From contig JAEOSF010000001.1 of NCBI GenBank assembly GCA_016840515.1, positions 50,447 to 82,446 on the forward strand: DNA of 32,000 nt. The letters are read 5' to 3'. How positions within the stretch are numbered: position 1 is the first letter of the stretch; each line of letters starts with the position of its first letter. This DNA comes from Candidatus Borrarchaeum yapensis. Lineage in GTDB: Archaea; Asgardarchaeota; Sifarchaeia; Borrarchaeales; Borrarchaeaceae. Below are positions 1 through 32,000 of this stretch, one piece after another. Position numbers and translations under genes: made by a program. The notes under the pieces were generated by a model, which was given only the letters and a program-made list of their open reading frames with translations, had not been told where the DNA came from and searched no databases.

Positions 1-96
1 CTTGATAACCTTAAGGCTGGTCTTTCCGCCAACGAAAAGATTGATGATTATCAAAAACGTGGAATTTTATCAATCATTCCGCAGTTTCATAAATAA
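1..96 (+). CDS. 3' end of an unidentified ORF entering from upstream (...LDNLKAGLSANEKIDDYQKRGILSIIPQFHK*)
   Basis: Frame 1 is open from the window edge to TAA at 94-96. No recognisable motif. Confidence 0.3.
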   Translation, partial: LDNLKAGLSANEKIDDYQKRGILSIIPQFHK

Positions 97-149
97 TTGT
101 AAGGTTAAGAGATTTTATTTAGACCTATCTAAATAACCTAAAAATAATA

Positions 150-596
150 TTGGCGATGTTCTTGCCCCTATTCGAAGAGGTCGTATTAACGAAGAATTTG
201 CACAGGAAAATGCTAGAAGTAGCAAGAAAAAGTTATCCGCTGGAAGGATGCGGAGTTCTATTTGGACATATCGATAATAACAAAGCGATAATTCGGGACG
301 TTATTGAAACCGAAAATAGTGCTGAAAATCCTACTGTGAGATTTTACATCGATCCTGAGTTGTTTTATACCATTCTTATATCTGCCGAAGAGTCAGGACT
401 TGAATTCTTAGGAATCTTTCATTCACATCCAGCACAGCCGAATCCATCACCATGGGATCTTGAATACATGCAGTTACATCAAAATGTGTGGATAATAATT
501 CAATCTCTCAACCGAGAAGAGAAGAAAATGAAAATGAAGGTTTTTCAATGGTATGACGAACAACTTTTTGATGTCAAATTGAAAATAACCTGCTAA
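150..596 (+). CDS. JAMM/MPN+ metalloprotease (Mov34 family)
   Basis: 148 aa. Has 'PLEGCGVLFG' (catalytic Glu region) and 'FHSHPAQPNPSPWD' (a near-canonical HxH...S..D zinc motif with a 6-residue spacer). The start may be TTG at 150 or ATG at 156. Confidence 0.8.
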   Translation: MAMFLPLFEEVVLTKNLHRKMLEVARKSYPLEGCGVLFGHIDNNKAIIRDVIETENSAENPTVRFYIDPELFYTILISAEESGLEFLGIFHSHPAQPNPSPWDLEYMQLHQNVWIIIQSLNREEKKMKMKVFQWYDEQLFDVKLKITC

Positions 597-726
597 GTTT
601 CGATAACGAAAAATGTCGTTATACTCATTTTAATAATTATAAATGAGTTCAGGCTTCAGCACTTACAATTTATATAGAACGTGTGACACATGTGGATGGG
701 CTAAAAATTGGAAGGACAGATGAACG

Positions 727-936
727 ATGAGTACAAAACGCATTAAAAAACCAGAAGGGCTCTTAAAACATACACATTGTAAAAACTGTGGTGTTTCTGT
801 CCCGTTTGGGCGAGAATATTGCTCACCAGAGTGTGAAATAGACTATAACAAGTTTAAAAGGCGTCAGCAGTATCAACTGATCGCAATTATTGGTGCATTA
901 GTAGTCGTAGTTGTGTTTGTGTTTCTCATGCGGTAA
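727..936 (+). CDS. small Zn-ribbon protein with C-terminal transmembrane helix
   Basis: 69 aa. Has 'CKNCG...(x12)...CSPEC' as a four-Cys ribbon, followed by the hydrophobic tail 'LIAIIGALVVVVVFVFLM'. Confidence 0.55.
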   Translation: MSTKRIKKPEGLLKHTHCKNCGVSVPFGREYCSPECEIDYNKFKRRQQYQLIAIIGALVVVVVFVFLMR

Positions 937-1122
937 AGCTGTTGATATTCCGTGAGGTTCTAGTAAACACGTTATTACTGTAAGCACACTTTAATATCTG
1001 AAAATTTAATAATAAACGGGTTCCTACTTAATGGTTTATAATATATTAGGAACGCTTACATTCTCATCTTCAATACACCAATATCAAATTTCATTAAAGA
1101 GATTGCTATAAGGTGGATAGAA

Positions 1123-2226
1123 ATGCCTACTAATGAAAAAATCGTACTCTATGAGGAACCAGGTGGTATTTATCGAGTAGAAGTTAAGTTACCTTTGACT
1201 TCAAAGGTGAAACCGGAAGAATTTCCTATTCTAAGAGATGAATTAGGTATACCTTCCTATGTAGATTTAGATTATTTACCAATAAAAGCCTCATTAGTTA
1301 TGCTAAAAGCGGCAAGAAATGCCCATCAACTTCATAAAGAGTTTCCTGACATAATAGAAAAAAGAATATCAAAAACACCCCTGAATATCCTTATTTTTGG
1401 CGGAGGCGCATTTAAACTCCATTGCCCAAGTTGTAATGCTGGCGGGGTGTTTGAAAGAGTTCTGCACGACATCGATATTGTTGTACCCAGAAAACAGGGA
1501 GGCGCGATAAGAAAACTCCTTCTTGTGCTCGGCGATCTTTATGGGACGATGTTTCTGCACTTTATAAGTACGAGTGATAAAATCTTTACCATGCAGAGGC
1601 GAGGAAAACGTCATCGTGTACGTTCGATCAAAACAATAAGTAATGACAATGGCCGTCCGACAGTGGAAGTTATGGATATCCTAACTAATGAAATTGATAT
1701 GAGACACACGATTAATGTCGAGGATGAATTCAAACAAGATCCGAAAGAACTACTATATACTATTGGTCTAGAAAAAATGATCGCAACGAAATGCCAATTT
1801 ATCATGGACATGGACAAGGACGTCATCCCGCAATTAGAAGAAGCAGGAGTGTTATATAGACAACTTCACTACGATTATTATAATAAAGATAAAATCATAA
1901 TTGGAATGGAAAAGAAAGATATAAAAGATGTTAGTGCAGCCTTCCTTGATCATCCTCTTGGTGAAGGGAAAAACGCAATTGATGTAGAAAAGTTGAAAAA
2001 TATCCTCTCAGATAAAAAAATCCTTAAAACTGTTCGCTTAAACCTTGCGAATATCTTACATAACAAAGATTTTATTGAATCTACCGGAGCATCATCCAGT
2101 CAAATATCCGATATTACGACCAAAATTGAAGACTTATTAGAACAGTTGCCTACGTCTGACAAGAAATGGAGTAAACCCTGGTGGAATCTTGACGTGGAAA
2201 CACCAGAAATTTTTGAAGGCAACTAA
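1123..2226 (+). CDS. hypothetical protein, possible pol-beta-type nucleotidyltransferase fold
   Basis: 367 aa. 'ILIFGGGAF...' followed by 'HDIDIVV' resembles the G[GS]...DxD NTase signature, with a later acidic strand 'VEVMDIL'. SD-like 'aaggtgg' lies upstream. The fold assignment is tentative. Confidence 0.5.
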   Translation: MPTNEKIVLYEEPGGIYRVEVKLPLTSKVKPEEFPILRDELGIPSYVDLDYLPIKASLVMLKAARNAHQLHKEFPDIIEKRISKTPLNILIFGGGAFKLHCPSCNAGGVFERVLHDIDIVVPRKQGGAIRKLLLVLGDLYGTMFLHFISTSDKIFTMQRRGKRHRVRSIKTISNDNGRPTVEVMDILTNEIDMRHTINVEDEFKQDPKELLYTIGLEKMIATKCQFIMDMDKDVIPQLEEAGVLYRQLHYDYYNKDKIIIGMEKKDIKDVSAAFLDHPLGEGKNAIDVEKLKNILSDKKILKTVRLNLANILHNKDFIESTGASSSQISDITTKIEDLLEQLPTSDKKWSKPWWNLDVETPEIFEGN

Positions 2227-2264
2227 AAAATCATTCCGGCTTATTTAATGAGGCAATCAATCTG

Positions 2265-2966
2265 TTAATCAAACTCAAAGTCTCTTTTCGTTGTCAGCGT
2301 CTTGAAATCCTTGAGTTTTATCATTTTGAGGATTTGTTTGCTTAACCATGTATCTGCCCGCACTACGATTTTGCGCTTTGGGTCGGTAAGTACCAACCCG
2401 ATTTCCCGTGTTTTAAGGTCCAAAGTAACGTCTTTTGCCGGACGCTCAAATCCGCGTCCATTTACAATAACGAACGCAAATTTCAACTTTTTCTCCAGCA
2501 TATATCTTTCTGCAGATTTGACAACATCGACTATATTTGACTTTGTCACCCAGTCTTCAAAATCGAAAATCATGGTAACTACGTCCCACTGTGGTGTCAT
2601 TACAGCCGCTATGCGCGCGAGGAATACACCATCAGCCTTCCCAGTATTACCTGTAAGAATATACCTAGCCTTAGCTTTATATAGAGACACGTCTTCCTCT
2701 ATATCATACCAGATTGCGATGCCTTTATTTTTCTTAACTCTTGTTCTCAAATAATCAACGAAATCCTCTTCGGCGAGCGTTTCAATTGTGCCTCTTTGAG
2801 TCTTCATTGTATAGATAAGCGATCCAATACCTATAAAAATCATAGAAATCCCGATAAAGGGATAAGCAAGAACTATAAACACGCCTATTACAAGTAAAAC
2901 AGCAGCTACCCCTCCTAAACTTCTGGCGGAAATTATTTTATCTTTTTCATATGGCTTTTTACTCAA
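2265..2966 (-). CDS. hypothetical membrane-anchored protein (two N-terminal TM helices plus a soluble C-terminal domain)
   Basis: 233 aa. Hydrophobic segments are 'GGVAAVLLVIGVFIVLAY' and 'ISMIFIGIGSLIY'. The remainder is charged or mixed with no recognised motif. Confidence 0.5.
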   Translation of the reverse strand: MSKKPYEKDKIISARSLGGVAAVLLVIGVFIVLAYPFIGISMIFIGIGSLIYTMKTQRGTIETLAEEDFVDYLRTRVKKNKGIAIWYDIEEDVSLYKAKARYILTGNTGKADGVFLARIAAVMTPQWDVVTMIFDFEDWVTKSNIVDVVKSAERYMLEKKLKFAFVIVNGRGFERPAKDVTLDLKTREIGLVLTDPKRKIVVRADTWLSKQILKMIKLKDFKTLTTKRDFEFD

Positions 2967-3285
2967 ATTAAATCCTCACAAGCTGCCTTTGGTACCAATG
3001 TTTTTCAATAACCATCCTTGTTGAACAACTAACCTTACAATCAGTTATCAAGATGTGAAATAATGTATATAGTCCAACACTTTATAATAATTATTAATTC
3101 CTGTTATTAGAAAGACCTGCTCTAAGGTTTGTGTAATTAGAAAGAGGGAATATTTCAGTTTTTCGAAAATAGTTGCATCCGCATTTAGATCTTGCAGGCA
3201 TTGACAATCAATCGCATTTCAAGTTTTCAGATTGATAGAATTTATAACTAATTTAGCAAGAGGCATCTCTACACTTTAAAGTAGT

Positions 3286-4248
3286 TTAGCCTCTTGTACC
3301 CCAAAACTTTTCAATGCCATCTTCTGTTAAATCGATGATGTATCCCCTTAAGATACCTTCACCATATTCAGAACCTGGATTTACAAGTTGCGTTTTGCCA
3401 AGCTTTACAGCTCCTGCAGATTCGTGGATATGGCCATGAATGCCAAGTAAAGGTTCATTTTCAAGAATTGCTTCGCGTACGGCTTTACTACCTACTGGTT
3501 GTGTAAGTTGGTGACCAGCAACTTGAATTGTCTTTAGATCTTTGGTCAGTTTTGGGGCTTCATCAAGCCGGGTACCATATGGTGGTGAGTGAAAATTACA
3601 AATTAATTTTCTATAATCGCCTGGTTCGACCATGTCGAATAATTTATCGATTTTTTTTCGTAATTCTTTTTCGGAACATTCTCTAGGAGAGTTCCAAGGT
3701 GTTGGATTCACCCACTCTAAACTTATCATTGGATGATTGTCAGTATCATCGAGATAAACCACCTCTTCTAAAGGATAAATGACCCGTTCAGCCTTTCGGA
3801 TGACATCATCTATTAAAAGACTATCATCGTTACCTGGGTTCACAATAACTTTTACATGTTCTGGAACCTTTTCTTCGATCAGATCCATCCAACGTTCAAG
3901 TTCTGATACGATTACCTCATCAAATAACTTATCTAATGCTTTTTTATCATTTTCAAGCTCTTCCACACCAGCTGGTGTAGTTCGAAAGGGATATGAGCCA
4001 CAATAGCGGATGATTCTCTCTACTTCTTTAATTTCCTCTTCGGTTTTCATGTGATAATCCTTATTAAACGATGCCTTCCATGATCCATCGTTTTGTTCAA
4101 CAATTGGGACGATTACCTTACCCGTAGTATCCCCACCAAGTAGAGCTACGTCAATCTCTTTATAGAATGTTGTAACATTGAGAAATTTGCGCCAACATTG
4201 TTCTGATCCGTGTACATCCGTAGTAAAGAAAACTCTGGTTCTTTTCAT
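3286..4248 (-). CDS. calcineurin-like metallophosphoesterase
   Basis: Motifs 'VFFTTDVHGS', 'LLGGDTTGK', 'NPGNDD', 'NFHSPP' and 'GHIHES'. The start was moved to ATG 4246-4248 (MKRTRVFF...) because GGAGGT lies 6 nt upstream. The 22-aa extension in the ORF track is probably not translated. Confidence 0.85.
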   Translation of the reverse strand: MKRTRVFFTTDVHGSEQCWRKFLNVTTFYKEIDVALLGGDTTGKVIVPIVEQNDGSWKASFNKDYHMKTEEEIKEVERIIRYCGSYPFRTTPAGVEELENDKKALDKLFDEVIVSELERWMDLIEEKVPEHVKVIVNPGNDDSLLIDDVIRKAERVIYPLEEVVYLDDTDNHPMISLEWVNPTPWNSPRECSEKELRKKIDKLFDMVEPGDYRKLICNFHSPPYGTRLDEAPKLTKDLKTIQVAGHQLTQPVGSKAVREAILENEPLLGIHGHIHESAGAVKLGKTQLVNPGSEYGEGILRGYIIDLTEDGIEKFWGTRG

Positions 4249-4459
4249 GTTACTACCTCCATATAGGTCTATTCTTATGTTCACTGTGTCAGTTTTCTTG
4301 AGTACTTGCTGCACTTTTTAGAATTCATCCTCTAATAATCTTGTTTTTTTAAAATGTTTTTCGATGAGTTCAATGAGTAAAAAATAGAGTATTTATTGAT
4401 TTATTTTAGTAATATTAGAATAAAAAAAAAGAAGAAAGAAAGATTTAGTTGGGCTATCG

Positions 4460-6088
4460 CTATTCGGGCGGAATCTCCGCGTATATCGTATCGACATCTA
4501 TACCCAGTTCTCTGTTTTTGGTTTGCATCCAGAGCCATACTATGACCGAGAGCGTGAACCACACCATTATAACAGGTACACCACCAGGTACGGTTGCCGC
4601 GCCGCTTACTACGAGGACATAGGTATTAGATATAAATCCGATGAACCCTAAGGCCGCTAACAGCGGTAATGGTCCTATTTTGAACGCTGCACCCTTCTCG
4701 AATAGGTCTTTTCGCAGGAACGGTAACATCATGGCTGTTAGACATCCTGTCCACATCATGACGACGTCCATGAACGTCTGCGTTGCGACCACTGCGAACC
4801 ACGTACCGAGAATAGGTGTAACACCCATGTCTTCACCCGTAGTTTGGAAGACTCCTAGTATACCTAAGAAGGCCGTTAAATTGATTGCCCATACAGGTGA
4901 GTGCCAACGATCGCTTACCTCCGCAAATCTTAGCGGAAATGCTCTGTCAAACGCCCAAGCAAACAGTGTTCTGCTGCTTGTGATCAGAAATGGCGGAATA
5001 TCGTTGGCCAGCCAAATAGCGCCTGTAATTGCTATGTACACAGCTAGAGCAGGATTTCCATGCACTAAAATCGCCGCAAATGTTGGTAATACTGCAACTA
5101 CACTAGGAGAATTCCCGTTTATTATGATGCCATTGGCATCACAGTACGCATAGGCTTTCACGAAGTTTCCGACTGATCCGTACATTAGTTGTGAAATCGT
5201 GACATAATATACTGCGATCAGGATTGTACCTAAGCCTAGGCCAATGAGCATGTTCCTCTTTGGTGTCTTTACTTCACCACCAATGAAGGCGGTAGCAGTA
5301 TAACCGATGTAAGCCCATATTGCACCAACCGCCATGAATGTAAGCGTAGCTCCCCATGAGAACGGAGCGGTCCATCCTGGTGCTCCGGCGGCCATTACCT
5401 GGTCATAGCTAGCATAGTAGAACTGAGTGGCGGGATTTCCAAACGGGCTGGAGTTCCAAGCCGCTGCCATTGCGGCCTCTCCGCCTCCGGCTGCTGCAGC
5501 TGCATATACACCCATCGTGATGAAGCTTCCAATGACAGCAATGATGAACATGGCATTGAGCACTTTGCCGTAAATGTCAACACCTAATATCGCCAGAGCC
5601 CAGAATATGACTAATATAACAAGACCGACAACGATCCATGCGACAGGATTATTAGCCAAAACGGATCCTGCGTTATAGGTACCAACATTGTTTGTGGATG
5701 CGCCCGCTAACTGTAGACATAATCCCCAGAACCAGACGTCCCAAACCGCTAATGAGCCGTAAGCTGTAGCTGTACCAAACCACCAAGCCCATGAGGCGAC
5801 AAAGCCTGCGTATGGACCCAGAACTCTGGATACCCATACGTAAGGACCACCAGAACGTGGCATAGAAGTCGCCATAAGTGCAAATGCCCATGCAGTACAA
5901 ATCGCTGGAATAGCTCCGATCGCAAAGCCTAGTGGAATATTAGCCCCCCATCCAGCTCCTGGGAAGTCTCTAACTGAGTGCAAATTGATACCACCACCGA
6001 TAACGTAGCACATAACAGTTGTCATAGCTGTAAACCAACCAATCTCTCGTACAAGACCTGTTGCATCACGCGCGAATGTTTTTGACAT
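4460..6088 (-). CDS. APC-superfamily amino acid/polyamine permease
   Basis: About 540 aa of almost continuous hydrophobic helices (12 or more TM segments), Gly/Ala-rich as is typical of APC transporters. The likely start is ATG at 6086-6088 (MSKTF...). The track starts at TTG 6100. Confidence 0.75.
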   Translation of the reverse strand: MSKTFARDATGLVREIGWFTAMTTVMCYVIGGGINLHSVRDFPGAGWGANIPLGFAIGAIPAICTAWAFALMATSMPRSGGPYVWVSRVLGPYAGFVASWAWWFGTATAYGSLAVWDVWFWGLCLQLAGASTNNVGTYNAGSVLANNPVAWIVVGLVILVIFWALAILGVDIYGKVLNAMFIIAVIGSFITMGVYAAAAAGGGEAAMAAAWNSSPFGNPATQFYYASYDQVMAAGAPGWTAPFSWGATLTFMAVGAIWAYIGYTATAFIGGEVKTPKRNMLIGLGLGTILIAVYYVTISQLMYGSVGNFVKAYAYCDANGIIINGNSPSVVAVLPTFAAILVHGNPALAVYIAITGAIWLANDIPPFLITSSRTLFAWAFDRAFPLRFAEVSDRWHSPVWAINLTAFLGILGVFQTTGEDMGVTPILGTWFAVVATQTFMDVVMMWTGCLTAMMLPFLRKDLFEKGAAFKIGPLPLLAALGFIGFISNTYVLVVSGAATVPGGVPVIMVWFTLSVIVWLWMQTKNRELGIDVDTIYAEIPPE

Positions 6089-6606
6089 CGTTTTCCCCAA
6101 ATTTTAAATTTTTTATTTTTATTTTAAATTTGTAAAACAATGTGTATATTTTAGGAAATTGGCAAATATCTGATCGTTTCTTATATAAATAGTTAATGGC
6201 AAGCGAGTTTACATAACAAACAAAATGTATAGAATAAACAACCCCTGAGAAGACATATGTCCACTACAGAATGATAAAGAACTTTCATAAATGACAATAA
6301 ATGACAAAAACAAATAACGTCGGTTACACTGTTAAACATAATAAAGTAGAAGAAAATAACCAACAATGTAAATCGTCAAATTCCTAATTAGAATCAAGCA
6401 ATAATGGGGGACTTGAGTTACAAAAAACTCAGGAAGAATGGGAATTCATTAATTTTTGCAGTTTAGCTTGATGTAATAAAGACAAATATCCTCTAAAAAA
6501 GAAATAAGCAAAAGAGTCTGCTTTAACATATTGGTGATATGGTTTTCCACAATAGATAAAAAGAGGCATCACGGTAGATAACACAACTAGCTGAAGGGAT
6601 ATTACT

Positions 6607-7329
6607 ATGAAGATAATAATAACGGGTGCGTTTAGTTCAGGTAAATCGACCCTTGTACAATCACTTGGCAAAGAATCAGCTATTTCGCTAGATAAGTCAG
6701 GAACCACAGTTGCTCTTGACCATGGGACAGTAGACGTTTTAGGCATTCCAGCGTTTCTTTTTGGAACTCCCGGACTCGTCAGGTTCTCAATTCTGCGCCA
6801 AATCTTATCTGAGGGAGCTGACGGCATGATTTTCATGGTAGATTCTGCAAATCCTAATATCGAAAATTTCAATGAGATATGGCAAGAGATGCAAGAGATA
6901 CAGATCGTTGCATCAGTTCCCTGCGTGATAGCAGCTAACAAACAAGATTTACCTGATGCAAAGAGCGTAGAAGAAATAAGAGAGCTTCTAGGACTTAGTG
7001 GATATCCAATCATACCTATTTCAGCTAAGACAGGCAATGGCATGATGAGACCGCTTCTCATACTTTTATTAATTAACATTCTACGTGCAAGTTCGTTACT
7101 GCGTATAATCGATCGTATTGGTAACGAAAACAATGCTTTAGAGCAAATTGCAGACATGATCGAGTTAGGTAGATATAAAACAAAACTTAGATTATACTGG
7201 CTTGAATGGCGCGGCTTAATTGAAGCTGATTGGAATTCCCAGCGATTTAAGGTTGTTCCAGCAGTTAAAAAAGTTTTTGAAATACTTCCTAGACTGATCC
7301 GCTCATATGAAGAGATTATATTAATGTGA
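6607..7329 (+). CDS. small GTPase (COG2229/MglA-like 'GTPGQ-type') fused to a C-terminal winged-helix-like domain
   Basis: G1 'GAFSSGKST', switch-I Thr in 'LDHGT', G3-like 'FGTPGLVRF', G4 'NKQD', G5 'SAK'. The last ~80 aa ('LEQIADMIELGRYKTKLRLYWLEWRGLIEA') look like a wHTH. Confidence 0.8.
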   Translation: MKIIITGAFSSGKSTLVQSLGKESAISLDKSGTTVALDHGTVDVLGIPAFLFGTPGLVRFSILRQILSEGADGMIFMVDSANPNIENFNEIWQEMQEIQIVASVPCVIAANKQDLPDAKSVEEIRELLGLSGYPIIPISAKTGNGMMRPLLILLLINILRASSLLRIIDRIGNENNALEQIADMIELGRYKTKLRLYWLEWRGLIEADWNSQRFKVVPAVKKVFEILPRLIRSYEEIILM

Positions 7330-7495
7330 TACCATTTTCCTTTCCTCCTTCTTTACTGAACAGACTTCTTTTTTGAAAAGAACTCGCACCGATTAAGTTA
7401 AAAGAGACGATATTATCTAATTGATCTTAATCAATAGGACGACATTAGAGTAGTAAAAGAGAATTTACGCTTGATTTCTTCCGGAGAAGACATTA

Positions 7496-8197
7496 ATGAA
7501 GGTAGCAGTTGTAGTTCCTGCGCATAACGAAGAAGAAAACATAGAAAAACTTGTAAACGATATAGATAATGTATTGCGTCAATTAAAGATTCAAAATCAA
7601 ATAGTAATCGTTGATGATAATAGTAACGATAATACGGCTACTATTCTTAAAGAATTATCAAAAAAGATGACAAATCTAACACCTGTTTATCGTTATGACG
7701 GAGTTTGTGGCGTAGGTTTAACATTGCGAGAGGGAATCAAGGCTGCGAAAAACAACGATGTTATTGTTACGATGGATGGGGACTTCTCGCACGATCCTAA
7801 AGAAATCCCTAAGCTCATTCAAGGCATTAAGAACGGAGCAGACTTGGTTATCGGATCTCGTTATATGAAGGGAGGGAGGGCAGACATGCCTCGATCCCGG
7901 ATTATCATAAGTGGCTTATATAATGTATTAAGCAAGCTCTTCTTGAGGACTTTTGTAAATGATTTAACGACGGGATTTCGGGCTATGAAACAGAAGGCAA
8001 TAGAAAAAGTAGAACTTAAATCTGAAGGATTTGAAATACATCCAGAAATTCATTTAAAAATTTACAAAGAGGGTTTTAAGGTTATAGAAGTTCCAATTCA
8101 TTATCATAGAAGAGGAGGAGGTACTTCTAAGTTACGATACTTTAAAGTTGGCCCAGGCTATCTTCGAGTAGTATTTAGGCAATTATTAGGCAAATAA
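7496..8197 (+). CDS. family-2 glycosyltransferase, dolichyl/polyprenyl-phosphate mannose (or glucose) synthase-like
   Basis: 'VVVPAHNEEENI', 'VDDNSND', 'MDGDFSHDP', 'GSRY', which are Dpm1-type GT-A motifs. 233 aa. Confidence 0.85.
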   Translation: MKVAVVVPAHNEEENIEKLVNDIDNVLRQLKIQNQIVIVDDNSNDNTATILKELSKKMTNLTPVYRYDGVCGVGLTLREGIKAAKNNDVIVTMDGDFSHDPKEIPKLIQGIKNGADLVIGSRYMKGGRADMPRSRIIISGLYNVLSKLFLRTFVNDLTTGFRAMKQKAIEKVELKSEGFEIHPEIHLKIYKEGFKVIEVPIHYHRRGGGTSKLRYFKVGPGYLRVVFRQLLGK

Positions 8198-8226
8198 TTT
8201 CTGAGGATTTCTAATGATTGACGTCC

Positions 8227-8248
8227 TCTCTGCCCTGAAGGGCGGAGA
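8227..8248. repeat. subterminal imperfect palindrome (tctctgccc-tgaa-gggcggaga), candidate IS right-end hairpin or terminator
   Basis: 9-bp stem with a 4-nt loop. It lies 17 nt beyond the tnpB stop and 30 nt beyond the GT2 stop. It pairs fully as plus-strand RNA/DNA (one G·U) and has one C·A mismatch on the minus strand. Confidence 0.45.
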
Positions 8249-8264
8249 TTCCTATGAGGTTATT

Positions 8265-9458
8265 TTATCCGCGGATGCGAACCACCTCAGGGTGCGCCAT
8301 CACCCAGTTATCCCTCTCCACCATGCGTGGACCTGGGAATATCGGATTTGAAAGATTAGCCACTCCATTGACATCAGCATTGAGAACTTTATTAGCTGTT
8401 TTGCATACATATAAACCACGGTGTTTTCGACCATTTCTATGTCTTTTACCGCAAAGACTACAGGTTTGAGAGGTCCAACTTTCGTCTATCGTTTTGACAA
8501 TCATCCCAAAATTCTCGGCTGTTATGTTTAACCGATCGACAATATAGCGAAAACTCCAGAAGTTATGGATCATTGCGTTGGTTTTTTTCCCCTTATCATT
8601 ATCCACTCGGATATGGGTTAAATCACCTACCGATATTTCAGAAACACCCTTCTCATAACAGTCCTTGACGAATCGATAGATCATAGTGTTGATGCCCTGT
8701 CGAAATCTCCGTTTCCTTGTCCGATATAACTTGTTTAGTTTTTTTGTGGGCCTAGGTTTCCCTCCTAATTTCCTTTGATAGTTAGCTATTTGTTTGTTCC
8801 AATACCACCAGTCACTCAACAACGACTTCCCAGAATAGAGTTTCGCACGAGTATCACCTTCAGTATAAGTGGTGAGGACATTGATCACTCCCAGATCGAT
8901 GTACGCCTTCTTGTTTCCTAATGGTTGATGTAGAGGTGTGCACTCTACTGGTTGATAGGCATACCATCCTTTCGAGAGCATATCAAAGTGAATTTCAAGA
9001 CGTCCTTGTTTTCCATGCCAGTTTAAGTTTCCATGGTAGGTAATCGCTAATTTATTGGGCAACAAAAGCCGTCTGGCTTCAAATTTATAACAATCTGTAC
9101 GTATGAGTGACCTTAAAATTCGCTTGCCTGTTTTTCGATCTTTCCAGTAGCCAGGAGGTCTAATGACCTTGATATGAGGAGACAACTTCCCCTGCTTCTT
9201 TTTTCTTAAAAGTGCAAAAAAGGATTTCCAAGCCTCATTATTCTTGCGGATGATCTGTTGCGTTGTTGCAGAACCGATCTGAGGTGAAAAGTCCTGATAT
9301 TCTTCAGTGGTATCCCAGTCTAGAGTTCCATCGAAGAAGGATTGTCGCCGCTTAAAGGTTATTTTATTCCATAAGACAGAAGATAACGTGCATAAGGCAA
9401 ATAGTTTTGCCTCTTGATCCTCATCAGGAACTAATTTAAGGATATTAGTTCTTCTCAA
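8265..9458 (-). CDS. tnpB: TnpB / IS605 OrfB-family RNA-guided endonuclease
   Basis: 397 aa. N-terminal 'ILKLVPDEDQ...', RuvC-I 'AYIDLGVINVLT', C-terminal 'WTSQTCSLCGKR...' Zn-ribbon and RuvC-III 'NADVNGVANL'. The second Cys pair of the ribbon looks degenerate ('YVCKTANK'). Confidence 0.9.
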   Translation of the reverse strand: MRRTNILKLVPDEDQEAKLFALCTLSSVLWNKITFKRRQSFFDGTLDWDTTEEYQDFSPQIGSATTQQIIRKNNEAWKSFFALLRKKKQGKLSPHIKVIRPPGYWKDRKTGKRILRSLIRTDCYKFEARRLLLPNKLAITYHGNLNWHGKQGRLEIHFDMLSKGWYAYQPVECTPLHQPLGNKKAYIDLGVINVLTTYTEGDTRAKLYSGKSLLSDWWYWNKQIANYQRKLGGKPRPTKKLNKLYRTRKRRFRQGINTMIYRFVKDCYEKGVSEISVGDLTHIRVDNDKGKKTNAMIHNFWSFRYIVDRLNITAENFGMIVKTIDESWTSQTCSLCGKRHRNGRKHRGLYVCKTANKVLNADVNGVANLSNPIFPGPRMVERDNWVMAHPEVVRIRG

Positions 9459-9465
9459 GCCGTTT

Positions 9466-9606
9466 ACTTCCGTTTTCGTGATTGTTCCTCAATATATTTT
9501 TTAATGGTATCGGATGTGACTGTTCCAGCAGTCCTCACATAATACGAACGTGTATAAGCCCAATACAGCACCCTCATCGGTACGATGCCTTGTGTGTGCC
9601 CTTAAC
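9466..9606 (-). pseudogene. tnpA: C-terminal fragment of an IS200-type Y1 transposase (tnpA remnant)
   Basis: The minus-strand frame reads 'GHTQGIVPMRVLYWAYTRSYYVRTAGTVTSDTIKKYIEEQSRKRK*'. This matches the conserved TnpA tail (...W..SYF..T.G....I.KYIE.Q). A stop codon lies immediately upstream, so about two-thirds of the gene is missing. Confidence 0.75.
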
Positions 9607-9664
9607 ACCAAGCCAAATACCTTAAATACTGCACGAGTATAAATATCGTTAATTTATTTTAAGC

Positions 9665-10378
9665 GTGAGGGAGACCGTTGTGAAAGTGAAAAACAAGATA
9701 ACGCGATTCAACTCCCCCGTAAACAGGGGAGTATTCTCGCTTAGTTTCTGTAAGGATACATGGGACTCAGTCTGGGAAAAACAACGTGTTCGCAAGTCTA
9801 CTCTTCATTCGCTTATCTACTTTTTAAGGGAGCATTATTTCTCAGCTACATTTGCACGTTTTGCCAGAAAGCGAATCAAAGGCTTAATTTTAGAAGTAGG
9901 ATGCGGCACTGCGCAATGCTCGCTGAAAATACGTGTAAAAGGCATAGATATAATTGGTGCTGATTTCTCAGCCTCTGCCTTGCAATTAGCCAAGAAATAT
10001 TCTACTCAAAATCAACTTATCAAATTCGTTGTAACAGATGCATTCAATTTACCGTTTGCCGAGAACACTTTTGATGCGGTATGGAGCGTTGGTTTGCTTG
10101 AACATTTTGATAAACCAAGTTTAGCATTAGTAGAGATGAGACGAGTTGTTAAGACGAAAGGTAAGGTAATTGCCATAGTGCCCTATCGCGCTGGATTGCT
10201 GGGGATTCTTAATTACGGATACAAGAAATTAGGGAAAGAGTGGATCTGGGAAGATGAAAACCCAATGGGCGTAGATGATTTGTATCGATTCTTTGAACAG
10301 GCACATCTAAGGAATATACGCATTAAAAGGATGTATGACACATTCCTAATGTTCTTGGGGGCGACAGGGGAAAAATAG
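9665..10378 (+). CDS. class I SAM-dependent methyltransferase
   Basis: Motif I 'ILEVGCGTAQ', acidic post-I 'GADFS', 'FDAVWSVGLLEHF' (Methyltransf_11-like). The track start is GTG at 9665; the true start is uncertain. Confidence 0.8.
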   Translation: MRETVVKVKNKITRFNSPVNRGVFSLSFCKDTWDSVWEKQRVRKSTLHSLIYFLREHYFSATFARFARKRIKGLILEVGCGTAQCSLKIRVKGIDIIGADFSASALQLAKKYSTQNQLIKFVVTDAFNLPFAENTFDAVWSVGLLEHFDKPSLALVEMRRVVKTKGKVIAIVPYRAGLLGILNYGYKKLGKEWIWEDENPMGVDDLYRFFEQAHLRNIRIKRMYDTFLMFLGATGEK

Positions 10379-10520
10379 TTGCCCAAAGGTTTTTTAGTAT
10401 TAATAAAGTGTTAGATTTAGGGATTACAGAATAAGTTTTGTCGAAAAAGTGTTTATTTGGAAACGTATTTAAAACACGATTATATTCTTTGTTTCGTTTG
10501 AGAAAGCACGGAGTGGAAAT

Positions 10521-11060
10521 TTGATGGAAGATGAATATGAAGATCCTCTGCCCTGTAATCAAGATCCTTTTATTAGTTTAGAACCATACACAGTTATTTC
10601 TGAATTGATTTCGCAGGCATTAAGGGATGGGGTCAAGTTGCGATGTATTCTGTGCGGTGAAAAAGTTTCTATTAGCAACGTTATTGTAGTACAGGGTCAT
10701 CATGTGATTCATGAAGACTGCTTTGTTAATACTATGTGCGATAATGAAAGGGTTATACAAGAATCTATCAAATTGGGAATCATGGGACGCGAAGAAATTA
10801 GTAAACGCTTGAAGAAGTTCCCCATTCGCTATGTACTTTCTAAATTACGCTGGGAGGTCAAAAAAAGGACGGGCGTAAGATTGCCGATCCCAATAAGAGA
10901 GAGAACCTTCAAGGAACTGCTGAAAAAGAACAAAGCGATAACAGAAACGAATGAACAACAATTAATCAACTGGTTTAAAACTGCAAGCTACCCGTCTAGT
11001 CTCAGTGATGACTATTCAAGCGTTGATGAGATGGACTCCTCATTTTCGTATTTCTCATAA
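10521..11060 (+). CDS. hypothetical Cys/His-containing protein
   Basis: 179 aa. 'CILCGEKV...(x12)...GHHVIHEDCF' resembles the first half of a RING-H2/treble-clef finger. The C-terminus is Ser/Asp-rich. ATG at 10524. Confidence 0.45.
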   Translation: MMEDEYEDPLPCNQDPFISLEPYTVISELISQALRDGVKLRCILCGEKVSISNVIVVQGHHVIHEDCFVNTMCDNERVIQESIKLGIMGREEISKRLKKFPIRYVLSKLRWEVKKRTGVRLPIPIRERTFKELLKKNKAITETNEQQLINWFKTASYPSSLSDDYSSVDEMDSSFSYFS

Positions 11061-11197
11061 AACCTCTTTATCTTACTTGTTTTTTAAAGAAGATATAAGC
11101 CTTTTTTTAGTTTTTTTGTTATAACAAACTTTCCACTTTAAAGATATTAACGATTGAGAAATTAAATACATTTTTAAGCCTACTCGTCAATAATTAT

Positions 11198-11281
11198 TAG
11201 GTGATGATGCAACGCCGTCCCAGGCGGAGTCATTGATGCTGACTATGAAGAACTCGCGACGAAGCAGAGCCCACTATTTTT
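11198..11281 (+). ncRNA. candidate K-turn (C/D-box-like) small RNA
   Basis: TATA-like 'tttttaag' at 11171-11178 lies ~25 nt upstream. 'GUGAUGA' at 11201-11207 and 'CUGA' at 11239-11242 are flanked by complementary UAG/CUA. An internal hairpin is cgcc-gtccca-ggcg. A T5 run is at 11277-11281. It is a G+C-richer island in an AT-rich spacer. No canonical D'/C' boxes are present. Confidence 0.3.
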
Positions 11282-11300
11282 AACAGGTGTTCAGTAGAAA

Positions 11301-12545
11301 TTATTGTACCGCTTCTGCAAGAATTTCTGCAAACTTATAGACTTCTTCAAAAGTATTATATAGGGGATATGGCGCAACACGGATTATATCAGGCTCCCTC
11401 CAATCAACGGTTACCCCCCGATCTATCAACGTATCAAATAATTTCTTACCGTTTTTGAGAGTTCGAATTGAGAGTTGGCATCCTCGCTCATTAGCTTTTG
11501 AAGAGGTAATTATCTCGTAATTTTCAGGGCCTAATTCTTTTATCAAATACTCTAAATAGCCAGTCAATAACTCCCTTTTCTGATGAAAAAGAGATAGATC
11601 AAGCTCATCCCAAATGTTTAAAGCAGCTTTCAGACTTGCTAATAAAAGCACAGGATGTGTACTTATTTGCCAACCCGAAGCCCCAAGCGCTGGGTTAATG
11701 TCTGGCTCCATTAGGAACATCGTTTCACGTTTACCACCCCACCAGCCATCAAATCGAGGGAGATCTTTTTCAAAGTGGCGTTCATGTACGAAACATGCAC
11801 TTATTCCGCCAGGACCTGCATTGATGTACTTATAATTGCACCAAACGGCAAAATCTACATTCCAATCATGTAATTCAAGAGGGATATTTCCTACTGCATG
11901 TGCCAGATCGAAACCAACAACTGCCCCTTTTGCATGGGCTGCTTTAGTGATGGCTTCCATATCAAACGCTTGACCTGTAAGATAGTTAACTCCAGAAAAA
12001 AGGACTAAGGCGATAGATTCATTTATTGCATCAATAATGTCTTCTGTCCTGAGAATTGCTTCTCCGGGCCTAGCCTTAACTTCTATCAAAGAATCATTAA
12101 TTTCATGACCATGAAAACGGATTTGGGATTTAAGAGCATATTCATCACTAGGAAAAGTATGTTCTTCAATCAATATTCGATGTCTGTTTGTTGTTGTAGG
12201 ACAGAAAAAACTCACTAGAAGAAGATGAAGATTGACAGTCAAACTGTTCATGATTGAAACTTCTTCAGGCTGGGCACCTATAATACGTGCCATACTTTTA
12301 ACTAAATCATCTGAGTAAGAAAACCAGTTTTTAGACCCATGAAACCATCCTTCAACGCCTATCTCCTCCCATGTCTTAAGGATTTTGTCTATTTCAGTTC
12401 TTGCTGTTTTTGGTTGAAGACCTAATGAGTTGCCACAAAAATAGATTATGGAGTTGGGATAGTGGAACATTGTTCGAAATTTAGCTAATGGATCCGCCAA
12501 GTCCAGTTCTTTTGCAAACTCTAAACTTCGCTCAAATTCGATCAT
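11301..12545 (-). CDS. kynU: kynureninase (PLP-dependent)
   Basis: 414 aa. 'IYFCGNSLGLQPK', 'FDLAHAVGNIPLELHDWNVDFAVWCNYKYINAGPGG' (PLP-Lys in YKY), 'DWREPDIIRVAPYPLYNTFEEV'. These are collinear with bacterial and eukaryotic kynureninases. Confidence 0.9.
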   Translation of the reverse strand: MIEFERSLEFAKELDLADPLAKFRTMFHYPNSIIYFCGNSLGLQPKTARTEIDKILKTWEEIGVEGWFHGSKNWFSYSDDLVKSMARIIGAQPEEVSIMNSLTVNLHLLLVSFFCPTTTNRHRILIEEHTFPSDEYALKSQIRFHGHEINDSLIEVKARPGEAILRTEDIIDAINESIALVLFSGVNYLTGQAFDMEAITKAAHAKGAVVGFDLAHAVGNIPLELHDWNVDFAVWCNYKYINAGPGGISACFVHERHFEKDLPRFDGWWGGKRETMFLMEPDINPALGASGWQISTHPVLLLASLKAALNIWDELDLSLFHQKRELLTGYLEYLIKELGPENYEIITSSKANERGCQLSIRTLKNGKKLFDTLIDRGVTVDWREPDIIRVAPYPLYNTFEEVYKFAEILAEAVQ

Positions 12546-12589
12546 GAGTTAATCACATATTTTGAGTATTTGATTAGGCTGTACTTCTA

Positions 12590-13477
12590 TTATTCATTTT
12601 TTAAAAGAAATCGAGGGAATTTCATCGCACTCTTAACTCTGTTTTCAAATATGCCAAGTTCTCTGACTCCAAAGCCCATTGAAAGCCCCAAAAGTTGCGG
12701 TAGATGAAGAACGGGGATGTCATAGTCGAGTTCCCAGAGTTCTTTAACCTTGATCTGATTTAAATCGAGGCTAAGAGAGCAGAACGGGCAGATAGTTATG
12801 AGCGCCTTAAGGGCTGCATCATGCGCAGTAGATATTATACGATGTGTCAGACGCCAAGCGACATCTGGGGCATTACTTAAGACGGGGGCTCCACAGCAGG
12901 ATATTTTTCCTTCATAATCTGATGCAATTGCTCCAGTAAGATTAATGATTTCATCCATATGCAGTGGTCGTTCAGGGTCTCCGTGATGTGTAATTTCAGA
13001 GGGGCGAAGCATGTGACAACCATAGTATGCTCCAACCTTAAGTCCGTCTTTAAATGGTATTTTAAGATGTTCCTTTATTCGTGGCAGTCCAACATCCTCA
13101 TAAAGAATTTTGAGAAAATGTTTAACTTCAAGTGTGCCATTATATTCTAGGTCAAAGTCTGATAGAATATTGTTAATATCTTCCCTTGCAGCATTATCTT
13201 TCTTTAAGTATTCATTTGCATGCATGATCGAACCTACGCAGCCGTTACATAAACAGCAAATATCTAAGTCCATTTTTTCAGCTGTAGCTAAAATTCTTGC
13301 CGACAACAATGTCCAATATTGTTCGTCCATTGAACGAACAATGGGTGAACCACAACATCCCGAATTAGGGAGATCAATCAGTTCTACACCTAGTTCCTTT
13401 GCAACTACACGGGAAGAGGCTTCATACCCGTTCATTTTTTCGGGAATAGTACAGCCTAGAAAAAGCGCATACTTCAC
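12590..13477 (-). CDS. hdrB: heterodisulfide reductase subunit B (two CCG domains)
   Basis: 295 aa. 'YALFLGCTIP', 'SGCCG', 'CCLCNGC', 'YYGCH', 'ISCCGAP', 'ICPFC'. The GTG start overlaps the hdrC stop by 1 nt. Confidence 0.9.
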   Translation of the reverse strand: MKYALFLGCTIPEKMNGYEASSRVVAKELGVELIDLPNSGCCGSPIVRSMDEQYWTLLSARILATAEKMDLDICCLCNGCVGSIMHANEYLKKDNAAREDINNILSDFDLEYNGTLEVKHFLKILYEDVGLPRIKEHLKIPFKDGLKVGAYYGCHMLRPSEITHHGDPERPLHMDEIINLTGAIASDYEGKISCCGAPVLSNAPDVAWRLTHRIISTAHDAALKALITICPFCSLSLDLNQIKVKELWELDYDIPVLHLPQLLGLSMGFGVRELGIFENRVKSAMKFPRFLLKNE

Positions 13478-14019
13478 TATTTTTCACCAGTTTCTTCTTC
13501 AGGGGGTTTATAATGGACTAATTTGGTGAATTTAATCTTTTCTGCTAGTTTTCGCATTATATCTGCGTCAGGAGTAGGCAATTCAGGGAGTTTGAAGCGA
13601 GTTTGACGTATTTTATTTTCATATTCACCCACTTCATTCATTAAGCCAAAAGTTAAGATGTTAGCCGCGATATCTGACCATACGCTAGGTATAATGTTTT
13701 CTTTCGCTGCCATGTTTCTAAGGTGAACGAAAATTTCTGGAGGTTTTACATCTTGAGGACAACGCTCCTCACATACATAACAGCCTGTACATAACCAAAT
13801 GAGCGGGTTGTGCAGTACTGCTTCTCTATCACCTAACATGATAAGCCGAATGATATTTCTCGGACTGAATTCTTCGCCACCGAACCGTGCTACAGGACAG
13901 CTACCCGTGCATGTCCCGCACTGGTAACAGGCAAAAAGGTCAAATGAAAGGTCCTCGATAAATTCCTCTGCGAGGCTCAAGTCTAGATCTGAAAGCTTCA
14001 CTACTTTTTCAGTTTCCAA
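13477..14019 (-). CDS. hdrC: heterodisulfide reductase subunit C (2x[4Fe-4S])
   Basis: 180 aa. 'CYQCGTCTGSCP' and 'CTGCYVCEERCP'. Confidence 0.9.
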   Translation of the reverse strand: METEKVVKLSDLDLSLAEEFIEDLSFDLFACYQCGTCTGSCPVARFGGEEFSPRNIIRLIMLGDREAVLHNPLIWLCTGCYVCEERCPQDVKPPEIFVHLRNMAAKENIIPSVWSDIAANILTFGLMNEVGEYENKIRQTRFKLPELPTPDADIMRKLAEKIKFTKLVHYKPPEEETGEK

Positions 14020-14022
14020 GTT

Positions 14023-14472
14023 CTATTCCTTCTTCGCTTCCTCTACTTCTTTCTTTACACGCTCAATTTCGGCCAGTTGCCATTGGACAAATTCGTTGGT
14101 GTCACCTTTCATAAGTTTTGAAAGGTCTGCCTCCAAATTAGATGGGCTAATCTTGACCATCCAACCTTCGCCGTATGGATCAGTATTGACAAGTGAGGCA
14201 TTATCCCACAACCCTTCATTGAATGCAGTAACTTCACCTGCGACTGGGGCATAAATTTTGCCTGTCCACTTGCCGCTTTCTAGTGTTCCAAAAGGTTTCA
14301 TAAACTCTACCGTCTCACCTTCAAAAGGCAATTGCACAGCCTGAATTTTTTCAGCCATGGTTTGCGCAAAATCGGTCACGCCAACCACAACAATATCTCC
14401 TTCTACTCTTGCCCAAGAATGTTCAGTTGTATAATATAATTCATCTGGGAGATCATAATCTTCAATTTTCAT
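14023..14472 (-). CDS. gcvH: glycine-cleavage H-protein-like lipoyl carrier
   Basis: 149 aa. 'YTTEHSWARVEGD...VGVTDFAQ' and 'LESGKWTGKIYAPVAGEV' (the lipoyl-Lys position is conserved). SD 'aaggag' lies upstream. Confidence 0.88.
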   Translation of the reverse strand: MKIEDYDLPDELYYTTEHSWARVEGDIVVVGVTDFAQTMAEKIQAVQLPFEGETVEFMKPFGTLESGKWTGKIYAPVAGEVTAFNEGLWDNASLVNTDPYGEGWMVKISPSNLEADLSKLMKGDTNEFVQWQLAEIERVKKEVEEAKKE

Positions 14473-14532
14473 TTTTACATTCTCCTTTTCAATTTATGAA
14501 ATTGTTTTTTTTCAAAGGTTATATATAAGAAG

Positions 14533-14549
14533 CATCCCTGCGTAGGGAG
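14533..14549 (-). other. second small hairpin in the hdrA-gcvH spacer (minus RNA: CUCCCU-ACGC-AGGGAUG)
   Basis: 5-bp G/C-rich stem (UCCCU/AGGGA) with a 4-nt loop, directly 3' of the SECIS candidate. Function unknown. Confidence 0.3.
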
Positions 14550-14558
14550 CCAGTCCTT

Positions 14559-14587
14559 CTCTCAGTCCCTAAAGGGTTTCCCGAGAG
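14559..14587 (-). promoter_or_regulatory. candidate archaeal-type SECIS element in the hdrA-mvhD 3' region
   Basis: Minus-strand RNA is 5'-CUCUCGG-GAAA-CCC-UUUA-GGG-A-CUGAGAG-3'. It has a 7-bp lower helix, an asymmetric internal loop with GAA(A) on the 5' side and A on the 3' side, three G-C pairs and a 4-nt loop. It starts 4 nt after the final stop of the Sec gene. Confidence 0.7.
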
Positions 14588-14590
14588 AGA

Positions 14591-17500
14591 TCATTCCATT
14601 TCAGTTCGAGATATACGCGACGGATTGGGTCCAAGTTTCGAAATACTTTCGCCAAAGGTTTGCATTGCTTCTCTAAATTTTTCTGCTTCCGCGGATGAAA
14701 GGAAGTACATTACAGTTCTGCCTTCACCAAAACCCATAGTTTCAAGAAGTTTTTCAGCCAACTCAACAGACTTTTCTGCTTGTAAGTTTCCATCAATATA
14801 TGCACAGTCGCCTTTGTGTCATCCGACTACGGCGACACCGTCTGCGCCGAGTGAAAACGCATTAAGCAACCATGGAGTATCAATACGACCTGTACACGGC
14901 ACCCGTATAATTCGAGTTCGATAGTCATATTGAAGTTTTGAAAGCCCAGCTAAGTCTGCAGCACCATACCCACATTTTTCACAAGCAAAAACAAGAAGTA
15001 ATGATTTTTGCTTGCTTTCAGCTAAAAGTGATTCAATTTGTGGATAGAATTGCTCATCTCGCCAGTATCGAAGTTCTCTAGCTCCAGAGGGACATGCTGC
15101 AACGCATGTGCCGCAGCCCTTGCATTCAATTTCATCAGTAACCGAAACAAGTCCTCCTGCTTCAGTTTCTTTCGTAGTTATAGCATCGTATGGACAGGCG
15201 ATTACGCACACCTTACATCCGCTACAAAGATTCTCGTCACATACAGCCTTGATTAGTTCAAGTTGAATCTCTTTTTGTTGTAACAGTACGCCTGCTGCTG
15301 ATGCCGCTGCTTTACCTAGTACTATTGAGTCGCTTATGCTTCGTGGAGAAAGAACAGACCCTGCTACGTAAACGCCATCTTTTCGTGTTTCGACAGGTTT
15401 GAATTTTATGTGGATAGGCTCAAGAAAACCATCAGAAGAGCGAGTAACTCCTGTTATCTTACACAGTTCATCAAAGCCTTCAGGAGGTTCTTGCCCTACC
15501 GCTAGGACTACATAATCTGTGTCTATCTCGAATGTAGTTCGTGAAAGGGTATCGTATACTTGCACCATAGCATTTTCATTGTAGATTGCCGTAACCATCG
15601 GGGGTCTTTCTTCTGTCCATCGCATAAAATTGGAGCGATATTGTTTTCTTGTAGTTAGATAGAACTCTTCCATATACCTTCCGACAGGTCGCAAATCCTC
15701 CTTAAAGAGGACAAAGGTTTGACAGTTCGGAAAGAGTTCTTTCACGGTCTGCGCATTTTTCAGTGAGGCACCGCAACAAACACGAGAGCAGTATTTGTTT
15801 CCATCTTCTTCTCGTGAGCCAACGCACTGAATGAAGACAACACGTTTTGGTTCTTGATCAAAACTGCGCGTTTTAAGCAATTCCTCGAATTCAAGAGAAG
15901 TTACCACTCGTGGAACAGTATTGTAACCGTATTCGCCGTCCTTGGGAGAATATGTATTTGTTCCGACAGCTATAATTATAGCGCCAACGTTAATATCAGT
16001 GTTTTCTCCATTAATTCTCCTAATTTGTGTTGTAAAATCACCGATGTGACCATCAAGGGATTCCAATGAAGACTCAAGGTAAACCGAGATATTGGGAGCA
16101 TTAGATATCTGCGCTGTTAATTCATCCAAAATTTGGCTGGCTTCAGTTTTTTCTGGAAACACTTTGTAGAGAGAATTGAGACGACCACCAAGTTGAGAAT
16201 CTTTTTCCACGAGGTGAACATTGAATCCTTGATTAGATAAATCAAGGGCAGCCGACATTCCAGCAATTCCACCACCAATAATAAGAGCTTCATTGACAAC
16301 TGAAACCGTCCGATATGGCACAATCTCAAGATGTAATGCTCGTGCAATGCCAGCCCTGATCAAGTCCTTTACTTTTTCTGTGGCTTCTTTTTTTGTCTGC
16401 ATATGAACTTGCGCTGCCTGATCTCTTATGTTCACGTATTCAAGATAATACTTACTTACTCCAGCAGACTCTAAAAGAGTCCTAAATGTTTCTTCGTGAA
16501 GTAAAGGTGAACATGCTGCTACTAAAACCCGATTAATATTGAGTTCCTTTATCATCTCGCTGATTTGCTGTTGTCCTGGCTCACTACAGAAGAACTCATT
16601 GTTATCTACATAGATCACGCCAGGTAATGTCTTTGTATATTCCATGACTTCTGGTACGTCAATGTAATTTGCGATATTGCCACCGCAGTGGCATACAAAC
16701 ACGCCAAGTCGAGACTCATCGGTAACTTCTTCCTTTGTTTGAGGCGCATATGATGTTATGTGTGGTGGAGAACCAGATAAAAGGTTCACTGCAGACGATG
16801 CAGCAGCTCTTGCTTGAGTAACCGTATCCACAGCATCTTTTGAGCCTGTTGCCACTCCCGCGATAAAGATTCCATGTCGATTTGTTTCGATTGGATGATA
16901 ACTGTTGGTTTCAAGAGGAAATCCATCACCGCTAATTTTAATGCTTAATTTTTGGCATAGTTCATGTGTCCCTTCAGATGGAACAAATGAACTAGATAAG
17001 ACAACAAGGTCGATATTTTTGACCTGAGAAACTTCTCCAGTATTAGTATCTTCAACCCAGACAATCAAGTCTTTTGTTTCTTCGTTTTCTTGAATTTCCG
17101 CCACTTTACCGCGAATTAAATTAGGATTATAGCTATTCTGTGTGTCCCTGTAGTATTCTTCGTAAAGTTTTCCTGAGGATCTTATATCTATATAGCAAAT
17201 GTCTGCCTGTCCTTTTCCTTTTGATTGCAGTTTATAGGCTCTAGCTTGTTTTAATGCGAACATACAGCAGACTCGGTTACAGAATTTGTTGCCGACTTCC
17301 TTTTCACTTCTAGAGCCCACACATTGGACCCATAATACCCTGCTTGGTTCTTTCCCATCAGAAGGTCTCACTATCTTGCCATTAGTAGGACCTGTGGGAT
17401 GCATCATTCGTTCAAACTGAAGTGATGTAACAACGTTTTCGTAGTATCCATAGCCAAATTGTTTCAATGGTGTTGGGTCGAATTCATCAAAACCCGTGGC

Positions 17501-18076
17501 TACAATTATCGAGCCAACATTGATTTCGATGATCTCTTCGGCATCAACAAAGTTTATTGCTTCCGCAGGACACTCCATCTCACACATTCCACAATCTATG
17601 CACTGCTCCTTATCTAATCTAGGGATCTGGGGGACTGCCTGAGGAAAAGGAAGATAAATTGCTTTTCGTACACCTATACCCATATCGTATTCTGAAGTCA
17701 CTTCAACTGGACATACTTCAAGGCATTTTTGACATCCTGTACATTTGTCTGAATCGACATATCTAGGGCTTTGCTTGAGTTTTACCGTAAAGCTTCCTGA
17801 TTCACCATTTACCTCTAAAACTTCGGTTAGAGTAAACAAGCGAACATTGTCGTTTCTGGCAACGCTTGACATAAGTGGTGTAAGTGGTCAAGCCGAGCAC
17901 TCATCGGTCGGAAAGATTTTGTAAACCTGTGAAAATCGTCCTCCAATTGTTTCTCGTTTCTCTACTAGAAACGCCGTATAGCCTTGATTTGCAATATCTA
18001 GCGAAGCATACATGCCAGCCATTCCGCCGCCAATCACCAAGACACTTTCTGCCGCTTTACTTTCCAATGCATTCAT
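14591..18076 (-). CDS. hdrA: heterodisulfide reductase subunit A (tandem HdrA modules) fused to an MvhD domain. Selenoprotein with two in-frame UGA (Sec) codons at 17888-17890 and 14819-14821
   Basis: Three collinear in-frame pieces: 18076-17891 'VLVIGGGMAGM...FPTDECSA', TGA, 'PLTPL' plus the 1017-aa ORF, TGA, then 75 more codons 'HKGDCAYIDGN...FLSSAEAEKFREAMQTFGESISKLGPNPSRISRTEME' to TGA 14591-14593. Both TGAs replace Cys of conserved motifs (FPTxDCSxC and GCHxGDCxY). AGGAGGT SD precedes ATG 18076. There are several ferredoxin-type CxxCxxCxxxCP motifs and two GxGxxG FAD motifs. Confidence 0.85.
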
Positions 18077-18260
18077 TTAACGAACCTCCTACTTAGTGAA
18101 CACCTCCAAACTACCATAACTTAATGTTCGGTTGCTTTTATTCAATTCTTCTTTGATAATGTCAGCGTAATGCACTTCAAAATTATAAAAAAAGGTGGGG
18201 GCAACTGATGAGCACATATATCCCTATACACTTGTAATACTTGGTTAGATATTTGTCACA

Positions 18261-19448
18261 TTAGCGATAACTGTCAACTACACCTGCTGAATAGGCAACA
18301 AGTCTTGGCAATTCTAAAACGCGAATGCGTTCTCTGTAAGCCCTCATTCCAATTGAATGATGACACGTAGGGCAAGTCGTGAGAATATATTGTACACCTA
18401 ACTTAGCTGCGTCTTTGACAATTTCATCACTTAGATCGTTTCTTAGTTCAGTGTATGGTACACGGATCGGTCCACCGCAACATCTCGCGTCTCCTTTTGT
18501 TTCTGGTAACTCAACGAACTCAATACCTGGAATACTTTCTATGATCTTCCGAGGAGGGTCGTATTTAAGTGCGTATCTCCCGAGATGGCATGGATCCTTG
18601 AAGGTAACCTTTCCCTCAAGGGGTTTCGTCATTTTTATTTTACCATCATCGATTAAACGTTCAAGCACTTCCGAAATATGATATGCTTTTGGAGTATCCG
18701 GAGAGATTGCTTTATACTCCTCATTGAAGACTGAAGCGCACATCGGACATGCTGTGATTATAGTCTCAATCCCTCGCGATTTAAAGAGTTCGATGTTTTT
18801 CTTAGCAGCTTTCTCAAAATATGGTTTGAATCCTAACCAACTAAGAAATCCTCCGCAACAACTCTCTGAATCGAACATCGTAAACTCTTCTCCAGCGGCT
18901 TTCAAGAGTTTAACTCCCGCACGTGAATTATCGGGATAATCAATAGTCCCTACACAACCAGCGTAATAGAGCGTTGAAGATTCCTTTGGTAAGGTTGCTT
19001 TTATTTCGCCAAAAACCTCGTTGAACACGACAGGATAATCCATTCCATGGGTATTTCCTTTCTCAAGAATGCTGTCAGCAATACCCCTATGCTCTGAAAG
19101 CGTATAATTGTTGTCGGCTAGATATTCACGCACGCGATCCATAACGTCTACCACTTTTATTTTTGCTGGACAGTGTTCCTCACACTTTTTGCACAATGTG
19201 CATGTGTAAAGAATTTCCATTGCATAATCATCAACGGGAAATCCTCCTTCAATGAGAGCTCGCTCTAGCATGATCCTTCCTCGACAGTTGTAACTTTCCA
19301 TCTGTGTAGCATCAAAAATCGGACATGCAAACCTACAAAATCCGCATCGTACGCATCTGTATGTTTCTGTTTCAGCATCAGCGTCAATCCTCATTTTCTT
19401 ATGTTTTGGTTTAAGCATTGTACCCGAAACTACATCTTCTTGTGTCAT
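18261..19448 (-). CDS. glcF: GlcF/HdrD-like Fe-S oxidoreductase (2x[4Fe-4S] plus two CCG domains)
   Basis: 395 aa. 'CVRCGFCRFACP', 'CTLCKKCEEHCP', 'YYAGC', 'SCCGG', 'ACPMC', 'DPCH', 'ARCCGG', 'TCPTC'. The start is 2 nt after the upstream gene's stop. Confidence 0.85.
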   Translation of the reverse strand: MTQEDVVSGTMLKPKHKKMRIDADAETETYRCVRCGFCRFACPIFDATQMESYNCRGRIMLERALIEGGFPVDDYAMEILYTCTLCKKCEEHCPAKIKVVDVMDRVREYLADNNYTLSEHRGIADSILEKGNTHGMDYPVVFNEVFGEIKATLPKESSTLYYAGCVGTIDYPDNSRAGVKLLKAAGEEFTMFDSESCCGGFLSWLGFKPYFEKAAKKNIELFKSRGIETIITACPMCASVFNEEYKAISPDTPKAYHISEVLERLIDDGKIKMTKPLEGKVTFKDPCHLGRYALKYDPPRKIIESIPGIEFVELPETKGDARCCGGPIRVPYTELRNDLSDEIVKDAAKLGVQYILTTCPTCHHSIGMRAYRERIRVLELPRLVAYSAGVVDSYR

Positions 19449-19450
19449 CT

Positions 19451-20869
19451 CTAGTCATCCTCCAAGATGTTAATTCTTTGGCCTGGAATTGGTAATACGT
19501 GACCAGGGCAGAAAATATTTTTAGGATCAAATGCATTCTTGATCTTTTTCTTTAATTCTAACACTTTAGGTTGGTGTTCAACGGGCATCATCATAAGTTT
19601 GGAAACACCAATTCCATGTTCCCCAGTGACCGTCCCTTCTAATTCAACTGCTGCATGCCACAAGTCAACTAATGTTTGTAGGGCGCGCCTATGTTCATCA
19701 GGATCTCGTTCATCCCACAAAAGTATAGGATGAAGATTTCCATCTCCTGCGTGACCGAATGTGGCAATTTCGATCCCATTCTTTTCGCTTACTCTATCAA
19801 TCTCTTGGAACATCGTCGGTAGGTTTTTTAGAGGTACTGATACGTCTTCCATTCGTGCAGTTGGCCGTCGAAGTGTTAGTGCTGGAAATGCAGCCTTTCT
19901 AGCTGCCCAGACTTGTGTACATGTTTCCAGATCTCGTGCTGTTTCGGATTTGATTGCTCCCATCTCTTTGAACAAATCTTCCAGTTTATCTAGCCGCATC
20001 TCAACGTCATCTCTATTCCCATCTAATTCCACAAGGACAACAGCTCCGCATTCGGGGAATTTTAAGGTTCCTGAATATTCTTCTACTGCCTTAAGTGTCT
20101 TGTAATCAAGAATTTCTGTTCCTGAGGGGTCAAATCCTCTTTTAATGATTTCTCTGACGCACTTTCCTGCTTCAAAAGCGGAATTGAAATAGCCACTAGC
20201 CACGAGACGGACTGCTGGCAAAGGTTGAATTTTGAGCATTGCCTTGGTAATAATACCCAGAGTCCCTTCTGATCCTACAAAAAGTGAAACAAGATCGTAG
20301 CCACAAACAAATTTAATTGCTTTATTGCCGATATTAACGACACTCCCATCTGATAGGACGATTTCCAAGCCCATAACCCACTCTTCGGTGACTCCATATT
20401 TAAGTGCACGAATTCCGCCGCTATTATTATTTACCATACCGCCAATTGTAGCTGTTTTGTCCGATGCTGGATCCGGCGGAAAGTAAAATCCATAGGGCTC
20501 TAAGTAGGTATTGAGGTCTAGACACACCATACCAGGCTCAACGGTTATTAGAAAGTTCTCAACATCGAGATCTACAACCTTGTTCATCCTTGCGACCACC
20601 AAAATCAAACAATCAGGCTTTGCAGGGATGACACCCCCGCTAACGTTGCTTCCAGCCCCTCTTGGAATAATTGAGAATCCTTCTTCATTAGCTAGCTTCA
20701 CGATATCTGCGACCTCTTCTGTGGTATTAGCAAAGGCCACGGCTGCTGGCATACCTGTATCAATGCTAGCATCGCGTGAGTAAATATACAGATCGATTGC
20801 ATGATTTAAAACATTGTTTTCTCCAACTATTTTTTTCAGGGCGGGAATGATTGTGCCCTGCCAATCCAA
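19451..20869 (-). CDS. glcD: FAD-linked 2-hydroxyacid oxidase/dehydrogenase (GlcD / D-lactate dehydrogenase family)
   Basis: 472 aa. FAD_binding_4-type N-terminal half ('IIPRGAGSNVSGG', 'TVEPGMV...L') and C-terminal 'FGHAGDGNLHP', 'GTVTGEHGIG', 'DPKNIFCPG'. Confidence 0.88.
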   Translation of the reverse strand: MDWQGTIIPALKKIVGENNVLNHAIDLYIYSRDASIDTGMPAAVAFANTTEEVADIVKLANEEGFSIIPRGAGSNVSGGVIPAKPDCLILVVARMNKVVDLDVENFLITVEPGMVCLDLNTYLEPYGFYFPPDPASDKTATIGGMVNNNSGGIRALKYGVTEEWVMGLEIVLSDGSVVNIGNKAIKFVCGYDLVSLFVGSEGTLGIITKAMLKIQPLPAVRLVASGYFNSAFEAGKCVREIIKRGFDPSGTEILDYKTLKAVEEYSGTLKFPECGAVVLVELDGNRDDVEMRLDKLEDLFKEMGAIKSETARDLETCTQVWAARKAAFPALTLRRPTARMEDVSVPLKNLPTMFQEIDRVSEKNGIEIATFGHAGDGNLHPILLWDERDPDEHRRALQTLVDLWHAAVELEGTVTGEHGIGVSKLMMMPVEHQPKVLELKKKIKNAFDPKNIFCPGHVLPIPGQRINILEDD

Positions 20870-21118
20870 CGTATGTTTTTCTAAATCCGAAAGAGAAATT
20901 TTAAAGCCTCCTTTTCTTAATGATCCCTCTATCTAATTTGGTGTTAACTTTCTGTTTTTATTCTCTTCAAATTAATACAGAGTATTAATCACTGAAAGTT
21001 ATAAATGTTCAATATAACAAAATCTGACTATTTATTGTAGTACGCGCGCAAAAGAGTATAAACAATTTATAAATTGTAAGTGATATAAAACTCCTTTACA
21101 AACTTGTGAGGGTTAGTT

Positions 21119-22108
21119 TTGAGTGGAAAACCTAAAGTTTTTGTTTCTCGTATAATCCCAAAGCCAGCTTTAGATATGATCAATGTGGAGTGTAAGATGG
21201 AATTTAATGAAAGTGATATCCCTCTTACACAGGCTGAGTTTATTGAAAAAATGAAAACACTTGACGGGCTTGTTTGCCTACTTACTGACGACATTAATGC
21301 CGAAATCCTAAAATCCGTTAAAGAAGCAAACCCTAATTTTAAAGTAGTCAGCAATGTAGCAGTAGGTTACAACAACATCGACTGGAAGGCAGCCACAGAA
21401 TTAGGTATCGCAGTATCCAATACCCCAGGAGTTCTAGATGACACAACTGCAGATTTTACCTGGGCACTTCTCATGGCAGTTGCTCGACGCGTTGTCGAGG
21501 CAGATAAGTATTTCCGCCAAAAAACGTGGAAAGGATGGGGTATAATGCAGTTTCTTGGTTCTGATGTCTACGGGAAAACACTGGGAGTCGTTGGACTAGG
21601 AAGAATTGGACGAGTGGTAGCTAAAAGGGCTAAGAGTTTTGACATGAAAGTTCTTTATACAGATGTTGTCCGGTTCGAGGATCTGGAAAAAGAATTAGGA
21701 CTCCAATATGTGGATAAAGAGACAATTCTTAAAGAATCAGACTATGTAACTTTGCATGTTCCCTTGATTCCAGAAACTAAACACTATATTGGTGTAAAAG
21801 AACTAGAAATGATGAAAGAAACCGCGTATTTGATTAATGCATCACGAGGTCCCGTTGTAGATGAAAAAGCGCTCGTTAAAGCATTACAGGAGAAAAAGAT
21901 TGCTGGTGCTGGTTTGGATGTCTTTGAAATGGAGCCTAAAGCTGAACCAGAACTTTATGAAATGGATAACGTTGTGTTAGCACCACATATCGCAAGTGCA
22001 TCAATAGAGACTCGTACTAAAATGGCGACCATGGCTGCTGAAAATGTCATTGCTGGCGTTAAGGGACTCAAACCACCAAATTGTGTTAATCCAGAAATTT
22101 ATGGATAA
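21119..22108 (+). CDS. gyaR: glyoxylate/hydroxypyruvate reductase (D-isomer-specific 2-hydroxyacid dehydrogenase)
   Basis: 329 aa. 'KPKVFVSRIIP' N-terminus as in archaeal GyaR, 'GKTLGVVGLGRIGRVVAKRA' NAD motif, 'LINASRGPVVDEKAL', 'AGAGLDVFEMEP', 'PHIASAS'. TTG start. Confidence 0.85.
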   Translation: MSGKPKVFVSRIIPKPALDMINVECKMEFNESDIPLTQAEFIEKMKTLDGLVCLLTDDINAEILKSVKEANPNFKVVSNVAVGYNNIDWKAATELGIAVSNTPGVLDDTTADFTWALLMAVARRVVEADKYFRQKTWKGWGIMQFLGSDVYGKTLGVVGLGRIGRVVAKRAKSFDMKVLYTDVVRFEDLEKELGLQYVDKETILKESDYVTLHVPLIPETKHYIGVKELEMMKETAYLINASRGPVVDEKALVKALQEKKIAGAGLDVFEMEPKAEPELYEMDNVVLAPHIASASIETRTKMATMAAENVIAGVKGLKPPNCVNPEIYG

Positions 22109-22144
22109 CCCTCTAAAAAAATAAACAAAATAGGAGAGAAGATT

Positions 22145-23857
22145 ATGCCTAAAATGCAAGTAGCGGAAGTTATAGTAAAAATTCTTGAAGATGAAGGAGT
22201 AACAGCAATGTTTGGTATACCGGGCGCAGCAATAAATCCCGTCTACAAATACCTTGGGCAAACAACAAAAATTAAGCACTATATTGCTCGACATGAAGAA
22301 GGAGCATGCCATGCAGCTGACGGATATGCACGAGCAACTGGAAAAGTTGGCGTCTGTATCTGTACAAGCGGACCTGCAGCGACAAATTTTGTAACAGGTC
22401 TCTATACTGCTCAAGTTGACTCTATCCCAATTGTCGCAATTACTGGGACAGCAACGAGAGCAGTATTGGGTCAAGAGGCGTTTCAAGCGGTTGACATAGC
22501 AGAAATAGTTAAACCAGTGACTAAGAAAAGTTATTGTGTTAGGGAGCCTTATCGCCTCCCAGGTACTATGAGGGAAGCTTTTCGAATCGCTAGAGAAGGA
22601 AGACCCGGACCAGTGCTTATTGATCTCCCCGTTGACCTCCAGAGAACAGAAATTGAATATGATCCAGAAACAGATCGTAGTTTAGACTTTTCGACACCCA
22701 AAGCAAATGAAAAACAAATCAAGAAAGCAATTGATATGATCTTGGAAGCTAAGAATCCAATCATCTTAGCCGGAGGAGGAGTCATTATTTCGGGCGCTTC
22801 CAAAGAACTCCAAGAATTAGCAGAATATTTAAGTTTACCCATCTGTGCTAGTTACATGGGAAAGAGTGCTCTTGACACTAATCATCCATTATACGCGGGA
22901 CTAGTCGGTACCATCATGCAAACAAGACTTGGCAACAAATTATTCTTAGAGAGCGATCTTGTTCTAGCGGTTGGTGCCAGATTTGTTGACCGTCATACGG
23001 GTAAACTAGATGTTTACACGAAAGACAGAAAATTCATCCACATTGACATTGATCCTCTACAAATTGGCAAGATCGTCCCCACAGAGTTAGGAATTGTATC
23101 AGATGCCAAAGTAGCACTACAAATGATGATCGATCAAGCCAAAGCTCGAAATGCAAAAGTAATGCCAAATGAATGGGTATCGTCTATACCTGCCCGACGT
23201 AAAGAGCTTGCGAGAAGATTAGACTTTGATAATGTGCCAATCAAACCTCAAAGACTTTTCAAAGAAATAAATGAATTCTTTGATGATGACACAATTTTTG
23301 TGACGTCAGTCGGACTTAATCAGATTTGGAGCGGTCAATATCAAGAAATAAAGAAACCAGGACATTACAAGGTCTGTGGATGCGCGGGAACGTTGGGTTG
23401 GGATTTACCAGCTTCGATTGGGGCTAAAGTCGGATACGAGGAAATGGGAATGCCTGAAAAGAAGGTCGTAGGCATCACAGGAGATGGCGGATTAGGATTC
23501 ATGGTAGAAGAATTAGCGATGGCGGCCCACTATCAAACTCCAATAGTTATGCTGGTGCTTAACAATGGCTTCTTGAGCTTGATTAGACAAAACCAGAGCA
23601 TCGTTTATGACTATGAATATGCGGTAGATCTTACATACGATACAAATAAGCTTGAAAAACATGGAATAGGAATAGATTTCGTTAAGCTTGCAGAAGCTTT
23701 TGGACTATACGCTGAACGAGTCGAAAAACCTGAAGATCTAAAGGCTGCTTTCCAGAGAGGCCTAGATAACGCCCCAGCGGTATTAGATATTATATGTGAA
23801 CGTGAAACTAATTGTAGTATGGGGTTAGCTCTGGACGCTATAGCTGAAAGAGGATAA
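22145..23857 (+). CDS. gcl: glyoxylate carboligase (tartronate-semialdehyde synthase), ThDP enzyme
   Basis: 570 aa. The N-terminus 'MPKMQVAEVIVKILEDEGVTAMFGIPGAAINPVY' matches the Gcl-specific 'GVPGAAINPFY' rather than the acetolactate synthase form. Also 'GRPGPVLIDLPVD' and the ThDP motif 'GDGGLGFM...LNNG'. SD 'taggagag' lies upstream. Confidence 0.8.
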   Translation: MPKMQVAEVIVKILEDEGVTAMFGIPGAAINPVYKYLGQTTKIKHYIARHEEGACHAADGYARATGKVGVCICTSGPAATNFVTGLYTAQVDSIPIVAITGTATRAVLGQEAFQAVDIAEIVKPVTKKSYCVREPYRLPGTMREAFRIAREGRPGPVLIDLPVDLQRTEIEYDPETDRSLDFSTPKANEKQIKKAIDMILEAKNPIILAGGGVIISGASKELQELAEYLSLPICASYMGKSALDTNHPLYAGLVGTIMQTRLGNKLFLESDLVLAVGARFVDRHTGKLDVYTKDRKFIHIDIDPLQIGKIVPTELGIVSDAKVALQMMIDQAKARNAKVMPNEWVSSIPARRKELARRLDFDNVPIKPQRLFKEINEFFDDDTIFVTSVGLNQIWSGQYQEIKKPGHYKVCGCAGTLGWDLPASIGAKVGYEEMGMPEKKVVGITGDGGLGFMVEELAMAAHYQTPIVMLVLNNGFLSLIRQNQSIVYDYEYAVDLTYDTNKLEKHGIGIDFVKLAEAFGLYAERVEKPEDLKAAFQRGLDNAPAVLDIICERETNCSMGLALDAIAERG

Positions 23858-23887
23858 GTTAGAAAACCAATAAAAGGCGGTGAAAAA

Positions 23888-24802
23888 ATGAAGAAACACT
23901 GGGATCTTTATATGAAAATCGGTATAGTACATGGAATGGTGTTTCCAGAATGCCTTGCGGGAGAAGGTCCAATACTCGAAACGCTTACTAAGATAGCAGA
24001 AGATGGATTCTTCTCAGCAATTGACTATGGTGGATGCAAAGATCCAGCAATCAAAGGTGATGTAGCAGCACTCTTAAAAGCATCTCGCTTAACCGTCAAC
24101 TTCTCAGCACAACCAGCTCTATTGCTCCCGAAACTTAATTTGAACGCATTAGACGAAGAATTACGAAATCGATCTATACAGGCAATAAAATCATGTATTG
24201 ACGAAGCCTACGAAGTTGGTGCAGAATATTTAACCGTTCTAAGTGGTCCTTATCCAGGTGATGCAGATAGTGAAAAGGGAATGACATTGTTAATCGATTC
24301 CTTAAATCAACTTTGTGAATACGCGAAAAGTAAAGGAAATCTCGCATTAGCTTTAGAGGTCTTTGACCGTGAGATTGATAAAAAATCTTTGATAGGGCCA
24401 TCTGAATCAGCAGTAGAGGTTGCTAAGGCAGTACGTGAGGCAGGATATCCTACTTTTGGCTTAATGCATGATTTAAGTCATCTTCCATTGCTAAATGAAA
24501 CACCTGCCCATGCGTTGTCGACTACGAAGAAGTATTTAACACTTGTGCACTTGGGGAATTGCGTCAAAGACCCAAACAATCCTTTATATGGAGATCAACA
24601 TCCGATCTTCGGTATAGAAGGAGGAGAAAATGACGCAAAAGAGTTGGCAGAATACCTGAATGCTCTTTTTGAAATTGATTACTTAGAAAAAGGTAAACGC
24701 CCATTTGTTAGTTTCGAAGTAAAACCTCATAAAGGTATTACATCAGAGATGGCCATAGCAAATGTAAAACGTACATTAAAAGAGGCTTGGACACAAGTTT
24801 AA
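23888..24802 (+). CDS. xylose-isomerase-like TIM-barrel protein (hydroxypyruvate isomerase-like / sugar-phosphate isomerase-epimerase)
   Basis: 304 aa. It occupies the position taken by hyi after gcl in bacteria. 'LALEVFDRE' and 'GLMHDLSH...LVHLGN' resemble metal-ligand strands of the AP_endonuc_2 fold. The specific activity cannot be assigned. Confidence 0.6.
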   Translation: MKKHWDLYMKIGIVHGMVFPECLAGEGPILETLTKIAEDGFFSAIDYGGCKDPAIKGDVAALLKASRLTVNFSAQPALLLPKLNLNALDEELRNRSIQAIKSCIDEAYEVGAEYLTVLSGPYPGDADSEKGMTLLIDSLNQLCEYAKSKGNLALALEVFDREIDKKSLIGPSESAVEVAKAVREAGYPTFGLMHDLSHLPLLNETPAHALSTTKKYLTLVHLGNCVKDPNNPLYGDQHPIFGIEGGENDAKELAEYLNALFEIDYLEKGKRPFVSFEVKPHKGITSEMAIANVKRTLKEAWTQV

Positions 24803-25022
24803 GCCTTCTAATCTCCTTTTTATTTTTTGTCGCGAAAAAACTGTTTTTTCAAAAGATGAACGTGCGCTAAAAAAGCAAAGATATACTAAGGTATTGAAAT
24901 CTTCTTGAATTTGAAAAAACTGCGTTTGAGGGAAAATCTTTATATACAGTATAAGTATAAAGCACACAATATAAATTTCAATTGGTTTTAGGTGAGGTTG
25001 GGATGCTGTACCAAGGAGTTTA

Positions 25023-25070
25023 GGGACAAAGTTTGTCCCACGGATGTTCAGAACGGGAGAAACTTGTCCC
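25023..25070. promoter_or_regulatory. two related palindromes, GGGACAAAgTTTGTCCC (25023-25039) and GGGAGAAACTTGTCCC (25055-25070)
   Basis: The first is a perfect 8+1+8 palindrome. The second is an imperfect copy whose centre is ~31 bp downstream. A T6 run follows at 25084-25089. They lie in the 498-bp spacer upstream of the aminotransferase gene. Confidence 0.45.
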
Positions 25071-25300
25071 GTAGGTTTAGAGAGTTTTTTGAATACCAAA
25101 ACGATTAGCCGAGTATCGGCGAAATATGAAAACAACCTCAAGGAAATGAGTAAAGCAAGTGTACACCATAAACTTTGGAACCTTGTTTCACTACTTTTGC
25201 TAGACAACATACATGAGACCATTGTATCAGCATCAACGACAAAAGCTCAGCTTAATCTAGCTGACTTTCCCTATCAAAAGAACAATAGAGGTGAACAAAA

Positions 25301-26392
25301 TTGGCAAAACTTTTAATGATCCCTGGACCGATTAATTTTGATCCAGAAGTGATACGGGCTCTAAGTAAAGTAACTGTGAGTCACGTAGCACCAGAATTTA
25401 TCTCTATCTTTGGAGATACTCTAAGAAAACTAAGAGAGGTCTTCATTTCTGAAGGACAACCCTTTGTTATTGCGGGATCTGGGACGCTAGCTATGGAGAT
25501 GGCAGCAACCAATGTGATTCAAAGAGGAGAAAAAGCATTAGTAGTAAATAATGGGGTGTTCGGCGCGCGATACAGTGATATTTTCAAAGCACACGGAATC
25601 GCTGTTGACGAAATTCAAGTAGAATGGGGAAAGGCAGCAGATCCTACAGAGGTGCGTGAAAAACTTGAAAGTGACGACTATAAAGTCCTTACAGTGACAC
25701 ATGTTGATACATCGACTGGTATTGCGAACGACATCGAAGCCATTGGTAATGTTGTCAAAGATTTTGATACGATATTTATTGTAGACGCAGTATGTTCTCT
25801 TGCAGGACAACGATTGTATCAAGACAAACATCATGTAGATATATGCTTCACAGGTTCACAGAAGGCATTGGGCGTTCCTCCAGGGCTTGCAATACTGAAT
25901 TTCAACCAGAAGGCCTTAGACGCACACGCTAAACTTAAACATCCCGTTGAGTGTTTCTATACGTCCATTGACAACTGGTTGCCCATTATGCAAGCATATG
26001 AGCGCGGTGATCCAAGCTATTTCGGTACACCTGCAGTAAATTTAATCTATGCACTCCATGAAAGTGTAAAGCAAATAGTTAGCGAAGGAATGGAGGCACG
26101 GTTTGCGCGGCACGAAAAATTAGCAGAAATGATGCGCAAAGGTCTTACAGAGATGGACTTTAAACTCGTTCCTGAGGATGGATGGGCTGCAAATACAATG
26201 AGCGCAGTCTATCATAATGGCATTGCAGATGCGGACTTTAGAGGGCAATTATCACAAGAGGGCGTTATCGTGGCAGGCGGTTTGGGCAAACTGAAAGGTA
26301 AAATCTTTCGAATTGGCCATATGGGCTCTATTAATGCAAACGATGTCTCAGCAACACTAAACGCAATTCAACGAACTCTAAAAATGTTTTAA
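25301..26392 (+). CDS. class-V aminotransferase (serine/alanine-glyoxylate aminotransferase family)
   Basis: 363 aa. 'LLMIPGPINFDPEV', 'GSGTLAMEMA', 'VDAVCSLAG', 'FTGSQKALGVPPGL' (PLP-Lys). TTG start with GAGGTGA 6 nt upstream; an alternative ATG is at 25316. Confidence 0.85.
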   Translation: MAKLLMIPGPINFDPEVIRALSKVTVSHVAPEFISIFGDTLRKLREVFISEGQPFVIAGSGTLAMEMAATNVIQRGEKALVVNNGVFGARYSDIFKAHGIAVDEIQVEWGKAADPTEVREKLESDDYKVLTVTHVDTSTGIANDIEAIGNVVKDFDTIFIVDAVCSLAGQRLYQDKHHVDICFTGSQKALGVPPGLAILNFNQKALDAHAKLKHPVECFYTSIDNWLPIMQAYERGDPSYFGTPAVNLIYALHESVKQIVSEGMEARFARHEKLAEMMRKGLTEMDFKLVPEDGWAANTMSAVYHNGIADADFRGQLSQEGVIVAGGLGKLKGKIFRIGHMGSINANDVSATLNAIQRTLKMF

Positions 26393-26517
26393 AAAACAAT
26401 TTCTACCTTTTCAATCCTTTTTCTTTATTTTTTCGCAGTCCCTAATTTTTGAGTTAATATTATTGTGACTGACATGGATAAATCTTCGACCTTGAATCAC
26501 GATCGTGAGAACCAAAA

Positions 26518-26874
26518 TTAACTTTGCAGATCTTCACTGGTCAAAGTTGGTTGTTCGAGGGCTGATCGAAGCGATCGAATTGTTCCTGAAGTTTTAAGCA
26601 AACGTATAATGGTGGGTCTATTATCAATACTTGAAACGATTGCCATAGCGGTTTGTACCTTGTCTAAACTTTTTGAAGTGCATCTTAGAATACCATGGCA
26701 AGTCTCAGCGTCAAATTCAATGAGCCAAATACCGCTTTGGCTAGCTTCAACCTCACCGTAAAGTGACAAAATCGATCGTGAAATAGAATTAAAAACAGAA
26801 ATCACCTCTAATGGAGTTTCATCTTCGATTATTATTTCAAAGGCGATATATCTGCTTTTTTCTTCTTTAACCAT
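26518..26874 (-). CDS. rnp2: RNase P protein component 2 (Pop5 homologue)
   Basis: 118 aa. 'RYIAFEII...' N-terminus and the size are typical of archaeal Pop5. It lies immediately downstream of the Rpp30 homologue (3-nt gap). Confidence 0.7.
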   Translation of the reverse strand: MVKEEKSRYIAFEIIIEDETPLEVISVFNSISRSILSLYGEVEASQSGIWLIEFDAETCHGILRCTSKSLDKVQTAMAIVSSIDNRPTIIRLLKTSGTIRSLRSALEQPTLTSEDLQS

Positions 26875-26877
26875 TAC

Positions 26878-27606
26878 TTAGTCCTTCTCTTCATCGATTG
26901 TTCGAACACCCGGCATTATGATTTTCCCATTTTTCTCAAGGATGCGTCGTTCTATCAACTTGAAAGGGTTTTCTAAAAGACTTTGTTTTGCTAAGCCATG
27001 AGGCAAACCAACAAGTTTTGCTAATAGTAACATTTCTCGTGAACCTCTTAGTTCATATTTGCTAAGTGCACCAGTTCCAATTACGAACATAACATCGTTT
27101 CGAAGTGCAACAGAGAGTATTTTTCTCCAAATCCGCAAGAGTTTTGCCCTAACCTTACCATAATATCTTATAAAAGGGATCAAAGTAATTTCTAATGCGA
27201 TTTCATTTTTTGAGCAATTACGAGCAACTATTTCTGTAAACACGGGCGCCTTTACGGTGGGAGGAAGTGTTAAAATGTCTACAAATCTATTAGTCGATGC
27301 GAATCTGCATACATTTTCTGAAGAACACTCAACGGCGACCAAATCTACTTTCCTTCTAACATAATTAAGTTTGTGTGATAATTCTCGTGGGGTTTTTGGA
27401 GAAATATCTGCTCGTGCATAAACATTTGGAGTAAAATCTTTACATTCTTGGAGAAGAGTTTCAACCTGAGAAGGATCAATAGCACCGAAATCTGATATAC
27501 ATATATTTTGGTGTCCCAGACGATGCGCCATCTCAATCATTTCTGATAAAGTAGATGTACCACCAGAATGAGTTGAATGAACATGAACATCGTAACTCCC
27601 CTTCAT
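26878..27606 (-). CDS. rnp3: RNase P protein component 3 (Rpp30 homologue, PHP/TIM-barrel)
   Basis: 242 aa. 'YDVHVHS' N-terminal motif, the size, and the conserved neighbourhood with Pop5, COG1325 and L15e. Confidence 0.75.
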   Translation of the reverse strand: MKGSYDVHVHSTHSGGTSTLSEMIEMAHRLGHQNICISDFGAIDPSQVETLLQECKDFTPNVYARADISPKTPRELSHKLNYVRRKVDLVAVECSSENVCRFASTNRFVDILTLPPTVKAPVFTEIVARNCSKNEIALEITLIPFIRYYGKVRAKLLRIWRKILSVALRNDVMFVIGTGALSKYELRGSREMLLLAKLVGLPHGLAKQSLLENPFKLIERRILEKNGKIIMPGVRTIDEEKD

Positions 27607-27644
27607 CCCATCTCACCATAATAAACAGTCAATTATCACTCCTC

Positions 27645-27684
27645 CGCAAGAAGACCCCTCAACGTGTTGGGGGGATGAATTGCG
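27645..27684. repeat. 40-nt hairpin repeat, copy A (cgcaa-gaaga-ccccucaac-gu-guugggggg-augaa-uugcg)
   Basis: 34/40 identical to copy B at 31878-31917. It has an outer 5-bp stem and an inner 8-9-bp stem. Three of the six differences from copy B (C to U in the 5' arm of the inner stem, opposite G) preserve pairing only as plus-strand RNA, through G·U. Confidence 0.6.
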
Positions 27685-27865
27685 TTACCTTTTTCACTTT
27701 CATGATACTCCCTAACCTTTAAGTACTGTTTCGCAGAGATCGTATGTAGAATTGAGCTGAGGTAACACTCGCCAGTTCTCACATTAACTTAATACCACGT
27801 TCAGGGCAGGAACTGCCCGTAGAGCCTGTTTGACATGTCCCGTTGGGGAATGAGTGATTCAGGAA

Positions 27866-27887
27866 ACCATACAACTTGTTGCATGGT
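27866..27887 (-). terminator. hairpin directly after the COG1325 gene stop (minus RNA: ACCAUGCAAC-AA-GUUGUAUGGU, then UUUCC)
   Basis: 9-10-bp stem (one G·U on the minus strand, A·C on the plus strand). It starts 4 nt after the stop and is followed by a U-rich tract. It shares the CAAC-NN-GTTG core with the 40-nt repeat. Confidence 0.45.
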
Positions 27888-27890
27888 AGT

Positions 27891-28367
27891 TCACTCCATT
27901 AACAAACTTTCGCAAATTGATTTAACTTTTTCATGTGTTGGCGAAGGATAGATAGCAAATGAAATTGTTATTCGAACTACATCATCTTCATCCCGTAATT
28001 TGAAGTGACCCTTGAAGGCAGCTTGCTTGTCAAACCGTAGGTATAACCGTGATTTGTCAATTCGTCTTTCCAGCCCTTCGCTTAACACATATTTATCTTG
28101 ATCATCTAAACCAGTTGTTATATACTTGATTATTTGCATGATATCATCGGTATCGGTAAATTTTGTCTTTAAAAGGGATATTGGGTTATTCCAATGTCCT
28201 CTAACTTTATCTACTTTCAATTTGAGTTTATCGTGAATATCCTCAGGTATTAAAAAGAGGAGTGCTTGCTTAACTTTATCTAAATCTTCTGTTGCATGAA
28301 CGTGCGTTGTAAACTCAGCAGAAGAAATCCGATAAGTAAAACTATTTTTCTTATTCATTGAAATCAC
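27891..28367 (-). CDS. COG1325-type predicted RNA-binding/'exosome-associated' protein
   Basis: 158 aa. 'THVHATEDLDKVKQAL' motif and its position between L15e and Rpp30, as in the archaeal exosome superoperon. Confidence 0.6.
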   Translation of the reverse strand: MISMNKKNSFTYRISSAEFTTHVHATEDLDKVKQALLFLIPEDIHDKLKLKVDKVRGHWNNPISLLKTKFTDTDDIMQIIKYITTGLDDQDKYVLSEGLERRIDKSRLYLRFDKQAAFKGHFKLRDEDDVVRITISFAIYPSPTHEKVKSICESLLME

Positions 28368-28464
28368 AAAGATTTAGGAATCTCAAGTTTATATCGACTT
28401 GATTTGTTAAAAAAGATTAGTGGATATTAAGGAAACTAATGAAACACTAAATAGGTATAATCAG

Positions 28465-28810
28465 ATTACATTGTGGCTAAGCAAGAAAGCACCACAGCTT
28501 CAGCGTGGTGATGAATGGCGGTAGTGTGTTCACTTTCATCACGTGCATCGAGGGGTCTCCCTAAAGTTATATAGGTAGTATGAGGAAGGTATTAACACCA
28601 ATCGGAGGGATAATACGCACACTTGAAGATAAGGTGCATACTCCGATTGCATCACCATCGTTAGCCTTACCTACGGGGCGTAGGGATGTTAAGCCTGTGG
28701 AGATAAGACCTCCGTAACCCGCAAGGGGATCGAGTCCATCGTAGAAGCAGGAAGCCTCGATGCTTTAGCACGAGGTAGCTCACATTGCGGAGAACAGCTA
28801 TTACAGTTTT
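28465..28810. ncRNA. G+C-richer, hairpin-dense island of unknown identity (candidate structured RNA)
   Basis: No ORF of 60 aa or more on any frame. Perfect 9-bp stem caatcggag/ctccgattg (28599-28607 / 28641-28649). Hairpins cctacg-ggg-cgtagg (28670-28684), ccc-gcaa-ggg (28718-28727), gtgatgaa/ttcatcac (28508-28515 / 28535-28542) and caccac/gtggtg (28490-28495 / 28505-28510). Strand and class are not determined. Confidence 0.4.
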
Positions 28811-28858
28811 CCAAGAAAAATAGTAAGGAAAGGACTTATAGTATAGAAAGAAAAAAGA

Positions 28859-29443
28859 CTATTTTCCTCTATGTCTGTGGCTTGCCAAACTAGGACGTAT
28901 TTTCTCTGTACCTAGTCCTTTCTTACGTAGACCTCTTGACTTTTTCCCAGCACTTGTTAGTCCTCGTGCAGCTCTACCTTTATGTACTGGATCACAAATC
29001 CAATTTATTCTAGGATCAGACTGAATCACTGGATGGTTTGGATCAACGAGAATTATTTCAAACCACTTGTACATACCATCTGCTTCCACCCAATAACTAT
29101 TAAGCACACGTAAATTGGGAAATCTTCTTTCAGCGTTTTCTTCGGCCATAACCTGTCTAGACTTCCCTAGTGTAATTTTTGTAACACCCATGCGCTTTGA
29201 TCGCCTGCCACGTGTTGGGCGAGGTTTTTGTCGTGACCCACGTCGAACTCGAACTCTAGCTAAAACAAAACCTTGTTTTGCTTTATATCCTAATTTCCTC
29301 GCACGATCAATACGTGTTGGTCGGTCTATGCGAACTGTTGCGGGTTGACGCCTCCATTTTATGCGCCTTTCCCGTGAAAGTCTTTTCATAACTTTCGAGT
29401 CTTTGTCTTTCCACATTTTTTCAACATAAGAATATAAACCCAT
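28859..29443 (-). CDS. rpl15e: 50S ribosomal protein L15e
   Basis: 'MGLYSYVEKMWKDK...RIKWRRQPATVRIDRPTRIDRARKLGYKAKQGFVLARVRVRRG...'. The start was reset to ATG 29441-29443 (GGAGGT 6 nt upstream). The 34-aa extension in the track is hydrophobic junk. Confidence 0.92.
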   Translation of the reverse strand: MGLYSYVEKMWKDKDSKVMKRLSRERRIKWRRQPATVRIDRPTRIDRARKLGYKAKQGFVLARVRVRRGSRQKPRPTRGRRSKRMGVTKITLGKSRQVMAEENAERRFPNLRVLNSYWVEADGMYKWFEIILVDPNHPVIQSDPRINWICDPVHKGRAARGLTSAGKKSRGLRKKGLGTEKIRPSLASHRHRGK

Positions 29444-29578
29444 TAAATTACCTCCCAAATATTTTACGTTCAGCGTATAAAACGCTACATCCAGGGAGAG
29501 AAAACAAATAGTGGAAAAGAAGGATTGGTTTTTAACTTTTTTCATTCTAGAAAATTTAAAGTAAATAGCTTGTCAATC

Positions 29579-30025
29579 CTAGACTTTGTAGAAAGTCCTC
29601 TTTCTGATCCTAGCGACTAGTTCACGCACCATAAGGTGGGCCATAGTACTTATTGCTGTTGATGCCTTATTCCTGTCAATGATAAGAATTGATGTGGGTA
29701 TATTACCGCACTTTTTCTTTATCTCCGTGCGATACCGCACCGCTGCTTCTTTATCTTCTTTAGACTTAGATGCAACGATCAGAACCCCTTTAGCTCCTTG
29801 ATAACTTTTTTGAACTAGTATCTGAAAGGCATTCTTGTGAGGATGCCAATAAGAGATCTTAACAGATTCAGAAGCAACACGTCCAACATGTACGCCTATT
29901 CCATCGACCATAATGTTGTCATAGGATATTAGACGCAAAATTTTGTCGTTTAGGTAATCATCGGGTCCAATAACTGCTATTTTGAAAATAAATCTATAAT
30001 CACGATGCTTTTGTTTCACACTCAA
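29579..30025 (-). CDS. Rab/Ras-like small-GTPase-fold protein lacking P-loop, DxxGQ and NKxD motifs (pseudoGTPase), paralogue 1
   Basis: 148 aa. 'YRFIFKIAVIGPDDYLNDKIL' in place of 'FK..LIGDSGVGKS.LL', 'ISYWHPHKNAF' in place of 'IWDTAGQERF', 'YQGAKGVLIV' in place of 'YRGAHGIIVV', 'ILIIDRNK' in place of 'LVGNKxD'. Confidence 0.7.
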   Translation of the reverse strand: MSVKQKHRDYRFIFKIAVIGPDDYLNDKILRLISYDNIMVDGIGVHVGRVASESVKISYWHPHKNAFQILVQKSYQGAKGVLIVASKSKEDKEAAVRYRTEIKKKCGNIPTSILIIDRNKASTAISTMAHLMVRELVARIRKRTFYKV

Positions 30026-30285
30026 GCTAGTTCGCCATTCTATATCAATAAGAATTGGTCTTACTGAAAGATGATTTGTATACCTATATATTGGTACTTG
30101 TTATTAATAAACATTGTATTAGTAAAAACATCGAGCGGATTTCGAACACATAAAATGTTATTTCTCTGTAACTGATTCAAAATAGAGAAAAGTCAGACCA
30201 TATCCGACATTGAATCAAAAGAAAACCTTACGTCAACTGAAAAACAGTTCAGTTCATTCGGTATAAATTGAAACGCGTGATAGAC

Positions 30286-30729
30286 TCAAACTTCTCTTGG
30301 GATTCTTTCTCTTATTTTAACGGCTAGTTCATTCATTTTAATATCGGCCATCTTATGTATCTCTTCGGGCTTCATACTTTTTCCAATGAGAAGATGTGTG
30401 GTGGGTATTTCACCGCATTTCTTATTCACTTCAGCGCGAAACTGCGGCAAGGTTTCAATATCGTCTTCATCTAAGACAATTAGAGCCCCATGAGCGCCCC
30501 TAAGCGCCAGAGAAACCAATACTTTGTAGGCATCTTGATGCGGCAACCAGTAACTCAGTTTAATTCGGTCTGTGTGATCAGCGTCACCTACATGTATTCG
30601 TAGACCGTCAATTCCTACGTTGCCCCCTGAGACCAAGTGCAGTACTTGATCTTTCAGAAAGTCATTAGGACCCACTACAGAAATCTTAAAAATAAAATCA
30701 TATGCACGTCGTTTACTAATATGGCTCAA
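30286..30729 (-). CDS. Rab/Ras-like small-GTPase-fold protein lacking nucleotide-binding motifs (pseudoGTPase), paralogue 2
   Basis: 147 aa. 'YDFIFKISVVGPNDFLKDQVL', 'LSYWLPHQDAY', 'LRGAHGALIVLD', 'LLIGKSMK'. It is collinear with paralogue 1 over the full length. Confidence 0.7.
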   Translation of the reverse strand: MSHISKRRAYDFIFKISVVGPNDFLKDQVLHLVSGGNVGIDGLRIHVGDADHTDRIKLSYWLPHQDAYKVLVSLALRGAHGALIVLDEDDIETLPQFRAEVNKKCGEIPTTHLLIGKSMKPEEIHKMADIKMNELAVKIRERIPREV

Positions 30730-30887
30730 AATGACTCCTCAGCGGTCTAAATCATCTTTGTCATATCGCATTAAAAGAAGTTTAAAACACACTTCTTATG
30801 ACGATCACCTTACTACGAAAAACCCGCTATCAATCTATTAAATTTTTTCTAGTGAACTCCTCCGCAGATTAAATGCGATCGCACCGA

Positions 30888-31817
30888 TTAGTGAAAAAAA
30901 TCAATAATTTTTTTTGCAAGGATAACAGATGCGTTTTTTTGTGTCTCTTTAGTAGTTGAACCGATGTGGGGCGTGGCTATTACATTTGGTTCGTTTATTA
31001 GTTCCGATTTGCCTGGAGGTTCTTTCTCAAATACATCTAAAGCAGCACCTGCAACTTTTTCTGATCTAATTGCCTTTAGGAGTGCCTTTTCATCGACAAC
31101 TCCTCCACGGGAAGCATTGATTAGATAAACGCCGTCCTTCATTCGTGAAAACTCTCTTTCACCAATCATATGATATGTGGAGGACAAGAGAGGAACATGA
31201 AGCGTTATTACATCAGCATTCCTTAATATCACCTCAAGCGCATCTTTAGAAGGACCGAAAGGTTCAACATTCATTTGTTTGGCATTTTCTAACGCACTAT
31301 CAAGAACATCATAAGCTATAACAGTCATTTCAAATGATTTCGCTCGTTTTGCAACTTCTACTCCTATATTTCCAAACCCCACAATACCAAGTGTTTTTCC
31401 TTTTAATTCTAATCCCTTCAATTCCTTCTTAAGCCATTTTCCTTCTTTTAAACCTTTATCTCCAATCGGAATATGACGAAATAGAGCTATGATTAGCCCG
31501 ATGACTAACTCTGCTACCGATACACTAGGGGCATTGGGGGTATTAAATACAGTTATATTATATTCCTTCGCGGCCTCCAAATCAACATTATCTAAACCGA
31601 CACCTGCGCGACCAATTATTGTAAGCGATGATTCTGCAAGCAGGTCACGAGTTACCTTTGTAGCACTTCTAACAATAAGTACAGCATATTCCTTTAACAA
31701 TTCCTTAAGCACAGAAGAAGTTTCTCCAAACCGTTCATCAACTACGAAGCCTGCATCCTTCAGCATTTTTATTCCATCAGCATGAACAGGATCGGTGACG
31801 AGAACTCTTACAACCAA
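30888..31817 (-). CDS. serA: D-3-phosphoglycerate dehydrogenase-like (short-form) D-2-hydroxyacid dehydrogenase
   Basis: 309 aa. 'RVLVTDPV...', 'RAGVGLDNVDLEAA', 'GKTLGIVGFGNIGVEVAKRA', 'LINASRGGVVDEKAL', 'GAALDVFEKEP', 'PHIGSTT'. TTG start with GGAGGT 6 nt upstream. The substrate is not certain. Confidence 0.75.
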   Translation of the reverse strand: MVVRVLVTDPVHADGIKMLKDAGFVVDERFGETSSVLKELLKEYAVLIVRSATKVTRDLLAESSLTIIGRAGVGLDNVDLEAAKEYNITVFNTPNAPSVSVAELVIGLIIALFRHIPIGDKGLKEGKWLKKELKGLELKGKTLGIVGFGNIGVEVAKRAKSFEMTVIAYDVLDSALENAKQMNVEPFGPSKDALEVILRNADVITLHVPLLSSTYHMIGEREFSRMKDGVYLINASRGGVVDEKALLKAIRSEKVAGAALDVFEKEPPGKSELINEPNVIATPHIGSTTKETQKNASVILAKKIIDFFH

Positions 31818-31835
31818 AAGATGACCTCCTATGAT

Positions 31836-32000
31836 CTAATAAGGAATAGGTACGCACAATTTGTTTTTATAAAATTTCGCAAGAAAAATTCTCAACTTGT
31901 TGGGGGGAAGAATTGCGTATTCTAATAACTCTTTAGCCAAACAATCTGTCCTCAATAAATTCAATAATGCGTCTAGCTCTTTTGCCCCACTCATAATATT
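31836..32000 (-). CDS. possible small or partial ORF (...MSGAKELDALLNLLRTDCLAKELLEYAILPPNKLRIFLAKFYKNKLCVPIPY*)
   Basis: The frame is open from the window edge to TAG 31836-31838. It has no recognisable motif and overlaps repeat copy B, so it may be non-coding. Confidence 0.2.
   Translation of the reverse strand, partial: NIMSGAKELDALLNLLRTDCLAKELLEYAILPPNKLRIFLAKFYKNKLCVPIPY
31878..31917. repeat. 40-nt hairpin repeat, copy B (cgcaa-gaaaaa-uucucaac-uu-guuggggg-gaagaa-uugcg)
   Basis: 34/40 identical to copy A at 27645-27684. It has the same length and the same outer and inner stems. Confidence 0.6.

Follow-up and report, generated by a model that had tools for sequence, protein, structure and literature searches.

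A heterodisulfide reductase-type gene cluster with a GcvH-like lipoyl carrier of a distinct clade in Candidatus Borrarchaeum yapensis

Gene content and layout of the cluster

The window analysed here is a stretch of 32,000 nucleotides from Candidatus Borrarchaeum yapensis, in which the minus strand from 20869 to 12590 encodes GlcD, an HdrD-like GlcF, a tandem HdrA fused to MvhD, a GcvH-like protein, HdrC and HdrB. All the genes named in a first-pass annotation were recovered in place and on this strand, as a real and conserved Hdr-type cluster with a GcvH-like protein that bears the lipoyl-lysine. The features are as follows.

19451..20869, minus: glcD, FAD-dependent D-2-hydroxyacid (glycolate/D-lactate type) dehydrogenase, 472 aa, TTG start
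18261..19448, minus: glcF, HdrD-like iron-sulfur subunit, 395 aa, two 4Fe-4S motifs and two complete CCG domains
18182..18189, minus: putative TATA-like box TTTATAAT, upstream of hdrA in the 184-nt glcF-hdrA spacer
14591..18076, minus: hdrA-hdrA-mvhD fusion, HdrA2-type, 1161 codons, two in-frame TGA
17888..17890, minus: in-frame TGA, codon 63 (Sec in HdrA), context CSA-U-PLTP
14819..14821, minus: in-frame TGA, codon 1086 (Sec in MvhD domain), context VVG-U-HKGDC
14530..14594, minus: candidate SECIS stem-loops in the 3'-UTR, AUGA start overlapping the stop codon, GGGAAACCC apex
14520..14527, minus: promoter-like TATATATA box, about 50 nt 5' of gcvH
14023..14472, minus: gcvH-like lipoyl carrier, 'GKW' clade, 149 aa, no Cys
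13477..14019, minus: hdrC, 180 aa, two 4Fe-4S motifs (CX2CX2CX3C), 8 Cys
12590..13477, minus: hdrB, methanogen-type, 295 aa, two complete CCG motifs
11301..12545, minus: kynureninase, 44 nt 3' of hdrB
21119-22108, plus: glyoxylate/hydroxypyruvate reductase-like, divergent context gene
22145-23857, plus: glyoxylate-carboligase-like ThDP enzyme, divergent context gene
23888-24802, plus: xylose-isomerase-like TIM barrel, divergent context gene
25301-26392, plus: class-V aminotransferase, divergent context gene

GlcD is recognised by Pfam FAD_binding_4 (137.6 bits) and FAD-oxidase_C (198.9 bits), and scores 435.7 bits against the NCBIfam glcD model TIGR00387, below its equivalog cut-off of 567.9. 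GlcF carries CCG motifs at residues 197 and 323 (Pfam CCG, 108.8 bits over two stretches, plus Fer4_8), and its top NCBIfam matches are TfrB and LdhH, all below cut-off. HdrC matches Pfam Fer4_8 and Fer4_17 and reaches 107.9 bits with TIGR03290 (below the cut-off of 160). HdrB residues 1-280 match the solved HdrB 5odc_B at 237.9 bits, with 282.4 bits against TIGR03288 (below the cut-off of 345), and its CCG cysteines are C9, C41, C42, C77, C80 and C154, C194, C195, C230, C233. The Hdr cofactor motifs are all intact.

The spacings are as first read, with a 2-nt gap between glcD and glcF and a 1-nt overlap of hdrC and hdrB; gcvH and hdrC are 3 nt apart. So too does hdrA have its own putative TATA box (18189-18182) and an AGGAGGT at 18090-18084. 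Since gcvH has a box of its own, kept in four genomes, the 8 kb may comprise three transcription units. Pfam and tblastn searches across all 32 kb detected no hydrogenase, DsrE, TusA or rhodanese genes, in keeping with the absences first reported, and no lipoate ligase or synthase, gcvT, gcvP or lpd; five ORFs had no match in the Pfam scan.

On the flanks, the kynureninase (NCBIfam TIGR01814, 441.4 bits against a cut-off of 246.4) is likewise placed in the relatives L007/L017 and L008/L019, and its membership of the system is uncertain. The plus-strand group spans 21119..26392, and its reductase-like, carboligase-like and TIM-barrel genes are conserved in L001, L002, L006 and L007. The carboligase-like protein shares 45% identity with E. 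coli Gcl and has Glu at the position of Gcl Val51; the TIM barrel was rejected on comparison as an orthologue of E. coli Hyi.

A selenocysteine-containing HdrA-MvhD fusion

The fusion begins with a truncated HdrA copy (FAD domain with an inserted ferredoxin domain), followed by a second copy made up of an N-terminal cluster domain, a divergent FAD domain and a C-terminal ferredoxin domain, and ends in MvhD. Against the solved HdrA 9sfi_A, residues 36-351 align to 170-483, 454-633 to 3-182 and 849-1022 to 482-654, while residues 1026-1153 align to MvhD chains (Pfam FlpD, 147.9 bits). The whole passes the NCBIfam HdrA2 model NF040770 with 1144 bits against a cut-off of 1100. HdrA2 enzymes take a soluble hydride carrier directly (PMC5296606), and an HdrA of this type thus fits a window that has no hydrogenase genes.

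A selenocysteine codon had been assigned to hdrA, and it is indeed present, but there are two in-frame TGA codons rather than one. Codon 63 aligns to residue X (Sec) of 9sfi_A, with HdrA homology on either side, and codon 1086 is spanned by MvhD/FlpD homology (Pfam 1028-1149), FrhD/MvhD being a known Asgard selenoprotein (PMC11227280). Public gene calls break the fusion into pieces of 62, 1017 and about 50 aa. The stem-loops in the 3'-UTR are candidate SECIS elements for both Sec codons, as judged from sequence: their apex resembles the G[U/G]AAA apex published for Borrarchaeales hdrA/frhD (PMC11227280), and they are near-invariant in four genomes whose hdrA products share just 69-90% identity. 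Their folding energy is -28.4 kcal/mol (z = -1.7), with no compensatory changes among the four genomes and no Rfam match.

A distinct clade of GcvH-like carriers

The carrier (Pfam GCV_H, 126.4 bits) has its predicted lipoyl-lysine at K68 (codon 14271-14269), within the motif ESGKWTGK, as against ESVKAASD in the E. coli H-protein. The clade motif is ESGKW(T/V)G(K/R), versus the canonical ESVKAxSD, and in all 81 members position +1 is W, +3 is G and +4 is K or R. In the E. coli H-protein, E14, S67 and D68 hold and release the aminomethyl-lipoyl arm (PMC7733448). Acidic and polar residues that grip this intermediate are lost in the GKW carrier: three of the five cavity residues are replaced, one by charge reversal, and the Glu equivalent to E14 occurs in 0/81 members. 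The window's protein retains the lipoyl-lysine together with Glu at -3 and Gly at +11; across the clade Gly at +11 is invariant, and position -3 is Glu in 64/81 and Ser in 17/81. A neighbour-joining tree separates the clade from canonical GcvH, and no gcvPT genes adjoin. By its sequence, then, the GKW-type protein is a member of a distinct clade and not a true glycine-cleavage H-protein.

Conservation and genomic linkage

The cluster order recurs in three further species-level Borrarchaeales genomes (L017, L018, L019), whose proteins share 69-95% identity, and on 11 metagenome contigs; it is kept despite discordant divergence of the glcDF and hdr modules. It is not, however, an Asgard-specific feature. 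The nearest Lokiarchaeota and Helarchaeota hdr clusters have no gcvH, whereas the same six parts, arranged in another order (hdrA, X-mvhD, hdrC, hdrB, gcvH and a glcD-hdrD fusion), are found in Desulfarculaceae, the isolate Desulfocarbo indianensis among them. The window's HdrB is 43-48% identical to ordinary archaeal HdrB and 36-42% to bacterial gcvH-linked HdrB, so that there is no single 'GcvH-specific' HdrB lineage.

We surveyed the GKW clade across 80 genomes that represent at least five phyla. An HdrB or HdrD-like CCG protein lies within 3 kb of the GKW gene in 53/80 loci and, among the 52 loci uncut by contig ends, in 38, leaving 14 with none. The gene gcvP is near none of the 80; gcvT occurs at two, in each case at a distance above 4 kb, and lpd at one. 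In 80 control loci with a canonical-motif GcvH, a CCG protein was found once and gcvT/P in 32 (Fisher p = 1.4e-20 for CCG linkage, with the caveat that many GKW loci are from related Syntrophaceae/Desulfobacterota and the counts are not independent events). At least seven distinct gene orders occur, in Asgard, Thermoplasmatota, several Desulfobacterota families, Bacillota and Chloroflexi. Among the partners are soluble HdrCBA, GlcD with an HdrD-like protein, and an HdrD-like protein with a QmoC/HdrE-like membrane protein. A fatty-acid-CoA-ligase-like AMP-forming enzyme adjoins the GKW gene in 41/80 loci, and lipoate-protein ligase homologues are near it in four Thermoplasmatota loci. The GKW carrier is thus very probably linked in function to CCG enzymes, and the first-pass interpretation is supported in part: for its proposal that a lipoyl dithiol takes the place of CoM-S-S-CoB, the comparative support is strong. 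With somewhat better than even confidence, we take the lipoyl disulfide to be the substrate of these enzymes.

Proposed mechanism and energetics

In our preferred reading, to which we give a probability of about one half, the cluster encodes a soluble HdrA2-type electron-bifurcating or confurcating reductase that uses a lipoyl carrier instead of CoM-S-S-CoB. The tandem HdrA-MvhD, HdrC and HdrB would form the flavin-based heterodisulfide reductase, and its thiol/disulfide substrate would be the lipoyl arm of the dedicated GKW-type carrier. The swinging lipoyl-lysine would ferry electron pairs between the CCG-type active site of HdrB and that of the HdrD-like GlcF, a subunit of the GlcD dehydrogenase, both being non-cubane 4Fe-4S sites. 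The high-potential end would be a 2-oxoacid/2-hydroxyacid couple, probably glyoxylate/glycolate to judge by the neighbouring genes, and the low-potential end ferredoxin. The HdrA2/MvhD module would exchange electrons with a mid-potential two-electron carrier, for which F420H2 and NAD(P)H, on the model of HdrA2B2C2, are candidates, as is a hydrogenase or formate dehydrogenase encoded elsewhere. The net reversible reaction would be glyoxylate + Fd(ox) + 2 XH2 <-> glycolate + Fd(red) + 2 X. We infer that the lysine is lipoylated, that the lipoyl group turns over at the CCG sites and that GlcDF and HdrABC have the carrier in common, and likewise which substrate and third partner take part and which way electrons flow in vivo. 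The glyoxylate/glycolate scheme specifically is tentative, with the odds somewhat against it; the earlier assignment of glycolate, drawn solely from neighbouring genes that themselves fall below curated cut-offs, is not supported.

Glycolate has a standard potential of about -90 mV and D-lactate one of about -190 mV, while ferredoxin lies at -400 mV or below. Lipoamide is at -290 mV (PMC6067878), and free lipoamide is thus about 200 mV more negative than glyoxylate/glycolate, which would make the lipoyl step strongly uphill if glycolate were oxidised. The flanking carboligase-type genes favour precisely that oxidising direction. Given the potentials, either the system runs reductively in vivo, or the substrate is another one, or the carrier works otherwise than as a simple lipoyl redox shuttle. 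There is a precedent in Syntrophobotulus glycolicus, where energy-linked electron transport couples glycolate/glyoxylate with H2 and can run either way (PMC3156405).

Alternative readings

First, the carrier could be linked to CCG enzymes without being a plain lipoyl shuttle, bearing instead another thiol cofactor or a bound intermediate (acyl, sulfane sulfur or aminomethyl-like), or acting as a lipoyl-relay or maturation factor. The invariant residues W, G and K/R beside the lysine are unlike those of all canonical lipoyl domains, Ser replaces Glu at -3 in some members, the AMP-forming enzyme could activate an unusual acyl group, LbpA of sHdr systems is believed to present its sulfur substrate in bound form (PMC6067878), and the -290 mV difficulty of a lipoyl shuttle also speaks for this reading. 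The AMP-forming gene is, however, absent from the Borrarchaeales cluster, lipoate-protein ligase homologues accompany the carrier in Thermoplasmatota, and Gly at +11 and, mostly, Glu at -3 are kept. We regard this reading as unlikely, though the best placed of the alternatives.

Second, the first-pass annotation had made GlcDF the electron input, docking on MvhD as MvhAG or FdhAB do, with HdrA bifurcating to ferredoxin and to lipoyl-GcvH at HdrB. The glcDF genes do lie directly 5' of hdrA-mvhD, the window encodes no other donor module, and in the solved Mvh-Hdr and Fdh-Hdr complexes (PDB matches) it is on MvhD that donor modules dock. Yet glycolate and lactate are more positive than both acceptors and cannot serve as bifurcation donors, so that the dehydrogenase must belong at the high-potential end; run in reverse, the scheme would waste reduced ferredoxin. 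Furthermore, in many relatives (Thermoplasmatota, Chloroflexi) GlcD and an HdrD-like protein accompany the GcvH-like gene without HdrA/MvhD, which points to a direct HdrD-GcvH relationship. This scheme is accordingly improbable.

Third, an ordinary glycine-cleavage H-protein might lie by chance between hdrA and hdrC, beside an independent glycolate/lactate dehydrogenase. The carrier does pass the NCBIfam GcvH subfamily model PRK01202 (132.9 bits, cut-off 117), the neighbourhood includes a class-V aminotransferase and glyoxylate-related genes, and the promoter-like boxes 5' of hdrA and of gcvH allow separate transcription. Set against the lack of gcvPT and lpd, the replaced cavity residues, the CCG linkage, the tree and the mere 3 nt before hdrC, this reading is largely refuted and very improbable.

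Finally, Hdr-like genes with a lipoate-binding protein are the hallmark of sulfur-oxidising or sulfur-compound-processing sHdr systems (PMC6067878), but such a system is the least probable here, as had been anticipated, given the lack of DsrE, TusA and rhodanese genes, a carrier with no Cys where LbpA proteins have two conserved (PMC6067878), a single hdrCB pair rather than two, a methanogen-type HdrB, a large, Sec-containing, MvhD-fused HdrA of methanogen/HdrA2 type with ferredoxin domains, and hosts that are strict anaerobes, e.g. syntrophs.

Concluding remarks

A link between GcvH and HdrB was earlier speculated for Culexarchaeia (PMC9723716), and the lipoyl-Hdr connection is therefore not wholly new; the main new result concerns the GcvH-like protein, its distinct clade and its linkage to CCG-type reductases. 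Because its GKW relatives adjoin disulfide-reducing enzymes in many anaerobes, this carrier is a candidate for the long-missing 'disulfide' of CCG-type reductases outside methanogens.

Organization of the cluster

The cluster consists of six genes, all on the minus strand, and occupies exactly the coordinates (20869-12590) assigned to it by the first-pass annotation, which was also right in placing glcD and glcF 2 nt apart and in giving hdrC and hdrB a 1-nt overlap. The gap between gcvH and hdrC is 3 nt.

Genes and putative signals of the cluster
20869-19451, minus: glcD, 472 aa, FAD_binding_4 and FAD-oxidase_C domains
19448-18261, minus: glcF, 395 aa, two 4Fe-4S motifs and two complete CCG domains
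18189-18182, minus: TTTATAAT, in the 184-nt spacer 5' of hdrA
18090-18084, minus: AGGAGGT, in the same 184-nt spacer
18076-14591, minus: hdrA fusion, 1161 codons, tandem HdrA plus MvhD
upstream of gcvH, directly past the stem-loop spacer 3' of hdrA, minus: conserved TATATATA box
14472-14023, minus: gcvH-like gene, 149 aa, GCV_H domain
14019-13477, minus: hdrC, 180 aa, two 4Fe-4S motifs
13477-12590, minus: hdrB, 295 aa, two complete CCG motifs

Since a conserved TATATATA box lies upstream of gcvH, the 8-kb cluster may be divided into three transcription units. Two of its products belong to the CCG proteins, a term that we use for HdrB or HdrD-like (GlcF) subunits with non-cubane 4Fe-4S active sites. 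HdrB contains ten cysteines in two CCG motifs (C9, C41, C42, C77, C80 and C154, C194, C195, C230, C233); it matches 5odc_B with 237.9 bits and TIGR03288 with 282 bits, under the equivalog cut-off of 345. GlcD has the expected domains and scores 435.7 bits with TIGR00387, under the cut-off of 567.9. GlcF reaches 83.8 bits with the GlcF equivalog PRK11274, below its cut-off of 333; it scores higher with TfrB and LdhH, yet these matches are sub-threshold too. A second FAD_binding_4 gene, as expected for GlcE, is absent from the cluster and the window by Pfam. Pfam searches of all sizeable ORFs of the window likewise found no DsrE, TusA or rhodanese and no dedicated gene for lipoate ligation or maturation, tblastn of the window found no LplA, the 32 kb contain no mcr, and no hydrogenase or formate dehydrogenase genes lie near the cluster.

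The GcvH-like protein

Public sources label the protein encoded between hdrA and hdrC as GcvH. It scores 132.9 bits with the subfamily model PRK01202, over the cut-off of 117, and 109.5 bits with the equivalog TIGR00527, under 115.85. The determinants of lipoylation, reportedly established by Fujiwara et al., are a lipoyl-lysine at the hairpin tip, a Glu at −3 and a Gly at +11, and the protein has all three residues (the predicted lipoyl-lysine K68, E65 and G79). Around the lysine it reads ESGKWTGKIY, the canonical motif being ES(V/T)K(A/T/S)xSD. In the Escherichia coli H-protein, Glu-12 and Glu-14 hold the aminomethyl-lipoyl arm, which exits past Ser-67, Asp-68 and Tyr-70 (PMC7733448). At these five positions the window protein has E, S, G, K and Y, such that E12 and Y70 of the aminomethyl cavity of a functional GcvH are kept and E14, S67 and D68 are lost. 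None of gcvT, gcvP or lpd occurs in the 32-kb window. The protein is thus, as far as its residues can tell, not an ordinary glycine-cleavage H-protein. It has no cysteine at all (clade members have 0-3) and therefore also lacks the two conserved cysteines of LbpA, the lipoate-binding protein of sulfur oxidizers.

A clade of GcvH-like proteins encoded beside CCG proteins

The motif ESGKW(T/V)G(K/R) around the predicted lipoyl-lysine defines a group of GcvH-like proteins that we call the GKW clade. A motif scan of one genome per species in 185,579 species returned 209 loci, of which the best 80 were analysed, with flanks of up to 8 kb per locus, many of them ending early at contig ends. CCG neighbours were sought by tblastn with the proteins of the window, and glycine-cleavage and lipoate genes with E. 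coli queries. Among these best 80 of 209 together with the window protein, the lysine and Gly +11 are invariant (81/81), as are W +1, G +3 and K/R +4 (81/81), and Glu −3 is present in 64/81. No member (0/81) has a Glu at the position of E. coli Glu-14, and all (81/81) have G at 67 and K/R at 68. In a neighbour-joining tree the GKW proteins form one clade, separate from canonical GcvH, within which those of Borrarchaeales adjoin those of Thermoplasmatota.

Again among the best 80 of 209, an HdrB or HdrD-like gene lies within 3 kb of the GKW gene at 53 loci, and at 38 of the 52 whose flanks are not cut by a contig end. Glycine-cleavage genes are nearly missing from the same 80 neighbourhoods: gcvP is found in none, gcvT in two, both times at a distance above 4 kb, and lpd in one; lplA occurs in four, all from Thermoplasmatota. 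As a control we used 80 metagenome loci with canonical-motif GcvH, taken from a single-protein metagenome scan that had yielded almost only canonical GcvH because its pattern, DPYGEGWM, is generic. A CCG protein lies within 3 kb at 1/80 of these control loci, and gcvT/P at 32/80. The Fisher p values of 1.4e-20 for CCG proteins and 9e-12 for gcvT/P overstate the evidence, since the loci are not phylogenetically independent. A stronger argument for linkage than these p values is that the arrangement differs from lineage to lineage.

Arrangements around GKW gcvH genes by lineage
Borrarchaeales: glcD-glcF-hdrA~mvhD-gcvH-hdrC-hdrB
Desulfarculaceae: hdrA, X~mvhD, hdrC, hdrB, gcvH, glcD~hdrD fusion
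Syntrophaceae: gcvH-hdrC-hdrB-hdrA
Syntrophorhabdus and other Desulfobacterota: hdrABC divergent from gcvH-hdrD-like-membrane protein
Thermoplasmatota and one Chloroflexi MAG: gcvH-glcD-hdrD
Bacillota MAGs: mixed forms

All six parts of the window cluster thus recur in Desulfarculaceae, including the isolate Desulfocarbo indianensis. The Syntrophaceae-type HdrA has 1482 aa and carries an inserted GltD/NfnB-like module (Fer4_20 plus Pyr_redox_2) at 19 loci, for example L027:9901-14349 (+); this module suggests that the Hdr linked to gcvH in these bacteria has NAD(P)H as its third partner. At 18 Desulfobacterota loci (L025-L073), gcvH and the HdrD-like gene are followed by a gene for a 284-aa QmoC/HdrE-like membrane protein (for example L070:3603-4457, +), whose match to the cytochrome-b-type membrane anchor QmoC is faint; together with the gcvH-adjacent HdrD-like protein it would form an HdrDE/DsrMK-like membrane module.

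A gene for an AMP-forming enzyme resembling long-chain-fatty-acid-CoA ligases adjoins the GKW gcvH at 41 of the 80 loci (L024-L094), bacterial and from Theionarchaea, for example at L040:6218-7795 (−). It stands divergently about 200 bp upstream at 25 loci and downstream, past the HdrD-like and membrane genes, at 16; it occurs also at loci that have no CCG neighbour, and is not found in the window. It could activate an acyl group for the carrier or could be mere lineage synteny. In a Thermoplasmata MAG (L012:7001-10389) the GKW gcvH is followed by genes for a lipoate-ligase catalytic domain, for a second and longer protein with a GCV_H domain and for a radical-SAM protein, with TusA and a class-V aminotransferase nearby, a set that resembles the archaeal LplAB-LipS1/S2 lipoate assembly sets (PMC10332631). 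Two control loci hold atypical GcvH proteins, one with the motif ESAKWVGG (L107) and one with no recognizable motif and with hdrB/hdrC/HdrD-like genes 2-3 kb away (L130); further non-canonical, Hdr-linked GcvH groups may exist.

The HdrA-MvhD fusion and its selenocysteine codons

The hdrA frame contains two in-frame TGA codons, and public gene callers accordingly break it into three pieces. The first, codon 63 (CSA-U-PLTP), aligns with residue X of the solved Sec-containing HdrA chain 9sfi_A, and the second, codon 1086 (VVG-U-HKGDC), lies in the MvhD domain. Homology runs on past each of them, and each falls at a known Sec/Cys position. HdrA and MvhD (FrhD) are reported Asgard selenoproteins, mostly encoded by neighbouring genes with one common SECIS (PMC11227280). 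The 118-nt spacer 3' of the hdrA stop opens with AUGA and folds into stem-loops that have GGGAAACCC (GGGAAA) at the apex; it is near-invariant across four genomes, although the identity among their HdrA proteins is only 69-90%, which fits a candidate shared SECIS. No covariation is seen in it among the four genomes, and an Rfam scan of the whole window gave no SECIS or other RNA at gathering thresholds.

The fusion, of 1161 aa, has two ferredoxin domains and a terminal, fused MvhD. In alignment to a solved HdrA, its residues 36-351 correspond to HdrA 170-483, residues 454-633 to HdrA 3-182 and residues 849-1022 to HdrA 482-654, so that the three best stretches cover a canonical HdrA exactly once in permuted order; between them, at about 590-850, lies a second, divergent FAD domain. 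We infer a covalent pseudo-dimer whose halves have undergone complementary domain loss. The score of 1144 bits with the NCBIfam HdrA2 model NF040770 (cut-off 1100) is a sum over three stretches of this tandem protein.

Conservation among Borrarchaeales

The nearest named genomes are those of Candidatus Borrarchaeum weybense and other Borrarchaeota/Promethearchaeota MAGs. The same gene order is present on 11 metagenome contigs whose GcvH-like protein is identical to that of the window, and in three further Borrarchaeales genomes (L007/L017, L018 and L008/L019). Their divergence from the window is mosaic: L008/L019 shares 92-95% identity with it in glcD and glcF, 69.5% in hdrA and 77% in gcvH, and L007/L017 shares 91% in hdrA and 75% in glcF. 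This discordance between glcDF and hdr indicates, on the identities compared, that lineages of Borrarchaeales have recombined or exchanged modules without loss of gene order; such exchange under a constant order argues for selection acting on the arrangement itself.

Synteny of gcvH with hdr genes, which the first-pass annotation would have followed across Asgard genomes, holds in Borrarchaeales and is missing beside the nearest Asgard homologues outside the family. The nearest HdrB homologues beyond the family, in Lokiarchaeota (L102) and Helarchaeota (L103), have no gcvH beside them, and a general Asgard trait is rejected on this ground. The nearest GlcF homologues beyond the family (locus L014 and Freyarchaeota/Jordarchaeales L015/L016) stand in contexts that have neither gcvH nor hdr; homology in GlcF thus does not predict the cluster. 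A single HdrB lineage dedicated to GcvH is likewise rejected, as the HdrB of the window is nearer to ordinary archaeal HdrB than to bacterial gcvH-linked HdrB.

Flanking genes and other features of the window

Genes on either side of the cluster
21119-22108, plus: glyoxylate/hydroxypyruvate-reductase-like dehydrogenase
22145-23857, plus: glyoxylate-carboligase-like ThDP enzyme
plus strand, context gene: TIM-barrel protein
plus strand, context gene: class-V aminotransferase
11301-12545, minus: kynureninase, 44 nt downstream of hdrB; 441 bits, cut-off 246

The plus-strand context genes begin 249 nt from glcD. The carboligase-like enzyme shares 45% identity with E. coli Gcl along its whole length, retains the canonical catalytic Glu where Gcl has Val51 (ARHEEGA against ARHVEGA) and passes the acetolactate-synthase model TIGR00118; with the Glu retained and this model passed, its reaction is uncertain. 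An orthologous copy of the E. coli gcl-hyi-glxR set is excluded by the catalytic Glu, and the TIM barrel is not Hyi. For the same two reasons the assignment of glycolate as the substrate of the cluster is moderate to weak.

Several further features were noted along the window. The kynureninase gene has an equal position in related genomes and no obvious tie to Hdr or hydroxyacid metabolism, and a second D-isomer-specific 2-hydroxyacid dehydrogenase (30888-31817, minus, 309 aa) lies at the window edge. A TnpB/IS605 OrfB-type gene (8265-9458, minus) with OrfB_IS605 and Cas12f1-like TNB domains is located between glycosyltransferase and methyltransferase genes; it is found at the same place in the related loci L001/L002 and is absent in Ca. 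B. weybense (L007) and in L008, where the flanking genes are adjacent, and on this distribution looks like a recent insertion polymorphism. An Arf/Ras-family small GTPase (6607-7329, plus), overlapped by a probably spurious antisense ORF (6429-7157), and a JAB/MPN-domain protein (150-596, plus) are typical Asgard 'eukaryotic signature' genes, and the window also encodes ribosomal protein L15e and RNase P subunits, which together with the Arf-like GTPase identify the host as an Asgard-type archaeon. Positions 5001-6000, inside an amino-acid permease gene (4460-6100, minus), have a G+C content of 0.49 against about 0.39 elsewhere.

Comparison with known systems

A parallel in terms of pairing is the sHdr-LbpA system of Hyphomicrobium denitrificans and Thioalkalivibrio, in which the genes for Hdr-like CCG proteins are linked with that for a lipoate-binding homologue of GcvH (Cao et al. 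2018, PMC6067878). That protein has no role in glycine cleavage, its lipoyl arm is thought to meet the Hdr active site, and LbpA has two strictly conserved cysteines near its N- and C-termini (PMC6067878). The window, in contrast, has neither sulfur-transferase genes nor dedicated ligase genes nor the LbpA cysteines. Where sHdr has the order hdrC1-B1-A-hyp-C2-B2 with a small HdrA devoid of ferredoxin domains and MvhD, the window has a single hdrCB pair and an HdrA that is of the bifurcation type, MvhD-fused and Sec-containing. Furthermore, a 2-hydroxyacid dehydrogenase is joined to the cluster, and the hosts are strict anaerobes. The system thus resembles sHdr-LbpA in its pairing and departs from it in every defining feature that was tested.

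By their sequence matches and motifs, the Hdr proteins of the window instead belong to the methanogen/HdrA2 kind. HdrA2B2C2 of Methanosarcina acetivorans (Yan et al. 2017, PMC5296606) shares with the window an HdrA-MvhD fusion, HdrB and HdrC and the lack of a hydrogenase partner, and its authors proposed that homologues in non-methanogens use another disulfide and NADH (PMC5296606). The HdrA of the window differs in being tandem-duplicated, with complementary domain loss and two Sec residues, an HdrD-like dehydrogenase is attached, and the proposed disulfide is a lipoyl protein and not CoM-S-S-CoB. The MvhADG-HdrABC and Fdh-Hdr complexes of hydrogenotrophic methanogens (5ODC, 7BKB, 8RVU and 9SFI) give the best matches for HdrA, HdrB, HdrC and MvhD, with the same Sec position as in Sec-containing HdrA and with all cluster-binding cysteines conserved; unlike them, the window has a gcvH-like gene between hdrA and hdrC, and nothing in it points to CoM/CoB.

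The FAD-linked GlcD-type dehydrogenase with an HdrD-like CCG protein corresponds to the GlcD/HdrD (Dld-HdrD) pairs of Methanomethylicia, Bathyarchaeia, Korarchaeia and Archaeoglobi, for which coupling of lactate oxidation to heterodisulfide reduction has been proposed and whose disulfide partner in non-methanogens is acknowledged to be unknown (PMC10667645). In the window and many other genomes, by contrast, the pair comes with a dedicated lipoyl-carrier gene, whose product is a concrete candidate for that partner. In the non-methanogenic Culexarchaeia, the Ehe hydrogenase-HdrBC cluster likewise encloses a GcvH gene, and its authors speculated that GcvH might offer HdrB a disulfide (PMC9723716). 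There the setting includes a membrane-bound [NiFe] hydrogenase, SdhA and CdhA; a clade definition and a cross-phylum survey were not given.

A small protein-borne dithiol or trisulfide as the substrate of an HdrD-like CCG protein is familiar from DsrC with DsrMK(JOP) of sulfate reducers (PMC10861901), and an HdrD-like protein and a QmoC/HdrE-like membrane protein are encoded beside the carrier gene at 18 bacterial GKW loci. In the GKW proteins, however, the redox group would be a lipoyl on lysine and not two protein cysteines, and there is no link to sulfite reduction. Functional analogues, which connect a high-potential 2-hydroxyacid/2-oxoacid couple with low-potential carriers in either direction, are Ldh-EtfAB, the electron-confurcating lactate dehydrogenase of acetogens reportedly characterized by Weghoff et al. 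in 2015, and the glycolate/glyoxylate system of Syntrophobotulus glycolicus. Their machinery is unrelated, being Etf-based or membrane/pmf-based and devoid of a thiol carrier, and the scheme for the window would be a soluble counterpart of both. The system of S. glycolicus is a membrane-bound, energy-linked glycolate/glyoxylate-H2 system (PMC3156405).

Proposed mechanism and energetics

A carrier with a lipoyl-attachment lysine is thus tied genetically to enzymes with disulfide-reducing CCG sites. That carrier and CCG enzymes are functionally linked we consider highly probable; that the lipoyl disulfide itself would be their substrate is, on the sequences at hand, favoured by a small margin of confidence; the specific glyoxylate/glycolate bifurcation scheme is offered only tentatively. 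The CCG sites would turn over the lipoyl disulfide/dithiol of the carrier, and the swinging lipoyl arm would visit two CCG sites. Such an arm would explain the occurrence of gcvH with HdrB, with an HdrD-like protein or with the two together, the presence of both kinds in the window, and the loss of the residues that protect the aminomethyl group. HdrA2-type enzymes have a soluble hydride carrier and ferredoxin as direct reaction partners (PMC5296606), which fits both the absence of a hydrogenase here and the NAD(P)H module on the Syntrophaceae HdrA.

The first-pass annotation had proposed that glycolate or lactate oxidation reduces the lipoyl protein and/or ferredoxin. The standard potentials are about −90 mV for glyoxylate/glycolate, about −190 mV for pyruvate/lactate, −320 mV for NAD and about −400 to −500 mV for ferredoxin. 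Lipoamide lies at −290 mV (PMC6067878) and F420 at about −340 to −380 mV (PMC5296606). Reduction of both lipoyl and ferredoxin by glycolate or lactate does not survive these values, on which the hydroxyacid couple is possible only as the high-potential end. With a mid-potential two-electron carrier XH2/X, for which F420H2 or NAD(P)H are candidates, the overall reaction would read

glyoxylate + Fd(ox) + 2 XH2 <-> glycolate + Fd(red) + 2 X

and as written would be favourable with F420H2 and near equilibrium with NADH. The flanking carboligase-type genes suggest the opposite direction, with glycolate oxidation supplying glyoxylate for assimilation, and the lipoyl step then runs uphill by about 200 mV. 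The fatty-acid-CoA-ligase-like gene beside the carrier gene at 41 loci would be compatible with another acyl group on the carrier lysine.

Implications

The most far-reaching interpretation, to which we give a probability of roughly 0.4, is that GKW proteins are the physiological thiol/disulfide currency of HdrB, HdrD-like and HdrDE-like reductases in non-methanogenic anaerobes, namely Asgard Borrarchaeales, Thermoplasmatota, syntrophic and sulfate-reducing Desulfobacterota, and some Bacillota and Chloroflexi. In the searchable literature we found no description of the GKW clade, of its cross-phylum linkage to CCG proteins or of the six-part cluster of Borrarchaeales and Desulfarculaceae. Searches on GcvH with Hdr in syntrophs, on LbpA outside sulfur oxidizers and on glycolate with Asgard and Hdr returned only two speculations, one on GcvH and HdrB in Culexarchaeia (PMC9723716) and one on a 'LarG' lipoyl carrier in Pelobacter carbinolicus.

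Hdr genes are among the highest-expressed energy genes of Asgard archaea, Bathyarchaeia, Korarchaeia and syntrophic bacteria, and the Hdr substrate has repeatedly been called an "unidentified heterodisulfide" (for example for Asgard archaea in PMC11291895; also PMC10667645 and PMC5296606). The GKW clade, encoded beside HdrB/HdrD-type genes in two thirds of the carriers analysed and having lost features needed for glycine cleavage, is a concrete and testable candidate for this disulfide, and the annotation of its genes as glycine-cleavage GcvH distorts metabolic reconstructions. Genetic and biochemical work is feasible, since one of the organisms with all six parts, Desulfocarbo indianensis, has been isolated in culture. 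If this far-reaching interpretation is true, GKW proteins would correspond, in protein-bound form, to CoM-S-S-CoB and to DsrC, Hdr-type flavin-based bifurcation could plug into organic-acid metabolism, and the window would encode a soluble, selenium-dependent, glyoxylate/glycolate-linked bifurcating system. For the biology of Asgard archaea, this suggests a soluble route from glycolate/glyoxylate or other 2-hydroxyacids to ferredoxin.

Follow-up and report, generated by a model that had tools for sequence, protein, structure and literature searches.

A probable SECIS element, related to the methanogen vhuD SECIS, downstream of a predicted HdrA-HdrA-MvhD selenoprotein gene in a Borrarchaeum-like Asgard archaeon

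How might two in-frame UGA codons, one ~230 nt and the other ~3.3 kb upstream of a single hairpin, both be read as selenocysteine? The window (the whole stretch of DNA that was analysed, 32 kb in length) poses this question because its minus strand carries an 1161-aa HdrA-HdrA-MvhD(FlpD) fusion gene with two such codons, which public gene calls break into pieces of 62, 1017 and 48 aa, and because a folded RNA follows the stop codon of this gene; the host of both the gene and the hairpin is an Asgard archaeon (Borrarchaeum/Sifarchaeia) and not a methanogen. Our comparisons, made on sequence, point to 14551-14598 (minus strand) being the SECIS of this Borrarchaeum-like selenoprotein mRNA and a homologue of the Methanococcales vhuD SECIS, to which we assign a probability of roughly 0.85.

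The two UGA codons are themselves conserved. A scan of genomes gave three orthologous loci and a scan of metagenomes three true orthologues, all with UGA wherever the contig reaches the sites: the codon in the MvhD domain (UGA2) is TGA in six of six loci, and that in the first HdrA module (UGA1) in five of six, the sixth contig ending before the position. A Cys-encoding orthologue of the fusion was sought in the genome and metagenome scans and none was found; a distant Cys-type HdrA-MvhD fusion does exist, and there is no spacer after its stop. Use of Sec in the lineage is indicated by the published B. weybense SelD protein, which has Sec (X) at its active site, by selD from the B. weybense assembly, whose stop is followed by an AUGA...GA element, and by the Sec machinery and tRNASec reported for the lineage (PMC9723677).

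An earlier note on this DNA had proposed that the minus-strand RNA folds as CUCUCGG/GAAA/CCC-UUUA-GGG/A/CUGAGAG, and RNAfold returns exactly this structure, with eight contiguous lower pairs and with the proposed GAAA/A internal loop, three G-C pairs and small apical loop (UUUA) all present; the second G/C hairpin said to follow the element is also found, at ~14531-14551. The geometry that it described likewise holds, with a 118-nt spacer between the stop TGA (14591-14593) and the ATG of gcvH (14470-14472), and with UGA2 and UGA1 at the distances given above. The sequence reads ...GGA AUGA UCU CUCUCGG GAAA CCC UUUA GGG A CUGAGAG AAG GAC UGGCUCCCUACGCAGGGAUGCU..., and its parts are listed in Table 1 together with the neighbouring features.

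Table 1. Coordinates of the candidate SECIS element, its host gene and the adjoining features
Feature	Position in window	Strand	Evidence
Whole candidate SECIS element, from the outer helix through GAC and the 3' strand of the outer helix	14551-14598	-	Methanogen-only covariance model R1; near-invariant alignment block
Outer helix, 5' strand UGG, pairing with 14551-14553 (CUG); AAU is a 3-nt bulge	14596-14598	-	Putative C helix of the kink-turn
AUGA, 5' half of the kink-turn-like core, including the stop codon UGA of the gene	14591-14594	-	Invariant in orthologues, five methanogen vhuD and four hdrA SECIS
Main stem, 5' arm, 10 positions (UCUCUCUCGG)	14581-14590	-	Pairs with 14556-14565
GAAA, 5' side of the asymmetric internal loop (archaeal GAA_A motif plus an extra A)	14577-14580	-	Invariant in orthologues
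Upper stem CCC/GGG, three G-C pairs, with apical loop UUUA (14570-14573)	14567-14576	-	Stem invariant, loop varies
Single A, 3' side of the internal loop	14566	-	Invariant
Main stem, 3' arm (CUGAGAGAAG)	14556-14565	-	RNAfold; cross-lineage pairing
GAC, 3' half of the kink-turn-like core, with G.A and A.G opposite the GA of AUGA	14553-14555	-	Invariant in orthologues
Second hairpin (GGCUCCCU ACGC AGGGA-U-GCU), immediately 3' of the SECIS	14531-14551	-	RNAfold; conserved in orthologues
Conserved TATA-like box (TTATATATAA), ~51 nt upstream of the gcvH ATG	14519-14528	-	Kept in six loci; spacer beyond varies
gcvH-like gene downstream of the spacer, then hdrC and hdrB	14023-14472	-	Pfam GCV_H, Fer4_8, CCG
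Predicted selenoprotein gene, HdrA-HdrA-MvhD(FlpD) fusion, 1161 aa, two in-frame UGA	14591-18076	-	Translation; Pfam FlpD, Pyr_redox_2/FAD, Fer4
UGA1, predicted Sec codon, first HdrA module (FPTDECSA-U-PLTPLM)	17888-17890	-	Aligns with Sec position of M. maripaludis HdrA
UGA2, predicted Sec codon, MvhD domain (VVG-U-HKGDC)	14819-14821	-	Aligns with second Sec of M. jannaschii VhuD, 52% domain identity

The main stem contains seven Watson-Crick pairs, one G.U, one U.G and one C.A in the window, and standard pairs at all 10 positions, with no mismatch, in locus L003; its G+C content is only ~50%, below the published consensus wording, and its wobble pairs adjoin the core. At the base of this stem AUGA would face the GA of GAC in tandem G.A pairs, giving a kink-turn-like core. 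Five methanogen vhuD elements have GAC or AAC in the same register, as in the AUGA...GAC/AAC frame described for the vhuD SECIS of Methanococcales and Methanopyrus, in which GAC/AAC stands opposite AUGA (Mariotti et al. 2016, PMC4989117). The outer helix has three pairs only, the G-C pair being invariant (9/9), the next one G.U, G-C or A-U, and the third U.G in the clade of the window and U-A in that of L002 and L003; RNAfold predicts it in three of five methanogen elements, and because it is so short it is weakly supported. The apical loop reads UUUA, UUUC or AAU across the orthologues.

A strict archaeal-SECIS pattern (GAA(N), three G/C pairs, a loop of 3-8, A, and a lower stem of at least 6) has one match on both strands of the 32 kb window, where ~0.005 are expected per Markov-shuffled window, and a relaxed version of the pattern matches at this same site and nowhere else in the window. 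Folding energy by itself does not stand out (z from -0.9 to -2.0), and the evidence therefore lies in motif, position and conservation and not in stability. Nor is the AUGA/GA frame evidence when taken alone, since a loose AUGA-stem-A-rich-loop-GA pattern occurs 16 times in the window and 18.7 times in shuffled sequence.

The likeness to methanogen 3'-UTR SECIS elements that the earlier note had asserted, with a covariance-model search named as its check, is borne out. Model R1 rests on five Methanococcales vhuD SECIS elements and no others, because a joint MAFFT alignment of vhuD and hdrA SECIS misaligned the 3' arms. It finds a single strong match in the window, at 14545-14600, which spans model positions 1-54 of 54 and scores 34.3 bits (E ~2.4e-8, a rough value, as calibration was shortened); the extra A of GAAA is counted as a 1-nt insertion. 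The orthologues score 30-39 bits. The next best match in the window, at 4284-4334 behind a permease gene, has 11.2 bits, overlaps a ribosome-binding site and an ATG, and was dismissed as chance. The eukaryotic (RF00031) and bacterial SECIS families of Rfam give no match at E up to 10 in 14000-18500 and none at the gathering score in the window, and the flpD RNA model (RF01737) gives none in the window; this null result is uninformative, because in a control on a methanogen locus no Rfam model detects the vhuD SECIS.

Conservation provides a further line of evidence. Around the element ~75 nt of non-coding sequence are almost invariant in the six orthologous loci, among which the proteins diverge to 69-70% identity; the last codons, the distal spacer and the apical loop all vary. 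The AUGA appears to be kept for RNA reasons, since it is retained in L002, L005 and L006 even though the real stop there is a UAA 9 nt upstream and the AUGA no longer supplies the stop codon. When Borrarchaeales and methanogen sequences are considered together, 94% of main-stem cells are paired, as against 30-54% in slid controls, and compensatory changes are seen at 7 of the 10 main-stem pairs; these come from the methanogen sequences, and within Borrarchaeales alone the stem changes are one-sided only, one of them being C-G to U-G.

The closest known counterpart is the methanogen vhuD SECIS. Each element directly follows a VhuD/MvhD coding sequence, each has the same order of parts (AUGA, a 10-position stem, GAA/A loop, G-C clamp, variable loop and GAC), and each has a possible short outer helix and a G+C-rich hairpin behind it; the primary sequence is ~71% identical to that of the Methanocaldococcus vhuD SECIS. 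The position of the element inside an operon spacer is not unusual either, as methanogen vhuD SECIS sit in the vhuD-vhuG spacer. The differences are the Asgard host, the 5' side of the loop (GAAA here, GAA in the methanogen vhuD and hdrA elements examined), and the overlap of the stop codon with AUGA in the window, as in Lokiarchaeota. In a Methanocaldococcus locus RF01737 (flpD RNA) identifies the hdrA 3' SECIS upstream of vhuD/flpD at 45 bits; this hdrA SECIS shares AUGA, the 10-pair stem, GAA, the GC clamp, A and GA with the window, although the model itself gives no match to the window element or to the methanogen vhuD SECIS.

Wilting 1997 reportedly described the canonical euryarchaeal SECIS. 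The euryarchaeal form (eaSECIS) has a ~10-pair basal stem, a GAA_A loop, two essential A residues, three G-C pairs and a variable apical loop (PMC11881835), and in the window we find a 3' location by a UGA-containing gene, a basal stem of ~10 bp, GAA/A, three G-C pairs and a variable loop. The element departs from eaSECIS in having one extra loop A, a basal stem with 50% G+C, and the AUGA/GA frame, which is absent from most methanogen SECIS.

As a vhuD subtype in which AUGA and GAC flank a 10-position stem, the element also fits the Asgard 'eukaryote-like type II' class. That class is defined by a GA_[G/A]A core, a stem of 7-15 bp with at most two mismatches, a bulge, a ministem of 2-8 bp and a loop of 2-6 nt (Huang et al. 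2024, PMC11227280); the element has a GA/GA core, 10 stem positions with one mismatch, a GAAA/A bulge, a 3-bp ministem and a 4-nt loop. With the Asgard eSECIS-like or lokiSECIS elements it has in common the AUGA overlapping the stop, a stem of ~9-10 pairs, unpaired A residues and the 3' GA; like them it would serve several UGAs by itself, and its GGAAA fits the G[U/G]AAA reported for hdrA/frhD of Sif/Borrarchaeales (Huang et al. 2024, PMC11227280). It differs from them in the exact GAA_A loop and three-G-C ministem, features reported from hardly any Asgard candidate and never together with AUGA_GA (Huang et al. 2024, PMC11227280). Eukaryotic type II SECIS (RF00031) have the same AUGA/GA quartet, ~10-pair helix, unpaired A residues, ministem and apical loop, but the window element is much shorter and is without the long helix I.

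The earlier note had looked to other selenoprotein genes for the same GAA/A motif, and here its expectation holds in part: the AUGA...GA frame, an A-rich bulge and a downstream hairpin are present at frhD and selD, but the exact GAA/A with three G-C pairs is absent. In a paralogous Borrarchaeales frhD the form is type I, and the spacing of 10 positions is the same. Because frhD and selD lack it, the exact GAA_A plus three-G-C motif may not be what the Borrarchaeal machinery reads, and GAA_A-type structures in Asgard archaea have been described as rare and probably non-functional (Huang et al. 2024, PMC11227280).

If the element works as a SECIS, the folded 3' structure would, as M. maripaludis reporter work and eukaryotic SECIS suggest by analogy, bring in the Sec-specific elongation factor of archaea together with Sec-tRNASec, probably through an adaptor; SBP2 is not known in archaea (PMC9723677, PMC4989117). 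The complex would be delivered to ribosomes paused at UGA2 (~0.23 kb upstream) and at UGA1 (~3.3 kb), so that both are read as Sec, and the terminal UGA within the structure would act as the stop. Methanogens have a separate hdrA SECIS, whereas in Borrarchaeum HdrA and MvhD are fused in one gene, so that the HdrA-type UGA, too, has to depend on this single element.

This double duty is where the most durable of the competing explanations enters: the element might serve UGA2 only, with UGA1 either relying on another, unrecognised signal or terminating translation to give a 62-aa product and a separately initiated one of 1017 aa. The methanogen hdrA has its own SECIS, an ATG lies 5 codons past UGA1, the loose AUGA...GA pattern can be found elsewhere in the window (e.g. 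at 19187-19231), and the 3.3 kb to UGA1 exceed the longest UGA-SECIS distance tested experimentally in archaea, 679 nt. Yet UGA1 stands where HdrA canonically has Sec, and all five orthologous loci that extend this far keep it as TGA; the 62-aa piece contains the FAD-binding GxGxxG motif of a domain whose remainder lies outside the piece; and in the fusion gene and its 5' spacer neither pattern nor covariance model reveals a second archaeal-type SECIS. The loose pattern turns up no more often than in shuffles. In Lokiarchaeal hdrA-vhuD pairs, moreover, one SECIS is reported to serve up to six UGAs spanning ~2 kb (PMC4989117). We therefore think it improbable that the element serves UGA2 alone. 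Searches for a bacterial-type hairpin just 3' of UGA2 or UGA1 found none, the folds being no better than shuffles (z -0.4 and -0.8); a stem around UGA1 (GCUUGAC...GUCAAGC) was rejected, as it too does not surpass shuffled sequence and as the orthologues have different codons beneath its 3' arm.

The second hairpin keeps its pairing through a G-to-A change in the orthologues, and a comparable G+C-rich hairpin begins 2-7 nt after the GA in 13 of 15 SECIS 3' flanks, drawn from five gene groups and both lineages. We judged it by individual folds and built no model, because the extended alignment gave inconsistent columns; ~4% of random 30-mers fold as well.

With two hairpins in tandem between the fusion gene and gcvH, one can ask whether they are a terminator-like transcript end or an mRNA-stabilising structure with no recoding role. 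Archaeal termination depends on oligo-U tracts. A simple scan does flag the second hairpin and a U-rich tail as terminator-like, and the conserved TATA-like box downstream would suit a transcript boundary, but no run of five or more U follows the hairpins, the homologous methanogen element lies in the short vhuD-vhuG spacer of the loci that we fetched, and such a role would leave the AUGA, GAA_A, GC-clamp and GAC motifs and the 34-bit match to a vhuD SECIS model unexplained; we regard it as very unlikely. Least probable of all is that the element acts as a kink-turn RNA to which L7Ae or a related protein binds, regulating translation or processing of gcvH-hdrCB rather than Sec insertion. The AUGA/GA frame with its 3-nt bulge does resemble a kink-turn and lies 5' of gcvH, but in methanogens the homologue is the vhuD SECIS, the lineage also has elements of this frame behind selD and frhD, where the downstream genes are unrelated, and the ribosome-binding site of gcvH is ~80 nt away.

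Taking the SECIS reading as preferred, we note that reviews of 2024 and 2026 hold that canonical methanogen SECIS and eukaryote-like SECIS resemble each other in neither sequence nor structure, that Asgard archaea rely on the eukaryote-like form, and that their few GAA_A candidates are probably non-functional. The Borrarchaeum element, deeply conserved, combines the two SECIS forms and can be aligned base for base with the vhuD SECIS of Methanocaldococcus. It would thus support two proposals: that Loki and eukaryotic SECIS go back to the vhuD SECIS as their prototype, and that descent or transfer connects the Asgard elements with those of methanogens. More tentatively, and at somewhat less than even odds, the whole may be joined into one picture: an Asgard counterpart of the methanogen vhuD SECIS, nearly the same in sequence as the Methanocaldococcus element, in which one conserved RNA satisfies both the euryarchaeal (GAA_A plus three G-C) and the eukaryote-like (AUGA...GA kink-turn, type II) definitions, is functional despite the published view, recodes a UGA 3.3 kb away, beyond the ~2 kb inferred for Lokiarchaeota, acts with a second conserved hairpin that has so far gone undescribed, and physically links Asgard and methanogen SECIS, for which descent or lateral transfer has been proposed. 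The MvhD domain is 52% identical to M. jannaschii VhuD and 49-50% to Asgard paralogues, values too close to make a direction of transfer clear.

Inference across these lineages is not automatic, because a Lokiarchaeal SECIS failed to work in M. maripaludis (PMC11881835); the Borrarchaeum element is predicted to work in the same reporter. A SECIS is in itself a known kind of element. The 1161-aa fusion, and any such element with it, is absent from the files of the 2024 Asgard selenoproteome survey other than Tables S3 and S4, and selenoproteome counts for the clade are incomplete because the fusion is missing from these published files. Beyond the second hairpin, the conserved TATA-like box at 14519-14528 suggests a possible internal archaeal promoter, so that gcvH may have a promoter of its own.

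The SECIS that the earlier note had proposed on the minus strand at 14533-14590 lies directly 3' of a fusion gene whose product joins two HdrA-like flavoprotein modules to an MvhD/FlpD domain at the C-terminus. This gene ends ...AUG GAA UGA (stop at 14591-14593), and the RNA continues UCU CUCUCGG GAAA CCC UUUA GGG A CUGAGAG AAG GAC and then UGGCUCCCUACGCAGGGAUGCU. In the RNAfold structure, which agrees with the fold drawn in that note, eight lower pairs lead through a GAAA/A internal loop to three G-C pairs capped by a UUUA loop, and a second hairpin follows; the folding energy is unremarkable (z -0.9 to -2.0). What had been overlooked is that the stop codon lies within an AUGA and that a GAC comes after the 3' stem arm; AUGA opposite GAC yields tandem G.A/A.G pairs arranged as in a kink-turn, and outside them a 3-pair outer helix (UGG/CUG) with a 3-nt bulge (AAU) is possible. 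We infer kink-turn geometry for the element, and an adaptor protein that would serve it. With a 10-position stem, a GAAA bulge, a ministem of 3 bp and a loop of 4 nt, the element also fits the published criteria for Asgard "eSECIS-like type II" structures. A strict archaeal-SECIS pattern has one match in the two strands of the window combined, where ~0.005 is expected, and a relaxed pattern returns the same single site and no other; the motif is far from chance. A site inside the HdrD/GlcF-like gene (ATGA TTATGCAATG GAAATTC...GCA CATTGTGCAA AAA) fits a loose AUGA/10-nt stem/GAAA loop/AA pattern, and is probably a chance match since shuffled sequence is equally rich in them.

Features of the window and of two sets of fetched loci (L021 and L024, Borrarchaeales selD; L031, Methanocaldococcus lauensis)
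Feature	Position	Strand	Remark
Fusion gene	14591-18076	-	reading frame, 1161 aa
In-frame UGA1	17888-17890	-	reading frame
In-frame UGA2	14819-14821	-	reading frame
Candidate SECIS	14551-14598	-	
vhuD covariance-model match	14545-14600		full-length
Second hairpin, G+C-rich	~14531-14551	-	conserved in orthologues
GlcD-like FAD oxidase, HdrD/GlcF-like protein, Sec HdrA-HdrA-MvhD, GcvH-like protein, HdrC, HdrB, class V aminotransferase/kynureninase-like protein	11301-20869	-	gene order
Spacer 5' of fusion gene	18077-18260	-	184 nt
Loose-pattern match	19187-19231	-	probably chance
TnpB-like ORF	8265-9458	-	397 aa
Borrarchaeales selD 3' UTR element	L021 3985-4030, L024 3985-4030		
RF01737 match	L031 5049-5096		hdrA-vhuD spacer

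In Methanococcales and Methanopyrus, the vhuD SECIS is an archaeal GAA_A element flanked on one side by an invariant AUGA and on the other by GAC/AAC, and has been proposed as the prototype for Lokiarchaeal and eukaryotic SECIS elements (PMC4989117); the window element has exactly the same combination. Among hdrA-vhuD loci from five Methanococcales lineages, fetched via Sec-truncated HdrA N-terminal fragments, every vhuD 3' region reads AUGA, 10 positions, GAA (AAA in M. voltae), CC(C), loop, (G)GG, A, 10 positions, GAC/AAC, an architecture that the hdrA 3' regions share. The Methanocaldococcus vhuD element (gggAUGA GUUCUCUCGG GAA CCC GAAA GGG A CCGAGAGAAC AAC) and the window element (ggaAUGA UCUCUCUCGG GAAA CCC UUUA GGG A CUGAGAGAAG GAC) are ~71% identical. 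A covariance model built from five methanogen vhuD elements only, with the whole window scanned and filters off, gives a single strong match at 34.3 bits (E ~2e-8, E-values being rough), the next best scoring 11.2 bits; the check that the earlier note had suggested thus comes out in its favor. The Borrarchaeales orthologues score 30-39 bits. Since this model detects neither the methanogen hdrA SECIS nor the Borrarchaeal frhD and selD elements, the resemblance is specifically to the vhuD type. Aligned jointly, the sequences show pairing in 94% of stem cells (slid controls, 30-54%) and compensatory changes in 7 of 10 pairs, this covariation being mostly contributed by the methanogen sequences.

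The M. lauensis hdrA-vhuD spacer also matches RF01737, "flpD RNA", at 45 bits (gathering score 40), a family whose only Rfam type is cis-regulatory (Cis-reg). The match coincides exactly with the hdrA 3' SECIS found by pattern scan (AUGA GGCACCAUCC GAA GGC UUUUU GCC A GGAUGGUGCU GAU), so that "flpD RNA" looks like the methanogen hdrA SECIS, a connection not found in the literature searched.

The fusion gene has six orthologous loci in Borrarchaeales, three from genomes and three from metagenomes; the closest genomes are those of Candidatus Borrarchaeum weybense (91% amino-acid identity, 964-kb contig) and two further Borrarchaeota/Promethearchaeota MAGs (69-70%), which assigns the window to an Asgard archaeon. 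Alignment of the six reveals a near-invariant stretch that runs from GGAAUGA across the second hairpin as far as UUAUAUAUAAC, flanked by variable last codons and variable spacer. Within it the apical loop is UUUA, UUUC or AAU, one C-G stem pair becomes U-G, and AUGA-adjacent positions are better paired in some loci (the orthologue L003 has a 10-position stem with zero mismatch); these are changes that a SECIS tolerates. Three orthologues (L002, L005, L006) in fact terminate at a UAA nine nucleotides further upstream and still keep AUGA, indicating that the tetranucleotide is conserved for the RNA and not as a stop codon.

The two in-frame UGAs reported upstream are both present, with TGA at both sites in all six loci wherever the contig covers the site. 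UGA1, the first in the mRNA, aligns to the Sec of M. maripaludis HdrA, and UGA2 to the second Sec of M. jannaschii VhuD. Complete Sec machinery and tRNASec have been reported for the Borrarchaeum lineage (PMC9723677), and we recovered its selD, with a SECIS-like element on the 3' side. Sec would be inserted at both UGAs, including UGA1 3.3 kb away.

Elements at other selenoprotein genes of the lineage answer only in part to the GAA/A motif sought there: the frame and A-rich bulge recur in frhD and selD, and the exact motif is absent, so it is not universal in this genome. Paralogous frhD has AUGA CUCUUGAAAC GUAAACAUUGUG GUUUCAAGAA GAC, with the stop within AUGA and again 10 positions of spacing; its 3' element has neither GAA_A loop nor GC clamp. 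The selD element, AAUGA AAAAGAC AGAAA CC GCAA GG AG(G/A) GUCUUU (A/C)GA, has a 5'-side GAA, two C-G pairs, a GNRA-like GCAA loop and a 3'-side A, and reads as a looser echo of the methanogen motif within a eukaryote-like frame. Common to the lineage's elements are the AUGA...GA frame, stem, A-rich 5' bulge and downstream hairpin, which argues that the Borrarchaeal machinery may read the frame and unpaired A residues; the window element additionally retains a methanogen-type apical part.

A hairpin similar to the second one follows GA by 2-7 nt in 13 of 15 SECIS 3' flanks from five gene groups (Borrarchaeal fusion gene, frhD and selD; methanogen vhuD and hdrA), as at 14531-14551 and in fetched loci L018, L021, L024, L025, L028, L031, L034 and L038; of 30-mers drawn at random from these sequences, only ~4% fold equally well. 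Several of the loops resemble UA(N)GCA or GUGA. The main text of Mariotti 2016 (PMC4989117) holds no mention of it that we found. Possible roles are insulation of the fold, protection of the 3' end or participation in the recognition surface, and the hairpin may be a second component of archaeal SECIS modules that has gone unrecognised.

In a survey of >400 Asgard genomes (Huang et al. 2024, PMC11227280), 85% of selenoprotein genes had eukaryote-like structures and only 3.4% the GAA_A type; the latter almost all lacked consecutive G-C pairs, were unconserved, never had AUGA_GA and were judged likely not functional. The window SECIS contradicts this generalisation; among Asgard elements it is the clearest case of the methanogen vhuD type. 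Its anatomy, uniqueness and conservation, its homology to methanogen elements and the Sec-site alignment are shown; the reading as a SECIS, a newly found member of the vhuD-type family whose host is an Asgard archaeon and whose gene context is new, is supported. A 2026 review reiterates the view that canonical archaeal SECIS have no similarity to eukaryotic ones; the window element is a directly testable bridge that fits the existing evolutionary hypothesis without overturning it. The survey's sequence files for B. weybense contain two HdrA and two FrhD selenoproteins (PMC11227280). The fusion gene is not among these, and none of the 87 files contains any of four diagnostic peptides that lie clear of the Sec sites; as public gene calls also split it into three pieces (62, 1017 and 48 aa), it is probably an uncatalogued selenoprotein gene.

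The fusion gene has GlcD-like and HdrD/GlcF-like genes upstream and is followed by gcvH, hdrC, hdrB and an aminotransferase gene. Having a GcvH-like lipoyl-carrier protein set between hdrA and hdrCB is reminiscent of sulfur-oxidising sHdr-LbpA systems, but in this case the protein is accompanied by a lactate-dehydrogenase-like module and the host is an anaerobic Asgard archaeon. Coordinates confirm the 118-nt spacer before the gcvH ATG. The placement of a SECIS inside an operon spacer stands, and is not exceptional, since in the fetched methanogen loci the vhuD elements sit between vhuD and vhuG. A conserved TTATATATAA ~51 nt ahead of the gcvH ATG has the position expected of an archaeal TATA box and may act as one; no oligo-U terminator is seen in the spacer after the two hairpins, and read-through into gcvH and an internal promoter are both possible. 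The spacer 5' of the fusion gene contains a seven-T run then TATAA (CCTTTTTTTATAATTTT), a combination that could provide the upstream gene with an archaeal terminator and the selenoprotein gene with a promoter, so that the "operon" may be several transcription units. Elsewhere in the window, an ORF with OrfB_IS605 and Cas12f1-like TNB domains encodes a TnpB-like transposon-associated nuclease.

Follow-up and report, generated by a model that had tools for sequence, protein, structure and literature searches.

One mRNA read from positions 18076..14591 (minus strand) of the window, the whole 32-kb stretch of DNA analysed, very probably encodes a single 1161-residue selenoprotein, in which UGA codons 63 and 1086 are both read as selenocysteine (Sec) via one 3′ SECIS and a HdrA pseudo-heterodimer is joined to MvhD. 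Translation of the window revealed one HdrA-HdrA-MvhD frame of 1,161 sense or TGA codons plus a stop, with exactly two internal stops, both TGA (TGA1, codon 63; TGA2, codon 1086), and a further TGA as its terminal stop. In the ORF list, this frame appears as a 62-aa ORF (17888..18076) and a 1017-aa ORF (14819..17872), both on the minus strand; five sense codons (PLTPL) lie between TGA1 and the ATG of the latter, and 75 codons follow TGA2. A first-pass annotation had given these ORF sizes and coordinates, both TGA positions and both codon counts, all of which were reproduced by translating 14591-18076, and the read-through peptides that it quoted match the translation exactly. A homologue search returned Cys-type homologues of 1140-1200 aa that span 97-100% of the fusion without interruption. 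The gene comprises the following features:

14591..18076, minus strand: HdrA-HdrA-MvhD coding sequence (translation; Pfam FlpD/MvhD at 1028-1149, two FAD modules, Fer4 motifs)
16727..18052, minus strand: module 1, aa 9-450, with thioredoxin-reductase-like FAD domain, inserted 2x[4Fe-4S] ferredoxin and predicted Sec63 (aligns to 5odc_A 143-562)
17888..17890, minus strand: UGA codon 63, predicted selenocysteine, equivalent of Cys197/Sec197 of methanogen HdrA
16325..16720, minus strand: HdrA ‘N-terminal' [4Fe-4S] domain, aa 453-584, between the FAD modules (aligns to 5odc_A 2-133 and 9sfi_A 3-133)
15047..16324, minus strand: module 2, aa 585-1010, second FAD domain plus C-terminal ferredoxin (aligns to 9sfi_A 135-234 and 316-650)
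14630..14995, minus strand: MvhD/VhuD/FlpD [2Fe-2S] domain, aa 1028-1149, across UGA2 (PF02662 positions 2-123 of 123, E=1.8e-43)
14819..14821, minus strand: UGA codon 1086, predicted selenocysteine, replacing the first Cys of the MvhD motif G-C-H-x-G-D-C

Both internal TGAs fall on invariant cysteine columns, as the first-pass annotation had proposed in placing the two U residues at the last Cys of the HdrA segment and at the first Cys of GCHxGDC. TGA1 is aligned opposite Cys197 of the 5ODC HdrA (5odc_A) and opposite Sec (‘X') in 9SFI_A, and its column holds Cys in 116 of 116 homologues; an in-frame UGA at this canonical Cys197/Sec197 site is the mark of a selenoprotein HdrA. In the Methanococcus maripaludis Hdr-Vhu structure 9SFI, HdrA residue 197 and VhuD residues are modelled as selenocysteine. 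TGA2 is aligned opposite the second Sec (X) of the VhuD chain 9SFI_K and, residue by residue, matches the first Cys of GCHxGDC in the MvhD chains 9SW2_D and 7BKB_F, with Cys in all 41 homologues possessing the domain; the fusion thus combines a full PF02662 domain with UGA at a Cys column that is Sec in VhuD, as expected of a Sec-MvhD/VhuD/FrhD. The methanococcal and Loki VhuD pattern of two Sec ∼50 codons apart was not found, UGA occupying the second position alone, while the first VhuD Sec position is Cys in the fusion (FACEKCGYG versus CyqXgyg in 9sfi_K).

The two TGAs are present in L001-L003, which are independent assemblies of the same sequence, and in six diverged complete orthologues (L004/L007, L006, L008, L009, L015 and L024), which excludes a sequencing artefact. 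Two further orthologues, L011 and L023, cover TGA2 alone and both retain it, and every complete orthologue, down to 69% protein identity, retains both TGAs. TGA1 is constant among orthologues although adjacent codons vary synonymously; synonymous sites are saturated, and TGA is nonetheless invariant, the internal stops being always TGA and never TAA or TAG. Purifying selection acts on all three segments: dN/dS is 0.11 before TGA1 (versus L004; not computable versus L008/L009), 0.10-0.14 between the TGAs and 0.10-0.19 after TGA2, and the first 62 codons, with 84-94% amino-acid identity, are conserved no less than the remainder. Relatives with genuine stops and separately initiated genes, which the first-pass annotation had named as evidence that would count against its reading, were not found; the TGAs are in frame throughout. 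Direct observations are the reading frame, the alignments, the retention of the TGAs and the selective constraint, along with the SECIS motif described below as to its presence, its position and its conservation.

It is exceedingly improbable, given these data, that the TGAs are genuine stops in a split or decaying gene that yields separate 62-aa, 1017-aa and ∼56-aa products or is not expressed at all. Gene callers do give exactly these fragments, and an ATG lies five codons past TGA1; yet module 1 cannot do without its GxGxxG motif for FAD binding, which lies in the 62-aa piece, the 75-codon tail supplies the latter half of the MvhD domain, and the three pieces share one frame with dN/dS of 0.10-0.19 across lineages. 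The exclusive use of TGA, and the saturation of synonymous sites, likewise speak against termination, as does the would-be start of the 1017-aa ORF, Met69, a residue conserved in HdrA as the Met of C-I-L-A-P-K-M.

The double-selenocysteine reading calls for a SECIS, and a candidate was found at the extreme 3′ end of the frame, where four elements lie:

14554..14594, minus strand: SECIS-like element (AUGA 14594-14591; 5′ arm 14590-14581; 3′ arm 14565-14556; GA 14555-14554)
14591..14593, minus strand: terminal UGA stop, also the UGA of the SECIS core AUGA (L006/L008 comparison)
14532..14550, minus strand: second conserved hairpin, directly 3′ of the SECIS (GCUCCC / GGG(A)UGC), paired in 6/6 lineages and never varying
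14519..14528, minus strand: conserved TATA-box-like motif TTATATATAA upstream of gcvH

The element carries AUGA 5′ and GA 3′ of a ∼9-bp stem near the end of the coding sequence, as do eSECIS-like elements of Asgard archaea. Its stem is of 9-10 bp (8/9 pairs in the window, 9/9 in L009), and its apical loop, GAAACCCUUUAGGGA at 14580-14566, folds with a CCC/GGG ministem. The descriptor has one match in 64 kb (the window, both strands), against 0.063 expected, and that match is at the stop codon; the element is near-invariant in six lineages. In L006 and L008 the frame stops at a UAA 9 nt upstream, leaving AUGA inside the 3′ UTR, thus UGA 14591-14593 is the true stop and not a third Sec. The 11-nt apical loop with A-rich first five bases of the Lokiarchaeota type I was not found; instead, the loop is of 15-17 nt, starts with G-GAAA and holds a 3-bp ministem, in line with both the ‘type II' form and the ‘G[U/G]AAA' variant of Sifarchaeia/Borrarchaeales (PMC11227280). 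As for the TATA-box-like motif, TTATATATAA could, judged from its sequence, be an internal promoter of gcvH.

Across the six sequences, 96% of cells in the SECIS stem are paired, versus 36-60% in slid controls, the sequences being so alike that no compensatory pair occurs among them. By folding energy alone the element would not be singled out (z=−0.68), and an Rfam scan at the gathering threshold and another of 14440-14660 at a permissive E-value returned no match to a SECIS family; evidently, Rfam is without a model that captures Asgard SECIS. A metagenome-wide loop scan (pattern ATGA-N9-GKAAACCC-N3-4-GGGAC-N9-GA) gave 15 matches, among which four have at least 8/9 stem pairs and are all orthologues of the fusion locus, while the other 11, with 3-6 pairs, are chance matches. 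This collection-wide scan therefore gained orthologues and no independent gene family, the exact loop being found in no other selenoprotein family. Bacterial-type SECIS hairpins within ∼50 nt 3′ of each UGA were also considered and rejected, since shuffles are equally stable (z=−0.92 and −0.80).

Under the double-selenocysteine reading, this one Asgard-type (eukaryote-like, kink-turn-type) SECIS would direct Sec insertion at both UGAs, acting over ∼0.23 kb to UGA2 and ∼3.3 kb to UGA1. The latter distance is greater than the span of ∼2 kb considered for Lokiarchaeota (PMC4989117) and than the 2.45 kb measured in L026, a published locus of Candidatus Borrarchaeum weybense with a Sec-hdrA/frhD pair, and might favour recoding of one TGA alone, for example with Sec at UGA2 and either termination at UGA1 or re-initiation at Met69 to give an N-terminally truncated protein. 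Such single recoding is very unlikely: the first 62 codons are conserved like the rest (84-94% identity; dN/dS 0.11 versus L004), TGA1 sits on the invariant Cys197 column, and loss of residues 1-68 would leave module 1 without its FAD-binding fold. Moreover, in the canonical hdrA of this lineage, UGAs at 2.45 kb from the shared SECIS are taken to be Sec codons (PMC11227280).

Whether the lineage uses Sec at all bears on a further alternative, in which UGA is read as Cys, Trp or Gly by near-cognate or suppressor decoding or by lineage-wide reassignment. Neither a Sec machinery gene nor tRNA-Sec was found in the 32-kb window, and Borrarchaeaceae are known to recode another stop, UAG, to Pyl (PMC9723677), both of which would sit well with non-Sec read-through. 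However, three further ORFs of the window end at TGA as an ordinary stop and none of its remaining genes has TGA in frame, which rules out genome-wide UGA reassignment; both sites are Cys/Sec-exchange positions that are Sec in methanogens; the locus has a SECIS-like element of the lineage's own kind; and tRNA-Sec is reported for the closest relative, as are Sec biosynthesis genes for the class to which that relative belongs. We thus regard non-Sec decoding as extremely unlikely.

As Sec machinery was not seen within the window, Sec use by the source organism is inferred from B. weybense, the nearest relative with a name, which stands at congeneric level (91% identity, same synteny). For B. weybense, tRNA-Sec has been shown in the metagenome-assembled genome and Sec biosynthesis genes are reported for its class (PMC9723677); Sec-containing forms of SelD, HdrA, FrhD, FrhA and Prx-like proteins are given for it in the PMC11227280 supplement. 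The first-pass annotation had cited Lokiarchaeota as precedent; the lineage is Sifarchaeia/Borrarchaeales rather than Lokiarchaeota. Its overall reading of a double-selenocysteine HdrA is supported, each check that could be run having proved favourable.

The two HdrA modules are not equivalent. Matches to 9SFI_A/5ODC_A show the homology to HdrA: module 1 taken with the N-terminal domain gives E=2e-168, and module 2 taken with the C-terminal ferredoxin gives E=1.5e-99. Module 1 is without a HdrA N-terminal domain of its own; module 2 skips 9sfi_A 235-315, so that the inserted ferredoxin is absent, and has no Cys197 equivalent (FPEKTEASQ), Cys being found at this motif in no homologue. For the ‘tandem HdrA modules' of the first-pass annotation, alignment to 5odc_A and 9sfi_A reveals two complementary partial HdrAs and not two complete ones. 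With U63 in module 1 and the N-terminal domain before module 2, the protein conforms to a self-heterodimeric fused HdrA (Chadwick 2022).

With this arrangement, the fusion is a self-complementary, intramolecular pseudo-heterodimer of HdrA joined to MvhD. Module 1 contributes an FAD domain, the inserted ferredoxin and, as predicted Sec63, the sole Cys197 equivalent; the module 2 part contributes the HdrA N-terminal [4Fe-4S] domain, the second FAD, the C-terminal ferredoxin and the MvhD [2Fe-2S] domain with predicted Sec1086. By analogy with methanogen HdrA, Sec63 would be either a ligand of the cluster in the partner module's N-terminal domain or part of a Cys-Sec redox relay beside it.

Five neighbouring genes on the same strand as the fusion point to its context:

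19451-20869, minus strand: GlcD-like FAD oxidase, upstream
18261-19448, minus strand: HdrD/GlcF-like Fe-S protein with two CCG domains, upstream
14023-14472, minus strand: GcvH, downstream
13477-14019, minus strand: HdrC, downstream
12590-13477, minus strand: HdrB, downstream

Synteny of the upstream genes is retained in L004, L006 and L008. The fusion, HdrB, HdrC and the neighbouring proteins of GlcD-like and HdrD-like type probably make up a flavin-based electron-bifurcating or -confurcating complex in a non-methanogenic archaeon of the Borrarchaeales (Sifarchaeia), in which the roles of cofactors and the substrates are putative. A bolder proposal, which we consider rather unlikely, is that the stop-overlapping eukaryote-like SECIS acts 3.3 kb upstream, the longest archaeal reach so far seen, and that the product is the Sec-dependent core of a previously undescribed Borrarchaeales bifurcating complex, where lipoyl-GcvH, as the ‘heterodisulfide' of a non-methanogen, would be acted on by a GlcD/HdrD-like 2-hydroxyacid (glycolate/D-lactate) dehydrogenase together with HdrBC. 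In the relative L028, an IS insertion may lengthen the reach to 4.3 kb.

As the first-pass annotation had predicted, standard gene callers output 62 aa plus 1017 aa and sometimes a 56-60 aa FlpD fragment; as every gene caller breaks the gene into two or three pieces, a central enzyme of electron bifurcation is overlooked or misinterpreted when Borrarchaeales metabolism is reconstructed. The Asgard selenoproteome gains a fused double-module HdrA-MvhD, and the distance that one Asgard SECIS would have to cover rises from ∼2.5 kb to ∼3.3 kb. Selenocysteine as the sole Cys197 equivalent of a self-heterodimeric HdrA also bears on the debate between cluster ligand and Cys-Sec electron relay (PMC13518236). 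On none of these points, whether of annotation, selenoproteins or Hdr enzymology, are existing views overturned.

Among known systems, the nearest are the Asgard (Lokiarchaeia/Sifarchaeia) selenoprotein pairs of HdrA and VhuD/FrhD/MvhD that share one 3′ eSECIS-like ‘lokiSECIS' (Mariotti 2016, PMC4989117; Huang 2024, PMC11227280). L026 served as the concrete comparator; as the contig of L025 (P0121) ends before frhD and the SECIS, the cluster members P0254 and P0252 were used instead. In L026 and the fusion the protein families are the same, Sec (predicted in the fusion) occupies the canonical site of HdrA and a site of VhuD, each transcript has more than one UGA, and a single SECIS with AUGA...GA follows the MvhD part, its loop starting with G(G/U)AAA; in L026 (GUAAA loop), as in the fusion, the AUGA overlaps the UGA stop. 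Unlike the pairs, the fusion has hdrA and mvhD in one continuous frame, a HdrA that is a double module of complementary halves, predicted Sec at one of the two VhuD Sec positions with Cys at the first, and a SECIS with an apical ministem and a longer loop (11 nt in lokiSECIS); its farthest UGA lies ∼3.3 kb from the SECIS, versus 2.45 kb in L026. Peptide strings of the fusion are absent from those sequence files of the PMC11227280 supplement that were compared, and the gene may already be catalogued in Tables S3/S4.

The methanogen Hdr-Vhu enzyme has counterparts of U63 (Sec197/Cys197) and U1086 (the second VhuD Sec), and its domains (FAD, ferredoxin, N-terminal and MvhD) can each be recognised in the fusion; however, that enzyme is a homodimer of a four-domain HdrA with a separate VhuD subunit and an archaeal-type SECIS, whereas the organism here is a non-methanogenic Asgard archaeon. 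Fused or tandem ‘heterodimeric' HdrAs are known from ANME (HdrA3/4) and from the Moorella MetFV-HdrABC-MvhD complex (Chadwick 2022, PMC9012536). As in these, Cys197 and the N-terminal FeS domain are split complementarily over two fused modules, so that the polypeptide would be its own dimer partner, yet in the fusion the order is reversed, with the Cys197-type module first and the N-terminal-domain module second, and the Cys197 equivalent is a predicted selenocysteine. HdrA-MvhD fusions, for example Methanosarcina HdrA2, likewise have MvhD at the C terminus.

Cys-type double-HdrAs of Thor-, Loki- and Helarchaeia are of ∼1020-1035 aa and without a fused MvhD; that the Asgard homologues of 1015-1035 aa are Sec forms truncated at both TGAs was considered and rejected, as they are Cys forms without fused MvhD. 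Both the double-HdrAs and the Cys-type fused forms of 1140-1200 aa (P0063, P0021, P0060 and P0114 being examples from these groups) share with the fusion the module order and the cysteine inventory, at 39-48% identity, but have Cys at both UGA positions and are without the GlcD/HdrD-like/GcvH context; in L031, MvhD is a separate downstream gene. Set against these systems, the fusion is a real addition, and an expected one, to a class of selenoproteins that is already on record for Asgard archaea.

A single 1161-codon hdrA-hdrA-mvhD gene hidden behind two in-frame TGA codons and encoding a double-selenocysteine protein had been proposed in the first-pass annotation, and its layout (two ORFs, in-frame TGAs and a 75-codon tail) was reproduced exactly by the ORF list and translation:

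17888..18076, minus strand, ORF of 62 aa with TGA as stop
14819..17872, minus strand, ORF of 1017 aa with TGA as stop

The two ORFs share an identical frame with a gap of five sense codons, and 75 more open codons follow the second TGA up to a TGA at 14591-14593. The read-through frame (18076..14591) comprises 1161 codons with two internal stops, both TGA (codons 63 and 1086; TGA1 and TGA2). Assembly error as the source of the TGAs was ruled out, as the arrangement recurs in three assemblies of this sequence that are independent of each other (L001-L003) and, moreover, in diverged relatives. The corrected gene model is the practical value of the finding.

Alignment to solved structures placed TGA1, without gaps, on Cys197 of M. 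thermolithotrophicus HdrA (5ODC_A) and on the 'X' of M. maripaludis HdrA (9SFI_A), which was modelled as Sec197 (PMC13518236). TGA2 fell on the second 'X' of VhuD (9SFI_K) and on the first Cys of G-C-H-x-G-D-C in the MvhD chains 9SW2_D and 7BKB_F, shown residue by residue. Among the sequences covering each column in an alignment of 118 homologues, Cys was found in 116 of 116 at TGA1 and 41 of 41 at TGA2; both proposed U positions thus lie on invariant Cys columns. Rather than carrying genuine stops there, close relatives kept both TGAs in frame: Ca. Borrarchaeum weybense (L004/L007, 91% identity), Borrarchaeota Yap75.bin3.45 (L008, 70%), MAG DZ3M.366 (L009, 69%) and the metagenome contigs L006, L015 and L024, with TGA2 also kept in L011 and L023, which cover TGA2 only. 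The codons neighbouring each TGA change synonymously among orthologues while the TGA itself is constant. Furthermore, dN/dS (Nei-Gojobori, each segment apart) was 0.11 before TGA1 (62 codons; against L004, the L008 and L009 values being not computable as synonymous sites are saturated), 0.10-0.14 between the TGAs and 0.10-0.19 after TGA2 (72-75 codons); therefore all three segments are translated in this frame. General reassignment of UGA was excluded, since TGA stops three other window ORFs and no further in-frame TGA needing read-through was found among the other window genes. The double-selenocysteine reading of the HdrA-HdrA-MvhD protein is therefore supported.

Folding revealed no stable hairpin just after either UGA, so a bacterial-type SECIS is not present. 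A SECIS-like element was located directly at the gene end, followed by two further features:

14594-14554, minus strand, SECIS-like element, GGA-AUGA-UCUCUCUCGG-GAAACCCUUUAGGGA-CUGAGAGAAG-GA
14550-14532, minus strand, second hairpin, directly 3′ of the SECIS
14528-14519, minus strand, TATA-like box TTATATATAA

The terminal stop of the fusion is the UGA within the AUGA of this element. Its form agrees with the Lokiarchaeota/Asgard SECIS, defined as AUGA, a 9-bp stem, an A-rich loop start and GA after the stem, at the coding-sequence end and sometimes overlapping the stop (PMC4989117). However, its loop is longer and has a 3-bp ministem, which corresponds to the 'type II' form, and its loop start is the 'G[U/G]AAA' variant reported for hdrA/frhD of Sifarchaeia/Borrarchaeales (PMC11227280; PMC13188914). 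A descriptor that asks for AUGA, a 9-nt arm pairing at 8 or more positions, a 9-19-nt loop with AAA close to its beginning, and a final GA matched once in the whole window, both strands included, at the fusion end, as compared with 0.063 matches expected from shuffles, a statistic that is partly post hoc as the loop-length range was widened after the element was seen. Each related locus had exactly one match, at the orthologous place. On the weaker side, a collection-wide scan for the SECIS loop recovered orthologues of the fusion locus only, no Rfam family matches the element, its folding energy is unremarkable, and no compensatory changes were found in its stem among the lineages compared, which are too alike.

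The 80-nt block holding the SECIS, the second hairpin and the TATA-like box is ~90% identical among lineages with saturated synonymous sites, the latter two features being almost invariant; these could serve gcvH-hdrCB as terminator and promoter, or belong to the Sec signal. In L006 and L008 a UAA 9 nt farther upstream closes the coding sequence, which leaves the AUGA element intact and entirely within the 3′ UTR. Thus, the element is conserved for its own sake, and the last UGA of the window gene is a true stop. A comparable element was found in the canonical hdrA-frhD pair of B. weybense (L026), whose translation matches the Sec-HdrA and Sec-FrhD sequences published for GCA_019057385:

JAHQJS010000004.1, L026:6448-6485, SECIS with AUGA that includes the frhD UGA stop

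There, frhD ends with ...ACU-GA-AUGA-CUCUUGAAAC-GUAAACAUUGUG-GUUUCAAGAA-GA; the layout (stop codon inside AUGA, 9-10-bp stem) is common to both elements, with GUAAA as the L026 loop start. As the L026 AUGA also contains the stop, the stop/SECIS overlap seems to recur in Borrarchaeum.

Genes for archaeal RNase P proteins, ribosomal protein L15e and an Arf/Ras-like GTPase are present in the window, which is syntenic with B. weybense contig JAHQJS010000006.1; no tRNA or Sec-pathway gene was found within its 32 kb. For B. weybense, tRNA-Sec was shown in MAG lw60_2018_gm2_56 and archaeal/eukaryotic Sec biosynthesis genes were reported at class level (Sun et al., PMC9723677), and its Sec proteins comprise SelD, FrhA, two HdrA, two FrhD, two Prx-like proteins and an AhpF-N homologue (Huang et al., PMC11227280). 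Peptide strings of the fusion were absent from those sequence files of the latter study that were searched; its tables could still list the gene. The Arf/Ras-like ORF (6607-7329, plus strand) is overlapped almost wholly by a minus-strand ORF (6429-7157; 242 aa, ending in TGA, no Pfam match) that is probably spurious.

A Pfam search of the protein with Cys put in at both TGAs yielded a complete MvhD/FlpD domain across TGA2 (PF02662, positions 2-123 of 123, E=1.8e-43), two FAD/NAD(P) Rossmann modules and several 4Fe-4S motifs. The order of parts was resolved by alignment to solved structures:

aa 9-450, thioredoxin-reductase-like HdrA FAD domain with inserted ferredoxin domain (5ODC_A 143-562)
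aa 453-584, HdrA 'N-terminal' [4Fe-4S] domain (5ODC_A 2-133)
aa 585-1010, second FAD domain without inserted ferredoxin, plus C-terminal ferredoxin domain (9SFI_A 135-234 and 316-650)
aa 1028-1149, MvhD

The tandem HdrA plus MvhD fusion first proposed stood as to the single frame and MvhD; the HdrA modules themselves proved to be partial ones. FPTDECSA-U of the first module corresponds to FPEKTEASQ in the second, where no homologue in the alignment has Cys, and the two are therefore complementary halves. The Cys197-type residue lies in the first, as does the inserted ferredoxin; the second has the N-terminal cluster domain together with the C-terminal ferredoxin and MvhD. The same Cys197/N-terminal-domain complementarity in fused or tandem HdrAs of ANME archaea and Moorella was taken to make the polypeptide its own heterodimeric partner (Chadwick et al., PMC9012536), yet the module order is reversed here. 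Uninterrupted Cys-type homologues sharing the whole architecture (1140-1200 aa, 97-100% coverage) occur in Lokiarchaeota, 'Promethearchaeota', Hodarchaeales, Geothermarchaeales and others, so the read-through product has direct precedents.

The same-strand flanking genes encode a GlcD-like FAD oxidase, an HdrD/GlcF-like CCG protein, GcvH (with the lipoyl-lysine motif), HdrC and HdrB:

18261-20869, minus strand, GlcD-like and HdrD/GlcF-like genes, upstream of the fusion
12590-14472, minus strand, GcvH, HdrC and HdrB, with GcvH between the fusion and hdrCB
21119-26392, plus strand, divergent glyoxylate-reductase-like, glyoxylate-carboligase-like (725 bits, slightly below the 791 cutoff), TIM-barrel isomerase-like and class-V aminotransferase genes

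These flanks, together with the glyoxylate-type divergent genes, tentatively suggest a complex that would bifurcate or confurcate electrons and be coupled to the oxidation of a 2-hydroxyacid (glycolate or D-lactate). They hint at a glycolate/glyoxylate-linked Hdr complex, with lipoyl-GcvH perhaps as its disulfide substrate. The GlcD/HdrD/GcvH-type context was not found at the Thor (L030) and Loki (L031) double-HdrA loci. Directly after hdrB, an ORF (11301-12545, minus strand) matches kynureninase (TIGR01814) at 441 bits, with the cutoff at 246, unexpected for an anaerobic Asgard archaeon and at the same position in L001-L004. A TnpB gene (OrfB_IS605 plus Cas12f-like TNB; 8265-9458, minus strand) sits between glycosyltransferase and methyltransferase genes that adjoin in B. 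weybense (L004), and is thus a lineage-specific insertion.

A single transcript would span at least 18076 to about 14550, on which one 3′ SECIS would recruit EFSec-Sec-tRNA(Sec) for the decoding of two UGAs, UGA1086 at 0.23 kb and UGA63 at 3.3 kb upstream of it. The terminal UGA, which lies inside the core of the SECIS, would act as stop; a stop too near the SECIS was argued to terminate in Lokiarchaeota genes (PMC4989117). Sec63 would substitute for Cys197, which in the methanogen enzyme binds the N-terminal-domain cluster of the partner protomer as a fourth ligand (PMC9012536); a 2026 cryo-EM structure has a Cys-Sec bridge there, proposed as an electron relay between FAD and that cluster (PMC13518236). 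Sec1086 would fall in the Cys motif that is conserved in the [2Fe-2S] domain of MvhD; what exactly it does there is inferred.

At a Borrarchaeum-like contig (ENA ERZ27256783 k141_1248594; L028:3995-8351), a same-strand TnpB/OrfB_IS605 gene (6184-7812) splits hdrA from frhD:

L028, 4001-4546 and 4562-5911, canonical Sec-hdrA ORFs
L028, 7988-8351, frhD and SECIS

Provided that this hdrA has kept its expression, the shared SECIS is as far as about 4.3 kb from its UGAs, on the other side of a mobile element, and the insertion would test the range of the SECIS in nature. A Lokiarchaeota locus (RDOG01000001.1; L031:2505-13175) holds a run of hdrA-like genes: one for an 1168-aa HdrA-HdrA-MvhD fusion, one for a 1021-aa double HdrA with MvhD (136 aa) as a gene of its own behind it, and one more for a 696-aa HdrA-MvhD. 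The HdrA-HdrA-MvhD architecture is extensively paralogous inside one operon.

In Lokiarchaeota and further Asgard classes, Sifarchaeia among them, multi-Sec HdrA and VhuD/FrhD genes with one eukaryote-like SECIS in common are well documented (PMC4989117, PMC9723677, PMC11227280), and fused double HdrAs as well as HdrA-MvhD fusions are already known (PMC9012536). Particular to the window fusion are the combination of multi-Sec, a shared SECIS, a double HdrA and an MvhD fusion in one reading frame, selenocysteine as the only Cys197-equivalent of a self-heterodimeric HdrA, and the distance over which the SECIS must reach, at about 3.3 kb as compared with 2.45 kb in L026 and 'about 2 kb' in Lokiarchaeota.

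Follow-up and report, generated by a model that had tools for sequence, protein, structure and literature searches.

Candidatus Borrarchaeum yapensis appears to possess a compact three-gene cassette, GyaR-GclL-TIM, that is probably a bacterial-derived operon for a variant of the glycerate pathway by which glyoxylate would be used. The cassette lies within the window, the whole stretch of 32,000 nucleotides that was analysed. Genes were assigned by Pfam and NCBIfam profile searches. The open reading frames, the 498-bp spacer, the co-directional trio with its aminotransferase and the divergent glcD/glcF-like neighbors were all found exactly where the original prediction had placed them. The features are as follows.

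18261..19448, minus strand: GlcF/HdrD-like iron-sulfur subunit (Pfam CCG twice and Fer4_8; 4Fe-4S dicluster)
19451..20869, minus strand: GlcD-like FAD-linked 2-hydroxyacid dehydrogenase of glycolate or D-lactate type (PF01565, PF02913)
20870..21118, no strand: divergent intergenic region of 249 bp between the glcD-like and gyaR-like genes, putative promoter region
21119..22108, plus strand: GyaR-type glyoxylate/hydroxypyruvate reductase, 329 aa (PF02826, PF00389)
22145..23857, plus strand: GclL, a Gcl-like ThDP carboligase, 570 aa (Pfam three-domain ThDP enzyme)
23888..24802, plus strand: xylose-isomerase-like TIM barrel, candidate isomerase/epimerase, 304 aa (PF01261)
24803..25300, no strand: spacer of 498 bp separating the cassette from the aminotransferase gene (from the coordinates)
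25301..26392, plus strand: AGXT-type class-V aminotransferase, 363 aa (PF00266)

Gaps of 36 bp (GyaR to GclL) and 30 bp (GclL to TIM) separate the genes of the trio. The 498-bp spacer that follows probably contains a separate promoter or regulatory region, and the 249 bp between the GyaR start and the divergent GlcD-like gene are presumed to be a promoter region. A 148-aa antisense ORF at 24776-25222 had no match in Pfam.

On sequence grounds, the ThDP enzyme is Gcl-like and not an acetolactate synthase. Its best NCBIfam model is glyoxylate carboligase PRK11269, and it shares 45% identity with E. coli Gcl across the full length. E. coli Gcl is also its best solved relative, with 538 bits against 336 bits for the best acetolactate synthase. 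The tree places GclL together with its Glu-retaining relatives and the Val-type Gcl in a single clade (SH-aLRT 99%), to which the acetolactate synthases do not belong. The original prediction had called the enzyme Gcl-type, as opposed to one branching with acetolactate synthases, and the clustering agrees with it. The motif that it had pointed to, GIPGAAINPVY, is present, and the Gcl-type motifs GxPGAAINP, RF.xRHTG, GLxQI and LIRQ can be recognized.

The clade placement stood, but the enzyme does not have the hallmarks of a standard Gcl. It falls under both curated NCBIfam cut-offs for Gcl (725 against 791 and 602 against 711). In textbook glyoxylate carboligase, the catalytic glutamate that activates ThDP has been lost. 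GclL reads RHEEGA (Glu51) where Gcl reads RHVEGA (Val51), and the Val51 substitution has been described as typical of the Gcl family as a whole (PMC3534367). The glutamate of RHEEGA is kept in all full-length proteins among the 120 closest homologues of GclL. Two more active-site changes relative to E. coli Gcl, Asn283 to Asp and Arg484 to Ser, are present in Borrarchaeum; position 484 is Lys in most GclL relatives. GclL belongs with many other Gcl relatives, most of them bacterial, in a large clade in which the ThDP-activating glutamate is still present. The low scores and the active-site changes count against the preferred reading, and we know of no member of this clade that has been assayed. 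GclL is proposed to be a tartronate-semialdehyde synthase.

The best model for GyaR is glyoxylate reductase PRK13243, at 402 bits and under the cut-off of 455. Its best solved relatives are the Pyrococcus glyoxylate reductases 5AOV, 6BII and 2DBQ (approximately 310 bits, full length). GyaR is proposed to convert hydroxypyruvate to D-glycerate. The TIM-barrel protein had been described as occupying the Hyi position. At the family level it is no homologue of Hyi, with E = 4.1 against E. coli Hyi and no curated family match in NCBIfam. An AlphaFold2 model of the protein (pLDDT 96) is closest to ketose 3-epimerases, MJ1311 and xylose isomerases, with Z scores of about 28 that do not discriminate within the superfamily. 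The metal-site residues E157, D195, H221 and E277 are conserved. The protein thus shares a superfamily with Hyi but lies outside the Hyi family, and it is an isomerase/epimerase with a metal site. It is proposed to be a non-orthologous replacement for hydroxypyruvate isomerase; counting against this, its likeness to ketose 3-epimerases is as strong as to anything, with no specific tie to Hyi.

The trio is found in both Borrarchaeum and Sifarchaeum, and the Sifarchaeum flanks are unrelated. Comparison with the Sifarchaeum orthologues gave dN/dS values of 0.05-0.06 for each gene of the trio, so the genes are considered real and functional, under strong purifying selection. GclL occurs in 5 of 400 Asgard genomes, all Sifarchaeia, and TIM orthologues occur in exactly these five, always beside GclL. 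Thus, the predicted rarity in archaea was confirmed within this archaeal phylum. The nearest relatives of GclL, TIM and GyaR come from bacteria; Nitrospinota and NC10 recur among them, and Poribacteria are represented too. GC content and codon usage gave no island signal for the block, so any transfer would be old. As part of the glycerate-pathway reading, it is rather likely that the cassette is of bacterial origin and was gained long ago. The ancestor of the Sifarchaeia (Borrarchaeum and Sifarchaeum) would have gained it, with its composition fully ameliorated since.

The genes around the cassette are less constant. The aminotransferase has as its best solved relatives yeast AGX1 (2BKW, alanine:glyoxylate) and the Sulfolobus serine-pyruvate aminotransferase 3ZRP, and by this resemblance it is of the alanine/serine:glyoxylate or serine:pyruvate type. 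Its position is retained in the Borrarchaeum loci L007 and L008; in Sifarchaeum it lies on a different contig, near a TIM fragment. The GlcD-like protein scored 435.7 bits against TIGR00387 (glcD), under the cut-off of 567.9. The GlcF/HdrD-like protein matched TfrB, LdhH and GlcF in NCBIfam, every one under cut-off, and is a candidate electron-transfer partner of the GlcD-like dehydrogenase. This pair adjoins the cassette in L007 and L008 and not in the Sifarchaeum locus L009. The genome has at least 10 further GlcD-like genes on contigs other than this one, most beside a GlcF-like gene, which counts against the preferred reading. The layout of the predicted module of four genes plus GlcD/F is correct. 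Linkage of the aminotransferase and of the GlcD/F-Hdr genes to the cassette is limited to part of the lineage. The cassette may be a substrate source for the neighboring Hdr cluster.

The neighbors of GclL relatives can indicate what the family does. Of 80 related metagenome loci, 49 had at least 4 kb of flank and were used. IclR-type regulators were near GclL relatives in 21 of the 49 (best model BhcR; IclR and AllR also match). GlcD-like genes were near in 17 and GlcF-like genes in 15, although neighbors were scored by their similarity to proteins of the window itself, so that a GlcD-like match need not be a glycolate oxidase. GyaR-like genes (4/49), GlxR (3/49), TIM (3/49) and MOFRL glycerate kinase (2/49) were less frequent. 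These glycolate-oxidase-like, GlxR, glycerate-kinase and IclR genes fit the expectation of C2 metabolism. Only 3 of the 49 loci, and 5 of the 80 overall, have a TIM gene after GclL, which counts against the preferred reading. Three non-Asgard loci read GclL-TIM-2HADH (L108), IclR|GclL-TIM-2HADH (L112) and glycerate kinase-GclL-TIM-GlcD (L058). The slot directly 3' of GclL is occupied by a TIM, Fe-ADH-like or GlxR gene, and never by two of them together.

In the proposed pathway, GclL would decarboxylate one glyoxylate on ThDP and join it to a second, giving tartronate semialdehyde and CO2. The metal-dependent TIM enzyme would interconvert tartronate semialdehyde and hydroxypyruvate, doing the work of Hyi without being an Hyi. 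GyaR would reduce hydroxypyruvate, or possibly the semialdehyde directly, to D-glycerate in place of the missing GlxR. A check for tartronate-semialdehyde reductase found none in the genome, nor were GlxK, GlxR, Hyi, isocitrate lyase or malate synthase found there. The glycerate kinase that had also been looked for is present, encoded elsewhere in the genome, and is of the MOFRL type. This glycerate 2-kinase would deliver 2-phosphoglycerate into lower glycolysis. The divergent GlcD/GlcF-like dehydrogenase could supply glyoxylate from glycolate, and the downstream AGXT-type aminotransferase could do so from glycine.

It is possible, at rather low probability, that the Glu-retaining enzymes carry out some other carboligation or decarboxylation, for example one that builds a C4 ketose (erythrulose, for instance) from hydroxypyruvate or glycolaldehyde units. 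In that case, the TIM protein would be a ketose 3-epimerase/isomerase acting on the product, and GyaR would supply or remove hydroxypyruvate. Glu51, Asp283, Ser/Lys484 and the scores under the Gcl cut-offs are in keeping with this. The structures nearest to TIM include the Thermotoga L-ketose 3-epimerase solved with L-erythrulose, but the Z scores do not separate members of the superfamily. Some GclL relatives do lie in sugar-ABC/glycosidase-like/FAD-oxidoreductase operons (L049 and L050), which also weighs against the glycerate pathway. However, GlcD/F-like, GlxR, MOFRL glycerate kinase and IclR/BhcR-like genes recur beside family members, and mutually exclusive TIM, Fe-ADH-like and GlxR genes after GclL fit alternative routes from one semialdehyde product.

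It is improbable that the genes are neighbors with no single pathway. In that case, GyaR would serve chiefly to reduce glyoxylate to glycolate, as a redox sink or for detoxification, and with the aminotransferase and GlcD/F it would cycle glycolate, glyoxylate and glycine; GclL and TIM would have another function. The closest solved relatives of GyaR are indeed named glyoxylate reductases, and the aminotransferase and GlcD/F are unlinked to the cassette in some relatives. Against this, the three genes are spaced by gaps of only 30-36 bp, the trio moves as a unit between differing flanks, GclL-TIM-2HADH recurs in non-Asgard loci in a different gene order, and GclL and TIM co-occur perfectly across Asgard genomes. 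Finally, it is very improbable that the 570-aa protein is the large subunit of a biosynthetic acetolactate/acetohydroxyacid synthase, the name that the NCBI pipeline gives to its relatives. Several are called "biosynthetic-type acetolactate synthase large subunit," GclL marginally passes the acetolactate synthase model TIGR00118 (545.8 bits, cut-off 538.35), and it retains the Glu found in these synthases. Gcl models and structures far outscore these matches, however, and the tree splits GclL from the acetolactate synthases. The acetolactate synthase motifs GQHQMW and RQWQ are absent from GclL. No small-subunit gene adjoins it, and the genome has two true IlvB-IlvN pairs elsewhere, on contigs C17 and C35, in both of which the small-subunit gene ilvN comes after a ThDP paralogue. 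The recurrent or annotated neighbors in related loci included no identified genes for branched-chain amino acids.

The glycerate-pathway reading can be compared with known systems. The E. coli gcl-hyi-glxR-glxK genes (NC_000913 b0507-b0514; Gcl, PDB 2PAN) have a TIM-barrel gene directly after the carboligase, as in the Borrarchaeum cassette, and Gcl and GclL share three ThDP domains along with the identity, motifs and clade given above. In E. coli, allR precedes gcl, and bacterial GclL relatives likewise have an IclR-family regulator upstream. Unlike E. coli Gcl, GclL has the three altered active-site residues and the scores below cut-off, and the TIM protein of the cassette is not of the Hyi family. 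Borrarchaeum lacks GlxR and a GlxK-type kinase and has instead the GyaR-type reductase and the MOFRL-type kinase, and the host is an anaerobic archaeon. Pyrococcus GRHPR (5AOV, 6BII, 2DBQ) has the same two domains as the cassette GyaR, which is nearer to bacterial proteins (closest non-Asgard relatives, 62-69% identity) than to homologues from other Asgard genomes (at most 57%). The TIM protein shares its fold with P. cichorii D-tagatose 3-epimerase, M. jannaschii MJ1311 (3WQO) and T. maritima L-ketose 3-epimerase over approximately 260 residues (Z 27-28.6, rmsd 2.3-2.7 Å), and has the same Glu-Asp-His-Glu metal site as ketose 3-epimerases and related TIM barrels. It differs from these epimerases in its 17-23% identity and in a context of C2/C3 acids rather than sugars. 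For the strict anaerobe 'Ca. Dichloromethanomonas elyunquensis' RM, proteomics led to the proposal that glyoxylate is fermented via Gcl, Hyi, Ghr/GlxR and glycerate kinase (PMC8092247). In that proposal, tartronate semialdehyde and glycerate would be intermediates on the way from glyoxylate to pyruvate and acetyl-CoA, and an isomerase and a glyoxylate/hydroxypyruvate reductase would both be used. Strain RM is a bacterium that also has GlxR, and its evidence is proteomic, whereas that for Borrarchaeum is genomic only.

It appears that the window contains a bacterial-type glyoxylate/glycerate module. Four co-directional genes and a divergent pair were assigned from open reading frames with domain and family searches, and the four lie exactly where the original prediction had placed them.

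18261-19448, minus strand: GlcF/HdrD-like gene
19451-20869, minus strand: GlcD-like gene
21119-22108, plus strand: GyaR-like gene (D-2-hydroxyacid dehydrogenase, 329 aa)
22145-23857, plus strand: GclL, a Gcl-like ThDP enzyme (570 aa)
23888-24802, plus strand: TIM, a xylose-isomerase-like TIM-barrel protein (304 aa)
25301-26392, plus strand: class-V aminotransferase (AGXT, 363 aa)

The plus-strand genes are separated by gaps of 36, 30, and 498 bp, and the GlcD-like and GlcF/HdrD-like genes are divergent from GyaR, 249 bp upstream. GyaR scores 402.4 against PRK13243 (cut-off 455), and its best solved relatives are Pyrococcus glyoxylate/hydroxypyruvate reductases, over the full length. The aminotransferase matches PF00266 with 94.3 bits and reaches no curated equivalog cut-off. 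Its best solved relatives are yeast AGX1, the Sulfolobus serine-pyruvate aminotransferase, and other alanine:glyoxylate aminotransferases, and by fold type and relatives it belongs to the AGXT-type class-V enzymes. The window belongs to an Asgard archaeon, genus Borrarchaeum. Among public records, Ca. Borrarchaeum weybense and 'Promethearchaeota' MAGs come nearest to it, with 98% identity at the protein level. Two other genes were seen in the window. A second D-2-hydroxyacid dehydrogenase (30888-31817, minus strand, 309 aa) is located about 4.5 kb downstream and is 41% identical to GyaR over 248 residues. At about 9 kb from the Hdr cluster there is an IS605-family OrfB/TnpB-like gene (8265-9458, minus strand) with PF01385 and a Cas12f-like TNB domain.

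GclL is a candidate catalyst for the conversion of two glyoxylate to tartronate semialdehyde and CO2. Its best solved relative is E. coli Gcl (538 bits; the best acetolactate synthase, ALS, reaches 336), to which it is 45% identical end to end (sequence from NC_000913). In a maximum likelihood tree of 52 proteins (a quick search with SH-aLRT support and no bootstrap), GclL, its close homologues, E. coli Gcl, and two representatives of Gcl with valine at standard position 51 form one clade with 99% support. ALS sequences fall outside it, as do the ALS-like paralogues of the same genome, so the Gcl-type assignment that had been proposed agrees with the tree and no branching with ALS was seen. 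When the library was clustered at 50% identity, scores fell clearly, from 481 to 416 bits, between a Gcl-like superclade and the ALS cloud. The genomic context is also of the glyoxylate/glycerate type, in the window (GyaR, TIM, AGXT, GlcD/F) as well as in related loci.

The curated models are less clear-cut. PRK11269 (725.3, cut-off 791) and TIGR01504 (601.9, cut-off 711.2) are the top-scoring family models for GclL, which nonetheless stays below both Gcl cut-offs. It marginally passes the ALS model TIGR00118 (545.8, cut-off 538.35), 180 bits under the Gcl model. For this reason the relatives of GclL are named biosynthetic-type acetolactate synthase by the NCBI pipeline and tartronate-semialdehyde synthase by JGI, which exposes a systematic mis-naming of one protein set in the databases. 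If the NCBI name were correct, GclL would be the large subunit of acetohydroxyacid synthase (AHAS). This identity was rejected, since GclL lies outside the ALS clade, the ALS motifs GQHQMW and RQWQ are absent from it, and ilvN, the small-subunit gene, is found beside other paralogues only. The genome has four other ThDP paralogues, two of which directly precede ilvN (AHAS large and small subunits at G000:C17:59741-61968 and G000:C35:55276-57517). Branched-chain amino acid synthesis is therefore covered on other contigs. By marker genes the genome is 100% complete with 10% contamination, and one of the two pairs may come from another organism. Oxalyl-CoA decarboxylase was also rejected, as its structures score about 165 bits against the 538 for Gcl. 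No sulfoacetaldehyde acetyltransferase was found among the 60 solved relatives listed for GclL.

Gcl is the standard example of a ThDP enzyme that does without the cofactor-activating glutamate. The observation that this residue, Glu51, is replaced by valine in Gcl reportedly goes back to Kaplun et al., in Nat Chem Biol in 2008. The change at standard position 51 has been described as typical of the entire Gcl family (PMC3534367). GclL does not follow this rule. Its sequence here is ARHEEGA, against ARHVEGA in E. coli Gcl, and RHEEGA or HHEEGA was found in 119 of the 120 best homologues, the remaining one being a 431-aa fragment without the region. This large natural clade of close Gcl relatives, which keep the glutamate in glyoxylate-type contexts, allows both ThDP solutions to be compared directly in nature. 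Other active-site residues also differ. Asn283 of E. coli Gcl is Asp in GclL, and Arg484 is Lys in most Glu-retaining relatives, including that of Sifarchaeum, and Ser in the Borrarchaeum proteins (LIRQNQSIV, residues ~480-486). In the 52-protein tree, the Val-type Gcl falls, on a long branch, within the radiation of Glu-retaining proteins. This join involves long branches, and the apparent nesting is not claimed here.

The third gene had been described as Hyi-like by its position, but it is not Hyi. The TIM protein has no match to the Hyi model TIGR03234, and its comparison with E. coli Hyi gave a BLASTP E-value of 4.1 and an hhalign probability of 2.6%. In the genome-wide TIGR03234 search the sole entry is another gene (51 bits, cut-off 353). 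What is present is a carboligase followed after 30 bp by a TIM-barrel gene, with PF01261 at 64.7 bits. The AlphaFold2 model (pLDDT 96) is a xylose-isomerase-like TIM barrel. Its nearest structures by Foldseek and VIA-align, namely ketose 3-epimerases, MJ1311, and xylose isomerases, are tied at Z 27-28.6, and therefore the substrate is not readable from the fold. The ESM Atlas returned only generic 'xylose isomerase-like' clusters. Residues E157, D195, H221, and E277 are kept across 36 homologues and, by analogy with ketose 3-epimerases, can be read as the metal site of the superfamily. With the confident model and these conserved residues, it is very likely that TIM is active, as a metal-dependent isomerase or epimerase. 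Such enzymes act via an enediolate, and the interconversion of tartronate semialdehyde and hydroxypyruvate calls for this chemistry. The genomic context points to these as the putative substrates of TIM. Distant homologues of TIM (31-41% identity) were seen in 26 other Asgard genomes (for example, G132:C36:107557-108411 and G145:C155:4568-5467). In most of these the match lies within open frames of about 680-740 aa and may correspond to a fused domain.

Several observations suggest that the three cassette genes, GyaR-GclL-TIM, work together. The cassette was found with the same flanks in Borrarchaeum loci (L007, L008, and L045). In Ca. Sifarchaeum subterraneum its flanks are unrelated, with genes for an Ogg glycosylase and a methyltransferase at one end and for an RNase E/G-DUF402 protein and NAC at the other end. 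Between the two genera, dN/dS is 0.05-0.06 for each cassette gene. Among 400 Asgard genomes, GclL is present in five, which are four of the five of its own genus (the window's included) and the single other genome of the class. TIM orthologues (at least 85% identity) occur in exactly the same five genomes and always adjoin GclL. The aminotransferase, which had been included in the module, follows the cassette in Borrarchaeum, but in the Sifarchaeum MAG it is on a second contig close to a fragment of TIM. Its place in the module is thus plausible but weaker. That contig (G309:C244:548-4452) carries a fragment 94% identical to TIM residues 191-304 and an AGXT orthologue (84%), about 2.5 kb apart, and could represent strain heterogeneity or a duplicated region. 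The main cassette contig of this MAG (C144, identical with L009) has no aminotransferase downstream. The Hdr cluster (HdrA-MvhD/HdrBC/lipoyl-carrier) adjoins the cassette only in Borrarchaeum, where the two may be coupled.

Related loci can indicate what the family is used for. Eighty metagenome loci encoding family members at 53-91% identity were fetched. Their neighbors were scored by tblastn and clustering, then by Pfam/NCBIfam, and the counts below refer to the 49 loci whose flank is 4 kb or longer.

Table. Genes near GclL relatives in 49 metagenome loci.
IclR-type regulator: 21 loci, just upstream where seen
GlcD-like: 17 loci
GlcF-like: 15 loci
Fe-ADH-like gene: 10 loci, usually directly after GclL
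LarA-like racemase: 10 loci
GyaR-like: 4 loci
GlxR: 3 loci
TIM: 3 loci
MOFRL glycerate kinase: 2 loci
AGXT-like: 2 loci

At least one homologue of a glyoxylate/glycerate-pathway gene is present in 27 of the 49. The best model for the regulator is the glyoxylate-responsive BhcR; IclR, AllR, KdgR, and PcaR also match, all below cut-off. The GlcD-like and GlcF-like matches are often accompanied by a second, weaker GlcD-like match that may be GlcE. The order GclL-then-TIM is repeated in four non-Asgard loci, which read as follows.

L108: amidase, GclL, TIM, 2-hydroxyacid dehydrogenase, then a succinyl/malate-CoA-ligase-like pair
L112: IclR, GclL, TIM, 2-hydroxyacid dehydrogenase
L058: MOFRL glycerate kinase, GclL, TIM, GlcD-like
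L063: LarA-like, GclL, TIM, GlcD-like

TIM, the Fe-ADH-like gene, and GlxR never occur two in one locus, as is expected of alternative enzymes handling the same product. The Fe-ADH-like gene (427 aa) stands directly after the Gcl-like gene at L071:1983-4563 and also in L074, L075, L076, L105, and L114. It often precedes a homologue of the LarA-type nickel-pincer 2-hydroxyacid racemase, and may offer a third route for processing tartronate semialdehyde, in which a glycerate racemase might also take part. Members of the family may differ in function. In L049 (9690-16499) and L050 they share an operon with permeases of ABC transporters, a PF12831 FAD oxidoreductase, and a glycosidase-like protein of 709 aa, a context that hints at sugar-derived substrates for part of the family.

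The rest of the pathway can be followed through the genome. The glycerate kinase looked for outside the window is present as two MOFRL-type glycerate 2-kinase genes; a GlxK-type kinase was not found in the genome. The search for a tartronate-semialdehyde reductase had the opposite outcome. No GlxR or Hyi homologue was found in the genome by tblastn, and PF03446, the NAD-binding domain of GlxR-type dehydrogenases, gave only weak matches of at most 31 bits. TIM and GyaR would stand in for GlxR. Isocitrate lyase and malate synthase were not found in the genome either, and therefore glycolate or glycine would have to be the source of glyoxylate. Of glyoxylate-consuming routes, only the Gcl-type one was found. 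A comparable anaerobic route was proposed, on proteomic evidence, for the strict anaerobe 'Ca. Dichloromethanomonas elyunquensis' RM (PMC8092247); in the present genome the route is read from genes. At least 10 further GlcD-like genes are present on other contigs (C93, C114, C57, C118, C106, C123, C120, C78, and others), most of them adjoining a GlcF-like gene, so the substrate of the pair beside the cassette is not readable from homology alone. The catalysis proposed for GclL and TIM, the flux direction, and the substrate of the GlcD/GlcF-like pair are putative. The cassette suggests glycolate or glyoxylate as a substrate of one among the numerous GlcD/F-Hdr modules that these genomes carry.

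The cassette is likely of bacterial origin. The nearest non-Asgard relatives of GclL are in Poribacteria, Nitrospinota, Bacillota, Chloroflexota, and Planctomycetes (59-65%), those of TIM in NC10, Nitrospinota, Anaerolineae, and Atribacteria (52-57%), and those of GyaR in Nitrospinota (69%) and NC10 (64%). In other Asgard genomes, homologues of GyaR reach at most 57% identity and those of TIM only 31-41%. The Asgard GclL sequences are one clade with 100% support, and their sister, with a weak support of 80, is a bacterial group including Poribacteria and Nitrospinota. Members of a different sub-branch are carried by two Nitrososphaeria MAGs, which argues for separate transfers into archaea. 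The original prediction had proposed a horizontally acquired island. The bacterial relatives and the presence in five of 400 Asgard genomes fit acquisition, but the compositional test gave no island signal: for GC3 and codon-usage distance, the cassette ranks between the 35th and 73rd percentiles of the genome. The ordinary composition and the presence in two genera (~86% identity) point to an old transfer into the ancestor of Sifarchaeia. Overall, the original prediction was confirmed in its gene layout and partly supported in its interpretation.

On balance, the module is probably a bacterial-derived variant of the glycerate pathway, built on a Glu-retaining relative of Gcl and a non-Hyi isomerase. 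TIM and GyaR appear to replace Hyi and GlxR, and such a route would therefore be missed by searches based on glxR or hyi. For Asgard biology, it adds a specific example in which one class, Sifarchaeia, has fixed a bacterial pathway for C2 acids. Nothing on glyoxylate carboligase in Asgard archaea or Sifarchaeia was found in the literature searched. The main value of these results is to ThDP enzymology, annotation practice, and Asgard carbon metabolism.

A broader reading is offered more tentatively. The Glu-retaining enzymes could be the ancestral and by far the most widespread glyoxylate carboligase in anaerobes, with the Val51 Gcl of Proteobacteria as a fast-evolving offshoot. In Sifarchaeia, together with the non-Hyi isomerase, GyaR, and an Hdr-linked glycolate dehydrogenase, they could form a route of anaerobic glycolate/glycine fermentation for an Asgard archaeon. 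If this is true, the statement that Gcl works without the canonical glutamate is valid for a sub-branch only.

Follow-up and report, generated by a model that had tools for sequence, protein, structure and literature searches.

Candidatus Borrarchaeum yapensis, an Asgard archaeon, carries two adjacent genes that raise the question of whether a Rab-type GTPase can give up nucleotide binding in an archaeon and persist as a conserved protein. The locus was examined within a stretch of 32,000 nucleotides, hereafter the window. The original prediction, made from the sequence alone, described two same-strand ORFs of 147 and 148 aa, 260 bp apart, as a tandem pair of Rab-derived proteins devoid of nucleotide-binding motifs. 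Both ORFs are present on the minus strand with this spacing and are designated here B and A, in the order in which they are read:

30730 to 30887, minus strand: region upstream of B, in which a TTTAAA block is conserved; it also includes a GAGGAG ribosome-binding site
30286 to 30729, minus strand: gene B, an ORF with a TTG start encoding a 147-aa P-loop-less Rab-like protein
30026 to 30285, minus strand: B-A intergenic region, characterized by its sequence and its conservation with locus L001
29579 to 30025, minus strand: gene A, an ORF encoding a 148-aa paralogue of B

The two proteins are paralogues with 42% identity (protein comparison, E = 6e-43). The GTG at 30019 is the more probable start codon of A, yielding a protein of 146 aa, because the A orthologues begin there. 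A is strongly basic, with a net charge of +11 to +16 across orthologues and a pI of ~10, and B is near-neutral to mildly basic. The GAGGAG ribosome-binding site lies 6 nt 5' of the TTG start of B, and this start, together with a GGAG Shine-Dalgarno-like site, is kept in four genomes. Within the intergenic region, a short inverted repeat followed by a T-run lies 3' of B, and conserved AT-rich promoter-like blocks with a conserved leader, GGCGAACTA, lie 5' of A. From their sequence and their retention in L001, a locus with 76% protein identity, we infer terminator and promoter roles for these elements. A promoter-like region is apparent separately for B and for A, so that co-regulation of the two genes is less supported. 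Rfam and tRNA scans over the whole window returned no match.

Rab-like sequence and predicted fold

Searches of PDB with the individual proteins retrieved Rab35 for both B (E = 7e-6) and A (E = 7e-4). A profile of the A and B orthologues reached an E value of 6e-8, and one built from the wider family described below reached 3e-12, to Ypt1, Rab35, and Rab1; with either profile, Rabs accounted for 60 of the 60 matches listed. Several elements are common to A, B, and the eukaryotic Rabs (Rab35, Rab1/Ypt1, Rab11/Ypt31/32, and Sec4) that are their best matches in both sequence and fold: an N-terminal YDxxFK, strand beta1, the interswitch hairpin with its invariant Trp (KLxxW, RabF2), the YxGAxG sequence (RabF4), and an IVxD-type strand beta4. 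The strings YDFIFKISVVG, IKLSYW, and LRGAHGALIVLD, on which the collinearity with Rabs had been argued, were all located in B. In alignments with Rabs, RabF2 corresponds to KLSYW in B and KISYW in A, and RabF4 corresponds to SYxGA or ALRGA; these two motifs are largely retained, whereas RabF1 (DGLRI or DGIGV), RabF3 (AYKVLV), and RabF5 (IVLDED) are degenerate and mostly lost, with Rabs nonetheless the best-scoring family throughout. Unlike Rabs, A and B lack the G1 to G5 motifs, the beta6/G5 segment, the hypervariable tail, and the C-terminal prenylation cysteines (the C-termini read ...RIPREV and ...TFYKV, and the sole Cys of the pair sits in the alpha3-beta5 loop), and ~5 residues are missing after helix alpha1. 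The claim of full-length collinearity thus holds for the relationship to Rabs but not for the length, since the C-terminal third is reduced.

Structure prediction led in the same direction. A first AF2 model, built from a shallow, orthologue-only alignment, was too uncertain for use (pLDDT 52.8). The model that was used, for gene B, has a Rab-like fold (pLDDT 78.5, pTM 0.76), with only moderate confidence in the beta2/beta3 region (pLDDT 67 to 68). Its topology is beta1-alpha1-beta2-beta3-alpha2-beta4-alpha3-beta5, after which only a single long terminal helix follows; strand beta6 and the SAK-bearing G5 segment are missing. Foldseek comparison of this model with PDB yielded Ypt32, Sec4, and Rab1b (E ~4e-8, TM ~0.70, probability 1.00), and the 50 best matches were all Rabs, with E values of ~4e-8 to 4e-6 and query-normalized TM scores mostly of 0.55 to 0.72.

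A skeptic could hold that the resemblance is convergent or superficial and that the proteins adopt another alpha/beta fold, e.g., a flavodoxin-like or CheY-like one. They do, indeed, fall short of the length of a G domain by ~25 residues, and single-sequence Pfam searches remain below threshold: B is matched by Roc and Ras alone (Ras, PF00071, at 11.6 bits against a gathering cut-off of 21.6), and A shows no match to Ras. Such a convergence is very improbable given the profile and Foldseek matches, all of them Rabs among those listed, the detection of Pfam Ras or Roc in 24 to 25 of the 57 members of the wider family (best E = 1e-8) with no other family recurring, and the retention of Rab residues in K-L-x-x-W, Y-x-G-A, and the YDFxFK N-terminus. 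Sequence profiles and the predicted fold both point to Rab GTPases and nowhere else, and they indicate that the products of A and B descend from a Rab-type small GTPase whose core fold they keep. In NCBIfam, neither protein was matched; a match of A to RdRP in the single-sequence Pfam search was rejected as spurious.

Replacement of the nucleotide-binding motifs

All five guanine-nucleotide motifs are gone from A and B. The replacement strings listed in the original prediction for G1, G3, and G4 were all found, and their coordinates were checked by translation:

30649 to 30672, minus strand: equivalent of G1 (P-loop) in B, GPNDFLKD compared with GxxxxGK[ST], placed by the Rab35 alignment
30532 to 30546, minus strand: equivalent of G3 in B, LPHQD compared with DTAGQ, immediately following the invariant Tyr60-Trp61
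30373 to 30384, minus strand: equivalent of G4 in B, GKSM compared with NKxD
29945 to 29968, minus strand: equivalent of G1 in A, GPDDYLND
29831 to 29845, minus strand: equivalent of G3 in A, HPHKN
29666 to 29677, minus strand: equivalent of G4 in A, DRNK

The G2 threonine is likewise replaced, by Ile in B and by Val in A, and the SAK motif (G5) is absent, as had been noted, with each protein terminating after the single helix that follows beta5. Neither GxxxxGK[ST] nor [NT]KxD occurs in any of the 57 family members. In the AF2 model, helix alpha1 begins at residue 23, within the former P-loop, which is thereby predicted to form the capped start of a lengthened helix alpha1.

The replacements are alike in the two paralogues, as had been claimed: across the pair, G1 reads GP[ND]D[FY]L[KN]D and G3 reads [LH]PH[QK][DN], and both are conserved within and between the A and B groups. 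In total, 39 positions are conserved in both groups, and 14 are fixed differences between them, of which 5 fall in the alpha1/switch-I/beta2 stretch. The most conserved surface, the former interswitch/switch-II region, comprises the VDG turn, His46, Tyr60-Trp61-x-Pro63, and YxGAxG.

These motifs also bear on the idea that a non-canonical pocket still binds a nucleotide or phosphorylated ligand, making the proteins an atypical switch or sensor comparable to the class-ii/iii pseudoGTPases. B-type proteins retain Lys26 where the P-loop lysine would be (GPNDFLKD aligned with GDSGVGKS), but A-type proteins have Asn there; furthermore, the preceding glycine, which makes room for the beta-phosphate, is replaced by a nearly invariant Leu, and the following Mg-binding Ser/Thr is replaced by Asp. 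The conserved His46, His64, and Asp41 near the former switch regions could contribute to such a pocket, but the His residues are not kept in the wider family. Some eukaryotic pseudoGTPases bind GTP without hydrolyzing it (PMC10211241), and certain proteins whose motifs are degenerate still bind nucleotides. With the G2 Thr, the Asp of G4 that confers guanine specificity, and the entire G5 loop missing as well, we regard a ligand-binding role of this kind as quite unlikely.

Conservation, wider family, and gene neighborhood

The survey for orthologues yielded 18 of B, with 72 to 96% identity, and 13 of A, 31 altogether; a genome scan with narrow peptide patterns added just two loci. A and B are under purifying selection comparable to that on neighboring genes, with dN/dS of 0.07 to 0.17 for B and a rather high 0.26 to 0.37 for A, compared to 0.07 to 0.30 for five flanking genes. 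An overlapping element was considered as the cause of the low synonymous divergence of A and was rejected, because its value falls inside or close to the range seen for neighboring genes.

That A and B are functionless, decaying remnants of Rab-like GTPase genes might be supposed from the loss of every catalytic motif and from the wealth of small-GTPase paralogues in Asgard genomes, among whose unclassified members possible pseudogenes have been mentioned (bioRxiv 10.1101/2024.02.28.582541). However, the frames are intact at all loci, orthologues are numerous, dN/dS resembles that of housekeeping neighbors, and the replacement motifs, start codons, and ribosome-binding sites are all conserved. 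Decay is therefore extremely improbable, and the earlier suggestion of selection rather than random loss is borne out. Three computational outcomes that would have contradicted the original prediction, namely a non-GTPase fold, missing orthologues, and frame decay, were each looked for, and none applies.

A wider family, monophyletic, unannotated, and P-loop-less, includes the pair as a lineage-specific branch; its members occur in Thor-, Hel-, Loki-, Jord-, and Freyarchaeia. Those members that bear any name are annotated "hypothetical protein," and distant relatives have polybasic C-terminal tails. Longer forms of 315 to 373 aa (P0049 and P0068) resemble Rabs more closely and are candidate intermediates. 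Two long proteins that scored highly in the exhaustive search (P0046 and P0048) proved to be repetitive and surface protein-like and were discarded as spurious family matches.

The order B > A > rpl15e is found in the window and at every related locus read (L001, L008, L009, L015, L016, and L017), and three further contigs apparently carry both types. The neighbors of the pair are a 2-hydroxyacid dehydrogenase gene and rpl15e, followed by PF01877, Rpp30, and Pop5 wherever the contig extends that far. Genes for Roadblock, longin, DENN, or GTPase proteins were sought next to the pair and not found, and the sole canonical small GTPase gene in the window lies 23 kb away. The neighbors of the Thor-type relatives likewise have no homologues within the window.

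From this arrangement, the pair could have taken on a role in translation or RNA processing: small basic proteins associated with RNA or the ribosome would then be linked to the rpl15e and RNase P (exosome superoperon) genes immediately downstream, and not to signaling of the GTPase type. The constant order at six of the six related loci and the positive charge of A, along with the polybasic tails of distant relatives, are compatible with such a role. However, all these loci belong to one lineage (73 to 92% protein identity), so the order may reflect shared ancestry alone and be inherited rather than selected; rpl15e has promoter-like and Shine-Dalgarno elements of its own; and the Thor-, Hel-, Loki-, and Freyarchaeia relatives reside in unrelated neighborhoods. 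In addition, Pfam searches of A, B, and the 57 family members detected no RNA-binding domain. We consider recruitment to translation or RNA processing unlikely.

Candidate pseudoGTPase scaffolds

The reading that we favor, and hold to be likely, is that A and B are a putative class-i pseudoGTPase pair, i.e., nucleotide-free, Rab-derived scaffolds that possibly form an A/B heterodimer. If, as we infer from the motifs, neither protein can bind or hydrolyze GTP canonically, both would be constitutive, switch-less protein-binding modules, and it is probably as such modules that they act. The old interswitch/switch-II region would serve as the binding face, because Rabs contact effectors and regulators there. 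More speculatively, A and B may cooperate, most simply as an A/B heterodimer, an idea suggested by their adjacency, by the 5 of 14 fixed differences in the alpha1/switch-I/beta2 stretch, and by the pairing of a basic A with a near-neutral B. Again speculatively, its charge suggests that A contacts RNA, an anionic membrane, or an acidic partner.

Paralogous G-domain proteins that work as a fixed pair are familiar from RagA/B-RagC/D and SRP receptor alpha/beta, which are nucleotide-binding. The Rag GTPases dimerize via C-terminal roadblock domains; A and B have no such domains, and their dimer is hypothetical.

The class-i pseudoGTPases of eukaryotes, such as CENP-M and the pG1 and pG2 domains of p190RhoGAP, employ a G-domain fold with degenerate motifs as a nucleotide-free scaffold (PMC10211241). 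A and B share the degenerate G motifs and, as predicted, the G-domain fold, and differ in their Rab-like ancestry, archaeal host, and smaller, C-terminally reduced domain; no relationship between the two groups was detected by sequence. The comparison with CENP-M made in the original prediction is apt as a functional analogy only: a Pfam CENP-M profile matched neither A nor B at E values up to 10, and CENP-M is not among the first 25 families listed for the 57 family members. Moreover, the kinetochore partners of CENP-M, CENP-H/I/K, do not exist in archaea.

Closer to hand are the Asgard Rab-like GTPases, which share with A and B the phylum-level hosts, the Rab-like sequence, and the absence of prenylation sites and are probably the ancestral stock of the pair. 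As described, these GTPases keep all nucleotide-binding residues (Surkont and Pereira-Leal 2016, PMC4915359), and Thor-Rab was crystallized with GDP (PMC10933270). A and B, by contrast with these published descriptions, have none of the nucleotide-binding residues.

The suspicion that no P-loop-less Rab-like family had been described from Asgard archaea agrees with the literature searched: the Asgard GTPase surveys and structures there make no mention of one, and on pseudoGTPases in archaea only general reviews were found, with no archaeal pseudoGTPase. Within that literature, switch-less binding modules, as A and B probably are, have been described only in eukaryotes. How the eukaryotic Ras superfamily and membrane trafficking arose is a question for which Asgard archaea are intensely studied, and a conserved, selected, P-loop-less, Rab-derived family in several of their classes indicates that archaea, too, lose the switch and keep the binding scaffold, an evolutionary route known until now from eukaryotic pseudoGTPases.

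A bolder version, which we put forward tentatively as possible, is that this is the first recognized prokaryotic pseudoGTPase family: an Asgard-wide clade of Rab-derived proteins would have abandoned nucleotide switching before or independently of eukaryogenesis, and duplication in Borrarchaeum would have produced an obligate A/B heterodimer acting as a permanent "on-like" adaptor via the old Rab effector face. Partners of the heterodimer might then be proteins of the Rab-regulator type (Roadblock, longin, or DENN), RNA, or the membrane. If true, dead GTPases, whose use as scaffolds is regarded as a eukaryotic elaboration, would already have served in this way in the archaeal relatives of eukaryotes.

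Proteins of the A/B type would probably escape surveys that search by GTPase profile or G motif, since A and B fall below Pfam thresholds and the named members of the family are called "hypothetical protein"; the family is therefore a cautionary class when Asgard "GTPases" are counted. At ~146 aa, A and B are small targets for finding out what Rab-like surfaces bind in an organism that has no endomembranes.

Rab ancestry and loss of the nucleotide-binding motifs

Two minus-strand genes of the window, B and, downstream of it, A, encode short paralogous proteins:

30286..30729, minus strand: gene B, ORF of 147 aa
29579..30025, minus strand: gene A, ORF of 148 aa

The ORFs are separated by 260 bp, and their products are 42% identical over the whole length (BLASTP E 6e-43). 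For B, the start codon is a TTG with GAGGAG ahead of it, and both this start and the ribosome-binding site are kept in four genomes. A probably starts at the GTG at 30019, two codons further in than the 148-aa ORF, because several orthologues begin there.

The original prediction had related the pair to Rab GTPases, and the relationship is borne out by profile searches of the PDB and by the predicted fold. When single sequences were compared with PDB sequences (phmmer), Rab35 was the best match both for B (E 7e-6, followed by Rab1, Ypt1, and Rab11) and for A (E 7e-4). A profile built from 33 orthologues reached E 6e-8, and one built from 57 members of a wider P-loop-less family, which includes relatives of A and B in other Asgard classes, reached E 3.4e-12 (Ypt1, Rab35, Rab1); all 60 matches listed in each profile search were Rabs. 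Roc (25 of 57) and Ras (24 of 57, best E 1e-8) were the only recurrent Pfam families among these members; A and B themselves fell under the Pfam thresholds, and neither had a match in NCBIfam.

All five guanine-nucleotide motifs of small GTPases, from G1 (the P-loop) to G5 (SAK), are gone from A and B, as had been claimed; every string originally quoted occurs in the window, and translation confirmed the motif coordinates.

Table. Canonical motifs and their equivalents, read from alignments of A and B to Rab35
G1: canonical GDSGVGKS; B GPNDFLKD; A GPDDYLND
G2: canonical Thr; B Ile; A Val
G3: canonical DTAGQ; B LPHQD; A HPHKN
G4: canonical NKxD; B GKSM; A DRNK
G5: canonical SAK; absent in B; absent in A

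Within G1, a near-invariant Leu replaces the glycine ahead of the lysine, Asp replaces the Mg-binding Ser, and the lysine is kept in B only. GxxxxGK[ST] and [NT]KxD occur in none of the 57 family members. The description of the pair as full-length collinear with Rabs did not hold, since the proteins are reduced: about five residues are lost after alpha1 relative to Rab35, and beta6 and the SAK loop have no counterpart in A or B.

An AlphaFold2 model of B from orthologues alone was poor (pLDDT 52.8); the model from the 57-sequence alignment reached pLDDT 78.5 and pTM 0.76. It consists of beta1 (12-19), alpha1 (23-33), a beta2/beta3 hairpin (36-63), alpha2 (69-76), beta4 (81-87), alpha3 (88-105), beta5 (110-115), and a 22-residue terminal helix (121-142), with alpha1 predicted to begin at residue 23, within the former P-loop. 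Foldseek comparison with the PDB placed Ypt32-GDP, Sec4, and Rab1b first (E 3.8e-8 to 1.7e-7, query-normalised TM 0.68-0.72, probability 1.00), and the best 50 matches were all Rabs, in agreement with the predicted ancestry. Many of the alignments span 171-177 columns, that is, the whole 170-residue Rab chain, which suggests that the terminal helix of the model takes the alpha5 position and that alpha4-beta6 is the deleted part.

By sequence and fold, eukaryotic Rabs are closest to A and B; Asgard Rab-like GTPases are presumably also among the closest. Both groups retain all G motifs (PMC4915359), and Thor-Rab was crystallised with GDP (PMC10933270). Judged on sequence, A and B are filed as Rab-derived pseudoGTPases, not as Rabs, because the features that define functional small GTPases (G1 to G5, a Pfam match above threshold) are missing and the RabF motifs are only partly kept.

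Conservation, selection, and distribution

A survey for orthologues, proposed with the original prediction, returned 18 B-type (72-96% identity) and 13 A-type proteins (68-99% identity) in word-indexed searches of metagenomes and MAGs. The closest named genome is that of the Asgard archaeon Candidatus Borrarchaeum weybense, with 92% protein identity for both A and B; other orthologues carry the labels Promethearchaeota or Sifarchaeia, and every one of these is named "hypothetical protein."

The replacement "motifs" are themselves conserved among orthologues, and the (nearly) invariant positions include G20-P21, D41-G42, H46, Y60-W61, P63, H64, G78-A79, G81, L83-I84-V85, C105-G106, and P109. 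Pairwise Nei-Gojobori dN/dS between the window and three orthologous loci is 0.07-0.17 for B (dS being saturated in the most distant pair) and 0.26-0.37 for A; five flanking genes, among them those for the 2-hydroxyacid dehydrogenase, L15e, the PF01877 protein, and Rpp30, give 0.07-0.30 for the same genome pairs. A and B are under purifying selection, as originally proposed from the similarity of the replacements: pseudogene decay is excluded by the low dN/dS (0.07-0.37 overall), the orthologues, and the conserved replacement motifs. Conservation at 39 positions is common to the A and B groups, and at 14 others the groups show fixed differences; 5 of these 14 (residues 31, 35, 39, 43, and 44) lie in the alpha1/switch-I/beta2 stretch. 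Relative to L001, a locus in another genome, the dS of A (~0.6) amounts to roughly one third of the value for B (~1.9-2.1), with neighbours at 0.7 to 1.7; codon bias, noise from saturation in short genes, or constraint on the mRNA of A could account for this.

When 1.84 billion representatives were searched exhaustively with a profile, there were 62 matches. Beyond the pair, these include ten proteins at E 1e-22 to 1e-12 and more below, the further relatives being P-loop-less and 145-373 aa long; next come canonical GTPases, most of which end in CC or CxC and are therefore eukaryotic Rabs. Relatives from a profile search with source names belong to Thorarchaeota, Helarchaeota, Lokiarchaeia, Jordarchaeia, and Freyarchaeia. 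A rough neighbour-joining tree, which carries no support values, unites the P-loop-less proteins in a single clade separate from canonical GTPases; 315-aa forms branch first within it, and A and B are sister groups, indicating a duplication within the Borrarchaeum/Sifarchaeia lineage. One relative of 373 aa (P0068) retains TIGVDF...KFQIWNPSNQ...YRG and has GNADQIRE where the P-loop would be; by sequence, it looks like an intermediate.

The ~315-aa forms (Lokiarchaeia, Jordarchaeia, and Freyarchaeia; L004:4780-5957, L007:4752-5948, and L006:4671-5948) have a Cys-rich domain at the C-terminus together with a polybasic tail. About 20 nt upstream of each lies the end of a small ORF, which in L004 matches ThiS/SAMP2 ubiquitin-like proteins (E 2e-5). 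Four ~200-aa relatives (P0032, P0038, P0041, and P0096) are extended at the C-terminus by a stretch that contains a conserved block, AG.P.[FY].VD..G[IF][IV]... followed by [IV]PL[FY]; the lysine-rich C-terminal tails of P0032, P0038, and P0096 are reminiscent of the polybasic anchors that hold some eukaryotic small GTPases at membranes.

Searches of 8 million full texts yielded no paper on pseudoGTPases or inactivated GTPases in Asgard archaea; pseudoGTPases and archaea were combined only in general reviews, none of which gives an archaeal example. The P-loop-less Rab-like family is undescribed within this literature, in line with the original prediction. A dead GTPase derivative in Asgard archaea is not shocking, because small GTPases are hugely expanded there; what is new is a Rab-like family that is conserved, multi-class, P-loop-less, and C-terminally reduced, and this family offers a useful handle on the binding partners of Rab surfaces in archaea.

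Proposed mode of action

The constantly paired A and B, which are of Rab ancestry with a predicted Rab-like core fold, have lost all G motifs, and are under purifying selection, would be unable to bind guanine nucleotide in the canonical manner. By analogy, they may act as constitutive binding modules, as do eukaryotic class-i pseudoGTPases, for example CENP-M and the pG domains of p190RhoGAP (PMC10211241), which are closest to A and B by mode of action and have no sequence relationship to them. We regard this pseudoGTPase scaffold reading as likely.

Conservation is strongest in the beta2-beta3 interswitch hairpin, at the start of the former switch II, and in the YxGAxG stretch, a face that includes the invariant Trp61, the Trp of RabF2. 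Because conservation peaks there and Rab regulators and effectors bind via RabF motifs (PMC4915359), this face is the putative binding surface. A and B might also form a heterodimer, a tentative idea prompted by their constant adjacency, the clustering of fixed differences in one surface stretch, and their charge asymmetry (net charge +11 to +16 and pI about 10 for A; -1 to +6 for B). From its charge, A may have an acidic protein, RNA, or anionic lipid for a partner.

Gene neighbourhoods

In the window and in L001, the gene order is 2-hydroxyacid dehydrogenase, B, A, rpl15e, PF01877 RNA-binding protein, RNase P Rpp30, and Pop5. B, A, and rpl15e also follow one another in L008, L009, L015, L016, and L017, and three further contigs, matched by their length, appear to carry both types. 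The block from rpl15e to Pop5 is the start of the archaeal "exosome superoperon" of Koonin and colleagues (2001). A functional link of the pair to translation or RNase P is possible but weak, because all loci with this order represent a single lineage, each of B, A, and rpl15e is preceded by an AT-rich block and a ribosome-binding site of its own, both conserved, and B is followed by a T-run. Relatives in other lineages have different neighbourhoods, and no Roadblock, longin, or DENN gene adjoins the pair.

28859..29545, minus strand: rpl15e ORF as called, with an N-terminus 34 codons too long
28859..29443, minus strand: probable real rpl15e gene
30026..30110, minus strand: conserved non-coding blocks upstream of A

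The rpl15e start is placed at the ATG at 29443 because GGGAGGT lies ahead of that ATG and the Pfam match begins only with residue 36. The blocks ahead of A (GCTCGAT, TTTATTAAT, AATATATAGGTA, and, right before the start, GGCGAACTA) are kept even in a locus at ~75% protein identity; they are probably promoter and leader and have no match in Rfam.

Thorarchaeota-type relatives (P0033, P0034, and P0035; L010:1-6917, L012:4437-10079, and L014:1-6376) lie in a cluster conserved despite rearrangement. All three loci encode a ~1300-aa protein (TrmB-like N-terminus, apolipoprotein-like helical repeats) and a GNAT acetyltransferase; L010 and L012 share a small Zn-ribbon protein, L010 and L014 an FeS_assembly_P-like protein, and another neighbour has a shared ~62-aa block. 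In L012, the family member is two genes away from a ThiF (E1-like) gene. The window holds no homologues of the neighbours in this cluster, and for the function of the family the cluster is a more promising guide than the gene context in the window itself.

Elsewhere in the window are the following:

6607..7329, plus strand: 240-aa canonical small GTPase of Arf/Ras-like type, 23 kb away from A and B (Pfam Arf, E 5e-12; also MMR_HSR1, SRPRB, and Ras)
6429..7157, antisense to and overlapping that GTPase: ORF with no family match
8265..9458, minus strand: TnpB-like protein (OrfB_IS605 and Cas12f1-like TNB domain), marking an IS200/IS605-type mobile element
150..596, plus strand: Prok-JAB/MPN-type deubiquitinase-like protein (E 3e-18), which may belong to an Asgard ubiquitin-like system
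12590..20869, minus strand: redox gene cluster

The redox cluster encodes an FAD-linked oxidase, a CCG/Fer4 protein, a 1017-aa HdrA-like protein with a C-terminal FlpD/MvhD domain, a glycine-cleavage H protein, a Fer4 protein, and a second CCG protein, and it resembles a heterodisulfide-reductase-like electron-bifurcating module.
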